Below, piece after piece: positions 1-64,000 of a stretch of DNA of 64,000 nt; the stretch's first letter is position 1; the number at the start of each line of letters is the position of its first letter. The stretch is from Massalongia carnosa (taxonomy: Eukaryota): the NCBI GenBank assembly GCA_965645245.1, contig OZ287081.1, positions 1,116,001-1,180,000 on the forward strand. The letters run 5' to 3'. Made by a program: the position numbers and the translations under genes. The notes below the pieces were generated by a model. It did no database searches and was not told where the DNA came from. It saw nothing but the letters and a program-made list of their open reading frames with translations.

Positions 1-108
1 TCACAATGTCGGCCCGCGATATTGACTACTTTTAACGCGTTCAAGGCTATATTTCTGTAACGGTTCGACCAAGCGTGGTGCGGACGGCAGGACCTACAGC
101 GAATATAG

Positions 109-3057
109 TATGGTGGGCGACATGTGTCATCTATGGTCAGATGACATGGCAGGCCTGTGTGGGTATAAAACGGTTTTTTTGCTGGCGTTTTCTTCATCAT
201 CTCCAGACATGATCTTCTATCACCTACGCTGTTATCATCATCGTCGTGTCACGTAGTCATCGATACACGTTTATTTCGTGCATCAACTAGTCGTTCAGTC
301 GTTCAGTCGTCGAGTTGTTTTCATGTCTATGCAGTCGTAGGTCTATTCAGACGTTTGTGTGTGTGTTCACTGCTCAATTCGCTATCTATCATCACGTACC
401 ACCACCTTCCATTAGCACGCACGACTACCCTTCCACATTGGTGACCATGGTGCGATATATAATTGTACTGGTGCAATTGAGCGGTTGAACTGAGCATCAA
501 ACGTCGAAAAACCTCCTTATTTTGCACCTCTAATCACTCTGACTACTCCACCTCCGACCGTGCGCGATCGAGTCCTCCCACATCAAATCAAGCATTATGG
601 CCCCCATCAGCTTTTTCACCTTTTCGACCTCGGCTTCCGCTACCGTTACCGTTTCACCGACTGCATGCGTTCCAGACGTCCATTTTTAGGAATGGCTAGT
701 TGTTCTATTTACTGCACTGATGGCCATGTCCTCGTGTTTTACCGTCTGCATTTGGGCCAATGCGACCGTGTCCGAGAGTACTAGACCGACCTCACGTTCT
801 CCACTACCATAAAAACGAGCACGTCAACGACAGCGAAACCATAATCGAGCGAGACGTGGTAGGCCTACCAAAAGAGCATCCGTTTCTGCCTCCGAGTCGT
901 TCGAGTCATTCGAGTCGTCCACTTCCACGTCCACCACTAGTGTACCAACCTCTAGCACTAGTACACCTCCATCTAAATCTTTATCTTTATTTGCTTCTTC
1001 TTCACCCAGCGCACCTATGAGCAAGCGATAGCGACATCATCTGCCAAGACAGTGCTGGTCCATCTCCGTGTCGAGGGCATGGTCTATCAGTTCATCAGCA
1101 CCGTCAGTATCGTTATCAACTGCCTCGGTTGCATTAACATGGTCATACATGAGCATGGAGGAATTGTTCGCGAAATATGGGGCACAAAAGGCCTATGTGG
1201 CCCATAAAAACTGTCCAGAATCGCTGCCTATTTGTCTAGCAGTCGCCGTGTCACCACCGGTCACTATTTCTGCACCGTCTGCACCGTCTGCACCGTTCAT
1301 GTCTGCACCGTCCACCGCACCACCGTCACCCGTCACCGCTTTTCGTTCTGCCGTGTCTTCGACACCTGTCATCACCGCTATCGAGTCAGCTGACACTGAG
1401 TCAGGAATTGAGTCATCTACACGTGGGCCGGAAGGGCCAAAATCAGCAATTTTACGTTCAGCACCTGGTTCTAGCACTGAGCTAGCGCGGGCCGGGGAAA
1501 GGCCGACCACTGAGTCCGCTGCGTCTACTGTCACTGCGTCTGCTGACACTAAGTCAGTCATTGAGTCATCAAAAAAGGGGCCGGAAAGGCTAAAATCAAC
1601 TTCATTTCATTCAGCCTGTGAGGTTAATGTGGAGCTAGCTATGGCCGGACGTCTTCCGGACGTCAGCTACGTCGAAATTGACGACTATTTAGCACCTTCT
1701 CGTTCAAAATTACCGTCCCGTTCAGCGTCATCTTTTCGTTCAGCACGTTCATCACATTCAGCGTTATCATTCGTTCAAACAGTGACCTTCGTTTCGTCAA
1801 ATGTCGATGAATATCTGTCTACTTTGCCGCTCATTCAGTCATCTATCTCTCGTCGAGCACTAGGGTTTTTTTATTTGCAGGCCTCCACCTGGATAGTTCC
1901 TATGTGTCGACTGTCTAGCCTTCTGCTTTCGGAAGCCCTAAATCAACTAGCAGGTGCTGATAACACGAAAATATTGCTGCACACTGTCGTGGGTCGAGAG
2001 ATTTTGACCGAGTTGCTAACAAAAGTGAAAGAAATTCTCGCACGGTCATCAGCTAGTGACACCGTGTCAGCCAATCGGGTGAGGTCTTTTCCACCTCCAT
2101 GTAGGTCAGGGCCATGGCAGTCAGACCGAGCTAGGCACGCACGGGCTAGACGTGCAAAACGTACGCGCTGGACACTACCTGCACCTCCGGCTTCATATTG
2201 CTCCACTCTATTTGACAGGCCCGGCATATCTAATCAGTCAGCGTCAGCACCAGCATCGTCAGCATCTCCGTCGTTATTATCAGCCCTACCAGCTGCACCA
2301 CCGGTTGATGCCTTGCCATTACCTGAAACGTTCACGTCGTCAACATTTGAGGCCTATCGGGCGAGCGGTTCGTTCATTCCACCTTAGGCTAACTCTATGC
2401 AGTCGTCCGGATCACCGTCAAACGACCTATTAGTCAGTCAACAACGATTTATTCAGTTCGTATCCACCCCCGAGGGCTGGCAGGCAATAGTGACGATGAT
2501 GGAGGCTATTCAGCAGTGGATAGTGGTCGATATGAGTCGTGTTTTTCATATGTAACGTGATCATGTGAGCTGTGCTTGGCCCGCAGGGCAGACTAGTGAG
2601 GGGGACAGACTAGAGGCGAGGCGAGGGCTTAAAGACGAGTTCTGATGGGTCAGGAGAGGCGAGCTGGCGAAGTGTTGACAGATGCCAGGGGACGGCATCT
2701 TTGGGGTATAAGGCTATGTGGTGGGGCGACATGTGTCATCTATGGTCAGGTGATATAGCAGGCCTGTGTGGGATAAAACGGGTTTTTTGCTGGCGTTTTC
2801 TTAATCATCTCCAGACATTATCTTCTATCACCTACGCTGTCATCATCATCGTCGTGCCAAGTAGTCATTGACACACGTTCATTTCGTGCATCAACTAGTC
2901 GTTCAGTCGTTTAGTCGTCGAATTCATTTCATGTCTATGCAGTCGTAGGTCTATACAGACGTTTGTATAAGTATGTGTGTATGTGTTTACTGCTCAGTTC
3001 GCCATCTATCATCACGTACCACCACCTTCCCTTAGTACGCACGACTACCCTTCTTTA
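109..3057 (+). mobile_element. Non-autonomous LTR retroelement (about 2.95 kb; LTRs 109..437 and 2717..3057)
   Basis: Two diverged direct repeats of about 330-340 bp (T[A/G]TGGTGGG...ACTACCCTTC); TGGTGACC PBS-like sequence after the 5' LTR; G-rich tract before the 3' LTR; apparent ATAG duplication at 105-108 and 3058-3061; no RT or integrase motifs seen. Confidence 0.8.
1068..2387 (+). CDS. Ser/Ala/Pro-rich ORF of unknown function inside the LTR element
   Basis: 439-aa open frame with an internal ~153-bp duplication (about 1389-1497 vs 1542-1650); no recognisable domain; start uncertain. Confidence 0.35.
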   Translation: MSRAWSISSSAPSVSLSTASVALTWSYMSMEELFAKYGAQKAYVAHKNCPESLPICLAVAVSPPVTISAPSAPSAPFMSAPSTAPPSPVTAFRSAVSSTPVITAIESADTESGIESSTRGPEGPKSAILRSAPGSSTELARAGERPTTESAASTVTASADTKSVIESSKKGPERLKSTSFHSACEVNVELAMAGRLPDVSYVEIDDYLAPSRSKLPSRSASSFRSARSSHSALSFVQTVTFVSSNVDEYLSTLPLIQSSISRRALGFFYLQASTWIVPMCRLSSLLLSEALNQLAGADNTKILLHTVVGREILTELLTKVKEILARSSASDTVSANRVRSFPPPCRSGPWQSDRARHARARRAKRTRWTLPAPPASYCSTLFDRPGISNQSASAPASSASPSLLSALPAAPPVDALPLPETFTSSTFEAYRASGSFIPP

Positions 3058-3697
3058 ATAGCATTAGTCCCAGTTATAGTAGAATTGAGCTTAGTCTGCG
3101 GACTAAGTATTGTGCCTTTTGGTCGGGAAGGACAGGTGGAGCAATAGTAGAATTCTAATTACTATATAGCTTCGTCACAATTTCGATTATTGAATGTCAA
3201 AACGACGGATAATTTGATCTTGTTATGATGATCACGTGCTAGCCATCTGGGAATATCGCATAATTACATGTTCGAATTGAACTTTCGAATTTCATCCTGC
3301 AAATATTGCATGTTTTCATCAAATATTACAATATTTACACCGTGTGCGACGACTTTGAACCACGATTCGTCCTTTCGAATTATTCGTGGGTCAAATAAAT
3401 GCTCCCATATTGATTTATTGTTCAATAAATCTTCAGCAGTGTTTTCAGGATTAGTAGGCAGAACGATTTTTTGACCCGTTTTGGATTTTCGACCGTGTTA
3501 ACAACGATAGTCAATTTCGGGACTATAAAAAGCGAATTTATTTGGTTTCGAAGCAACAGTGAATCGATATCGCCGATTTGAGCTTTCGGTGTGATTATCA
3601 ACCGTCGAGATTTGTTCGCGTTGAAATCGTCAGTATTATCGAATTTATTCGCATTCAAATTGTTGTTATTATAGTAGTTTTTTTTTTGGATCGAGGA

Positions 3698-4235
3698 TGT
3701 AAGAATCAGACCTGGCGACTATCAGACACCAGGCCTAGGGATATGTGACAATGTGAAGACACTAATGATTTGCTATACTAATATACTAAAAGAAGTATGT
3801 AGGTAAAGCGGAAGACTAATCGTTGAAGATTGCATCTCCCTCGAGCAGCCTCCTTATATACCCGGACCGAAGCCCTTGACCCTCTGGGCCCTTGATACTG
3901 TAACTATCTTGACCGACCATTACTCCTACCGGATAAGCCGGCTAAACACTCTGCTGACTGCATCGTGGACACTGTGCTGACTGTATCGTAGATAGTGTGC
4001 TGACTGTATCGCAAACACTGTGCTGACTATATCGTGGATACTGTGCTGACTGTATCGTACCATCCGCTCACTAATCGTACGAGCATCCTCGTATATCTCG
4101 ATCGCTCGTACTATACTCTCGGCAGTAGATACCAGCCGCGTAACGCAGACCAACTGCTTTCTATATGATTAAGCCTAGCCGTAGAACTAAGCCCCGCTTA
4201 GTTAGCTTAGCCCTTATTCCTTCTATGCCCTGACA
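3698..4235. mobile_element. Solo LTR (538 bp)
   Basis: TGTAAG...CTGACA termini with TSD GAGGA at 3693-3697 and 4236-4240; internal tandem CTGTGCTGACTGTATCGT-type repeats at about 3950-4060. Confidence 0.85.
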
Positions 4236-4375
4236 GAGGAACGGTAGTCCAATTTTCGGAATTGACAGTCGCTTTTCCGAGCATTTGGCTCCATGTTCTA
4301 GCTGTGTCATTGACCTGCGGCCCCGGGACCCCGGCGGTTTCGCTCCGAATTGCTGGGTTGACGTTTTTAGTCAAA

Positions 4376-4468
4376 TTCGAATTTCTATTTGAATTTCCAT
4401 TTGAATTTCCATTCGAATTTCCATTTGAATTTCCATTCGAATTTGCATTTGAATTTCCATTCGAATTT
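4376..4468. repeat. 12-bp tandem repeat (TT[C/T]GAATTTCCA)n encoding (NSNG)n on the minus strand
   Basis: Visible array of about 7 units within the LINE ORF1 remnant. Confidence 0.9.
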
Positions 4469-6039
4469 GTCTTTATATGTCGCACCGATTGTCTCTTTAT
4501 TTATGGAATTTTGCTAGTTTGTTCTAGCACCCTATTCAATTTCCAATTAATCATTTTTAACGTTGCTTTAGACTTGATCGATTTCTTTATCAGTAGAGAA
4601 TTGACGTAATCAATGACAATAGCTGTTTCGGGGTTTTGATCTAGTACGAATGACTCCAATAATTCATTTTTTGCCGCATTCAATAGTTGAATCAATTTTG
4701 TTTGATTGATGACTTCTTGACTTTCATTCGAATTGTCGTCAAATGTTCGCCTTTTATTGCGTTTAATTGATGGACTCAGTCGAATATCAGAATTCAATGA
4801 TGGTATGGGCAGATTAATAATGAATTTACCAGATGGCGCGACAAAAGATTTCGCTTTTAGGGTGGGTGTGGACGGTGCGGACAAAAATTCTCGCGTTTGG
4901 TCCATGGCCTCCATGGTCTCTGTCACGATTCTACTCGGCCCGACCTCGGCACTCGGCACCGCCTAGGGCAATCGTAGATGGAATACGCAGGCACTTTCGA
5001 TTTCGTTCCCGCAGCTACTAGAAGATTCTATGAAGACTATACCACATGGGTACTAGCGCGGTAGAGGATATATAGGAGCAGGTTCTGGTTGTCGATTGTC
5101 TTTTCTCTTCTTCATCTTTATTGTATTCGTTTCTAGTGTCCCTATGACTTGTCTCTAGGTAGATCATAACAGACTCTACGGTTAAGGGAATGGTCCCAAT
5201 TATCGCTACCGAAGATGGCGCAGGGGAGTCGGTTCTGGGGACACCCGGAGGCGTAATCGGGGGGCCCCATAGATATTTCGGAGGAGGGCCTGGGGGTGGA
5301 GTTGTTGGTATCAATCGATTTGGTCTATGAACTATCGGGTTAAACCTTCAATTGAGCATAGTGTTTTTTTTTTCCCTTTGCAATATCCCTTTTATCGCCA
5401 CCAAATAATTTATTCTGACGTTCCCCGGACGTACTAGTCAGAATAGAATTTACACCTGTTTACTAGTCAAATGACTCTTTCTTTCCTATCCCTATTTATT
5501 TGACTATAACGCGTCAAATAAATCTTAATCGGGTTAAAATAGACCGTTCCTCGCTAAGGCAGTAAGTCTGATTTAACCCTTTACCAGATACTACAATAGG
5601 TGAAAATAATAAAAGTTTTTTTATACTTTTTTTCAATAAAGATAGATTTAATGCAATTTAAGATAATACGAGACTTCCTATTCTGATTATTCTGAAACAG
5701 GACTTTTGGTATAATCCTACGAGACTGTGCCATCTCAGACCTGAGATTAATTTGCTACTACTTTTCATTTGCTTACTATTTGGCTTGCTATTTTTTCATG
5801 CGAATCTTAAAATATCTCGGATATCTGCTCCGGACCTGCTCCGCTTCGCTTTGCGACGGCCCTGCGCCATCTTCTTGCCACCCGTCAAGGTATCTGTCAA
5901 AGCATCTTTCAAATAGTCTCCCAGATAGCCTCCGCTGATTGTAATAAGGCCCCACATCTCGCTCCTAAATAGCCTTCAAATAGTCTCTGCAGCTTCTCAA
6001 ATAGCCTCCCTTTTTCCCCTGAAAATTCCACCTCGACAT

Positions 6040-7295
6040 TTTTTTGTCTGCTACTTAGAACACCATTTATCTACCATATAGACTACCTTTTGTCAATTAT
6101 CCAAACCATCTCTTGATCACCGTCCTGACTACCTTTTGACCACAACCCTGATCATACTTTGATCGTCACCCGTATTACTCTTTTTCTACCCTCCACACTA
6201 TCTTCTGTCTATCGTCCAGAGCAACTGACAGATCATCGTCCAGACTACTTTTTAATCATAACCCAGATCACCTTATGTCTATCATTCAGACTCTCTTTGA
6301 CAACTATTCATATCATCTTTTGTCCATCACTCATATCATCTATTGACCAAAGTTAATATCATCTTTTGTCCACCTGCAAGACTACATTTTGACCATCACT
6401 CAGACCACCTTTTGATCACTATTTAGATCCCCTTTTTTCACCTCCCATATCATCTTTTGTCCACCTGTCAGATCATCTTTTGTCAATCGTCTATATCATC
6501 TTTTATCAATCGACTATATCATCTTTTATTCATCGTCTTGACCAACTTCTGATGATTACCCAGACCATCTTTTGTCTACCACTAATAACCTTTTTTTCAC
6601 CTGTCAGGCCAGCTTTTGTTCATTACCCAGAGCACCTTTTGTCTATTGTCCAGACCACCAATTGACTATCTTTTGACCACCTTTTATCCATCATCTAGAC
6701 CACCTTTTGTCCACTACTAATATAACCTTTTGTCTACCTGTCAGGCCATATTTTGTCTACCCCTCATATTACCTGTTGATCATTGTCCAGACCATCTGCC
6801 AGACCACCTGCCGGACCACCTGCCAGACCACCTGCCAGACCACCTTTTGTCCACCTGCCAGACCACCTTTTGTCCACCTGTCAGACCACCTTCTATCCAT
6901 CCCTCATATCAACTTTCGATCATAATCCCGACCACCTGCCAGACCACCTTTTGTCTATCACCCAGACCACCTTTTTTCTACCTGCCAGATCACCTTTTGT
7001 CCACCGCTAATATCACCTTTTGTCCACTAGCCAGACTAACTTTTGTCCATCACTTATATCACCTTTTGATCATCCTCCAGACCACCTGCCAGACTACCTG
7101 CCCGACAACCTTTTGTCTATCACCCAACCACCTAGACCACCTTTTGTCTATCACCCAGACAATCTTTTGTCTATCACCCAGACTACCTTTTGTCCACCTG
7201 CCGGACCATCTTTTGTCTATTACCCAGACCTCCTTTTGTCTATCACCCAGACTATCCTTTGTCCACCTGACAGACCACCTTGTATCCACAACTAA
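6040..7295. repeat. Degenerate C-rich minisatellite (12-bp CCAGACCACCTG and ~23-bp CCAGACCACCTTTTGTCCACCTG units)
   Basis: Recurrent CAGACCACCTTTTGTC motif over about 1.25 kb; cleanest at 6787-6890. Confidence 0.85.
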
Positions 7296-7970
7296 AATCA
7301 TTGAATAGTCAGTAATTAATGATAATTGAAATAAATTATAAAATAGATGAAGCAGATGATGAAGTAAATGATAAAGTAGCAACGCGTTAACAAAACAATA
7401 ATATTGTTGACATAATCGACACTAAACTATATCAGGTCAACGTTAAACCGAATCGAAGTTTTTTGCAAGTTCGTTAGACGGACGGATTTAGCGCGGTTTT
7501 CGGCAACATCAAAACATGAAAACCTCAAATAACGACCACCTCTCACGGCCCACAACGGGCGTAAAAGAACGTAATTTTCGCGATACGGATTGATATCCAC
7601 AGGATCAGTTGATCTACCAAGTTTGACGAAGTGAAACGGTCCGGTACGGTGGAGGCAAGAGGGGAGTTTCTGGTCCTGTCCGCATGACGTCCTCTCCGCA
7701 TTAAACGGTAATTCAGTACTATATAGAATTCCAGACGTTTTTCCCCTTCTTTTCAGTGATCTGTTGACCGGCCGTTCAACGAAGATCGATAAAGCCAAAA
7801 ATGGAATTTGCAAAATTTTTACGTGAAATATACTGTGAAAATTTGTGCTTGCGGAAGTTCCCGTAACCTTAAATGAGGAATGAACTTTAGAAGACTTTGA
7901 CGTCGCGACAGTTGTTGTACAGTAACGCGAGAGTAAATATTTTTTGTAGATAATTCATATAGTAGTAATT

Positions 7971-8242
7971 TGTTGAAATAGGTATATGACTATAGCTATA
8001 TAGCTATGTAATAATAAAGGTATGTATGACCGTGATGTTAAGGAGGAAGAGTTGTTATGCAGCAATCTTTTCCTATTACTGGTCACCCTTCTAAGCGAGG
8101 TGATCTTATCTTATCTTGGGACTAAGCTTAATGCGGCATCTACGGTTTCCGTAGATGATTTATCAACCTAGGGCAGCCGTCGGTGCTATATTCATTGAAC
8201 TGATAGGTGTTTATTGTACTGGTAGGAATTGGATATTCAACA
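7971..8242. mobile_element. Copia-type solo LTR (272 bp), related to the LTR at 11739..11974
   Basis: TGTTG...CAACA termini; TSD TAATT at 7966-7970 and 8243-8247; shares ATGACTAT.GCTATAT, GATGTTAAGGA and TGGTCACC blocks with 11739..11974. Confidence 0.88.
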
Positions 8243-8404
8243 TAATTGAGGGTCTTGCGACAACAGAACAGAAGAAAACAAGAAAAAGAGCGATTTTTGG
8301 TAATGTTGTTGGTATTTGTTGTTTTTCCCAACTTCTAGAGCGCGCTTTATCACGTCGGTCGCGTGCGACCAGCAGAAAAACTCTGCTGGAGCTTTGCTAG
8401 AGCT

Positions 8405-8971
8405 TGTAACGGTTCGACCAAGCGTGGTGCGGACGGCAGGACCTACAGCGAACATAGCAGGTCCCAGTTATAGTAGAATAGAGCTTGGTCTGCGGACTAA
8501 GTATTGTGCCTTTTGGTCGGGAAGGACAGGTGGCGCAATGGTAGAAATCTATTCACTATCTCGCTTCGTCACAGAATACTTAGTCGTCAATCGGTGTACT
8601 TGTCGTGAGTTCGATTCCTGACCTGAGTTCCTCGCTTTTTCGCCTTGCTTCGACGGACTGAAGCTAGGACGAAACGGGAAAGCGTTGGATGAAAACTCTC
8701 TAAGTCGGATCGGCGAGGGCGGTACGCTAAGAAGAGCCCATTCTTCGGGGCTAACTATAACTGGAAGCGGCTAGGGGCTAGCCGCAGCTAGACGGGCGGT
8801 AGTGTAACGGTTCGACCAAGCGTGGTGCGGACGGCAGGACCTACAGCGAACATAGCAGGTCCCAGTTATAGTAGAATAGAGCTTGGTCTGCGGACTAAGT
8901 ATTGTGCCTTTTGGTCGGGAAGGACAGGTGGCGCAATGGTAGAAATCTATTCACTATCTCGCTTCGTCACA
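8405..8971 (+). mobile_element. TRIM (miniature non-coding LTR retrotransposon), 567 bp
   Basis: Two apparently identical 169-bp LTRs (8405..8573, 8803..8971; TG...CA), 229-bp internal region, purine-rich PPT AGACGGGCGGTAG, TSD GAGCT at 8400-8404 and 8972-8976. Confidence 0.95.
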
Positions 8972-9649
8972 GAGCTCTCCTGCACTCAATCTGAGAGCGT
9001 TTTTGCTCTGGAGGAGCTCAAATGACTGAGAAATAGAGGCTCAATTGACTGTTAAAGTTATTGAGTATCAGAAGTTGCGGTAATTATGTTTCGATAGGTG
9101 TCCGTCGAATGCGCCACAGCCGGATAATTTTACTTCAAAGATTTTGACGTGACGACAACAATTGTACAGTAACGCGACAGTGAGTGTTTTTTGTTGATGA
9201 TTTCGGTGATAAAAACTGAGGTCTATGCGACAATAAAATCGAAGAGATATCGAAAATTGAGCGATTTTTGATAGAATTGTAGATGTATTTTGTTTTTTTG
9301 TAAATTTTAGGGGCGTTTTTTGGAGTGATTTGGATAGCTCTACTGTATCTAATTCTGGTGCATTTTTGCTCAAGATGGGTAGAAACTAATGCGAAAGTTT
9401 CAGAGTATCAAAATCGACGGTACTGTTGCTGCTTCAGTGCGGTGTCTCTGTACTTAGTTGGCTATTTTTGCGTCGGTCGCATACGCCCAGAGGAAAACTC
9501 TGCAAGAGCTTTGCGGAAGCTCTCCCACACTCAATTTAAGTGCGTTTTAGCTCTAGAGAAGCTCAAATGACTGAAAAAGATAGGATCAATTGACTGTAGG
9601 AGTTATTGAATATCAAATCATGAGTTATTTATGCTTGACAAAAAATATC

Positions 9650-11738
9650 TACTCTCGCTATTATTTTCGATCTACCTTTGTCACTTATTTCCGAAAGTAC
9701 TAATGAAATGCAATGCACATTCTCCTAGTTTTATTGACGATGTTGCAATATATGTCGAAACAAAACTGCAAAACAGAATTGCAAAGAAATCGAAATCATA
9801 GTTAAAACAGCATTTGATTTGGCCGCACCGAATATGTCAAATTTGATGACGATAAATCCGAACTGATATACTTGGAAAAGACAAGAAATGCATCGAAAAT
9901 ACATTCTGCAAACACCTAACGGAACTATACTAGAACCAAAAAATGTAGTCAAATGGTTGGGGATCTGGCTAGATCGAAAACTGAATTACAAAAAACACGT
10001 TAATACTCGAATTTCTTCTGCAAATCGGTCGTTCTTTGTAATTCAAAATTTGATGAAATCGAAATAGGGTCTAAAACCAACTGCATGCAGACAGCTTAAT
10101 CGGTCATGCATCGTTCCTATTTCGGGTTACGGTTCACAAATTTGTTACAATTGTAAAAAGAAAGATGAAAAACTATTTCAGATTTTGCAAAATCGGATGT
10201 TTCGAAAGATTTTAGGAACATTCAAAACCACACCTGTTCAGGCGATGGAATTTAAATCACATGTATAAGCAGTCAAACTACTTTTATTGATGAAAAAGCA
10301 AAAATACGTTATTCGATTGTTGTGTCATGGAATTACCACGCAACCTCCCACGTTTCCTGATCGGGTTAGTATTTAACAGGCTTTCTTGCCGTGAAACCTG
10401 CGCTGTATATTGAATAAAACCGTGGCCCGTTATTCCGAACTATCCTGAAACCTCACCCCATGTGTTCAGACGTTCTTCCGCTGCCTGCAGTGCACTCCCA
10501 AACTCCTATATCCCGAATCCAATCTCAAAGTCTCCACTATCCAAGCCTACGACTGGGATTGCCCAGCAGAGAGAGATTGCTTCGGCATGGAGAAAGGCGG
10601 AACAGGTCAAAGCGATTATGGTTAGGAAATTAGAACAGGAACAGAGATAAAGGCAAGTCAAGAATAGAGGAGTTGGAAGCCATGGCTATAAAACCTATAT
10701 GGTTTCTCAGGTGTTTGGAGCTCTTCGTCGGACGTCTTGTATACTATCCCTAGACCTAGCTTTCTAATAGTAACTCTCGCATATCTCCCTATCTGGACCT
10801 TGTCCGTGACATGTTGAAGATTGGCAAAAATAATCCCATTTGTCAAAGAATTCCAAAAACTTATTCGATAAAATTGAAAACATCGGTTTTGATAATAACT
10901 TATGGAACAACAAATATACCGAATAGAACGAAGACGAAAAACAAACGAATAAACGATATACTAGTCAGTTTATTGGCGTTCTCGACTCTATTTCGGACAT
11001 ATTTCACAAAACTGATAAATTTAAACAATCAAATAACTTCATAAAACAATAGAAGTCGTCTTGTAAAATTGAATTTCAAATCAAAATTCTAAAGAAATAG
11101 CAAAATCGAGTTATTATTCGACTTTGTCAAAAATTCAGTGTATGAATTCAGATAAACCACGAATATTACTTTATGCGAATGAATCAAAAATCGAATTTGC
11201 AACTTCTGCTGTCACATTGGCACCAATTATGCGAAATTGGAACAATTTTATCGATGATTTCGAACACTTTATCGAAAAAGAATGCGTTATCGAATATTAT
11301 ACAATTTCGAAAAGCTGGAAATTAAGCAAACAATCGATCATTGAAAATGCTGAACTGCATGCGATTTTACAAGTAGTCAAATGGGCGTTTAAATTGACGA
11401 ACGCGAATATATTATCGAATTTAGAAAAAACGATTTGGATTTTTTCCTATAGTTTAAACGCGATAAACGAAATTCAATATTTGACAAATCACATTTACGC
11501 GAAGCAAATTCGAAAGATTGAAAAATGTTTATTCGAAAACAACTATCAGATAATTCTGCAATAGATTCCTAGTCATTCGAAAATCATCGAAAACGAAATT
11601 GCAAATAAAGCGGTGAATGCGGGACACAGTTATATCCTAGCCGAGTCTTCGGCGATCATAATTTGACTATTTGAAAAGTTAAATTTATCAAAATACGCTA
11701 AAAACATGGACGAATCAATGGCAACGATGCAGGTCTAT
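9650..11738 (+). mobile_element. Degenerate LINE (Tad1-like) ORF2 remnant: RT C-terminus and RNase H
   Basis: KWLGIWLDRKLNYKKHV (RT thumb), RKILGTFKTTP, AELHAI, IWIFS, *IPSH...NEIANKA (decayed RNase H WIPGH...GNEIAD); many stops. Confidence 0.8.
10323..10811. mobile_element. Solo LTR (489 bp), same family as 59208..59695
   Basis: TGTCATGG...CCGTGACA termini; TSD TGTTG at 10318-10322 and 10812-10816. Confidence 0.92.
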
Positions 11739-14700
11739 TGTTGAATAGGTCTATGACTATGGCTATATGACTATGTAAAGATAGGGGCCTGTATGACCAT
11801 GATGTTAAGGATGCAGAGTTGCTACGGACTGCAGAGCAATCTGTTCCCTTTATATTGGTCACCTCTGCTAAGCGAGATGATAATAGTTTATCCGAGCCTC
11901 TATGCGATTAGATTAGATCTGATCTTATCTAATCTATCGGCTAGGCAATGCTGGTAGAAGTTGAACATTTAACACCCTCCCTTCAAGTTCTGCCAGTACT
12001 TGTTCTGATAATCAAATCCGCGCTGCGCGGTATGAACTCAACTAGATGAATTCATGTGAAGTTTTCTGATGAAGGAGAAGAATTTGACGTGGGTAAGCGG
12101 TTTGGTCAGTCCGTCCGCTACCATGTGTTCTGTTGAAACATAGGTAAGGTCTATTCGACCCTCTGTGACCACATTCCGTATTAAGTGATGCAGAATTTCG
12201 GTTTGCTTAGTCCTTAAATGTAAGACGGGATTATTGGCCAGTGCTATAGCACTCTGATTATCACCTTTCAATGCTATAGCGCCTTCCCTTTCAAGTACAT
12301 TCACTGTCGGAGTAGCATCATCCTGCATCAGCACGAGTTCTGTCATCAATAAGCGTATCCATATGGTCTCCTTAGCAGCTAAGGTGAGTGCCATATATTT
12401 GGCTTCTGTGGATGAGAGGGCAACGGTTTTCTGTCTTTTTGAGGCCCAACTGATTGGTCCATTGTTCAGCATGAAGACGTATCCGGAGGTGGACTTGCGG
12501 TCTTCCTTGTCACCGGTCCAATCATTATCGGAATAGCTCTGTATAGACAAATCTCCGCCACCAAAGGTAATGCCTCTGTCTCTGGTTGCAATGAGATATC
12601 TGAGAATCTGCTTGGCTGCCTCCATGTGTGATTTGCCAGGATTTTTGGCATGTCGGCTGACCACTGAGGTCGCGTAGGCAATGTCAGGCCTTGTTTCTAT
12701 CATAGCAAACATGATGGAGCCGACGATTGCTTGATACTGTTTAATGTCTGATTCTGAGGCCTGGGATTCATTTCTGAATAGACTGCCTTCTTTCATTGGG
12801 GTGGTGGTAGTGTTCGCGTTCTGCATATGAAACTTCTCCAGGACCTTTTCGATGTAGGTAGATTGAGATAGTTTGATTGTTCTGTTATCGCGATTTCGTT
12901 CTACCTTAGGCCTAGATAATGACTGATTGAGCCCTTGTCCACCATCTTGAACGCAATGTTCAGTTGTTTCTTGACTTCAGATATCATAGGAGATCCCTTT
13001 GGACCTATGATGTTCAGATCATCAACGAAGGAGGTAACAATTGGACCTCTTATTCCTGCCGAAGAAGAGAAGATACTATGATCTGCGTGAAGTTTGGACA
13101 GACCCAGCTTGGTAAGTAGAAATTCGGATAGCCTTTCGTACCATAGGCGTGGAGATTGTTTCAGGCCATAGAGAGCCTTGTTCAGTTTGCAGATCATGCC
13201 CGCTTTTTCATATCCTTTGGGCATTTGGACGTAAATCAATTGATCTATTACCCCATACAAGAGTGCTGTGACGACATCAAGCTGTTCGATGTCCAAGTCA
13301 TGAACAGCTGCTATGGCAAATAATAATCGGAAGGCCATTGGTTTCACTACGGAGGCATAGGTCTGTTCGAAATCTACTCCGTACTGCTGGAGATAGCCTT
13401 TCACCACCCATCTGGATTTGTACCGTGTGATATTTCCATTGACGTCTCGTTTCAGTTTGTATACCCATTTTCCACTGAGAGCAGTATGATTGGGCTCCAT
13501 ATCCTCGGTTCTGACAAGAGTCCATGTTTCGTTCTCGAGAAGACTGTTGTGTTCATTGTCCATGGAACGACTCCAGCTTTCTGAATGTGGACCTTTCCTA
13601 GCTTGATGGTATGTCTGAGGTTCAGCTATGTCGAGTTGAGACAGTGCGTCATAGTCTTCCAATCCTGATGATCCTTTCTTTTCCAAGGTTCTGGCAAGAA
13701 GAACGAGTGGATCCTCTGTGTCTATGTCATCGTATGTAGGAGTATGATTGGGTTCATATAAAGCTGTGTCTGATAGAAGAGACAATGCGTGTTCTATCTG
13801 AGCATGCTTTCTGGGTCTGCCACGTCCACGTTTTGGAATCGTTGTGGGGGATTGAATGACTGTTGATTTTGATGGAGTGACTATATCGGGAGTCATGATG
13901 GCTTCGTATGTAGGAACGTTGGTCTGGTCTTTGGAGATGGCGTCTTCGTGAATGCGCAGATCTTTGACCCTGATGACCCTGTAGTCCTTTTCCAGAAAGA
14001 CTCGATAGATCGTGCATCCATCGTACCCACACAAGACTCCGCGTTAGGCCCGAGGTAGCAATTTGGCCGATTTGCTGTTGGCGCCTTTGCGTTCTTCCTC
14101 ATGAATGAGTATATACACGGTTGATCCCAACACTCGCAGATGATTCAGAGGAGGTGACTTTGACTCGTAAATTTCAAATGGGGTCTTTCCGGATAAAGCA
14201 TTTGTAGGTCTGACGTGTTTTGTGTGAACCATAGCTAAAACCACCTCTGTCCATAGGTAGTCCGGAATGCCTCCTGCAATGATGGTACATCTAGTCATGT
14301 CCATGATAGTTCTGCCTGTTCGTTCAGACACACCGTTTTGTTCCTGTGAATACGGTGCGGAGGGTTCAAACGTTATCCCTTCTTTCAAGTACCAATCATC
14401 CGATTTCAGACTTCGAAGTTCTGTGCCGAGATCAGTTCGAAAGATGTTTATTGGCTTGCTCTTTCCTGTCTTGTTCTGAGCTAGACTGTAGTATGTCAAC
14501 AGATGATCAAACCATTCGCTATTCTTGATGCTTGTATACACATGAGTGTATCTGCTGGCATCGCAGGTGAAGGTAAAGAAGTACTGTTCTTCAAGAAGTC
14601 CTGCTGGTTTGATGGGTCCTACTAGATCGGAATGAACCCTTTGAAAGATGCCTGTTGCTCTCTCCTGAGGTGTCCGGTTGTATATCTTAGTGGCCTTTCC

Positions 14701-16821
14701 GAGTTCACAGGATAAACAGTACCAATCTTTGTTCACGTTGTCTGAGTACGACACATCGAGTCGTTTCAGAAAAGCTCGGCGGGTGATCAGGTTTAAATGA
14801 CCAAGACGCGCATGCCATGTTGACAGGTCTGTTATGGCTGACGTGTGGTAGACTGATGTGTTCGGCCACTGAAAGGTGCTCTCATCTGTCTGCATAAGAT
14901 GTGTAGCCACGTCTGGGGCGTCCAAGGTCTTTAGTACAAAGTTTGTATTGACTCTTGGCACATAGCCTATGATGTTCTGACTAATCCCGTTGAATAGGGT
15001 CCAGTTAACATTGTCGTCATAGTAGATGTTGTTTTGGTTGAGTAGTGCCAGACTGACGAGGTTCACTGGACACTGTGGAATGAAAAGAACGTTGTTTAGT
15101 ATTAACACTGACGAAGGTGAGTCGTCCTGTAGTGCCAACGTTTTCCGGATCATACCCCTCCCTGGAGACGTGCCATCTGATGTAGATCCTGCCAGACCTG
15201 TGGAGCGTGTTATGTAGTTGATGAACGACGGCCTGTGATTGCATACGTGCATGTCCGCTGCGCTGTCTAGTAGCCAGGTGTCTCTGTTGAGATGGTTGAT
15301 GGTCATGACCTTCTGTAGAGTGGTAGTCATGACCACTGTGAGTCAACTGCTCACTGTGGGAGTTGTAGTGCTGTGGTGTCTGGAGTTGACGCGGTGACTT
15401 CTGGCTTGGAGTTCTTTTGTCTCTTGACCCTCCCTGATTCAGCTGTGTCTCCTCTCGCCCGTTTTAGATAGGGGAATTTCTGGAAACACTCATCTGGCCA
15501 ATGTCGTGTTCTGTTCCTATTTACACACTCTGGAACAGTGCAACTTCCGATAGGTGCTCTACCTCTGTTGGAAACGCCAGTATGAAAAGCCTTGACAGTT
15601 AGGTTTCGTGCATAGGCTATGAGGATTTTTGTTGTTTCCGAAAGGTTTGTGGTGTCGTGCGTCCAGTCCCTGGAGAGTTGTGCAATGAGCGGGTCATACT
15701 TGTCTGTGCAGTTACCAAGCAGCATTCCCTGAAGTACAAACTCTATGGTTCGACGTTTACCTTGACCTCTTCAATCAACATGCTCTTGATCTGATTGAAG
15801 GCACCGTCATACTCTGAACAGTATTGACTGACTCTGTCGAAGTCTCTCATCTTTTTCGTACTAACCCTCAAGATGACATCCGTGATGCTCATTGGTGCCA
15901 CGTCCTGGAATCTATTCTTCAGAATGGCCCACATCTCGGCAGCGGTCTTGTTATTGATGAGGTTATAGTGACATGGTGCAACCAGTCCATGGATGATTCC
16001 AATAGCCTTGGTCATCTCGGTTTTCTGTCTGTTCTTATCATCCCGAAGTTCTTTGACGAGGATGCTGGTAGTAAGACTGGCCGGAGTAAACCCTGATACG
16101 ATGAGGCTCTCTCTGATGGAGTCCAATGAGATCTCTGGTTGGGTTTCCAGAATGGCTGTGTCACAGTTATTCTTCAGCAGAATACCTCTGGTGTAACTAG
16201 CCCATGCTGAGTAGTGTTCCGAGTTCTCTAGAAGGTGAGGCTCTCTGTGGAACTGTTGATTTCAGGAAGAGACATGATGAAGTCAGATGAAGAGAGTCAG
16301 ATGAAGATGAAGAAGAGGTCTCTAGTAAACTTCTGTAGATTGAAAGGTATCTAAGTTTCTGAGATTGGTGCAGGAGTAGGATGTGCACTGGACTGAATGA
16401 AGGAGATGGGAATATGTGATCTAGTTATAGACAAAACATTTCCCTTCCTTTGTCATCAAACTGTGATGTTCCTTTCTTTGCCACAACGCTTGTACCCTCA
16501 TGAAAGAACTCTCTTCAGATGGTGAAACTTTCACTTGGTGGTGTGGAGATAGGGGGCTGTCGGAACCACGGTCCGACCGTTCCATTTAATAGGCCGGGCC
16601 TGTTAAATGGAATAAGGTTTTTTCCGGATTCCGAATTTCCCGATTGAGGCGTTCTGCTTAATTGAAGTCTGATTACTCCATCTGTATACGCGTAGACTAG
16701 TCAGAAAGTCTGTTAATGAATGATGCAGCAAGGATCAAACCTTGGAACTGAATTTCCTAAGTCTGTCTCTGGATCAAAGTATGTTGAGTGGTGATGCAGC
16801 AAAATTCAGAATGAAGTCTGC
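11739..16821 (-). mobile_element. Ty1/Copia LTR retrotransposon, 5'-truncated; gag-pol disrupted
   Basis: 3' LTR 11739..11974 with adjacent PPT; order gag (about 16275-15351), protease WLLDSAADMH, WHARLGH, integrase HSDLVG...NGVSER, RT (FVDD), RNase H (STSGYVF, DNQSA, ADGLTK); in-frame stops and frameshifts; no 5' LTR before the MULE. Confidence 0.92.
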
Positions 16822-19800
16822 CCGAGAAGACTCGGGACAGTCCCCCCCCACCGTCCCCCTAGCGAAAATCATTGCAAATTAGGACTAGCTACAAGCCACC
16901 TCCTCATACTAAATATGTGCACGTCCACCGTCTCTCCGCAAGCTTCCTCTAGCTGATTTAGCTTAGCCCCGCATTCTGAAAAATCCTCATCTATTCATAC
17001 TACTACTATTACTACTACTCCTACCACTCATTGCGATGATCTCAATTCTGAAAATGCATCACTCAATTGCGAAACATTATCCTTTCTAGGCTTCATAGTC
17101 TTAGCAACCTTTCTTGCAGCTGCGTTTTTCCTCTCCTCAGCCCTTGCTTGTTTGGCCGCTTGGTCGGCCCTCTGCTGAGACTCCAACTCCAACTGAGCCT
17201 TCGATTTTTTGGCTACCACACCCCGTGACCCTCGTGTTGTTGTTGCAGACGATGTGGATGGTAGCTGGCTAGCGCGGATGTTTTTTTGACTGAGGCTATA
17301 AAGGGAAGGAGCTTTGGAGAGGGAACCGTTTGGGAAAGAGCCTTTTGGCTATGTTTCGCCAGCACTTCATCAATATCTTCAAATGAATCGGAAGAAGATG
17401 CCGGGGATGGAGGGATAAAATCATCATTCTCATTCAGAGAGAGTGGAGGATCGGGGGTAGGCTGAGTTGCTATATATTGCAGGGCATCGTCGTCAGATAC
17501 GATGATAGCATCTCCGGAATCTATACCGAATATTAGCCGCGCTACATCGATCGATTTGCTGATATCGTGGGTTTTTTATCATCAATCATACCCTTGTCTT
17601 CACCGCCTGCCCGCAATTCATCCTCATGCCTTCTTCTCCTCCCTTCTTCAATCGAGTCCTTACGTTTAGCACGTCGCTGCTTAGCTTCATCTGCCTCAGC
17701 TGCCTCACGGCCAGTGTAAGCCCGCCGGCGACTCCCACTCTTTTTATACATGAGGTTGTCCTTCGGTCGGATTTCGTCGGGGAAAGTTGTAGGGATAAGT
17801 GGCCTCGCCAGCTCCTTATCCTGCCATTTTTTATTGAAAATAGCAGTGAATTTGGCGAATTCACGAGCGTATCCCTCCCTTCTATGCACATTTTCTATTG
17901 ATTTATGAAAATCAATTGATTGATGTGCGGCCGCATGCAGCAAATCAACACCCCCGCGACGAAATCTATCCCCAGTATTATTGTCAACTGCCTTCTCGAT
18001 TTCCTCCTCCGGCTCAGATTCTTGACTTTGTTGAGCATTCCCCCCCTCATCCGCCTCCTCATCCTGCTCTTCTGTGGTCTTCCTGTGAGCTGCTCTCCGA
18101 AACATCTCAGCGAAATTTATGGTGGGGTCGAAAACCATGCTCCACGAGACCACAAAAGGCGGGCCATCGAAAAACCAGCGGGGATGAATGAGGGAGATAG
18201 GTATGGGGATAACATCAATGACGCAACGATACAACCAGCATCTGCACGGAAGACCGTATCGTGGAGGCAAATCACAATCATACATACAATCCTCACCGGT
18301 TGGTTCGATTAATGCAGTCCCTTCAACTCCAAAAGAAACCTGTTGATTGAAATCTTCGGCTAAAATTTTAGCTGCATCCAACTCTCTAGATATGAGGTCA
18401 ATAGCATGATGAGTTATTAAACCTATAAGGTCTTTGAACGCACTTCTATCCATTAGCCGGGGGTTGTTGATTCGTTGATGATTGGTTGATATTTCGTAGT
18501 CAACCTGAACCCTTTGCACTGTTTCGCATATTTTCCGCACCGAGTCCTTGATAGGTGTATGCCTATTTGTCACATTCTTTACCAACGGATGCAAACCTTC
18601 CACCCTTTGTGTGCTATGTGCACCTAAATTAGGGAACTTTCTGGTGTATGCGGAAACAAACTGACACTCCTGACGTTGATAATAGCTAGTAAAATACTAC
18701 TGGAAATAGGAGTGAGTTAGCCCTTATTAACGTTTTTTGATGGCTTCATACCTTTTCTGAAGCATGAAGCTTCAATATCAACGCGTTTCTCTTCTCATCC
18801 AGCTGTTCAACGGTAGGAGTTTTGATCCACTCCCATATCAATTCATGCAGTTCTTTCCGTACTTCTAAAGGATATGAACCCGCCCTGATCAGGCGTTTCT
18901 TGATTGCCTCCGCTGCGTGCCACGTGCATAATTGCAACACACAATCAGGGTCGGTTTCGTGTATTGATTGGGCGACTTGCCATGCAACGGTCATTGCTGC
19001 ATCCGGGTTTATTTCCTTAGCCCGTTTTTTATGCATCGCTGCAGTCAATCCAGCGGCGAAGTCTCCGAGGATGACCCTAGGACCAGGACATGTATCATGA
19101 AAAAAGAGATCTTTCATACAATCAAATAGAAACGTAAAGCACTCAGCCGATTCAGAAGTTATATAACAATAGGCCGCGGGGAAAGTCTGATTTGTGTTGG
19201 TGATGCCAACCAATACCGATAGAGGTAAGTTCAACTGATTTGTATTGAACGTAGCATCCGTTTCTATCAAAAATCCACTGACGAATCGTCTAGTCAGTCG
19301 GATCTGTTCAGCGTTACAGAAAAAGAAATGTTCAACAACACGTCTTCGGGGAGTATTGTTTTCAACGAGATATTTCTCCAAAGTCCGTACATGAAACCCT
19401 TCTTCTTCTAGAAATCCAAGTGCATAGATCAACTCTTCTTCAGGTGTATGTTTGCCCTGGGATCGAGCCAGGTTGTAATAGTCCTTCTTCGAAAGGCGCA
19501 GGCCAGTCATTCCCAAAACGCGAGATGCTTGACCGTATCTAGTTGATGCATCACGGAGACTTTTGGCTTGATCTAGGGCAGTTGCTCGATCGAGGTCTTG
19601 GCTACGATGCTCTTTGAAACCGAAGGGGTCTGTAGCCATCTCGTGATTGTGATCAGGATTGGTGATGATTAATCTCCAGGATTCGTCTTTGTTTTGCTTC
19701 AGTCTTAGTCGATATTTGCACTCGTTGAACGAGACCTTCGTGTTTTTTCGTACGCGGTCCTTCTCCTCTAGCTTTCTAGTGTTTCTTTCTCTTTTGTGAT

Positions 19801-20242
19801 GACGGGTGCAATCTAGTATAACGAGATGATTCTTCTTATCATTAGTCTCTGTGACCAATGCAAAGCCTTGAGTAAAGGCATAATTCTGAAGGCGGGTTTT
19901 TCCCTCCTCCCAGGAGATAAAGATTTCACTCTCACTCGGAGGAAGACGATGAGAAGACGGTAAACTCGCTATAGCCCTTTGCAAACGTGCATCCAGGGAC
20001 GTTGATGTGAGGGCCATAGCAAAGAAAAAGATTAGGGAGAGAAGAAGTGCGGTCTACCTATCATAGTGATAAATTTATACAGAGGGTTGGCTGCCTATAC
20101 CTATAATATTATTAATAGAGACGGTGAACGAGGTATATGCACCTAATTATTTAGTATGGGGAGGTGGCTTGTAGCTAGTCCTAATTTGGAATGATTTTCG
20201 CTGGGGGGACGGTGGGGGGGGGACTGTCCCGAGTCTTCTCGG
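16822..20242 (-). mobile_element. Mutator-like (MULE) DNA transposon, about 3.4 kb
   Basis: About 90-bp TIRs starting CCGAGAAGACTCGGGACAGTCCCCCC; no matching TSD in the flanks. Confidence 0.9.
17542..20017 (-). CDS. MULE transposase (FAR1-like N-terminus, MULE DDE, SWIM-like C-terminus); two exons, intron 18751..18700/18697
   Basis: C...HNH FAR1-type motif; ETDATFNTN..LPL; LQLCTWH; STQRVEGLH; C...YGLPCRC; intron GTATGA...GCTAAC...CAGTAG. Confidence 0.85.
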
Positions 20243-21338
20243 CCAACCGAGATATTGCGAAAAGCCTATATAGAGAACCGAGTGAATGGTAATGCCATGC
20301 AACACATGGAAGCCAGACTGAGGAAAGGGGCCGCCAAACCTTTCGAGACCGCTGAGGAAATGTTGGAATTATTGGAACGAATTTATGGGTCCCCAACCGA
20401 AAACACACTGCTATGAAGGCATTTAGGGCCTTGCGCATAGGAAGTAAGGACTTCAATTCTTTCTGGTCCGAATTTCAACGACTATCTTCAGAGTTAGATT
20501 ATAGCCCCTCTACCCTTATTGCTGAACTCACTCACAAGCTCTCCTTAGACATGAAAAAGCAACTGGCCATCGGAAATCAGGAACCCACGGACATTTATGA
20601 GTATGCTCATCGTTGCCAGCGAATTTTTCAAGCTTTGAAAGATGTCGAGAGTTCAAAAGCGAGCTATGATCGAATGAACGAAGGAAGAAAAAACGTCATC
20701 AAAGCATCAACACCCTTCAAGCCTAGAGTAGACACTTCTGCATCCAAACCTTCAACCTTACCTTCTCACTCCGTCCCTATTAAACCTGCTGTCACATCGG
20801 GACGTTTGACTGAGGTGGAACGAGAATAATTAACGAAGGAAGGTAGATATTTTTACTGCAAAGAAAATGGACATTTGGCAAAAGACTGTAGCAAAACTTC
20901 CAAAGCCTCTATCCACGAAATGAGCGGCGAGACGGGAAAAGAATAATCTCATCTGAAGGCGCGGATGAGGAGGAACCTCTATTGATTTCCTCTTCCTATT
21001 TACCTGGTGATTTGTTCACCGATGAACCTATTGTTCATGCATGTACGTTAGGTAATAGGAATGAGATAAAGCTTGATGCTCTTTTAGACACTGGGGCTAC
21101 GGGACATGCTTTTATCGACGAATCAATGGTGCGCACTATTTGTGAACAACTTCAAATCGAACCCCAGAAACTGACGAAACCAAACCGGTGCGAGGATTTG
21201 ATGGACGACGGGTCCCTAATATACCCATGCCATTTATCCTACCATGACGATGCAGGATCATCGTGAGAACTTATTACCATTGCTGATCACCAAACTAGGA
21301 CAGCACGAAATAATTCTAGGAAAACCTTGGATGAGGAG

Positions 21339-21507
21339 TGTGACGAAGCGAGATAGTGAATAGATTTCTACCATTGCGCCACCTGTCCTTCCCGAACAAA
21401 AGGCACAATACTTAGTCCGCAGACCAAGCTCTATTCTACTATAACTGGGACCTGCTATGTTCGCTGTAGGTCCTGCCGTCCGCACCACGCTTGGTCGAAC
21501 CGTTACA
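21339..21507 (-). mobile_element. Solo LTR of the TRIM family (169 bp) inserted in Gypsy pol
   Basis: Reverse complement of 8405..8573 with about one mismatch; TSD AGGAG/AGGAA. Confidence 0.93.
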
Positions 21508-23556
21508 AGGAAACACGGACTCCTCCTGGAAATAAAGGACGACAAGATCATGTTCTGGCTTAGGCATTGCACCCATCCTGGCGCCTCTGGACTGCCAACA
21601 CCAATGAAAATAATGAGGCAGACAACGTCGGCTTCGAACAAACCAGAACAGACCCGAACGGTCCGACAAATCCTGCTCCGACCGGAAGAGACTTGTACGG
21701 AACGATCCGCCCCATTGTCGGTACCTTTTAAGAAAATCGGAAAAGGACTATCAGAAAGACTATCACAAAAGTCATCTGCCGAAGATAAGCCGATAGAGTG
21801 CGCCCTCATAGGGGCTGCGGCCTACAAATCACTGACCAAGAAGAAAGACGTTCAACTATTCGCAATATCTCTGAGGGATATTGACTATCAATTAAACAAG
21901 GAAAGTTCGACTCCTACCGACCCGAAGACCAAAGTTCCTGAAGAATACCATGACTTTCTGAAGGTATTCTCCAAAGCTGAATCAGATAAGCTAGCATCTC
22001 ATCGCCCATACGATCACAGGATCCTGTTGACCGGAGATCAAGATCATGGACATAGCTATTTGAGGAGTATGTCCCGCATGGAATTGGATTTCGTGAAGAA
22101 ATATCTGGAAGACAATCTAAGAAAGGGGTTCATAGAGGCCAGTCATGCCGCATGTTCTTCTCCGATCCTATTAGCCAAGAAACCAGGTGGAGGACTCCGT
22201 TTCTGTGTTGATTACAGAAAGTTGAACCAACTAAGCAAGAAAGATAGATATCCATTGCCCTTGATTAATGAAACGCTAGCCCAGTTGAAGGAAGCCAAAG
22301 TTTTTTCCAAACTGGACATTCGACAGGCCTTTCACAAGCTGAGAATGGCCAGTGAATCTGAGGACCTTAACACCTTTAATTGCCGCTTTGGAGCGTACAA
22401 ATACAAGGTGTTACCATTCGGACTGACCGGAGGACCTTCTTCCTGGCAGCATTTCATCAATGACATTCTGTTCGAGTACCTGGATAAATTCTGCTCGGCC
22501 TACTTAGACGACATCTTGATCTACAGCAGGAATATTACAGAACATTGAGAACATGTCCGAAAAGTGTTGGCCAAACTTCAGGGAGCTGGTCTTCAAGTGG
22601 ATGTAGACAGGTGCGAATTTCATGTTATTGAAGTCAAGTAATTGGGGTTAATCATCACCACGGAAGGAATAAAAATGGATACAGCCAAGGTTCAGGCCAT
22701 AGTCAGTTGGGAAGTCCCCACCTGTCTTCGTGAAGTGCGATCTTTCATAGGATTCTGTAACTTTTATCGACGTTTCATAAGAGGCTTTTCCAAGATCGCT
22801 GGTTCACTGAACGCTTTGGCGAAAAAGGGAAAATTATTCGAATGGAATGAAGTCTGTGAACGAGCATTTCAAGGATTGAAACAGAGAGTTATTGAAGCAC
22901 CAGTCCTAGCTCACTTCGACCCGAAGAAACAATGTTATCTGGAAACGGACTCGTCAGACTACGTCAATGGAGGAATAATGTCTCAGAACGGAGAGGATGG
23001 AGAGTTGCACTCAGTCGCCTTCTTCTCCAAGAACCTCAACCCTGCTGAATGCAACTATGAAATCTATGACAAGGAGCTGCTGGCCATATCCGATATTTCG
23101 AACAATGGAGGCCCGAATTGGAAAGCACCGAGCTACCCGTTAAAATCTTCACCGACCATAAAAGCCTGGAATATTTTATGACCACAAAGAAAATCACCAG
23201 ACGACAGGCCCGATGGGCCGAGTTCCTCTCAGAGTTCAACTTTGTCATCACCTATAGGACGGGCAAGCAAATTGAAAAAGCTGATGCTCTTACACGTCGT
23301 CCGAACGACAAGCCACAGGATGACGAAGATGAAAGACAAAACATCAATTACAAACGGTGTTGACCTCGGATAGACTAGACCTTCAACCAATCGAGATCAT
23401 CGATAAAGATCTTACCCTCGCAGAAAAGATCAAACATAGAAATCTTCCAGATGAGACCTGCAACCGAATGAGGAGTAAGCTGACCGAAGAGGACTATGAA
23501 GAGTCACCGGAACTAGACCCGCTCCCTAGCATAAAAGATTGTGTAATCAAGGAAGG

Positions 23557-23890
23557 TGTCGGACCGTTCTTATTGATCTGGAAAATGATGTTCTCCTTGT
23601 CTATCTAAACTGGAAATTCTAGCTAGCTATATAGACCATTTCGCCACATTCTTTCATAATCTAGATATCTTCCAGCCACTTCTATTTACTAATAAATCAT
23701 TAGTGATCCGGAACCCATGCGAGGTACAATGCTTTGAAATCATTGAGTATTAGAAATCAGATATATGGCATAGAAAGAAATAGCATCTGAAAGATCGAGG
23801 CCTCGGTTATTAGTCCGAAATCACGTGCTTTTCCTTCAACAGGATCTTACTTCGGGAATTGGCTTGAACCACGGTCTATTAATATCGACA
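23557..23890. mobile_element. Solo LTR (334 bp) inserted in Gypsy pol
   Basis: TGTCGG...TCGACA termini; TSD GAAGG at 23552-23556 and 23891-23895. Confidence 0.88.
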
Positions 23891-23899
23891 GAAGGCCAC

Positions 23900-25031
23900 C
23901 ACGCGGGTGACAAAATAAATTGCAACGTGTAAGCGAATTTACCCCTGAATGCCCCATCAAAACACCCTCCTTTTTTTCAACTTTTTATCTCATCATCAAT
24001 GTCTCGACCCAAAAAGCCTCATTATGATACTCCCACAAAGGCCAAAGTTCAAGGAGCTTATCAATTTCTCATCTCTCTACAATTGGAAGGAAAACGCTAC
24101 ACATGGGATGCTTTAGCACAGGAGATTGGGGCCGACGTGATGGGACGTACAATGAAGAGAACTCTTACAGCTGCCTTGAATTATCACAAATGTCTAGCCT
24201 GTGTCAAAGGGTGGCTGGCAATGGCATCAGAAGAAAGAAGAGAAGAATTTGCTACAGTTATGTTAAATAAATATCCTCGGTCCGAAGACTCGCATCGCGT
24301 ACGATTCAGCGATGAGATTCATTTTGGCTACGGGCCTGAAGGACAGTTACGAATCATTCGTAAGCCCGGAACAAGATATCGTTGGGATTGTATTCAGCAT
24401 CGTGATGCACCACCTGAGAAAGATCGTAAAAGAAAGCACTGCTGGGTAGCAGTTGGTTACAATTTCAAGTCGGATATCTACTTCTACGATGTGCCCAGCA
24501 ATAGCAATGGAAAAATGACTCATCAGGTGTATATTGACGCTATTCTTAATCCCGTCGTCAAGCCCTGGTTGGAGCGTAGAGATGACTTCGTACTTGAAGA
24601 AGATAGAGACTCTGGTCATGGCACGGGCAAGAGACGAAACGCGGTCAAAAAGTGGAAGTTAGATCACGATTTAGAGCACTATTTCAATTGTTCTTCATCT
24701 CCTGATCTACCTCCCATTGGAAATTGCTGGCAGCCCGCAAAGCAGCATGTTCGTAAATTTCCTCATTGGGACGATGCAAGTTTGGAGCAGCTGATTAGGG
24801 AGGGATGGGCTCGAGTCAGTCAGGAATTTATCAATGAAAGGGTGTTATCCATGCCCAAAAGATTGAAAGAGGTGAAAGATGCAAAGGGGGCGATGACTGG
24901 TTATTGATCTCATGTAATTTAGATGAATTTTATCAGCTATGCAGATGATGGTTGATGATGAGATGAAAATTTGAATAAAAAAGGGGGGGTAAATTTGCTT
25001 ACACGTTGCAATTTATTTTGTCACCCGCGTG
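23900..25031 (+). mobile_element. Tc1/IS630-like DNA transposon with CACG termini and 5-bp TSD (internally deleted); ORF 23999..24907
   Basis: TIR CACGCGGGTGACAAAATAAATTGCAACGTGTAAGC at both ends; GCCAC at 23895-23899 and 25032-25036; motifs RFSDE, EED, SPDLPPIGN (catalytic E replaced by G). Confidence 0.9.
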
Positions 25032-26632
25032 GCCACCTCTATAAAGCCGAACGCTTATGGGTTCCCGCTGACGATGATTTGATCCTCGATGTAATTCGAC
25101 AAATTCATGATCAAGTAGCAGTCGGACACCCTGGAATGGCAAAAACACAACGAACAATCGCCAGGGACTACTATTGGCCAGGCATGTTAAACTCCATTCG
25201 GCGTTATGTCAGAAATTGCCATGTGTGCAAACGAGCCAAAGCACCCAGGGACAAATACAATGGAGTACTGAAACCCCTGCCAGTTCCTGAAAGACCATGG
25301 ACAGACATTTAGTTGAATTATGTAACTGGACTTCCAGAATCCCAAAATAGTCACAATGCAATTTTGATGGTAGTCGACCGATTGTCAAAGGAACGCCACT
25401 ACATTCCATGCACGGCCAAGGACGAGGGAACAACCGCTGAAGCCACCGCTAAACTGCTGATTGGGAATGTTTGGGGGTATCACGGCCTCCCAACGAGTAT
25501 GATTTCTGATCGAGGACCGCAGTTCTTCCGATACCTGGAAGGGCATGTGTAAGATCCTAGGAATCATCGCAAAGCTTTCCACCGCATTTCATCCTGAAAC
25601 AGACGGCCAAAGCGAAATACCAATCAAGAAATGGAACGACACCTTCGGAGTTTCGCCAATTACTTTCAGGACAACTGGTTTAAACTATTGCCAATGGCCG
25701 AGTTTGCAGCGAATTTCGGATAATCAGAAATCACCCACCTTTCACCTTTTATGGTCAATCGAGGTTATGAACCAAGGATGAGTTTTAGTTTGACCGACTT
25801 GTCGGCCGACACAACCCGTCAAAGACTCGCCAACGAAATAGCCAAGGACATTACCGAGGACATGGAGAAAGTTTGGGACTTCGTCCGAAACAGCACGACC
25901 AAAGCTCAGGAAAGATAAAGGACCGCCGCGGACCGGCACCGAAACCAAGTCACTTATGAGGAAGGAGACATGGTCTGGTTATCCACCAAAAACATCCAAA
26001 CCGAAAGAAGCTCCAGAAAGCTGGACCATACCGAGTGGAAGAACTCATCGGATCCGCATGCCAATTAAAGCTACCAGCCTCCATGAAAATTTATGACGTC
26101 TTTTATTCTAGCTTATTGTGAAAAACAGCTGACGACCCTCTACCCGGACAAGTAAATGAACCACCTCCTCCGGTAATAGTAGACAACAAGGAAGAATGGG
26201 AGGTGGATGACATACTAGACGCTCGGAGGTACTATCGAAAAGTCTAATTCAAAGTCAAATGGAAGGATCATGATGAAGATAGACAATGGTACGACGCAAC
26301 TGGCTTCGAAAATGCTAAGGACGTAGTAGAAGACTTCTATCTTCGACACCCTAACAAGCCTCGATGGAGCATTTCCTGATTATGATAGTCACTTTTGGTG
26401 CTAAAAACATAGGATGTTCAATAAACCTCCACTAACTGACGAACTTTCGCGATCAGGTGATTCGCGATCTTAAGAAGGGGTAATGTCACGATTCAACCAC
26501 ATCAACCCAAGGCCAATCAAAGGAAAGTACGGCATCTGCCGGCGTACTAACCGCTTCCGTTACTCAACCCTTTTAGCAGCAATCAACGGAGGTCTGAAAG
26601 GACTGAAAGTGACGCATCGGAACGACCTTCTA

Positions 26633-28821
26633 CGGGATTTCCCGGTGAAACGCCGAACCCGGTGACAACGCCGAATTTTAGAAAATTACTCCGCACCACC
26701 TTACCCTCTTCAACCATGAATAACACTACCACCACCGCGCCAATTGACCAAGCAATTGCTAATTTAGAATCGCAAGAGCGACCAAATATACTTGCAACTG
26801 CTAAGAAATTTGGCCTAGTCGAAAGTACTCTTCGGCGGCGATGGAAAGGCCAATCGGTCTCCCGACGGGAGGCTTCATCCACACATAAGCAACGCCTCAC
26901 AACGGTCCAAGAAGAGGCTCTAATCTCACAAATCAATCGATTAACCGACAGAGGAATACCTCCTACCCCTACAATTGTGCGCAATTTGGCAGAAGAAATG
27001 ATCCAGTCGTCAGTAGGTAGGAACTGGGCGGGAGAATTCACTAAGCGAAATCAAGATAGACTTAAAAGTCTATATTTATGCAACATGGACAGTCTACGCA
27101 TAAAGTCTGAGTATGCACCTACATTCAAACAATTCTATGATCAGGTCCGTAGTTTTGACAATATAACTGCCCCTAATTGCGTCGCATTTGTGCCTAATAG
27201 TCAACATTTCTTCTAGTTGATCGCGGGCATCGAAAAATATAACATCACAGCAGATAACGTCTATAATTGGGACGAAAAGGGCTTTTTAATTGGCATGGCC
27301 TCTGCCGTAAAGCGAATAATGACTCTTGAAGCTCTAGAATCGGGGCGCATAACCCATGCGAGTCAAGATGGAAGTCGTGAATTCATCAGTCTACTGGCTT
27401 GCATATGCGCAAACGGTACCGCTTTACTACCCGCGCTGATCTATAGAGGCGATTCAAAGACACTTCAGGATACATGGTTAGAAGATTGGAGTGTAGATCA
27501 GCAAGCTTTCTTCGCGGTCTCCTCCAATGGATGGAGTTGTGACCTGCTTGGTCTGAACTGGCTTGAGCGTGTTTTTGAACGATGTACGAAGCAAATGGGG
27601 CATAGAAGGCGGTTGCTGGTGGTGGATGGTCATTCTAGCCACGTCAATATGAAATTCATCAATAAATGCGATGAACTACGAATTCTATTGATGATTCTAC
27701 CATCGCATACTACGCACCGGTTGCAACCCCTAGATGTTTCATTGTTTGCCCCCCTGGCCCGGTATTATACGAATGGCCTCAATGATATGATGTTTAACTC
27801 ATTGGGCACAGTGAACATATCAAAAAGAGTCTTCTGGGGTGTTTTTTGGCCTGCCTGGCAGAAGGCCTTCAATGAAAAGAACATAAACTCTGGGTTTGAG
27901 AAGACAGGCATATGGCCGTACAATCCAAACATCCTACTAGATAAAATCACCAAATCGCCTTCACCAGAGGAGATACCTAACGTCACACAAGCACCCAAGA
28001 CACCTATGACGGGACGGGCGGTTCGTCGCATACAAAAAGCCTACGTAAAAGAGCCAAATAGAGTTTTGTTGTCCAAGATATTTGCTGCAAATGAGCGTCT
28101 CGCAGCTAATCGTTCTATTGATCAACACGTAATTAGGGGCCTATGCGAGGCACTTAAAGAGGAAAAGAAACGACGAAAACGTGGTAAACGCCTGAATTTG
28201 CTAGGTAAAGAAGATTCTGGGCCTCAATTTTTCAGTCCGGGTAGGGTGGCAGCGGCCAGAGCCTATCAGGCTTCAAAAGATGACGAAAAGACACGACGGC
28301 AACAGGATCTCGCTGAAAAACGGGCACAATTAGTTTTTAACAAGTCGCTGAAGGAAAAAGAAAAGCAAGAACGGGCCCTAGTTGCTATAGAAAAAAAACA
28401 ATTGATCGAGGAGGCGAGGCAGTCTAAAGCGGTCGAAAAGCAGGCCCAAAACGAATTGAAAACCGCAAGTACTAAGCCTTCTGAATTATCGATGAGGTTG
28501 AAATCGACATCTACAGGGCCAAAGCAGGTGCCAAAGTGTCGAAAGCAGTCCCAGGAGCAAAGTGATGATGTCGAGGTGGTTGGTGGAGTGGAAATGATAA
28601 TTTCTCGTACATCTAGGGGGAGAGAGGTGCGAAAGCCAAATCATTTTGGCGAATAGAATTTTTCTTCTATACATCAAATTGGACACCTTCTATGTACAAT
28701 TTACCAAAGCTTCAGTGTATCAATCGTGGTGGTTGTCGCATGGTAGCAAAAAATAGCAAAGTGCCGAAATTTAGAAATTTCGGCGTTCTCACCGGGTTCG
28801 GCGTTTCACCGGGAAATCCCG
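26633..28821 (+). mobile_element. pogo/Fot1-like DNA transposon (2189 bp) inserted in the Gypsy 3' LTR
   Basis: TIR CGGGATTTCCCGGTGAAACGCCGAACCCGGTGA; TA TSD at 26631-26632 and 28822-28823. Confidence 0.93.
26716..28656 (+). CDS. pogo/Fot1 DDE_1 transposase, two exons (26716..27144, 27217..28656), apparently intact, about 622 aa
   Basis: HTH (STLRRRW), YNWDEKGF, VVDGHSSH, HRLQPLDV; phase-0 GT...CTAAT...AG intron joins the two ORFs in frame. Confidence 0.88.
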
Positions 28822-29328
28822 TAAAGCAAACACAAATGGATGAAAGGGACAAAGGGCAGAAAGACTGTTTGACCAAACTGTTCACTTATTGATGGAGACA
28901 CAAACAGCTGGATCGGGCAAAGCGATTATCTATATAGACTCCTAGAGAGAGCACCTTTGCTTGTTTTCTTTCTGCATCTTTGATATTTTCTAGTGCATAG
29001 CTTCCCAGTAGATAGTCAATTCCACATCCTTGTTGAACCGTCACAACCTTCGAGCTTGCCACATCCGCGTCCCGCCTAAGATGCAGCTTTAGAGATGATT
29101 CCACGCTGCTGCTAAGCATGATGGGTCATTTTGAGATTGCCTTATACTTTGCGGTTGTTAATGCAGCAATCGATATTGTTGAGAATTGAGCCGAGATGTC
29201 TGCTTATTAATAAGAGCACTAACCGAATGCGGATCAAGCACTAAGGGTTATTTCGGCCGTGGCAACACATCACTAATCATTCGAGATGTCATCCATCTGC
29301 CAGCTAAGGGAGGCAAAACGGAATATAT

Positions 29329-29582
29329 TGTTAGATGGTGAGGCTACCATTGGTTAGATGGTCAGGCTACCATCAATATAGGCATCCATCGTGAGTCACA
29401 CGGGTGTCTACCAGGCACCTATGGAGGTGCCTAACAGGCAGCTATGGGAAGCCTACAGCATTACTGCTGTGTGACTGCTATAAAAGCAGGTAGATAGCCC
29501 ACATAGATAATAACCCTCAATGACATGTATGCTTCTTATTGCCCTACTTCCGATTCATGATCAATAGCCTGGTGTTTCAACA
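29329..29582. mobile_element. Probable Copia-type solo LTR (254 bp)
   Basis: TGTTAG...TCAACA termini; imperfect TSD TATAT/GATAT; TATAAAA inside. Confidence 0.55.
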
Positions 29583-29977
29583 GATATCAAGTCAGGTATC
29601 TTTATTGATCCAAACATCAGATTACATAGTCGTACATGTATTTGTATTGTCCAAGTCTAGAGAGCTAGGAATATTGTATAGACCACTTTATTAATCTCGC
29701 GTTCAATTGAAGGGGAAAGTGTCCTAAAAATTGACGCTAGAGGAGGCCAAGAGGATTTTGTACAGGCTCATGTGCTCGATTTTAATGATGACAAGACTGC
29801 CATCATGTTTATAAATCTATGCTTCAAAAATATTACAAACAAGTCAGCGCGACAGAAAACCGTTGATTGCATTTCAAGTTGCTTGAAATCAGCTTAGAAA
29901 AATTAGCATTTGGCAAGTTTTCTCTCGCCTTAGGATAAGAGGTAATAATACCATTGGCAGAGCTTGCAGAGCTCCTT

Positions 29978-30658
29978 TTGCCTCAGTACCTCAGACGTGC
30001 CCGGCTAAGCCCCTTCGGGTTAGCCTTACAGAACGTTAAGCCCCTTCGGGTTAACAGGCTGACTACGCAGCATATCTGTAGCAAGTCTGAGCCCAAAACT
30101 CAAGATTACGGTCAGATATGGCTTAACGATCATGACAAGAACGATTTCGACCTTATAGAATAACGTCACAACTTCATTGTTTTCATGTTGTAACGTCGTC
30201 ATCGCTTGATATGATCATGATCAATGTATTTTTGATTTTTTCGTTATAAATTTCAATCTTTATTTATGTTTATAACGTGCAGAGCAATTTTACATACATC
30301 TTGTTATTTTCGTTAAGTCGATTCTTGATTTCTATGCGAAGTGCAATCAGATTGCCCCACATGAACTTTACAACGAACAGGAATTTCAGGAAACTTTCTA
30401 CACAAATTCTACTTGAATTCTTTCGAAGAAATAGCCCGTGTCAAGCAAAAAAGCAAGACGTCAAAATGTCGAAAAATCGCAATAATACACGATTTATTAC
30501 GAATATCTGACCGTAATGTTTAGTTTTGCGCTCAGACGTGCTATCGCAGCCACGTTAGTCAGCTGGGACGCTAATCCGAAGGAGCTTAGCGAAATAGGCT
30601 AACCCGGAGGGGCTTAGACGGCTCCTAGAGCCCACGCACGTCTGAGGTACTGAGGCAA
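29978..30658. mobile_element. MITE / non-autonomous TIR element (681 bp) with 8-bp TSD
   Basis: About 140-155-bp imperfect TIRs TTGCCTCAGTACCTCAGACGTGC...ATTACGGTCAGATAT; AGCTCCTT at 29970-29977 and 30659-30666. Confidence 0.88.
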
Positions 30659-32507
30659 AGCTCCTTCCACATGATAAGCTCGATGACAAATAGGTGGAGA
30701 TTCAGGAATCAGGCATATTTACAACGATCTTGAAACGAATTCATCGCATGATCTGCTTCTATCAAAAAGCTGACGCGCAAATTAAATAGTAATTGCTCAA
30801 AGCAATATTTTTGAAAAGGAAAGAACAGCAATTATTTTGTTCAAGGCATTCATTATACGGGAGTTTGATCACTTGCTCAGCATATATGTGCCCCTTTGGA
30901 TTTCTACCCATGTGGTGTCGATGAAGCCCAATAGGTATGGGATAAGAGATTTGAGGTCCTCTTTGGCCCTCTGTGCTTAGGCACAGATTTTGAACATGAC
31001 AACAAGATGCTATCGCTAGAGTCTAAAAGTGCGGAAATGTATGCCAGAAAATGGCGCAGGCTTGAAGCTCTTCCGTGATTAACTCGCAGACTCTCACTTA
31101 CGATTATGCAAACTCAAAAACTGGTCATATTATGGGATTTTAACTGGCTGACCACCAGTTTTTGCATCCCGCTTATCTTGTTCCAAGTTCAAAAATCAGC
31201 GTTCTAAGCTGCCAATCTTGAGAAATTCTGGCTCTGAAAGCTTCATCAAGGAAAGCGCGCTCTCATGCAATACCCAGAGTGAAGAACAAGTGTGAAAACA
31301 GTCAGAAAGCTTTTTAAAGAGTCAGCTCCTTGAGTCGGAATGGAGAGACTCCTCTCGTTGTGAGGTTCTTTTATGGTAGACCGAACGACACTTAGTTTTC
31401 AATTAACGCCATATGCAAATATTAAAGCTTCATCTGAACTTGTCGAATCGCCATGCAAATTTACAATGGACGATATCCAGTGTGAATGCAAGTAGCTCAG
31501 ATGCAATGAGAATTCGAGCATGCGTTCTGAGTTGCGCCGGTATTTAGTAAACCATCATCTTCTCAAAAGCAACATTATGAATTCCATGACATTTGCTTGC
31601 TTATGTGATAGCTGCTTTGGCTCTAAGGAGTTAGTCCTCTCCAATATAAACCCATGGCAAGATCATATGGATCAATTGCATGGCATGAAAGCTTTAGTAA
31701 AAACCGTTTGTGGAAAGTCCTGCTTCGTCTATGACACTGAAGCTGCTTTCCCAATCTCCTTTACTTTCAACCCCTATTGATAGCAATTTAGGCGATTTTT
31801 CGGCTATTGATTGCAAAGAGAAGGGATCTATAGTGGCGTCTGACGGGGTTTCTCCGGAAATTGATATTCATAGCGCTTTAGAAAACAGTGATGAAGTTAG
31901 CGGAGATGCAAGAACTGGCAATGCCCAGAATAAGAGTATTGTGATTCCAGCTACCCAAACACTCTTATGCGAATCCGCTTTTGACCCCGAATGGCCCCAA
32001 GATGCAAGTTCCAATTTAGGATCCGGGCGTACGTGGCATAGAAAGCAAGCTTTCGAAGCGGCCACGCACCGAAGTGGCCCAAGATGGGAGGGGGATCATC
32101 GTCTGATTTCTTCTGGAGGTCATGGGGCTGAGGAAGTAGAACTACGATCTGACGCGGAGACGCATACAACATGCTTGATGCAGCCCAACAGTCTCTCGCT
32201 ATTATGGTGTTCGAAGCTGAATGGGAATTTCTGGGTTTGCAAAACTAGATGAATGATCAAATTCATTTGAATCAGGAACACTGTGATAGCATGACAAGCT
32301 AAAGCTATGAGGAAGAACTCAATAAGACGCCCGATGGCGACCCCTTAATTAACCCAGAATAGTGAGAAGAACGGAAGATTCTTCACAGTTCAAGAATTTA
32401 GGGTGTTTTTTATGAGCTGTTGATGTTAGGAAAGGAAGGACTGTTAAACATCCTTGCAAAATCACTCGTGCATCCGACTATCCGCAACCCCTAAATTAGT
32501 CGATGTA

Positions 32508-35442
32508 TTAGTAAACATAATATGCCTGGGTTAGAGGCAGCCGATCTGCCGGTTCTGCTTCCAATACTACACCATCAGCTTTAACAACCTATTAAAGAAG
32601 AATCACATAATTAGCAGCCTAATATCTCATATGCGAGGCCTTCCATATTTCCTGTACAGCTTGATTCGAGGAGAGGGGTTTAGCACTAACATATGTTTCT
32701 GGATCTACATTTATCTTTGGCATTGCGTCGTTGAACTTCATGTCCTGTTTCCTTATATTACGACAATTTTTGACAGGTTCCACACGTTTCCGGAGATTAT
32801 ACGTCTCGATAGTGCCAGAAACCACTGATGCTTGCGACACAAATGTGAGCGACGCGCTTGGTACGAAGGTCTAGCACCTATTAGTTTAAATGATGAGCTC
32901 ATGAAAAGCAAATCGCTAAGCCTTACGCCAAACATTGGGCGCATGAACACAGGCTGCACGCTGGGAATAGAAGCGTTGGGGTCACCCTGGAGAGACTATC
33001 AATATGGCATGTTTAGCGGCATATAGGAGCCTCACCATTTGGCTATAAGATATCATTCCGCTTTTGAGTATCATATCTGGCTTTGTCCCAAACCTTGCAG
33101 GCTTCCACAACACCAAATCGGCTAATTTTCCAACCTCGACACTTCCGATAACATGGCTCATACCTTGAGCGATTGCAGGATTGATGGTATACTTGCTTAT
33201 ATATCTTTTGGCACGAAAGTTGTCTGCCCCTGAGCCTACATCCTCTGAAAGGTTGCCTCGTTGCACTTTGTTTTTGTGTGCGGTATTCCATGTCCGCAGA
33301 ATCACTTCCCCGCAACGGCCCATAGCCTGCGAATCGGAAGACATCATGCTGATGGCGCCGAGATCATGAAGTACGTCTTCCGCCGCAATTGTCTCAGCAC
33401 GTATGCGAGACTCAGCAAAAGCGACATCTTCAGGAATGTCCTTGGATAAGTGATGGCAAACCATAAGCATGTCGAGATGCTCGTCTAGAGTATTCAGAGT
33501 GTAAGGCCGCGTGGGGCTGGTACTGCTTGGAAGGACATTCTCATGTGCCACGACAGATATTATATCAGGTGCATGGCCACCGCCAGCTCCTTCAGTATGG
33601 TAGGTGTGGATTGTACGGTCTTTAAAAGCTGCAATTGTTTGTTCAACAAATCCTGACTCATTGAGAGTATCAGTATGTATCAAACATTGAATATCGTACT
33701 CATCGCAAACGCTGAGACAAGTATCAATTGCAGCTGGAGTAGTTCCCCAATCTTCATGTAGTTTCAACCCAGCGGCACCAGCTAAACACTGCTCCCGGAG
33801 AGCTGTTGGATCACTATCATTGCCTTTGCCTGTGATGCCGAAATTAATAGGTAACTCATCGCAGGCTTGAAGCATCTGCCGCAAATGCTCCTTGCCAGGC
33901 GTGCATGTGGTAGCGTTAGTTCCGGTACTGGGACCTGTACCTCCTCCAAGCATGGTGGTAACCCCCGAAGCCACCGCTTCATAAATCTGTTGAGGGCAAA
34001 TAAAATGAACATGCGAATCTATAGCTCCGGCAGTGATTATGCTTCCTTCGCCGGCAATGACATCTGTGCACGAACCTACTACCATCGCGGGTGCCACTCC
34101 ATCCATAACATCAGGATTACCTGCCTTGCCTATTCCAACAATGATCCCATTCTTAATACCAATGTCTGCCTTGAAAATTCCAGTCCAGTCCACGATAAGC
34201 GCATTGGTAATCACGGTATCCAGAGACTCGACGGCCGGACGGCCACTGGCTTGACCCATACCTTCACGTAATGTCTTCCCACCACCAAATTTGCACTCGT
34301 CCCCATATCTGGTCAAATCCTTCTCAACTCTGATCCACAGATCTGTTGACCCCAAACGTACGCGATCACCAAAAGTGGGTCCAAACATGCTGTTGTATGA
34401 ATCATGATCCATAGAGAATGAGTTGAGAGTCGGACAGTCATCATCTGTGTCCGGCATATGAGCAAAACCCGACATTTGCAATTTTGTCAGTATTTCTTGC
34501 CCGCGAGTGATATCGACAGGCCCAGAGGCTATGCTATTTCCGCCTTGTATAATTCTATGTCCACCAATTTCAACAATGTTAATAGATTTCGTCTCACCAG
34601 GCTCAAAACGGATTGACGTTCCTGCTGCTATATCTAAAAAATATCCATAAGCCTTCAGACGGTCAAATTCTAATTGAGGATTTGCTTCAATTAAATGATA
34701 ATGAGACCCGATCTATGTCAGTTCTTAGCCTCAAGGAAATATGGGTTTCCACTCATGAATGAATCGAACCTGTATGGGCCTATCACCTCTGCTTGTCACT
34801 TTCAATCTTTTTCTTCTCCTTCCGTTGCGAAGTACAATCCTTCCTTCCTTAGATGGCAATACCGCGCCCGGCATATTTTCTGCATCATATTCTGCACGAT
34901 CCGCGAGTGGAAAATCATCCTTTGATGGTATGGGAAGGAAGCTACCATATAACGCCTTTTGGAGATCACCGTCATCAGTGCTTACCGGATGATGAACTGT
35001 TACAAGGTATGTCCCGGTCAAGAAAGTACCTTCTACCATTAGCTCTGTAAGAGAGGAAACCACCGAAGGAATAACATGTCGTCTGCCGAGCATAGTTTTG
35101 CCAATTGACATGAGCTCAGCAACAGAGTGTTTTCCATCGCGGATAAGCTGATCATGGGTATAAGAATTTAAACCCCATTTTGGGAGTTCTCACGCACTTC
35201 TTGTAGGTTGTTTGTGATCAGCGCCTGTAATTTGTTAGAAAAGTATAAGCGTCCCAAGAGCATGCCAAACAAGCATACGGTGGCCTCTGCATGATTAAGT
35301 TTGACACCCCGAGCAAGGCGGCGTTGGGCGAGGAGACCAAGTTGAGATGTCAACAGCTTATCGAGCTGTGACCCTCTGTTAATAAGGCAAGCCGACTGCG
35401 ACAAGTTTCAGGCAAACCTGCTTCTTTGGGAACAAGATGCAT
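32508..35442 (-). CDS. URE1: Urease (single-chain fungal type), multi-exon
   Basis: MHLVPKE/LDKL N-terminus, gamma/beta segments ([19 protein letters not shown]), alpha motifs [47 protein letters not shown]. Confidence 0.97.
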
Positions 35443-36341
35443 TTTGGAATCCCAAAATTTCGGCAATCTTCACCTAATCATGCGAGCCTGCAACGCGTAA
35501 GACTGAAGTTGAATCAAGACGCATCTACTATAGAATGCAGATGGAGAACTACCCAAAAGGTAAAAGCCTTAGCTTAATCACTACAGGAATAGTGTAGTTT
35601 AAATACCTAGCCCAGATGAGTTTTTTATTAGTTTACCGTAATTTACTCCCATCGCCCCCTCATTCCGATTTATTACCCGCTCAACCCCCCAATACTTCCA
35701 TAACCGCTTTAGTTTTGATGGTGGACGGTGGACTCTGTCTTTGAGTCATCACTTTCATCACCCTCTATCACAAAGCTCTCCGCCTTCATGCTTCTTTAAC
35801 TTTTTCTCTCTGTATAGTAGTACGTATTGTAATAAAAAGAAAGATACAAGACAAGATGATAAGGAAACAAATGAAATGGAAAGGAAACAAGATCATAAAA
35901 GAAAGGGGCAAAGTTGACTAGCTAGAGAGAGAGATATAACGATGAATCTCAAAAGCTGTGAATAAATGATAAAAGAACAGGATTTCAAGATTAGAAATAA
36001 GAGAAAAAAATCATGCCACCCCCTTCTTTCCGATACTGCTTGTACTAATGCCTAAAAACATCACTCTAATCAAAAAGTCAGTCGAGTATAGATGGACCTT
36101 TGACCACTCATTGGTTTTTTGGCACTCAATGAGGGAACCCATTCTTTTACTAAAGCGTGAGTACTTGAGAAATGATTTGCCTTTGCAACGCGCTAACAAA
36201 GAATAACAAGAAAATTAGCAGAGACAGTGTACTACCTCCTTAGGGAAACACAATCCACTGATATTAAATGACTTATCAGTCCGCAAAATAGGAAACCAAT
36301 CATCCCCAGCCAAACATGATATCATGGCAGTCTTTGAAAGC

Positions 36342-37755
36342 TCAGTCAGCAATCGCTCCGCTCCTGCGCATTTTCTTCGACTTCCTCTGCTTTGCCAGCG
36401 TGTCCTGACTCATTACTTTGGGTGAGTTCGGGATGGGTATAACAATTTCTTTCTTTGATTCCAATGACTCGCCCGTGTCTTTAGTATCTCTCTTCTTTAC
36501 CGATTTCTTCCTCTTATCCTTCTCGGAAGACTTAGGAGTTTGATCCGCCTCCGGACTCGCAACCGCCATCTGCTTAATTAGCGAGGATTTTTTATCTTTC
36601 GCATCCTTGAACCCTATACGACGCTTGCTAGTTCGTGGAGATTTTGGTGGAGAGGGAACTTTGGGAGGTTCGGGAGATTCGTCGTCAGAAGAAAACGCAT
36701 CTGCTTCAGAGGTTTCCGTGTCAATATGTCCCTCCACATGTCCATGGTCATCTTGTAGCGACTCGTAAGTAATTCCAACCTTCTTCTGTTCTTCGTATAG
36801 TTTCTTCGCCTCGACGTCAGAGATCTCAGGTATAGGAAGCCCTGCCTTGTACGCCTTGACCTTTTCCTTGTAGCGAGCAAAGTTGACGCCATATTTATAG
36901 CTCCAAAACTGTTGATTTTAGTTTCATATTCGCAGCGGCTTGAGTGAGTGAAAGGCCAAGGCTTACTTCTCGGTCTTCTGGTGGCATTTCGTTCCACCTC
37001 TTTGTACCTTCATCGGCGACCTCTTTGGCGGAGTGACCCGGCTCCATCTCAGCAGCAATCAAGGAGCGCGCAGTCTGCATATACAAAAAGTACGGTGTCA
37101 CAGGGCGCTTGGGTGCGTTTTTGTCATGTGGTGCACGTTTACGCTTCTTTCCTTCACCTGTATCAACGTTTGCGCCTGGGGTGGCCATGCGGCCGCCGAA
37201 AAAGACATTGTCGCCGCTCAAAGGATTTGTGAGGCTCAAAAGCTCAAGTGATGAGCCAGGTGCTTTGCCGATAACCGTATTTGTGTGCGCTATGTAGGCT
37301 CTTGACAGGTCTTGGACGGCCGATTGAAGGGTAGCGAGGCCTGTTACAACCTAAATCATAATGATCAGCCTACTTTGGTTTAGAGCAACCGTCTGAGCAA
37401 CAAAGTCATTGTCGTGCGCGATCTTGAACGAAGCAACCATTTGTGTGTGAGGGAAGGGTAAAGAGATAGGCAAAGGGTAACCGCATCTATGAAGATGCGC
37501 GCGGGTTAAATACACTGGATAAATTAATGCGATCGCCAGCATAGCTTAAGAGTGGTTGTCAGTTGGCTCCCAAACATGCCGAAAGGGCTGCGCAACCCTA
37601 TGATACGCGACCACGATATGTTGACATATGATGCCAGTAACAGCATGGTTAAAATAGAAACTTACCGAATCTCTGGTTCGAATGAAGTCTTCGATACTAA
37701 TTTGAAGACTCGCAGAGTCGGTAGATTTCTCTTCGCTTTTCTTAGATCTCGCCAT
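36342..37755 (-). CDS. HMG-box non-histone chromatin protein (Hmo1-like), multi-exon
   Basis: HMG box KNAPKRPVTPYFLYM...ADEGTKRWNEM; MARSKK start; acidic then Lys-rich tail. Confidence 0.8.
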
Positions 37756-38121
37756 GTTTGTTTTTCGATTCTCAGTGTCTGGACGCGACAACGGGGAGGT
37801 GAGTTGGAGGCAGGTAGGTAACGATTAGGGGAGGGTTTGGGGCTTCTCGTTAAAAATAGTCAGCTGGACAGCGGTGCATAGAGAATTTGGGGGGGAACCT
37901 TGTACGCTGCACAACCCTGCTTTGAGAGAATAATGTTCCCTAACGTTCACCTACCACGTGTCTACTCTGTACTTACAGTATTGGTCACAATACTCGGTAT
38001 GTACATAACACTATTACAACTCATTATTTCACTATCAATATGAAGAGAGCCCTTACTTTTCGAACTTGATCAGTTCCTACAATCGCCGTTCAATCTTTTC
38101 AACAAAGAAAAAGAAAAACTC

Positions 38122-39420
38122 ATGAATGACTATATACCTAGCATTATGCCAACAACGAACAATGCCCCGGTGATTGTTAGTTTGAAACAGCTGGAGGATT
38201 GTTTGTTTTTTATCCAGTATTGCCAGTCTCTCCATGACTAACAGAGTGGCCAGCTTCTATTTCTTTCAGAACACTTGAAGAAGCTTTTGGCCCATCCTCT
38301 CTCGGCATCCTGATCGTGAAAGACCTTCCCCCTAAATTTCTAATTCTTCGCCACCAGCTTCTCTCGTTCGCTTCTTACCTTGCTAATCTTTCTTCAGACG
38401 AGCTTGGTACGTTGCTGCTCTTTCGCCTTCCCTTGCTGTTTATAGGACTGTCTTTTTTGGAAATTTCATTTCACTTACGTCTTATGAGAGCGCCTCTCTT
38501 CCCCTTCGTCCAAGTACCTCACGGGCTGGTCACACGGTAAAGAAACGCTCAAAACTGGTCTATATGACACTCTCAAAGGGTCCTATTACGTCAACTGCAC
38601 ATGGCAAAAAGATCCCGCTATTCGGAGTGATTCTGCTTCGTTATTTCCTAATCTTTCCGAATACACGGAGCCAAACATCTGGCCCCCAGAGAGCGTCTTA
38701 CCAGGCTTTCGGCAAAGCTTTGAAGAACTCTGTTCGCTTGTTATTGACACTGCGGTCTTGGTTGCTCGGGCTTGCGACCGTTATGCTGCTGCGAATATAG
38801 ATGACTACGAGAGCGGTTATCTCGAACGCATTGTGAAAACTAGCACGACCACAAAGGCTCGCTTGTTGCATTACTTCCCCCTAGCGGTCCTTGGTCAGTC
38901 AAATTTGGAGGGGGACCTGCCTCGGTCAATTGGAGCCTCTGGGGGATCTAACCTGAGCGATGGTGGTAATGTAAATCTTGATTCATGGTGTGCGACTCAT
39001 ATTGATCACGGCTGCCTCACTGGTCTTACATCTGCTCTATACATTGATGAATCCGCATTTCCATCTCGAGCTCGAAATGGGACTGAAACTGCCAGCTTCT
39101 TACCACCTCTCCCCTTTCTCTCGTCTCCGCCGTCTTCATCCAGTGGCCTCTATATTCATTCTCGCACTTCTGATATAACAAAAATTAATATCCCTTCCGA
39201 TTGTCTCGCGTTTCAAACTGGCGAAGCGCTGCAGTTAATTACACGAGGTAGATTACGCGCGGTCCCACATTTTGTGTCTGCAGGCAATAGTTCCAATGGT
39301 AGAATAGCGAGGAATACATTGGCGGTATTCACTCAACCCAATCTACAAGAAGTTGTAAACAAGGACACGGGTATGACTTTTGGGGGGTTGTGTGAAGAAG
39401 TGGCAGGAAGATTTGTATGA
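38122..39420 (+). CDS. 2-oxoglutarate/Fe(II)-dependent dioxygenase family protein, multi-exon
   Basis: ARLLHYFP, HIDHG (HxD), distal H in AVPHFV, RNTLAVF; start at 38122 or 38146. Confidence 0.85.
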
Positions 39421-39889
39421 AACCTATTCTTCTGCTTCATTCTATTGTATAATCACATTCAAATAGTCTTAAGAACAAGGTTTTCATTGTTGATAAGCAT
39501 TCCCAGTCTCTGATCAACAGAGCTACTGCGATGATAAAGTAGGCTGAATCTCGATACATTTCAACGTCCCGTCCTATGGTCATAATCTTCATTACTCATT
39601 CAAAAGGAGCCGCTGGGCCTTTGGTGAACAAATAAAACTGCAAATGCAGCCATGTTGGCAACGAGTTCGTAGTCCAGCCTTCTAACCTGAATGAGGTCTC
39701 GAAGGCAATTATCGATTAGTTGTTTTGCGAACCTGAATTTGCTTCGGGCTTAACAATTTCGAGATGTTAGAAAGAAAATTCTCTCAATAGCAATCCACAG
39801 TTGGAATGCAGAAGGTTTTACCCCTAGAATATATTCCAGCTATGCAAAAGGCGAAAGGATGAGTAATGATGACCAATGTCCCTTCGAAA

Positions 39890-40711
39890 CTATGGCGTTC
39901 GTGGTGGAAATGACTGGATTTCAGTGTGAAGGTCTTCATAGTTTGGCCACCTATAATGCCCCCAACGATCGATCGTCTGGCTCGGGTTTGCGTCTGTAGA
40001 ACTGAGTATATCTGGTATTACACCCCTCTCAGCAGCTTCCTTCAGCCACTGCTCCCAAGCGGGATCAAGAACAGCCTCCTCGCCTCGTGCTCTTGCCTCT
40101 GTGGCCAATATAAGCCTATGATTGAGTTCCACCCCGAAACTTTGTTGGAGCTCATCTTCGCTCTCGTCCTCGGCTATGTTCATATCTGCAACATCCAGGG
40201 TGTCCATTTCCTCGTCATCCAACTCGTTATCCATCTTTATTTTTTCCTCACCGATCTGCCTAACCTCCCCATCGGGCTCCTCGCCTGTACACAGCCCATT
40301 TCTTATAACAGTAGCCTTTATATACACAGCGTGCTCAACTTCATCCCATGTTGTGTCCCTGATCATAATTCCAGCATCTTTCTCATATTTCTCTCTCGCT
40401 GAGCGAGTCCCTTCCCAACGACATAATGTTTGGATTTCATGATCAGATAACCTTAGCTCATCAAGAATACAAAAGAGTTTGCAATGCCATGGATACCGCC
40501 CAAGACGCACTCGATGGGCGGGGTTTGCGTAGTCCAAACCAGGATACTGTGCTTCGAGACAATTGACAGGTCCGTAAAAGCAGGCGGTCTCAGCATGAAC
40601 TTCCGGTAGAAGATTACGTGTGGTATGAGCTTGAAAACTTGTTGGATCGCTGGATCTCGGAACTGGGAAGAGGCGGGAATATACGAGTGGTGGGATGGCT
40701 GGTTTATGCAT
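39890..40711 (-). CDS. Hypothetical protein with acidic C-terminal half
   Basis: 273-aa ATG-initiated ORF with natural composition, divergent from FRG1; 3' end may include an extra exon. Confidence 0.7.
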   Translation of the reverse strand: MHKPAIPPLVYSRLFPVPRSSDPTSFQAHTTRNLLPEVHAETACFYGPVNCLEAQYPGLDYANPAHRVRLGRYPWHCKLFCILDELRLSDHEIQTLCRWEGTRSAREKYEKDAGIMIRDTTWDEVEHAVYIKATVIRNGLCTGEEPDGEVRQIGEEKIKMDNELDDEEMDTLDVADMNIAEDESEDELQQSFGVELNHRLILATEARARGEEAVLDPAWEQWLKEAAERGVIPDILSSTDANPSQTIDRWGHYRWPNYEDLHTEIQSFPPRTP

Positions 40712-41100
40712 AATAAAGTGGGCGAAGGCTGCAAATGATATATCTAAGATCCCGTTATGCTGAATTTCGCAACCGTACTAAGTAAGGAATTGCGTCATGA
40801 ACAAGGTGTCAACACAGAAGAATCGTGTTAGTATGGTATGGATGCCGTAGGGGACAATCCCTGCGTACCTGCATCTTCAGACGATACTGTGAGAATATGA
40901 GCAAATTCACAAGCTAAGTAATCCATTCCACTATGTCAGAGTAACGCCTCACCACAGCTACACGTGCCTATCTATCAGTATTATTCCATACAAACGTTAC
41001 GCACTTTTTGATACGAGTCGCACTATCTATAAACCGAGCTTTGCCATTTTCGGGGAGACTTATCTATTTATCACGGAATTCCCCCTTCCTCGTCGTTCCC

Positions 41101-41977
41101 ATGGTCAAGCCACTGCAGTTCAAGGGTGAGAAGAAGAGGAAGCGCAGGGTGCCGAATGCAGATCAAGCGGTTTCTTCTGATAGAACTTCTACTACTCCTG
41201 TCGTCACACCATCAGATGAACTGGTTGAAGAAGATGATTGCTGGGTCACAGCTGAAGCTTCAACTGACATTAGCGGACCTATTATCCTCGCTCTGCCTTC
41301 TATGCAACCGACTTGCATAGCTTGCGATGCTAGTGGCAAAGTATTTGCAAGTAAACTTGAGAATATCATCGAGGGAAATCTGGCTACTGCCGAGCCTCAT
41401 GATGTGAGGCAAGTGTGGATTGCAAGCAAAGTCGCTGGTACAGAGAGCATTAGTTTCAAAAGTCATCATGGGCGGTATGGACCCTCATTTATTCATAAAA
41501 TATACCAGGATCACTTTGTTCTAATGATTACTGATCTTATCTACATGGCGTAGTTATCTGAGCTGCGATAACCTTGGTTTACTCTCAGCATCCCACGAGG
41601 CTATATCTTCCGAAGAATCTTTCCTTTGTATCGCAGCTCCAGGCTCTCAGGGAATTTTTAGCGTCCAAACTGAGCGCCAAACGTTCCTTGCCATCTCTGA
41701 AAATGCAGGGGGGCTTGAGATTCGGGGTGGTGCTGAGGCAATCTCATTCAGTACGACTTTGAGTATACGTATGCAAGCGCGCTTTAAACCAAAACTCAAG
41801 GCCAACAAAGAATCAAAGGCGCGAGAAAAGATAAGTAGGAAGGAATTAGAGGAAGTGGGGGGAAGGAAGCTGGATGATGAGGAGGTGAGGAGGTTGAAGA
41901 GAGCGCGGGTACAAGGGGACTACCATGAAGCGATACTAAATTTAAGGGTGAAGGGGAAGCACGACAAGTACTCTTGA
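41101..41977 (+). CDS. FRG1: FRG1-like protein (one intron at about 41475-41553)
   Basis: MVKPLQFKGEKKRK start, AEPHDVRQVW, FKSHHG, RMQARFKP, C-terminal LRVKGKHDKY. Confidence 0.85.
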
Positions 41978-42552
41978 TGTGAGCAGGACTCAACCTTTGT
42001 AACTGAGAAAAAAGCCGCACATTATCCTCGAAAATAAAAATGAAAACAATTTTTGAGGTGTAGCCGAACCGACCTCATCAGACGCTGGAGTAGAGCATTG
42101 ACTCTTGCCTTGTTATTCTTCTGAATGAAGATCCATAGAAAATAAATACTCGACTTCGGATCTCCGCGATATTTCAAGTTTATAGTCTCAAGAATATCTT
42201 CTAACTTACAACCATAAACAGGACCTGCAAGCTGAAATTCAAAACAAAATCTTTTCGATAGGTGGATCAGGCATCGAGGAGTTTCTTGGAGCATAAATTT
42301 CTGGGCGAGCAAGAAGTACCTTGACAGATTCTGAGTAGTCGAACAAATGAACATATCTTTCTGATCCCACTATACGCCAATTTCTTTGAAAACTCTTGCC
42401 AGATCATCAACCTTACTCCTTAACCCGTTGCACACCACCAATGACCAATTCCCTCCATATGTTTCGTTCAATCCTGAAATATACACATGAACAAGTTGAT
42501 ACATACCCACGTCCATATTCGAACCAAGGAAACGAGATTTAACTCCCAGTAC

Positions 42553-44125
42553 TTACACCCCCGGGTAAGTTTGACGGCGCTGGTCCTGTCCCATGGCGCT
42601 TTTTCTCCTTTTTTGCCCATCGTACTAACAATATCTTTAGACCCGCAACGTAAGAAGAAGCTCAAATACTTACATCCACAAGCATTGCACAAGGTCTTCG
42701 GTCCATTTGGACCTTTTCTCCATTCCGGCGAGTCCAAGGTGCCACAATCAGTACAAACATACTCGTCTGCAACCTTCATTTTCTTCTTTTTATCTCCAGC
42801 GCGGTTGTCCTTGTCAATAGGGATAGCAATGCCAGCGTCTCCTCTAATTAAGGCAGGGCTAGCGTCCCCGGTACTAATGCCTTGCGAGCGTTCGCCATCA
42901 CGATAGCGAAGACCTGTCAACATCTCAATAGTCTCAATGTGAGTAGCACCTTCATAGCGTGCCATTTTATCATTAATGCTATCGGGTTTGGAGCTGGCAT
43001 TTGCTTCTTGCAGGTTCTGTTGGGTAAGTGCTGTATTGGACACGCTGGGCTTTGCCGGCGGGGGCATTCCATTGTAGTCGTTGGATTGAGTAGACGTCAT
43101 AGATGCCGAACCAGCGGTTTCGCTCTCTGTTCTCTGCGTATCCGATGGCGTTACACTCCCATGGCCTTCTTGTTTCTTTTGCCAATGTCGCTGTTGAGCC
43201 TCAACCTCCTCTTGCTCCTCTTTTCGTAGGTCTGAGATTCGTTTGGTCAACCTCTCATTTTCAATTTTATGCTCGAGAAAGGAGTCGAGTAGATTCGCAT
43301 TCTTTGTGGGATATGGTCGGGCCATCATAAAAAACCCCCGACAGAAGCCTGCTGCATTATTAGGTCCAAAAGTTGCTGCATCTGATGTAAGGTGTGGATG
43401 GCCGTGCGACTCAAATATTGTGTAGGTATTGTCCGCCTTGCGAAACCGATAGAAAAAGCGGAGTGGATTCCCCGAAGCAATGGACTCATTGAACTCGCGA
43501 ACAAAGACTCCACTATCATCAGGGTGAATAAAATCCACAATAAACTTGCTGACAAGTTCATCTTGATCATAGCCGGTAAGGTGCTTGCCCGAGGGTGAGA
43601 CATAGAGTATTCTCCCATCTGGTGTCAGAATATGCAGAAAGTCCTTCAGCTCTTCCAAAACCCGTTGCGACCAGTTGCGTCGTTTTGTAAAATCGGTCAA
43701 CGTGCTTCCACCATTAACACTGGTTTGAGTCCCGAAACCAGTTGGCAATGGACCAGCCCCCGCTCCAGTCATCGTATGGCCTGTCATTGTATCCGCCGGC
43801 AGAAACTTTACCGTATCGGTAGGATCATCACCCGGCTCGTTGGGCGGCCGGTGTTGTGATTCTATCTGTGGCTCATTGGTGCCGTAGGCTTGCGCATCGG
43901 GGGCATTCAGACTTAAGTTTAGATTGATTGGTTGTAACATATCGACATCTAGACCCTCCATCATATCTCCTCCACCTTGCTCAAGCATTTCCGTCATTGA
44001 CGTATCGCCGTCACCGCCGCCGATCTAGAGTTATCAGTTTTCGTTACGCTGCTGCGCAAAATTGAACGTACATCGGCTCGAATACCCGAGGGCAGGGAAC
44101 GTTGGCCATTTTCAAACAGGGACAT
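42553..44125 (-). CDS. wc-2: White collar-2 / LreB GATA transcription factor (PAS + GATA zinc finger), 3 exons
   Basis: PAS domain ([18 protein letters not shown]...FIHPDD), coiled coil, [32 protein letters not shown]. Confidence 0.92.
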
Positions 44126-44469
44126 TTTGAGCAACATGTAGAGAGACTCTTGATAAATATGATCATGACTTTAGCCCGAGCTCTTAGCCCGACCCGGACC
44201 ATCATGTGACCACGCGTAGTTACCATGCACGTAGAACTATTCACAGCTACCTATCCACCAACACCACATTACCTTGCCTACCTATGAACAGCCGTAGGTA
44301 CTTTACCACCTTTGTTTATGTTTTTGTCCTCTCTGCTATGTATGGACGCTCTATCGCGAGAACTTTTTAATATCTGCTCAAACTATTAGACCCAAGCTAT
44401 TAGGCCTTCCACGTTGCATTCTAGAGTGCGGCAGTTCATTCCGGGTTGGTACCTTCAACATAAGGCAAA
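44126..44469. promoter_or_regulatory. Short divergent intergenic region shared by wc-2 and RAD50
   Basis: Head-to-head predicted start codons about 345 bp apart. Confidence 0.55.
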
Positions 44470-47400
44470 ATGTAAGTTCTTTATTCAACCATCGCAACGA
44501 TTGGAGTATTCTAAAGTTTGCTGTAGGTGTAAGTCCGTTCACTTTATACCCACAGCGTAGGGCTTCTATATTCTATCGCACGCATCTGAATATGTTTTAT
44601 CCATTCTTCCACATCCTATGCTGTCTACATTCAGATTTACATAGCTAATTACAGTCCAGCAAAAATCGACAAGCTATCGATCCTTGGGTAAGATATTCTC
44701 CAGCTGCCCGTCTCAACGTACCAAGCTGAGAATGCCATAGCGTCAGGTCCTTTGATAATACCAGGAGCGAAACCATTCAGTTCCATGCCCCATTAACTCT
44801 TATAGTGGGTTACAATGGCTCAGGAAAAACTGTATATCTTACTTGTTGGTAATATTCATAGCTGATGGTGCCGTAGACTATCATTGAGTGTCTCAAGTAT
44901 GCTACTACGGGCGAATTACCACCTAATAGTAAGGGTGGCGCATTTATTCATGATCCTAAGGTACGTCCCTTGACTCTACAAGTAGGAGTTGAACAAATAA
45001 CGGGAGCAGTTATGTGGGGAGAAAGAGGTACTTGCCCAGGTCAAGCTATCCTTTAAAGGCACCTCCGGAGCGAAAATGGTTGCCACCCGAAGTCTGCAAC
45101 TAACCGTAAAGAAGACCACAAGAGTGCAAAAAACACTTGAAGGCCAACTCTTGATGATCAAAGATGGAGAGAGGACTGCTATATCTTCACGAGTCGCAGA
45201 GCTTGATCAAATTCTACCTCAGTATTTGGGCGTGTCGAGAGCTATCCTGGATTCGGTAATATTCTGCCATCAGGACGAGAGCCTGTGGCCAATGAGTGAA
45301 CCCTCTGTCCTGAAAAAGAAATTTGATGAAATCTTTGAAGCTTTGAAGTATACTAAAGCCATTGACAATATCAAGCAGCTACGAAAGAAGCAAAACGAAG
45401 AACTTGCTAAATACAAGATCTTGGAGCAACACTCGAAAGAAGATAAAGACAAGGCCGATCGAGTTAGCCAGTTCTGTGTTATTTCTCATCTCACGGTGCT
45501 AATAATTATATAGGCTGAGAAAAAGTCGCAGCAGTTGTCCGACGAAATCGAGAAGTTACGGGTAGAAACAAAGGACTTAAATAGACGAGCACAAGAAGCT
45601 AGTACAAAGTCCCAAGAAGCATGGAACCTCAGCGCCCAATATGAGCATGTAGTCGAGTCCATGAAACTAGGCCAGGAGAAACAGGATTGGCTCCAGAAAA
45701 ATCTCAATGAACTAAGCCTGGACTTGAAGGAACGGAGTGAATCTGATGAGTGGTTACAGACAGAATTAGACCAGTATGAGCAGCGTATGAAAGTTCACGA
45801 AGAACACAAGCGACAGCAGACAAAGCAGTACGAGAACCTTACAAATGCCATTGGACAAGTTCGAGAAAAGCTTCACAACAAGCATATTGAAGCAGGGAAG
45901 TATGAGGAGCAAAGGGCAAATCAAGAGAAGCGGGTTGAGAATCGAAATTTTTTGGTTAAAGAGACAGCGCGCCATCATAACATCCGAGGCTATGATACTA
46001 ACCTAGTCGAAACCCAGATTCTTCAGTATTTAGATCGAATTTCAAATATGTATAATGATCAAAATGCTATCATAGAGCGGTTCCGCTGGGAGAGCGAAAA
46101 AGAAACGCGAAAGTCACAGGACATACTAAGTAAACTAGGTGAAAGAAAGTCAGCGCTATATGAGGCTAAAAACTCTGCAAAACAGCAGTCAGCTTTCAAC
46201 GAGCGTAGTATGGGGTCGCTTCAGCTGGAGCTCAAGGGAATAGAGATCGATGAAGGCGGACGAGCAGTACTAGAAGCGAATGCCGAAGATCTTGAATCTC
46301 AACTCGCAGGGTCCAAAGATAAGATGAAGGCAGCTTCTTGGGAATTAAAATTACAGGAAAGCAATGTTCAGTTACGGTCGCTGGATGACCAGACAGAACA
46401 GCTCAATAGAGAATTAATTTTAGGGACCAAGCAAGCAGGAGACTTTGCCAAGCTAGATCATTTAAAGAATGGTTTAAAAAACAGTCAGCGCAGCCTTGAT
46501 ACAATGGTCCGAGCTCACAGTGAAAGGCTTCAGAGCATTCTAGGGCCGAAATGGCATCCTTCCAGCCTTGAGGCCGATTTTCAGCTTGTCCTCGACGAGA
46601 GGTCTATGCAGGTCAAAGTAGCAGAGCACCGTAGGGAGGAAGTTTCTCGAAAGTTAGAACAGTCAGAATTCCAATTGATGAATGTTCGAGCAGATTTGAG
46701 GAAAGGCGACGAAGACTCTGAAAGATGTGTGCAGATTATTCGAAAAAGCACACAAGGAGAGCCTGAGGACTATATTGAAGATCTGAAAGAAATGCAGAGT
46801 AATCGAGATACCCTAAAAGCTGACGTCGATAATTATAGCAATGAACGAAAATTTTACAGCACGTCCATCACGTACGCAAATAAGCACGATAAGTGTAAAC
46901 TGTGCTCGCGTCGTTTTCATGCGAACCAAGAACGACTGTCTTTTGTAGAGGAAATGGAGAAAAAGATTGCTAAAGCTGCCATGGATGATTTGCAAAAGCA
47001 GCTCCGAGACATAGAAGCCGAACTTGAAGAAGCGAAGAATGCTGGCCCAAGTCATGACACCTGGCTACGGTTGTCCAAAACAGAGCTGCCAAGACTTCGA
47101 GTGGAAATTAAACAATTTGAAGAAAAACGTGCAGCCCTACTCCATGAGATTGAAGAGCATGATAAGACAGTGAAGGATCAAGAGGATGCTAAAGGGGATG
47201 TCGAAGTGCTAATCAAACCTATCGCCAGCATTATCAAGTACGCCCGCGACATCAGCAGCTTTGAGATGCAGATAAATGACGTTGATGCCAAGCAAAAGGA
47301 TGCTGGCTCCATACGTACGCTCGAAGAGATCCAAGAAGATCTGACAGTAGTTGCTGGCAAGTCTCGTTCTATGAGAGAACGCATTGCTAAAATGGCCACT

Positions 47401-48862
47401 GACAAGGAACGGGGTCGCTCACATATAAGCTCGCTGGAACTGAGTCTTAGTAAAGCCAGAAACGAGCTAATAACTGCACATCACCAGCTCGAGAAGAAGG
47501 CTGGTATCCTCCGACAGATTGAGGAACTCGGAAAGATTAACCAGGAGCATCGAGAAACAGCGAAGCGCCTGGAGGAGCAAGTTCAAAGTTTAGTTCCTCA
47601 AATTATCGAAGAAGATGCCAAATTGGATGATATTAAGCAGCGTAATTTAATCAAGGAGAAGGAATTACAGCAAGAAGCGACAAAATTATCCGACAGCATT
47701 CACAAACTTAAGCTCATTGGACAGGAAATCCAAGCCTACATAGACTCTAAGGGGTCGGAAAAGCTATCAAGGTGCCGAAGAGAGATTGAAAGTGCTCAGC
47801 AGGAGATTGGGCAGATAGAGAACGAGCAGAAGCAGATAGCTGTTGAGATCAACAAAATCAGCGAACAGTTGAGAAATCACCATGAAACCAAGAGGACTAT
47901 AACTGAAAATATCAAGTATCGGCGAAACTTGCGTGAGCTAGACGCGGTTAAGACAGAAATCGGTAAGCTTAGCGCACAAAACGCGGAGGCTGACCTTGAG
48001 CATCATCAAAAAGAGGCATCTTACTGGCAGCACCAGCATAAGCTACACTCGACGGCCGAAACCAGTAAGCTGGGGGCTATGAAAGCTAAGGATGACCAGC
48101 TTATGCAGCTTCTCAATGACTGGAATACCGACTATAAGGACGCGACAATCAAGTACAAGGAAAATCATATAAAGGTCGAGGTAACTATCTCCTCATCCAC
48201 CTGCTTTTCTTAATGGCTGAATTAGTGAAGACTTCCAAAGCAGCAATAGAAGATCTTGGTCGATATGGAGGGGCTTTAGATAAGTTCGTCCTCCGAGCCA
48301 ACTCCACTAAATTGCTCAGGCTAACATAACGAACAGAGCAATCATGAAATATCATAGCATCAAGATGGAGGATATCAACCGTATCATCGAAGAGCTGTGG
48401 AAGCGGACCTATCAAGGTACCGATTTAGACACCATCTTGATACGTTCGGACAATGAAACAGCAAAAGGTAACCGATCATACAATTATCGCGTGTGCATGG
48501 TCAAGCAAGACGCAGAGATGGACATGCGCGGTCGATGCAGTGCTGGACAGAAGGTGCTCGCTAGTATTATCATTCGCCTAGCTCTGGCTGAATGCTTTGG
48601 CGTCAACTGTGGTCTCATTGCTCTTGACGAGCCGACAACCAATCTAGACCGTGACAACATCCGCTCACTTGCTGATTCTCTTCACGATATTATCAAGGCG
48701 CGGCAGCAGCAATCGAACTTTCAGCTGATTGTTATCACACATGACGAAGATTTCCTAAAGTATATGAAGTGTGCCGACTTCTGTGACACTTATTATCGAG
48801 TGTCGAGAAATGATCGGCAAAAATCCATCATCGAGAGGCAATCGATTGCAGAGGTGCTTTGA
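44470..48862 (+). CDS. RAD50: DNA repair protein Rad50, multi-exon
   Basis: [17 protein letters not shown], Walker [16 protein letters not shown], long coiled coil with CKLC zinc hook, signature CSAGQK, Walker B ALDEPT, VITHDE. Confidence 0.96.
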
Positions 48863-50613
48863 ATCTTTCCACGTTTGCTTCAAAGTTACAGACCACACTG
48901 CGTATTCACACGATGATACAGGATTGGCATGACATTCGCTTGCATGGGTTATGTATTGTGTCGTCACATATTAGTATATTAGTATTACAGGGAGACGTAG
49001 CTACTGCTAATGCCAGATTTGTAAGTAGCCTACTCTGTATATGGATGCCAAAACCCCACAATGTTGTGGTTGGATGCCTTTCCATACATGTTCTGGGCTG
49101 TTAGAGATACGCTACCAAGCATAGCAACGGATGCCAAATCTACGATCACTCATCTGATATTGTGCAAGCTAAGGAGGGTTCGAGAGCATCACAAGGGGAT
49201 GTGCACGTGCAAAGAGTGGGTGGGCTTTGTGGTCCGACCGGTCCCTAAATCACACGTCAACAACCTCACCCATTGCTTCATGGCCTATCGACGTTATTCG
49301 CCATCAAACGGTACGTCACAGCATGTGGCGATGGTATTTCATGACGTAGGGAGGAGCATCTTTGAGGGCGACGGTGGTACTGCAATCAAGTCACAAGGTA
49401 CCATGATTTGATGAGTTCTCCCTACAGATTTCGGATCAAAGGGCTATCACGAGATGAACGAAGGAGAGAAGGAGGGGAGCGAAAAATAAAAATAAAGATC
49501 GGTTAGAAGCGGTCAAGTCCACGAAAGCAGACAAGACTGCCTACTCTCTTCATTTCTTTGATAAAATTTACATCTCGCAGATTGGTGGACTTTGTAGTTG
49601 TTAGTGCGCTGTGACTCTGTACACGTACAGAGTACCTACTTCCACCAGCTGAGCTATCATGTTCACATTACACTGTAGAGTACTCCGTATAAAGATGCTC
49701 TGTAAAACTGTCCGTGGTCGCGTTTAGTCAGCTGCAGAAGAATTCTGCATGACAGATTCCTGCACGTCACTTTTCACTAGAACTACAGAAGTACTCCGTA
49801 CCACTTTCCTATCATACCCTTGACAGGGTCACCTGAGCCACAAACCCGACTTTTATTACGCCGGTGGCTTACCCCGCAATGATCGTCCCGAGCGTACGCT
49901 GGAATTCCTCCGGGGCGATTGAATTAAACATCAACACACAAACAGAGCTAACCTTCCGGGGTCGGGCGTTGTCTTACCCGCAGCGCCACATCTCAAGTAC
50001 CGAGTACCATCCCTAACCACCTGATTGGTCTGTTTGGATGGCATCCCAAATGGCAGGTCACGGCCGACAACTATGGGTAGGGCGAAAGAGTTACTCTGCA
50101 CCTATTCCGTACAACGATGCGGGAATATGGCGGAAACCGTACAGAGGCGTACCTGTGGTAGGCGCGACGTTTCGTCATAGACGGGTCCGATCTCACATTT
50201 TAGGGTTCACACAGCGATCTGATCGGTCAGCTGGTAGCTGTCGCTAACCGCTGACACTTCGAATCGACTCCTCTTTGAACTGAATTTGCTTCCGACGTGA
50301 TGTGGAGTTGGCTTGTGTGTGATCGATTTCTCTGCACGAGTGCTCTGTGCTAGTGCTAGTACCCCGGTTTTCGGAGGTATGGCCTATATGCCCTTTAAAC
50401 CACTCACCCAAAGACCTTACCTTCATATTTAAAGATGCGTCTCACCGTGTCCGTTACCTTGTTAATCCTGCAGCTTCATGCACCACATACCACAACACTG
50501 TGTGTTCTGACAATAATTCATCCCAAACACATTTCGAATTGACCATCCTCCATCAGATCTCATCCTAGATATCCGCGTCAGATTCACGTTGCTTCCTCAT
50601 TGTACTACACAGC

Positions 50614-52164
50614 ATGCTGTTCAGCATCGTCTCTGTTATCCTAGCCAGCGGATTAGCTGTGGCGTAGGGTCCCCAGTGAAGCGCACTTTCAACTCTATTA
50701 CTTATATGTGTCCATAGTAATCCCATCCTAAAACGCAAGGTTGATTTCGACTTCGGTTCAGATATAGTTCGGGGTGTGAATATTGGTGGGTGGTTGGTAT
50801 TGGAGCCGTAAGTCCTGCTAGCAGGCCTTTCAAACAGACGAACTAAGCTGATGGTATTAGATGGATAACACCCTCGATCTTTCAAGCTCAAGATGGTTCG
50901 GTCGTTGATGAGTGGACTCTCTGCGAGAAAGTATCCTCGGCTGGCGATATATTGAAGAAGCACTGGGATACCTGGGTATCGCTTCAGGATTTCCAGAAAA
51001 TCAAAAACGCTGGGTTCAACACGGTACGGATACCGATTGGATGTAGGCTTCTCCCCTCAAAGAATGATGCAATGCGGAGCTGATTTGAATCTAGACTGGG
51101 CGTATCAGAAATTCGGCAATGACCCGTACATACAAGGCGCTGCACCGTACATGGACAAAGCCATTGATTGGGCCAGACAGACAGGATTAAAGGTGTGGAT
51201 TGATCTTCATGGTGCTCCTGGCTCACAGAACGGATTTGACAACTCTGGACAACGTACCAACAATCCTAGTTGGACAAAAGGCGACACCACAAAGCAGACA
51301 CTAGAGGTCATCCAGCAAATTTCTAACAAGTATGCTAAGGCGGACTATCAGGATGTGGTGGTGGCGATTGAGCTACTAAATGAGCCTCTTCCGGACAAGC
51401 TGTCCGGCACCGATGCTGTTGTTCAATTTTCTAAAGACGGTTATGGGGAGGTGAGAAGCGTTAGTGACACGCCAGTCGTTGTACACGACGCATTTCAACC
51501 CGGCTCGTTCTGGAACAATATATTAACAACAAGCGACATAAAAAATGGTACCTATAAATCTTAAACTCATTCAGAAATTTCCGAGTTAATTTAAAAACAG
51601 TTCTGATTGATCATCATGAGTATCAAGTTCGTTGCCCAACACTAAATTCGCTTTCGCCACTGACATTTATGTAGGTTTTCTCAAACGAAGAAGTAGCACG
51701 ATCACCCTCGGTAAGTCTAAAGACCGACAAGACCTACTGTATAGAAGCGACTAACAGACTAATAGGACCACCGCCAATTTGTCTGTAGCCACGCCGCCAG
51801 TTACTCTGCCAACACCAATCATTGGGTTGTTGTTGGTGAATGGTCCGCGGCTATGACAGACTGTGCGGCAGCCTTGAACGGTTATGGAATTGGGGCACGG
51901 TATGACGGCTGGTACCCTGGCAGTTCACGGGTAGGATCATGCGACACCATTAATTTCATCGACACCTGGGACCAGAAGCTTAAGGACGACACCCGCAGCT
52001 ATATTGAAGCTCAATTGAACGTGTATGAACAACATACCAGAGGCTGGATCTTTTGGAACTTCAAAACCGAGGCCAGCGCCGAATGGGATCTTTTCCGACT
52101 TCTGGACAATGGTATCTTTCCGCAGCCGCTGACATCGCGAAAGTTCAGTTCTATCTGTTCCTGA
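50614..52164 (+). CDS. exgA: Secreted GH5 exo-1,3-beta-glucanase, multi-exon
   Basis: Hydrophobic signal peptide, VRGVNIGGWLVLEPWITP, VRIPIG, IDLHGAPGSQNGFDNSG, ELLNEP acid/base, VVGEW nucleophile, GWIFWNFKTE. Confidence 0.93.
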
Positions 52165-52643
52165 TCTTCAGCGGCCAAGCATCTGGTGTATGTTGCGTTT
52201 TCAACTATTTGGCAGATTTCGAACATGGTGCGATATAGGAGTTATTAATCACCCCAATCGACACTCATGTCACTATGAAGATGGAAATGGAAAAGGAAAG
52301 TAAATTCTCTTTCTGAGCACTTTTGGCGTGGCTTTTTCCCTTATGGCACTCATGATACCCTCGCTGTGATTGAGCTGGAGAGACGAGCATTGAACAAGGA
52401 GAAGTGAAAGAAGAATGTATTATTATTCCAAAAGGAAAATGTACGATTAACGCGAAATTGAAAGGCTCGTTGAACATACATAGTACCAAGAAACGCATTA
52501 TGAAAGTGATGCTCTTAGAGCTTCAATGTATAACTTGCCATCAATTCACATCATCATTTGGAGCAACGGACGCTATCTCCTTACAACCCTCAAACTAAGT
52601 TTTGGAAGCCGCAGCCGTAGTACCTAGGTTGCGGCTGAACGTT

Positions 52644-53702
52644 CTACTCCTCAGCGAAGGCTTCAAGCACGTCCAAGTCATCATCCTGGCTAAGGACTTT
52701 TTCAATGAGAGCTATCGTAGCCCTCATCGGCAGCCCAATCACGTTATTCAGGCTTCCATCAACGCGGTCCACCAGGATGGCCCCAATGCCCTGAATGCCA
52801 TACCCCCCTGCCTTGTCGGCGCCTTCCCTCGTCTTGACGTACGCCATGATCAGGTCGTCGCCTACATCCTTGGCGAAGCGGACGCTCGTCTCCTCCACCG
52901 TCGAATGGAGCGCGTAGCCCGGGTCGCGGGCGCTTGGCAGCGGCGCCATGGCCACGACGGCCGTGTACACCTGATGCACTCCGGCATCGCGCAAGCCCTG
53001 CAGCATGGCGACGTGCTCGGCCTGCGAGCGCGGCTTCTCCAAGATCTGCCCCAGCTGAGAAACCACCACCGTGTCCGCGGCGAGGACAAGGGCCGGCTCG
53101 CCGCGCGTGGCGTTGTCGATCTCGGCCGTGTAGACGGTCATGGCTTTGCGCGTCGCCGTTTGCAGCACGTACTCGAAGGGGGACAGTGACTTGGGGAGGT
53201 CCTCGGGGACGCTGGACGGGATGATTTCGACGTTGTGGACCAAGCCTATCTAGATGGAGAGCAGGGCTTTGGATCAGCTAGCTGTTTTTCCCGTTGGTCT
53301 TTTTTGTTTCCGAAGCAATCTAGTTAACTCGTGTTGCTTCAGAAGTGCTCGGGTTTTGTTTATTCGGGTTAACTAGTGTATGAATTTTTGGGGAGAAAAA
53401 AAACACTAAGCACTTCTGGCCCACACGAGTAGGTGGGTAGGTACATAGGTGAATGAATATCTCAAACACTAGCCCCCCCAAAAGGTCATGTAAAACTGCA
53501 TGGTAACTAGGTAACTAGGTAACTAGCTGACATCCTGCCTCCATGCGTACCTGCGCGAGTAACTGCTTTCGCCGCGGCGACGCCGATGCGAGAATCACTC
53601 TCTTACCCCGCAGAGCGTTCAGGACTGGAAGGTCCAGCGGCAAGGGCAGGCGTGGCGGATGGGAGGAGGGTCGGGAAGGGAGAGGGGTCGTAGTGTGCGT
53701 TG

Positions 53703-53742
<40 letters not shown>

Positions 53743-53805
53743 TGCTGCAACATCGTACGAGGGCGGCAAATCTGGCGCGGAAGGAACGGGTGTGGCATCT
53801 TCCAT
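52644..53805 (-). CDS. Maf-family nucleoside triphosphate pyrophosphatase, two exons (53805..53551, 53249..52644)
   Basis: VILASASPRRKQLL, LAADTVV, ILEKP, DKAGGYGIQG, NVIGLP. Confidence 0.92.
53701..53749 (-). repeat. (GCA)n microsatellite encoding poly-Ala in the Maf N-terminus
   Basis: TGCTGCTGC run on the plus strand. Confidence 0.9.
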
Positions 53806-56515
53806 GTTTTGGTTTTTGCTAAGGAGGTCGATATGTACTCTGTAGTTGACTAAATTCCACCGAATTTTAAGCGCCAAGGACGGTTAACTAGCACGTGGGT
53901 GAAAAAAAAAGATACAACGTGGGCCGAGGTTAACCCCTGATCACCCCACCAAAAAATCCTAAATAATCAACAAAATCACGTACTTTCAACTACATCATAC
54001 CTTCTAAACGTGCCTTCTAAACGTGGTGCTATTCATTATGATACTCCTCTGAAGGCCAAAGTTCAAGGCGCGCATCAATATCTTTCTGCTAAAGGAATTC
54101 CACACGATGTGCGCGATATTTTCAAAGAATTTGGTGTCAGATCCGAAAGAGCAGGATATAAAATGCTGGAAGAGGGAGCATCGTCACGAAAGAGACATCA
54201 TATTTCAGGAATAAATGACACTCGAGGTCGCAAATCAAAAGTCACTGGAGAACAAGTGCGAGAGGCTGATCAAATTCTACAACAAAGTGATTTAGAGCTC
54301 GAAGGAAAGAGATATGCTTGGGAACAAATTGCAACGGAGGTAGGAGCTGAAGTGGTAGGTCGAACCATGCATAACATTCTTCGAAAGGCTTTGGATTATG
54401 AGAAATGCCTGGCCTGCGTGAAAGGATGGCTTGATGAGACTCCTATGGAACGAAGAGTTGAATATGCTTCGGTAATGAAAGCAAGATATCCCAAATCAGA
54501 AGACTGGCATCGAGTTTGATTCAGCAACGAAGTGCACTTCGGACACGGTCCCGAAGGTCAATTGTGGATAATTCGTCAGCCTGGTACTCGATATCGCTAG
54601 GATTGTATTCAGCATCGTGATCCTCTACCCGAAAAGACTCGAAAACGAATACATTGCTGGGCTGCAGTCGGGTTCAATTTCAAATCTGATATCATATTTT
54701 ACGATTTTCCGGGCAACAGCAATGGTAAAATGACTCATCAGGGCTACATCGACTCCATTCTCGAACCTAACGTAATTTACCCTCATTCGGGTCAGCCCCC
54801 CATTCGGGCCCCCATTCGGGTCACCCCATTAAAATCTAGCGACCGAAAAAAATTCTATCCTGTTTATCCACCACCACCGTATATTTATCTATTAATTGTA
54901 GATAAAATGTCCATTAATATGCCTACAATTGACTCTGCTACTAGATTACAGTTGGCTATCGAAGAATTAGCCAAAAATCCGGGCATTTCGCAGCGGGAAA
55001 TAGCGCCTTTACGGAGTTCCTCAGTCGACTTTACAGGCCCGGCTCAAAGGCAGGCGGGCCGCAAAACACTATCATCAAGCCGCCCAAAGGCTATCCGTCC
55101 ACGAAGAACAGGCTCTGATTGATTGGATAGAGCGGATGACCTCATGGGGTTGGCCGCCTCGTATCCAACATTTGGAAGGCATGGCCAGAAGTCTCCTGAA
55201 CGCCAAAGGGGACAAAAATCCGTTGGGTCGTCATTGGTATCAAAAGTTTTTGAAAAGGCATCCCGATTTCAAAATCAAATACAATAGAAACCTCGATCAA
55301 TCCAGAAAGGATGCTGGTAGTCCCGAAATTTTGCGTGATTGGTTCGAATTGTACACGACCACCTTGGTCAAATATGGGATTTCAGATGAAGATACTTACA
55401 ACATGGATGAAAAAGGCTTTGCTATGGGCATCGCAGACAGTTCAAAGGTCATAATCAAAGGAACAACAACACCATTCAATGTGCATCCGGGAAATAGGGA
55501 CTGGGTTTCTCTTATTGAGTGCATATCATCCCGCGGAACAGTTCTTCCGGCTTATATCATTTTCCAAGGTGCCCAAGTTCAACCTGCATGGTATGATACC
55601 ATGGAGACGAAGGCAGATACCGTTCGGGTCAGTCCCAATGGTTGGACGGATGCGGAGATAGGCCTTCATTGGTTGCAAACGGTGTTCAATAAGCATACAA
55701 AACCTGAACGAGGCATGTATAGGATGCTAATTGTAGATGGCCATGAGAGTCACGTCTCCATTCCTTTTATGGAGTTTTGTGCCCAAGAGAAAATCATACC
55801 CCTTTGTTTGCCACCACATTCAACTCATTTATTGTAGCCCCTGGATGTCGGTGTTTTTGGCCCTTTATCTAAGGCCTATAAACAACTCGTTTCCAGCCAA
55901 TCACGTTACGGGGCTGTGACTATTTCTAAGCTAGATTTTTGCGCCTTATTCAGGTGGCTAGGAAACAGGCCATTACTACTACTAACATCATGAGTGCATG
56001 GCGGGGGGCAGGCCTCATCCCATTTAATCCAGGGCATGTTCTAGGCAAGTTGCCTAGGCCTATCACACCTCCTACCTATCCAAACACCGTCACCGATGCC
56101 CCCCAAACGGAGCAGCGAATCCAGGAAGTCAGCGATGCCCTTATATCCTGTATAACTCCATCTCTTCGCGCGCATGTTGAGTTGCTTAAAACAACTGCTT
56201 TGAATGCCGTCGCTGATAGGGTTATTCTAAGACACACCAATCAAGAACTGATTGATAAAAAGGCTCAGGGACGTCAAAAAGCATCCAGAAAGGGGGGTGT
56301 TAAAGCGAGGGTGCTGACTGTGGGTGAAGGGCAGGCGATTGCGGAGGAAAAACAGAGGAAGGAAGAAGCATTGGCCAAACAAAAGGAACGGTACCATGCT
56401 TTAAATGGTAAAGTAAAGTTCGCAAAGGCCGTATGGAAGGAAATGCAGATGGATAGTGATGTTTTTAGTTAGTTTTGGGGATGGTGGAAGCAATGTAATA
56501 TTTTTCTTTGGTGTA

Positions 56516-58368
56516 CGGAGGCGAATCTCAAAAGTAATGATAATACGCTAAAGACTAGCGCCGTAATTTAGATTTTCCATACCGAGCCTGAAATTCTACC
56601 AACTATCTACAAATGCCATTACCAACCATCTAATCAACGTCTTTTTGGTCTGAAACTGGCTGCAGTACGAATAACCTTCTGAATGCGTGGGGGAAGGTGA
56701 TTTTTCGGAGATAAAACGGCTCTTTTTCTCAATAAGGGGGGTGTCAATGGCTTCTGTGTAGGGGGCTCAGGGGTAACTGCCCTGACATTCAACGGGCTGG
56801 GTGTATCATCATTTAATTGTCTGGATGATGGTCTCGTTGACGCCACAGAAGAAGAAGCTGGTTTTGCTGTATTACTGAGCAATTCTTCCCTCAGCTGTTG
56901 AAGTCGCATTTTTCCTTCTTTGGTCCGTCCATCAACGTCCAAACGTCCTTCGCAATACTCATTTCCACCTTCCAATTCAATGACTTTTGCAATGTGACGT
57001 GGAATTCTTTCAATCCATGCCTGAATATTCTCCTGAGGTAGATCGTCCCAAGTGCGATGCCACATAGATTCAGCAATTAACCGAGAACTAGGAGGACCTT
57101 TGGCAGTTGTACGTCGCTTCATCCAGGGCCAGCAGGGTTCAATCATGTTGAGATCAGGAGAATTTCCGGGCCATAAAAGACGCTCGATGCCATGACGAGA
57201 GAAGATGGGAATCTGATGCTTGGAAGCATGAGACGGAGCCTTATCTTCCTGTACGATCATTTCAGACAGTCCGGCTTCTCTTCTGTTTGCATTGCATTGC
57301 TGAGCAAAAGGAATCAGTTTTGGCAGAACTATGACGTTTTGATCCCGCCACCAATCAATGCCTCCTTTACCTTCTTTTCTGATCATCTTTCCATGTTCCT
57401 CATCCCATTTCCATTGCGGCTTTTTTCCTGGTAAATTGCGAGTTGAAAGACGTCTCATTCCATTGGTCAGCTCCCAATTTAATCTCTCACTGGCTTCCAA
57501 TGCAGCATTCATCTCGTCAAGCTTGGTTTTGGCTTCCGCTTTTTCTGCTTTTGTCTCCGGTTTCCAGCAATGACATGGCCCCTTCCAATCGTAGGAAAAG
57601 CATCCCCAAAACATGAATTCATGAGCCCCATGCCACCTGGCACGTACGGTGGATTTGACTGGTCTTCTTCCTTCCTTGGTTGTACGCCAAATTTTGACAG
57701 CTCCGCGACGGTGACCAAGCACTATTGCTGTTTCATCTGACCAAATAACCCGCTTCCAATCCTCCACGGTCCAGTCTTTATACAGGAGACAAAAAGCCAG
57801 TCTAGCCGCTTTCATTTCAGGAGTAAGCCCTGGTCTATACGACGGTTTGACTTTATTATAGCCTCTTTGTTTCAGGATTCTCCACACGGTGCATCTGGAC
57901 AGTCCAACTTCTCTTGCCAACTGGGCACTGGTTTTTTCACGGGCGTATCTGTCTTTTATGACTAGATCAATGACTTCATCTTCTTTCTCAGTAGTAGCCT
58001 TTCTCGGTCGACCAGATTTTTCTTCATGACGGGCGTATTTATCAAGCACCTGCAAAGAAATGGCGGGATCAAATCCTCGATCCCTGGCAATGCGACGAAT
58101 ACGATAAATGTTGGGGACAGAATAACCTGTAGTAGCTGCAATAAATTCAATTGAGGCCGGGGTGCAATAAGACAACGTCAAGACCTGAGCCCGCAAAGAA
58201 ATATCAGCTGATTTATTGACCATGATGATGATTTGATCAAATGTTGGTTCGTAAATGATTTGGGATGAGAAAAGGGGAAAGAAAAGGGGAAAATTTGCTC
58301 GGTACGGAAAATTTAAATTACGGCACTAGCTTTTAGCGTATTATCATTACTTTTGAGATTCGCCTCTG
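56516..58368 (-). mobile_element. Tc1-like DD34E transposon (1853 bp)
   Basis: About 70-bp TIRs C[G/A]GAGGCGAATCTCAAAAGTAATGATAATACGCT; TA TSD at 56514-56515 and 58369-58370. Confidence 0.93.
56634..58223 (-). CDS. Tc1-like transposase, 529 aa, uninterrupted
   Basis: SGRPRK, HTH, VIWSDE, VQEDKAPSH, WPGNSPDLNMIE (34 residues between D and E). Confidence 0.9.
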   Translation of the reverse strand: MVNKSADISLRAQVLTLSYCTPASIEFIAATTGYSVPNIYRIRRIARDRGFDPAISLQVLDKYARHEEKSGRPRKATTEKEDEVIDLVIKDRYAREKTSAQLAREVGLSRCTVWRILKQRGYNKVKPSYRPGLTPEMKAARLAFCLLYKDWTVEDWKRVIWSDETAIVLGHRRGAVKIWRTTKEGRRPVKSTVRARWHGAHEFMFWGCFSYDWKGPCHCWKPETKAEKAEAKTKLDEMNAALEASERLNWELTNGMRRLSTRNLPGKKPQWKWDEEHGKMIRKEGKGGIDWWRDQNVIVLPKLIPFAQQCNANRREAGLSEMIVQEDKAPSHASKHQIPIFSRHGIERLLWPGNSPDLNMIEPCWPWMKRRTTAKGPPSSRLIAESMWHRTWDDLPQENIQAWIERIPRHIAKVIELEGGNEYCEGRLDVDGRTKEGKMRLQQLREELLSNTAKPASSSVASTRPSSRQLNDDTPSPLNVRAVTPEPPTQKPLTPPLLRKRAVLSPKNHLPPRIQKVIRTAASFRPKRR

Positions 58369-58973
58369 TAGGGCGAAGGTTTTTTTTTTTGGTGGGGTGA
58401 CCCGATTGGGTGGCTGACCCGAATGGAGGGCTGACCCGAATGAGGGTAAATTACGTTATAGTCAAGCCGTTGCTTGACAGAGACGACGACTTCGTTTTGG
58501 AAGAAGATGGGGACTCCGGACACGGCACTGGTAGAACGAGAAATGCTGTGAAAAAATGGAAGGAGGATCATCGTTTGGAGCATTATTTCAATTGTGCATC
58601 ATCACCCGATTTGTCACCCATTGAAAACTGCTGGCAACCGATTAAACAGCATGTTCGTAAATATTCACATTGGGATGATGCTAATCGTGCTAAACCACTT
58701 TCGGAATGGAAGAGCATCCCTTTAGTGCTTACCATCTCAATGACGCATTGGGCTCAATGTCACCATCTACCCACCATCTTTGACACGTAAACACCCCACC
58801 ATGCCTTCTGATTCTTATTATAAACTCGAAAATCGTATTGAAGAGGCCATCGACGCGCTTCATGATGGTTGGTATAATTTTGCATAAATGGTTCAGGAAA
58901 ATGATCTACATGATGACATTCTCATTGGCACCAGCGACAGTGGTTATTCAAATGATGATTTAGCTATAGACTA

Positions 58974-61900
58974 CTCGTATTCACCCCCATTTGCAACACA
59001 CCCCCATTTGCAACACACCCCCATTTGCAACACACCCCCATTTGCAACACACCCCCATTTGCAACACACCCCCATTTGCAACACACCCCCATTTGCAACA
59101 CACCCCCATTTGCAACACGCTAGTTAGTAAGCACCCGCATTAAAGTCCGCTAACTCCGGTATATCAAATTTTTTTCATTTCTCCCTCTTCTATCTGCATT
59201 GTCAACTTGTCATGGAATTACCTCGCACCCTCCCACGTTTCCTGATCGGGTTAGTATTTAACAGGCTCTCTTGCCGTGAAACCTGCCCTGCATGTTGAAT
59301 AGAACCGTGGCTCGTTATTCCGAACTATCCTGAAAACCTCACCCCATGTGTTCAGACCTTCTTCCGCTGCCTTCAGTGCACTCCCAAACTCCTATATCCC
59401 GAATCCAATCTCAACGTCTCCACTATCCAAGCCTACGACTGGGATTGCCCAGCAGAGAGAGATTGCTTCGGCATGGAGAAAGGCGGAACAGGTCAAAGCG
59501 ATCATGGTTAGGAAATTAGAACGAACAGAGATGAGGGCAAGTCAAGAATAGGGGAGTTGGAAGCCATGGCTATAAAACCTATGTGGTTTCTCAGGTGTTT
59601 GGAGCTCTTCGTCGGACGTCTTGTATACTATCCCTAGACCTAGCTTTCTAATAGTAACTCTTGCATATCTCCCTATCTGCACCTTGTCCATGACACAACT
59701 CAATTAATTCATTATGAACTCAGCAGACGAACTGCCCAAAGAGGAGCGCATTCAGCTTGCTATTGCTTATAGAGAGTCATTTAATGACTGGGAAGCCGGT
59801 CCCGAAGCTTTCGAAGACAAGCCATCCGTTCGAAAAATCGCCCGTAAGCATGGTATCATTCATTCCACCCTTACTAGACGACTTGCAGAAACGAAAACTC
59901 ATAAAAGAAGCTGCTCTATTGCAGCAGCGATTACTTCCGGAGGAGGAATCCGCTCTCGTGGACTGGACAATACAAATGGAGGCATGGGGCTGGCCTCCTC
60001 GTGTAACACAACTTCGCTTTATGGCGTTAGAAATGCTGATAAAGCGAGACGATCGCAACGATTTGGGTATCAATTGGGTGAGCAAATTTTTATCCCGTCA
60101 TAAAGAGTTGGATACTGTGTTTTGTCAGGCATTGGACAAGGAAAGAGCTTTAATGCATAATGCGGAAATGCTCAATCAATGGTTTCAGCTGTACGCAAAG
60201 AATTTTAATCAATACAAATTCAATGAGGAGGACTGCTACAATATGGATGAAAAAGGATTTGCTATGGGACTAGTGGGCAAGCTCAGAGTAATTTGCTCTA
60301 AGCATGATCGACCAGCATTATTGACTCAATGCGGTAATAGAGAATGGGTTTCTCTGATCGAATGTGTATCTGCTGATGGAGCGGTTCTTAAACCATGGGT
60401 TATTTTCAAAGGTAAACAACAGCAAAAGGCCTGGCGTTCATTTATCAAAGAAGGTGGTCACATTGCTCTGAGTGAGAATGGATGGACAAACAATGAAATC
60501 GGTCTGGATTGGTTAAAGCAGTGTTTTGAACCGGAAACACGAAGCCGTTTAAAAGGTCGCTATCGTCTTCTTATTCTCGATGGACATGCTTCTCATCTTA
60601 CTTCAGAAGCGATTCAGTTTTGTAAGGAAAAAGACATCATTCTTTTATGTCTTCCTTCTCATTCAACGGACATGCTTCAGCCTTTAGACGTTGGTGTTTT
60701 TCATCCATTGTCTACAGCCTATCGGGTGGAACTGGAGAAGTATACTAGACTAGGAGTTGGTTCTTCAATTGATAAAGCAGACTTTCTGCTTCTTTATCAA
60801 AAGGCTCGAAACAGAGCTTTATCCACTCAAAATATTCAGCATGCCTGGTCCAAAAGTGGGTTGTTTCCATTCAATCCTGCTATAGTTCTTCAAAAACTTC
60901 CTAGTCCACCTCATCCTTCTACGCCTCCGAAAATGACAGTCACGAGTTCAAATGATGTCTCTGTTTCAGTGGCATTTACTCCAGCAAATGCTGATCAAGT
61001 CAATACTTTGATGGAGCAATTGACTGACAATGACTCAAATCAATTGATTCTCGACAAGCTTGGAAAGGCCTGCAAATCCGCGTTGGCAAGCAGTCATCTT
61101 CTCAGGATTACAAACGAAGAACTTCTTGTAGCTGCTCGTCGTAAACACGAAAGAGCAAATCGAGCGAAGGGACATTATGGTACTGCTAGAATCATGAATT
61201 CGGAGGTTCTCGAGGAACGAGAGCAAAAGCTAGCTAGCAAAGAAAAGGAAAAGATTGATAAACAAATGACCAAAGAGTTCAATCTTTTGGTGAAATCTTT
61301 CAACAAACTCAGTCCCGATTTATTCATGGAGTCAAAACAACGCAGTCCCATCAAGAAAGCTCTTCAAAGGCCTCCGATGCTTCCTCCGCCTTCGGGTTCA
61401 ATCATACTTCTCTCGCCCAGTCCTATCAAGAAGCGATCAAGAGGAAATTCATTGCCAAAAAAGACTTTCATGATTGGGCCGGAGGCGAATAGAATGAAAG
61501 AAATGCGCATCAGTCGAAGTGGTAGGACAATAAAGCCGTCGCAAAGGCTTGATTAAAGAACTAGAAACTCGCCTCGTACGCATGATCCTCCTCCTCCTAG
61601 CCAATAAAAAGTCTCTGTACGTATAAATAGTCCTTTCACAAGTTCATTTGCCCTGAGTTTATCTGTCAAATGATGTTGATGGGACTTCAGGACCTATCCT
61701 AAAAATTCCCTCCGATCCAACACAAGCAACGCCTTCTTGATCAACAGTATCGCTTTTTCGAAGCTCAAACTGGAAGACCTCGTTGATTAGAGGACATCGA
61801 TTGGTCAAGGGAAAGTTATTAGGACAGTCTGCTGCTGTCAGACAGCTGGAAAGTGGGAGTGAAAAGATGAGGTTTAAACGTACATACAAAGGTCAATTCC

Positions 61901-62157
61901 AGTTCTTTTGATGCAGCCATTGGGTTATATTTAAGGTCAATAAATGTTCAGATTATTCCGAACCGACTTCATCAGTTGGCTTGCAATTACTAGCAATTTT
62001 GGTGGCATGCGAAGCTGAAAGGTAAAGGGTTTTCGGATTTTGGTGGGGTGCTTACTAACTAGCGTGTTGCAAATGGGGGTGTGTTGCAAATGGGGGTGTG
62101 TTGCAAATGGGGGTGTGTTGCAAATGGGGGTGTGTTGCAAATGGGGGTGAATACGAG
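58974..62157 (+). mobile_element. Fot1/pogo-like element with 17-bp tandem arrays in its TIRs; transposase 59714..61556 with one frameshift near 59890
   Basis: Ends CTCGTATTCACCCCC.../...GGGGGTGAATACGAG; TA TSD; YNMDEKGF, ILDGHASH, MLQPLDVG. Confidence 0.93.
59208..59695. mobile_element. Solo LTR (488 bp), same family as 10323..10811
   Basis: TGTCATGG...CCATGACA; TSD CAACT at 59203-59207 and 59696-59700. Confidence 0.92.
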
Positions 62158-62493
62158 TAGTTGAATCACTTCATCGAGCATACGAGTAGCAAAAGGCAAG
62201 GTGCATGGCTACTTTTAATCATTGACGGTTTTGGATCGCATATGACCATCCTATGTTTTTAACTAGCCACTGCCAACAACATCGTTTTGTTTCGATTACC
62301 AGCTCATTCCACTCACCTCACCCAGCCATTGGACGTAGGTGTTTTTCAACCATTCAAACACTATCACACCGAGGCAATAGATCGGGCTGTCCGGTTGGGG
62401 GACTGTCAGTTTGGTAAGCTGGAATTTCTCGCTGCATTGCAGGGCTTCCGAAATGAACTATCCACCATCCGTCATGCGTTCAAATCAACCGGA

Positions 62494-62740
62494 TGTCAGC
62501 GCGAGATGCTCTGCTAAGCGATACCTCCCGACACGCTAAATGTTTTAGGTATCGCGTTAGCCTTAGTGGGGAGCTAACCGCATTCAGGTAAGGAAATGGA
62601 TTCCGGGAGTTGCATGGAAAATCTCTGCAGCAATTGATGCTTTCTTCCTTGTGTTCGTCTTGTCTATCTAGTATAGTCATAGCTAGCAATGCCACCACCT
62701 TCACCACCTGAATAGGCCCCCCCGTTGCCGCCTCGTCACA
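62494..62740. mobile_element. Solo LTR (247 bp)
   Basis: TGTCAG...GTCACA; TSD CCGGA at 62489-62493 and 62741-62745. Confidence 0.87.
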
Positions 62741-63107
62741 CCGGAATCGTACCGTTTGACCCAAACGTTGTCCTGGACAAAATTCGAGAAAAGGAGGCAC
62801 GATTGAGGGAGTCAGTCATTCGAACTCCCTTCCCCCCCCCTTTCCATTGAATCAACGCACACCCCATGGGCCCGAATCGGTTATTCGGTACGGTCGAAAG
62901 CTTCAGAGAGCCATTGCCAAAGCGGGACCCAATGATAAACTGGAGGTTCAATAGGTTGAACGGTTCGTTCGCGGTTCGGTGGCATCCGCTCATGCTCTGT
63001 ATTTGACCACTCGAGACCTTCATGCCATGCAGGAAGCAGCTTCATCACGTCAGAAACGAGCCTTTCTTGGTGGACAGGTGGCCTCTCAGGGTGGAATCAT
63101 CAAGGTA

Positions 63108-63311
63108 TGTCACGATAATATAACATAGCATGCTTTCGTACTCTAACACTTGCTTATCTCCGTGATAAGCCCGGCTTAACTCTTTGGTCCTTCCATGATA
63201 GGAGCAGGTCCAGATTGGGACTAGTCTAGATTAGCGGTATATAGACGAGCTTGCTCGCATATCTCAATGGACATCCTTTTACACACCCTTATTATGATGA
63301 TTACCTTTACA
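63108..63311. mobile_element. Solo LTR (204 bp)
   Basis: TGTCAC...TTTACA; TSD AGGTA at 63103-63107 and 63312-63316. Confidence 0.85.
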
Positions 63312-63788
63312 AGGTAAGTCAGTGTAGGGAGCTTTGTTCAAAAAGAAAGCAGAAGGAGGAGGAAAAGGCGAAACGGAAGAAGGCTAGGGAGGAGAAAGCG
63401 GCTGAGAAAAAAAAGATTCTCAGCTGAATCAAATAGCCTTTCTCATCAACGACACACCTTTGGTAGATTAGTCAATTCCTACGTATCAAAAGTGAAACTT
63501 TCACAATCGGGGTTGTTTTGATGATGTGGTGAATTTTTTGGTGGGTAGATGGTGAAAAAAACGACATTGAGCCCAAAGAACTGATTCGGGCTGGTTGGGA
63601 CCGTGTTTCTCAGGAGTTTATAAATGAACGACTGCAAACTGTGATTGACAGTCACTGTGCAATAACTGGCTATTAAACATGTAAATAATGATGTTTTGAT
63701 GAATTTTATGAGAAAGTTTTTGGTGGGGTGATCAGGGGTTAACCTCGGCCCACGTAGCATCTTTTTTTTTCGCCCAGGTATCCCAACC

Positions 63789-63820
63789 TTAGGGTTAGGG
63801 TTTAGGGTTAGGGTTTAGGG
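63789..63820 (+). repeat. Interstitial telomere-type repeat (TTAGGG/TTTAGGG x5)
   Basis: TTAGGG TTAGGG TTTAGGG TTAGGG TTTAGGG followed by unique sequence. Confidence 0.9.
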
Positions 63821-64000
63821 TAACAGAGTTCTGGAATGAAACTCGATCGGATTCGTCTTCTGTTCTACGTACTGTTAATCGTCGGCCTCGCTTAGCTGCC
63901 TCCATACGAGGTGTACCACCTCTAGTCGGGGAAAGCGGTCTGCGTAGGCAAGCGATCTGCGTAGTTTCAATTTCAGGATTTGTCCAAATTCACCCATTTT

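Follow-up and report, generated by a model that had tools for sequence, protein, structure and literature searches.

An abundant TRIM family with a candidate Tf1-type self-priming site next to its 5' LTR

How does an LTR element prime its reverse transcription when no tRNA-type PBS follows its 5' LTR? This question is raised by positions 8405-8971 of the 64,000-nt stretch of DNA analysed here (the window), for which an earlier note, made from the letters alone, had described a 567-bp non-coding element with identical 169-bp LTRs and a 5-bp TSD. Sequence comparison, a paralogous empty site and contigs of public runs all confirm this description (Table 1). The terminal repeats agree at 169 of 169 nt over the 567 bp of the element (8405-8971), within which the longest stop-to-stop frame comprises 73 codons. 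The element lies in a local repeat, of which a paralogous unit about 1.1 kb downstream crosses the insertion point uninterrupted, with a single AAGCT. Contigs joining position 8398 to position 8971 occur in the public runs as well, four in X1, one in X4 and one in X5, and the 572 nt they skip equal the 567-nt element plus one 5-nt TSD. Identity of the LTRs, together with the existence of empty sites, marks the insertion as recent, as had been proposed.

Table 1 Features of the element at 8405-8971 and of related solo LTRs in the window.
Feature	Position	Strand	Remarks
Older solo LTR of the TRIM family	56..3179 (parts 56-108 and 3067-3179)	+	second part 92% alike; TSD ATTTC
TSD, left copy, GAGCT	8400..8404	+	paralogous empty site; empty-site contig joints
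5' LTR, 169 bp, TG...CA	8405..8573	+	identical to 8803-8971
TATA-like TTATAGTA	8468..8475	+	weak TATA match with a putative role; 20-27 nt 5' of the candidate self-primer
Putative self-primer GACTAAGTATT, inferred first 11 nt of the transcript (R start)	8495..8505	+	exact reverse complement of 8575-8585
Internal region, 229 bp, non-coding	8574..8802	+	X1, X4, X5 and X6 contigs span its junctions with both LTRs
Putative PBS AATACTTAGTC	8575..8585	+	one base past the terminal CA of the LTR
Weak interrupted polypurine tract AGACGGGCGGTAG	8790..8802	+	abuts the 3' LTR; 10 of 13 purines
3' LTR, 169 bp	8803..8971	+	identical to 8405-8573
TSD, right copy, GAGCT	8972..8976	+	pairs with 8400-8404
Solo LTR of the TRIM family	21339..21507	-	1 difference in 169; flanks TTCCT/CTCCT; sits in a Gypsy fragment

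By structure the element is a TRIM: it is shorter than 1000 bp, its repeats fall within about 100-250 bp, it is non-coding by frame length, it is flanked by a TSD and it is present in multiple copies, while its PBS is atypical. Classical TRIMs such as Cassandra, PbTRIM and biv-TRIM are likewise described as non-coding, below 1 kb in length and equipped with repeats of 100-250 bp, PBS and PPT positions and a TSD; however, their definition includes a tRNA-complementary PBS (PMC6934838), whereas the element has none of the TGG type. Indeed, TGG does not occur in the 30 nt past the 5' LTR, which bears out the claim that a TGG-type tRNA PBS is absent. The claim of a PPT stood only in part. A purine-rich tract does adjoin the 3' LTR and is thus correctly positioned, but it is interrupted and its composition is not distinctive, 21 of the 217 13-mers of the interior being at least as rich in purines, and it is therefore a weak candidate. 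The opposite orientation of the element was considered and rejected: the minus strand offers neither TGG nor a purine tract at the required places. Rfam matches with E values up to 10 included no ribozyme family and, with that, no hammerhead ribozyme as the mark of a retrozyme.

Within the window, the family is represented by three independent insertions with 5-bp duplications (GAGCT/GAGCT, ATTTC/ATTTC and TTCCT/CTCCT), two of them solo LTRs. Between the two parts of the older solo LTR lies a nested LTR element of 2.95 kb (111-3053). The internal region 8574-8802 shows no similarity to any other part of the window, and the PBS has no second match there either. The window contains no tRNA genes. 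A much larger number of copies became accessible through public data. Part of the stretch is contained in 16 of 20 listed public runs, none of which is on record as RNA, and copies were compared in the contigs of four runs bearing differing organism labels (X1, X4, X5 and X6), aligned to an 801-nt stretch. For X1, 4283 contigs lie on these 801 nt, 2031 of them at least 99% alike, and the summed depth amounts to 0.36-0.53 million over the interior (8597-8785) versus 0.49-1.28 million over the LTRs. The ratio of interior to LTR depth is about 0.3-0.6 in X1 and lower in X4 and X5. The earlier note had raised the possibility that the interior is a one-off deletion found in a single copy. This is refuted by contigs of all four runs, which contain the same interior and bridge both the LTR-interior and the interior-LTR junction; in X6 one contig, which has 11 differences and 4 gaps, extends over 8509-8878. 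At both 8586 and 8601 nearly all other copies carry A, and by this majority the copy in the window is a minor variant of a large family. At the loose ends beyond the outer LTR edges agreement among contigs is low (0.41-0.50), which indicates many different flanks. The repeat that flanks the element in the window likewise has a high copy number in the four runs. In X1 one contig was also seen that joins an LTR end to an LTR start. The TRIM family is abundant in the runs that contain it, and we read 8405-8971 as a recently inserted copy of this high-copy family in a transposon-rich, fungus-like genome.

The position at which a tRNA-type PBS would be sought holds a sequence with a counterpart inside the LTR. 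In full agreement with the earlier note, the 11 nt at 8575-8585 match the reverse complement of 8495-8505 at 11 of 11 positions. The pairing continues beyond one mismatch for 2 bp more and thereby reaches 14 nt at 93%. The 11-mer assigned as self-primer is repeated in the 3' LTR at 8893-8903. Direct reading of the sequence reveals that the pairing breaks off sharply 5' of 8495, which fits 8495 as the first base of the RNA, and the TATA-like motif was found at the claimed distance of 20-27 nt upstream of this position, as a weak match. Complementarity of this kind is rare in randomized sequence. A complement of at least 11 nt starting 0-5 nt past the LTR arose in 0.0165% of 200,000 LTR shuffles, and the same criterion held for 60 of the roughly 63,800 placements obtained by sliding along the window, those of the element itself included. 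The low rate among the shuffles makes it unlikely that the complementarity between LTR and PBS is accidental. The leader from 8495 to 8590 is predicted to fold with -30.2 kcal/mol (z = -3.2), a value equalled by none of 200 shuffles. In the predicted structure the helix of primer and PBS closes the fold, two hairpins lie inside it, and the inner extension of the duplex beyond the mismatch is limited to 2 bp.

Such an arrangement is familiar from self-priming retrotransposons. According to the published accounts, the first 11 nt of the Tf1 mRNA are complementary to the PBS (PMC7175516), Tj1 has been interpreted as self-priming in the same way as Tf1 (PMC4600332), and self-priming is taken to be common to the Tf1/sushi group, where the "pretzel" structure needs three duplexes (PMC10085805). 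Self-priming has also been predicted for plant chromoviruses of the Tcn1 clade and for TAR Copia elements (PMC6317226), and predictions of it are widespread for fungal and plant Tf1/sushi/Tcn1 elements (PMC4600332, PMC6317226, PMC10085805). The element resembles Tf1 and Tf2 from Schizosaccharomyces pombe, Tj1 from S. japonicus and Tcn1 from Cryptococcus in having, immediately inward of the 5' LTR, a PBS whose complement is found within the LTR and which is not of the tRNA type (PMC7175516, PMC4600332, PMC10085805). With Tf1 it also has in common the length of the complementary stretch, 11 nt (PMC7175516). There are also differences. Members of the Tf1 group are autonomous, about 5 kb long and encode gag-pol with a chromodomain, whereas the element has 567 bp and is non-coding. 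A TSD of 5 bp is nonetheless common to Tf1 and the element. The leader of the Tf1 group is built from three duplexes, of which only the central one is evident in the element: when the 30 nt downstream of the PBS were compared with 8506-8574 for an outer "pretzel" duplex, the best pairing did not stand out from shuffles, neither with the letters of the window (p = 0.19) nor with those of the family majority (p = 0.78). Furthermore, transcription start and RNase H cut have been shown for Tf1, whereas for the element they are predicted. As it is non-coding and the window holds no partner with a chromovirus gag-pol, we describe it as working like the Tf1/sushi group and not as a member of it.

Constancy from copy to copy is a further property of the two 11-mers. 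In the contigs of the four runs, no variant with a share of at least 10% was detected in 8495-8505, 8893-8903 or 8575-8585. Positions that do vary around the PBS are 8570, 8572, 8574, 8586 and 8601. All five are changed in X6, the most divergent of the runs, and 0 of the 11 positions of the PBS are; the self-primer copy in the 3' LTR lies under an X6 contig without differences there. The solo LTR with 92% likeness conforms to this picture: a block of 46 nt without mismatch (8488-8533) spans the self-primer, and seven of its nine differences fall within 8534-8562. Note that, with 22 variant sites altogether, chance would place roughly 1.3 of them in the 11-mers, and that the observed number of zero is not significant on its own. 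The invariance of the 11-mers is compatible with selection, or with a PBS that is copied anew from the primer in every cycle, and is not decisive statistically. Compensatory changes between the two 11-mers, which the earlier note had suggested looking for, did not appear in the contigs of the four runs because neither 11-mer varies. A search of metagenomes with a 22-nt LTR pattern gave no matches. When both 11-mers were searched there at a distance of 55-85 nt, two contigs were retrieved, at a rough expectation of about two. These contigs were rejected as relatives and attributed to chance, since they have only the 11-mers in common with the element (14 and 13 nt in one of them) and lack long retro-element-like frames.

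Taken by its sequence features, the architecture for which the earlier note had argued, that of Tf1-type self-priming, appears well founded: an 11-nt complement sits at the PBS position, it is predicted to form the closing helix of the leader, and both 11-mers are unchanged in four runs. We therefore consider it probable, by analogy, that 8405-8971 is a copy of a TRIM family that primes reverse transcription in the manner of Tf1. The steps of the mechanism proposed here are drawn from Tf1, Tj1 and Tcn1, and it is from these that we infer transcription start, cleavage, priming and the identity of the partner. RNA polymerase II would start at, or slightly upstream of, 8495 in the 5' LTR, whereupon the first 11 nt of the transcript (GACUAAGUAUU) would fold back on the PBS at 8575-8585. 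The RNase H of the partner would cleave after nucleotide 11, and the freed 3'-OH would prime minus-strand strong-stop DNA over 8574-8506. This DNA would then be transferred to R in the 3' LTR. During plus-strand synthesis the primer would be copied, with the consequence that the PBS would be rewritten from the 11-mer of the LTR in every cycle.

Since the element itself encodes nothing, an autonomous LTR retrotransposon located outside the window must supply it with Gag, RT/RNase H and integrase. Inside the window, no autonomous element sharing the LTR, the PBS or the interior was found, and three candidates were dismissed. For the Copia element on the minus strand (12038-16261), a pair of LTRs could not be detected. 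What is present of Gypsy, at 21445-23363, is a truncated piece with RT/RNase H only and without LTRs. The nested element at 111-3053 carries a PBS of the tRNA type (TGGTGACC...) and unrelated LTRs. With no partner in the window, the proposal that the element is a parasite of a chromovirus RT is unsupported, and published fungal TRIMs are linked to Copia and not to Gypsy (PMC10886601).

In principle, the match between LTR and PBS can be explained in ways other than self-priming. The alternative that survives best, although we regard it as unlikely, is that the element is primed by a fragment of a host RNA, such as the 5' portion left when a tRNA is cut in its anticodon loop. The match between PBS and LTR would in that case be a by-product, arising for instance from an old piece of tRNA origin in the LTR, or due to chance. 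The precedent is provided by the Helenus TRIMs, which occur in Pucciniales and a few Agaricomycetes and have 5-bp TSDs, many solo LTRs and tRNA-derived sequence in the LTR (Kojima 2024, PMC10886601). Their PBSs are reported to be mostly complementary to tRNA anticodon loops, and their partners were inferred to be Copia and not Gypsy elements (PMC10886601). Primers of this kind are the rule among fungal Helenus TRIMs and the Copia elements that serve as their partners, in a Copia-linked setting with 5-bp TSDs (PMC10886601). The element is like Helenus and "TRIMp3" in several respects, all being fungal TRIMs of a few hundred bp with 5-bp TSDs, solo LTRs, high copy number and a PBS that does not start with TGG (PMC10886601). 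A further precedent is FunCo1 Copia, whose PBS, ATTAAGAGTCT, matches an internal part of tRNA-Lys (PMC5445492). In addition, the complement of the PBS studied here, GACU-AAG-UAUU, can be read as G-A-C-U followed by 3 nt and 4 nt, which is the outline of published PBSs that match anticodon loops (PMC10886601 Data S1, PMC5445492). This resemblance does not extend to the details, however. The only register that places the invariant U33 yields the anticodon AAG and a U at position 37, and the implied anticodon stem pairs at only three of five positions. Position 37 is a purine in tRNAs, and a canonical tRNA can therefore not match all 11 nt.

Other observations also speak against a host RNA as primer. 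Over 8405-8971 Rfam gave no match to tRNA or 5S RNA with E values up to 10, and ARAGORN, with default or mildly relaxed settings, found no tRNA-like sequence in the element. A likeness to tRNA was rejected even for lowered ARAGORN thresholds of 70-80%, where the calls were mutually inconsistent throughout. While the LTRs of Helenus contain recognisable tRNA-derived sequence with both boxes, that of the element has an 11-nt A-box-like motif only. The PBS of Helenus matches anticodon loops and not the LTR of the same element (PMC10886601), whereas the PBS of the element studied here matches its LTR exactly, and an exact match is improbable by chance. Moreover, complementarity between LTR and PBS was sought by Kojima in Helenus and none was found (PMC10886601); it is thus not a general by-product of such elements. 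Five motifs of the element, each 11-13 nt long, were all absent from the supplementary file of PMC10886601 with Data S1, with the proviso that its text is line-wrapped and any motif running over a line break would escape. We conclude that the element is not a Helenus and that its PBS is matched better by its own LTR than it could be by a canonical tRNA loop.

The second alternative attributes a structural role to the helix between LTR and PBS, as a signal for packaging, dimerisation or RT loading comparable to the Conserved Hairpin Site of GalEa, with priming by another route. We consider this distinctly less probable than priming by a host RNA. Fungal GalEa elements that lack a PBS carry a conserved hairpin at the PBS position, for which no priming model is known (PMC5445492), a comparable feature exists in bivalve TRIMs (PMC6934838), and the helix of primer and PBS does dominate the predicted fold of the leader. 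GalEa and FunCo1 Copia elements also share with the element a PBS position that is not complementary to a tRNA 3' end (PMC5445492). The similarity ends with the nature of the pairing partner. That of GalEa is situated downstream in the interior, the first sequence being palindromic together with the last A of the LTR, that of FunCo1 is tRNA-Lys, and neither matches the LTR of its own element (PMC5445492). Here, on the other hand, the 11-mer is no palindrome and has its partner upstream, within the LTR. With a helix of 11 nt directly at the LTR end, the element shows exactly the arrangement of Tf1, and it contains no other candidate PBS.

A third alternative would be a TRIM driven by Pol III ("TRIMp3", Helenus-like), with a short transcript and a secondary role for the 11-mer pairing. 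Motifs that could be cited in its favour do exist. TGGCGCAATGG at 8531-8541 in the LTR fits the A-box pattern, and AGTTCGATTCC at 8608-8618 in the interior fits the B-box once its first base is relaxed to R (GGTTCGANNCC wants G and the element has A), a relaxed pattern that matches only twice in the window on both strands. A T5 terminator, TTTTT, follows at 8636-8640, 18 nt past the B-box-like motif, and fungal TRIMs with small-RNA promoters are known (PMC10886601). Nevertheless, this is the least credible of the three alternatives, because Rfam and ARAGORN found nothing tRNA-like, the B-box-like motif, unlike that of Helenus, lies outside the LTR, few parts of the element are conserved as poorly as the A-box-like motif (8534 and 8540 differ in the 92% copy, and G to A at 8540 accounts for about 11% of the X1 depth), none of the five motifs mentioned above is present in the published file of Helenus and Ajax sequences, and transcription that stops at 8640 would leave out the 3' LTR, so that its product could presumably not be replicated as an LTR element. 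The A- and B-box-like motifs are possibly a relic.

Self-priming in the manner of Tf1 remains our preferred reading. A wider one, which we put forward more tentatively and hold to be somewhat short of probable, is that of an abundant and currently mobile TRIM family that is independent of host tRNA primers, in which a leader of 91 nt (8495-8585) would be sufficient for self-priming and the A- and B-box-like motifs might descend from a tRNA-derived ancestor. If this wider reading is true, Tf1-type priming would have its smallest natural substrate in this family, and for the first time a non-autonomous element would have been shown to rely on it. Primer and PBS would then co-evolve as one unit, and the box-like motifs astride the junction of LTR and PBS might link the family to the fungal Pol III TRIMs. 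TRIMs, including fungal ones with unusual PBSs, are already known, as is self-priming, and because each of the two is well established the conceptual gain is modest. A description of a self-priming TRIM was not found in full-text searches of mainly openly accessible literature. If confirmed, the element would offer, in 567 bp free of protein genes, a minimal template of natural origin for studying what an RNA needs in cis for self-priming, packaging and reverse transcription by the enzymes of a partner. It would likewise mean that non-autonomous parasites exist not only for tRNA-primed retrotransposons but also for self-priming ones. Annotation pipelines for LTR elements that require a PBS of the tRNA type miss or mis-orient elements of this kind.

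The TRIM carries short motifs that resemble a tRNA-type Pol III promoter: an A-box-like motif in the LTR and a B-box-like motif in the interior, the latter followed downstream by a T-run. When both strands were scanned with the B-box consensus, its first base relaxed to R, only two matches were found in the window. Neither Rfam (E up to 10) nor ARAGORN (default or mildly relaxed settings) detected a tRNA in the TRIM. A Pol III promoter is known from Helenus, published fungal TRIMs with tRNA-derived sequence in the LTR, and from the classical TRIM Cassandra, and the two motifs along with TTTTT may be a relic of such a promoter.

Features of the TRIM and of other mobile elements in the window
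Feature	Position	Details
A-box-like motif (tRNA-type)	8531-8541	TGGCGCAATGG; TRIM LTR
B-box-like motif (tRNA-type)	8608-8618	AGTTCGATTCC; TRIM interior
TTTTT	8636-8640	downstream of B-box-like motif
LTRs of nested element	111-433 and 2719-3053	89% alike
Piece of second pogo-like copy	10323-10811	490 nt, 95.5%
MULE-type DNA transposon	16819-20245	inverted ends 98 nt, 95% alike
MULE transposon frame	18746-20053	minus strand; AFT/FAR1 DNA-binding and MULE transposase domains
Gypsy fragment	20356-23363	RT 21445-22548, RNase H 22642-23363
Pogo-like DNA transposon	58970-62161	perfect inverted ends, about 98 nt
DDE_1 frame of pogo-like transposon	59718-61556	intact, 612 codons

Two other resemblances were considered. 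The metagenome contig L001, retrieved by a scan for the putative self-primer and PBS 11-mers, shares GACTAAGTATTGTG and AATACTTAGTCAT, 61 nt apart (L001 4008-4090), with the TRIM and shows no further likeness to it; the match was judged to be due to chance, although its five extra matching bases lie slightly above expectation. Within the TRIM, the TATA-like region of the LTR (8455-8474) is 85% complementary over 20 nt to the interior near its 3' end (8754-8773), which is no better than chance (BLAST E about 4).

Among the contigs from public sequencing runs, one from run X1 joins the LTR end at 8971 directly to the LTR start at 8803, as expected for a 2-LTR circle or for a pair of LTRs that abut. 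In a further contig, 8407 is connected to 8805 on the opposite strand.

The TRIM resides in non-coding, locally repeated DNA (7891-9636 and 11738-11892). The stretches at about 7891-8404 and 8977-9091, taken together, are similar to 9138-9636, and 7970-8115 is similar to 11738-11892. This flanking sequence constitutes an unclassified family of repeats, and its summed contig depth was very high in X1 and in two further runs, X4 and X5.

One of the TRIM family's solo LTRs (56-3179, TSD ATTTC) is interrupted by a nested 2.95-kb LTR element with a PBS of tRNA type, TGGTGACC... This element may be gag-only and non-autonomous, because it contains a single frame of 451 codons (1032-2387) without any Pfam match. 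Another solo LTR (21339-21507) sits within the Gypsy fragment in the opposite orientation to it, and a Tc1/mariner-like gene (23933-24907) truncates the Gypsy fragment itself. The inverted ends of the pogo-like transposon hold short tandem repeats.
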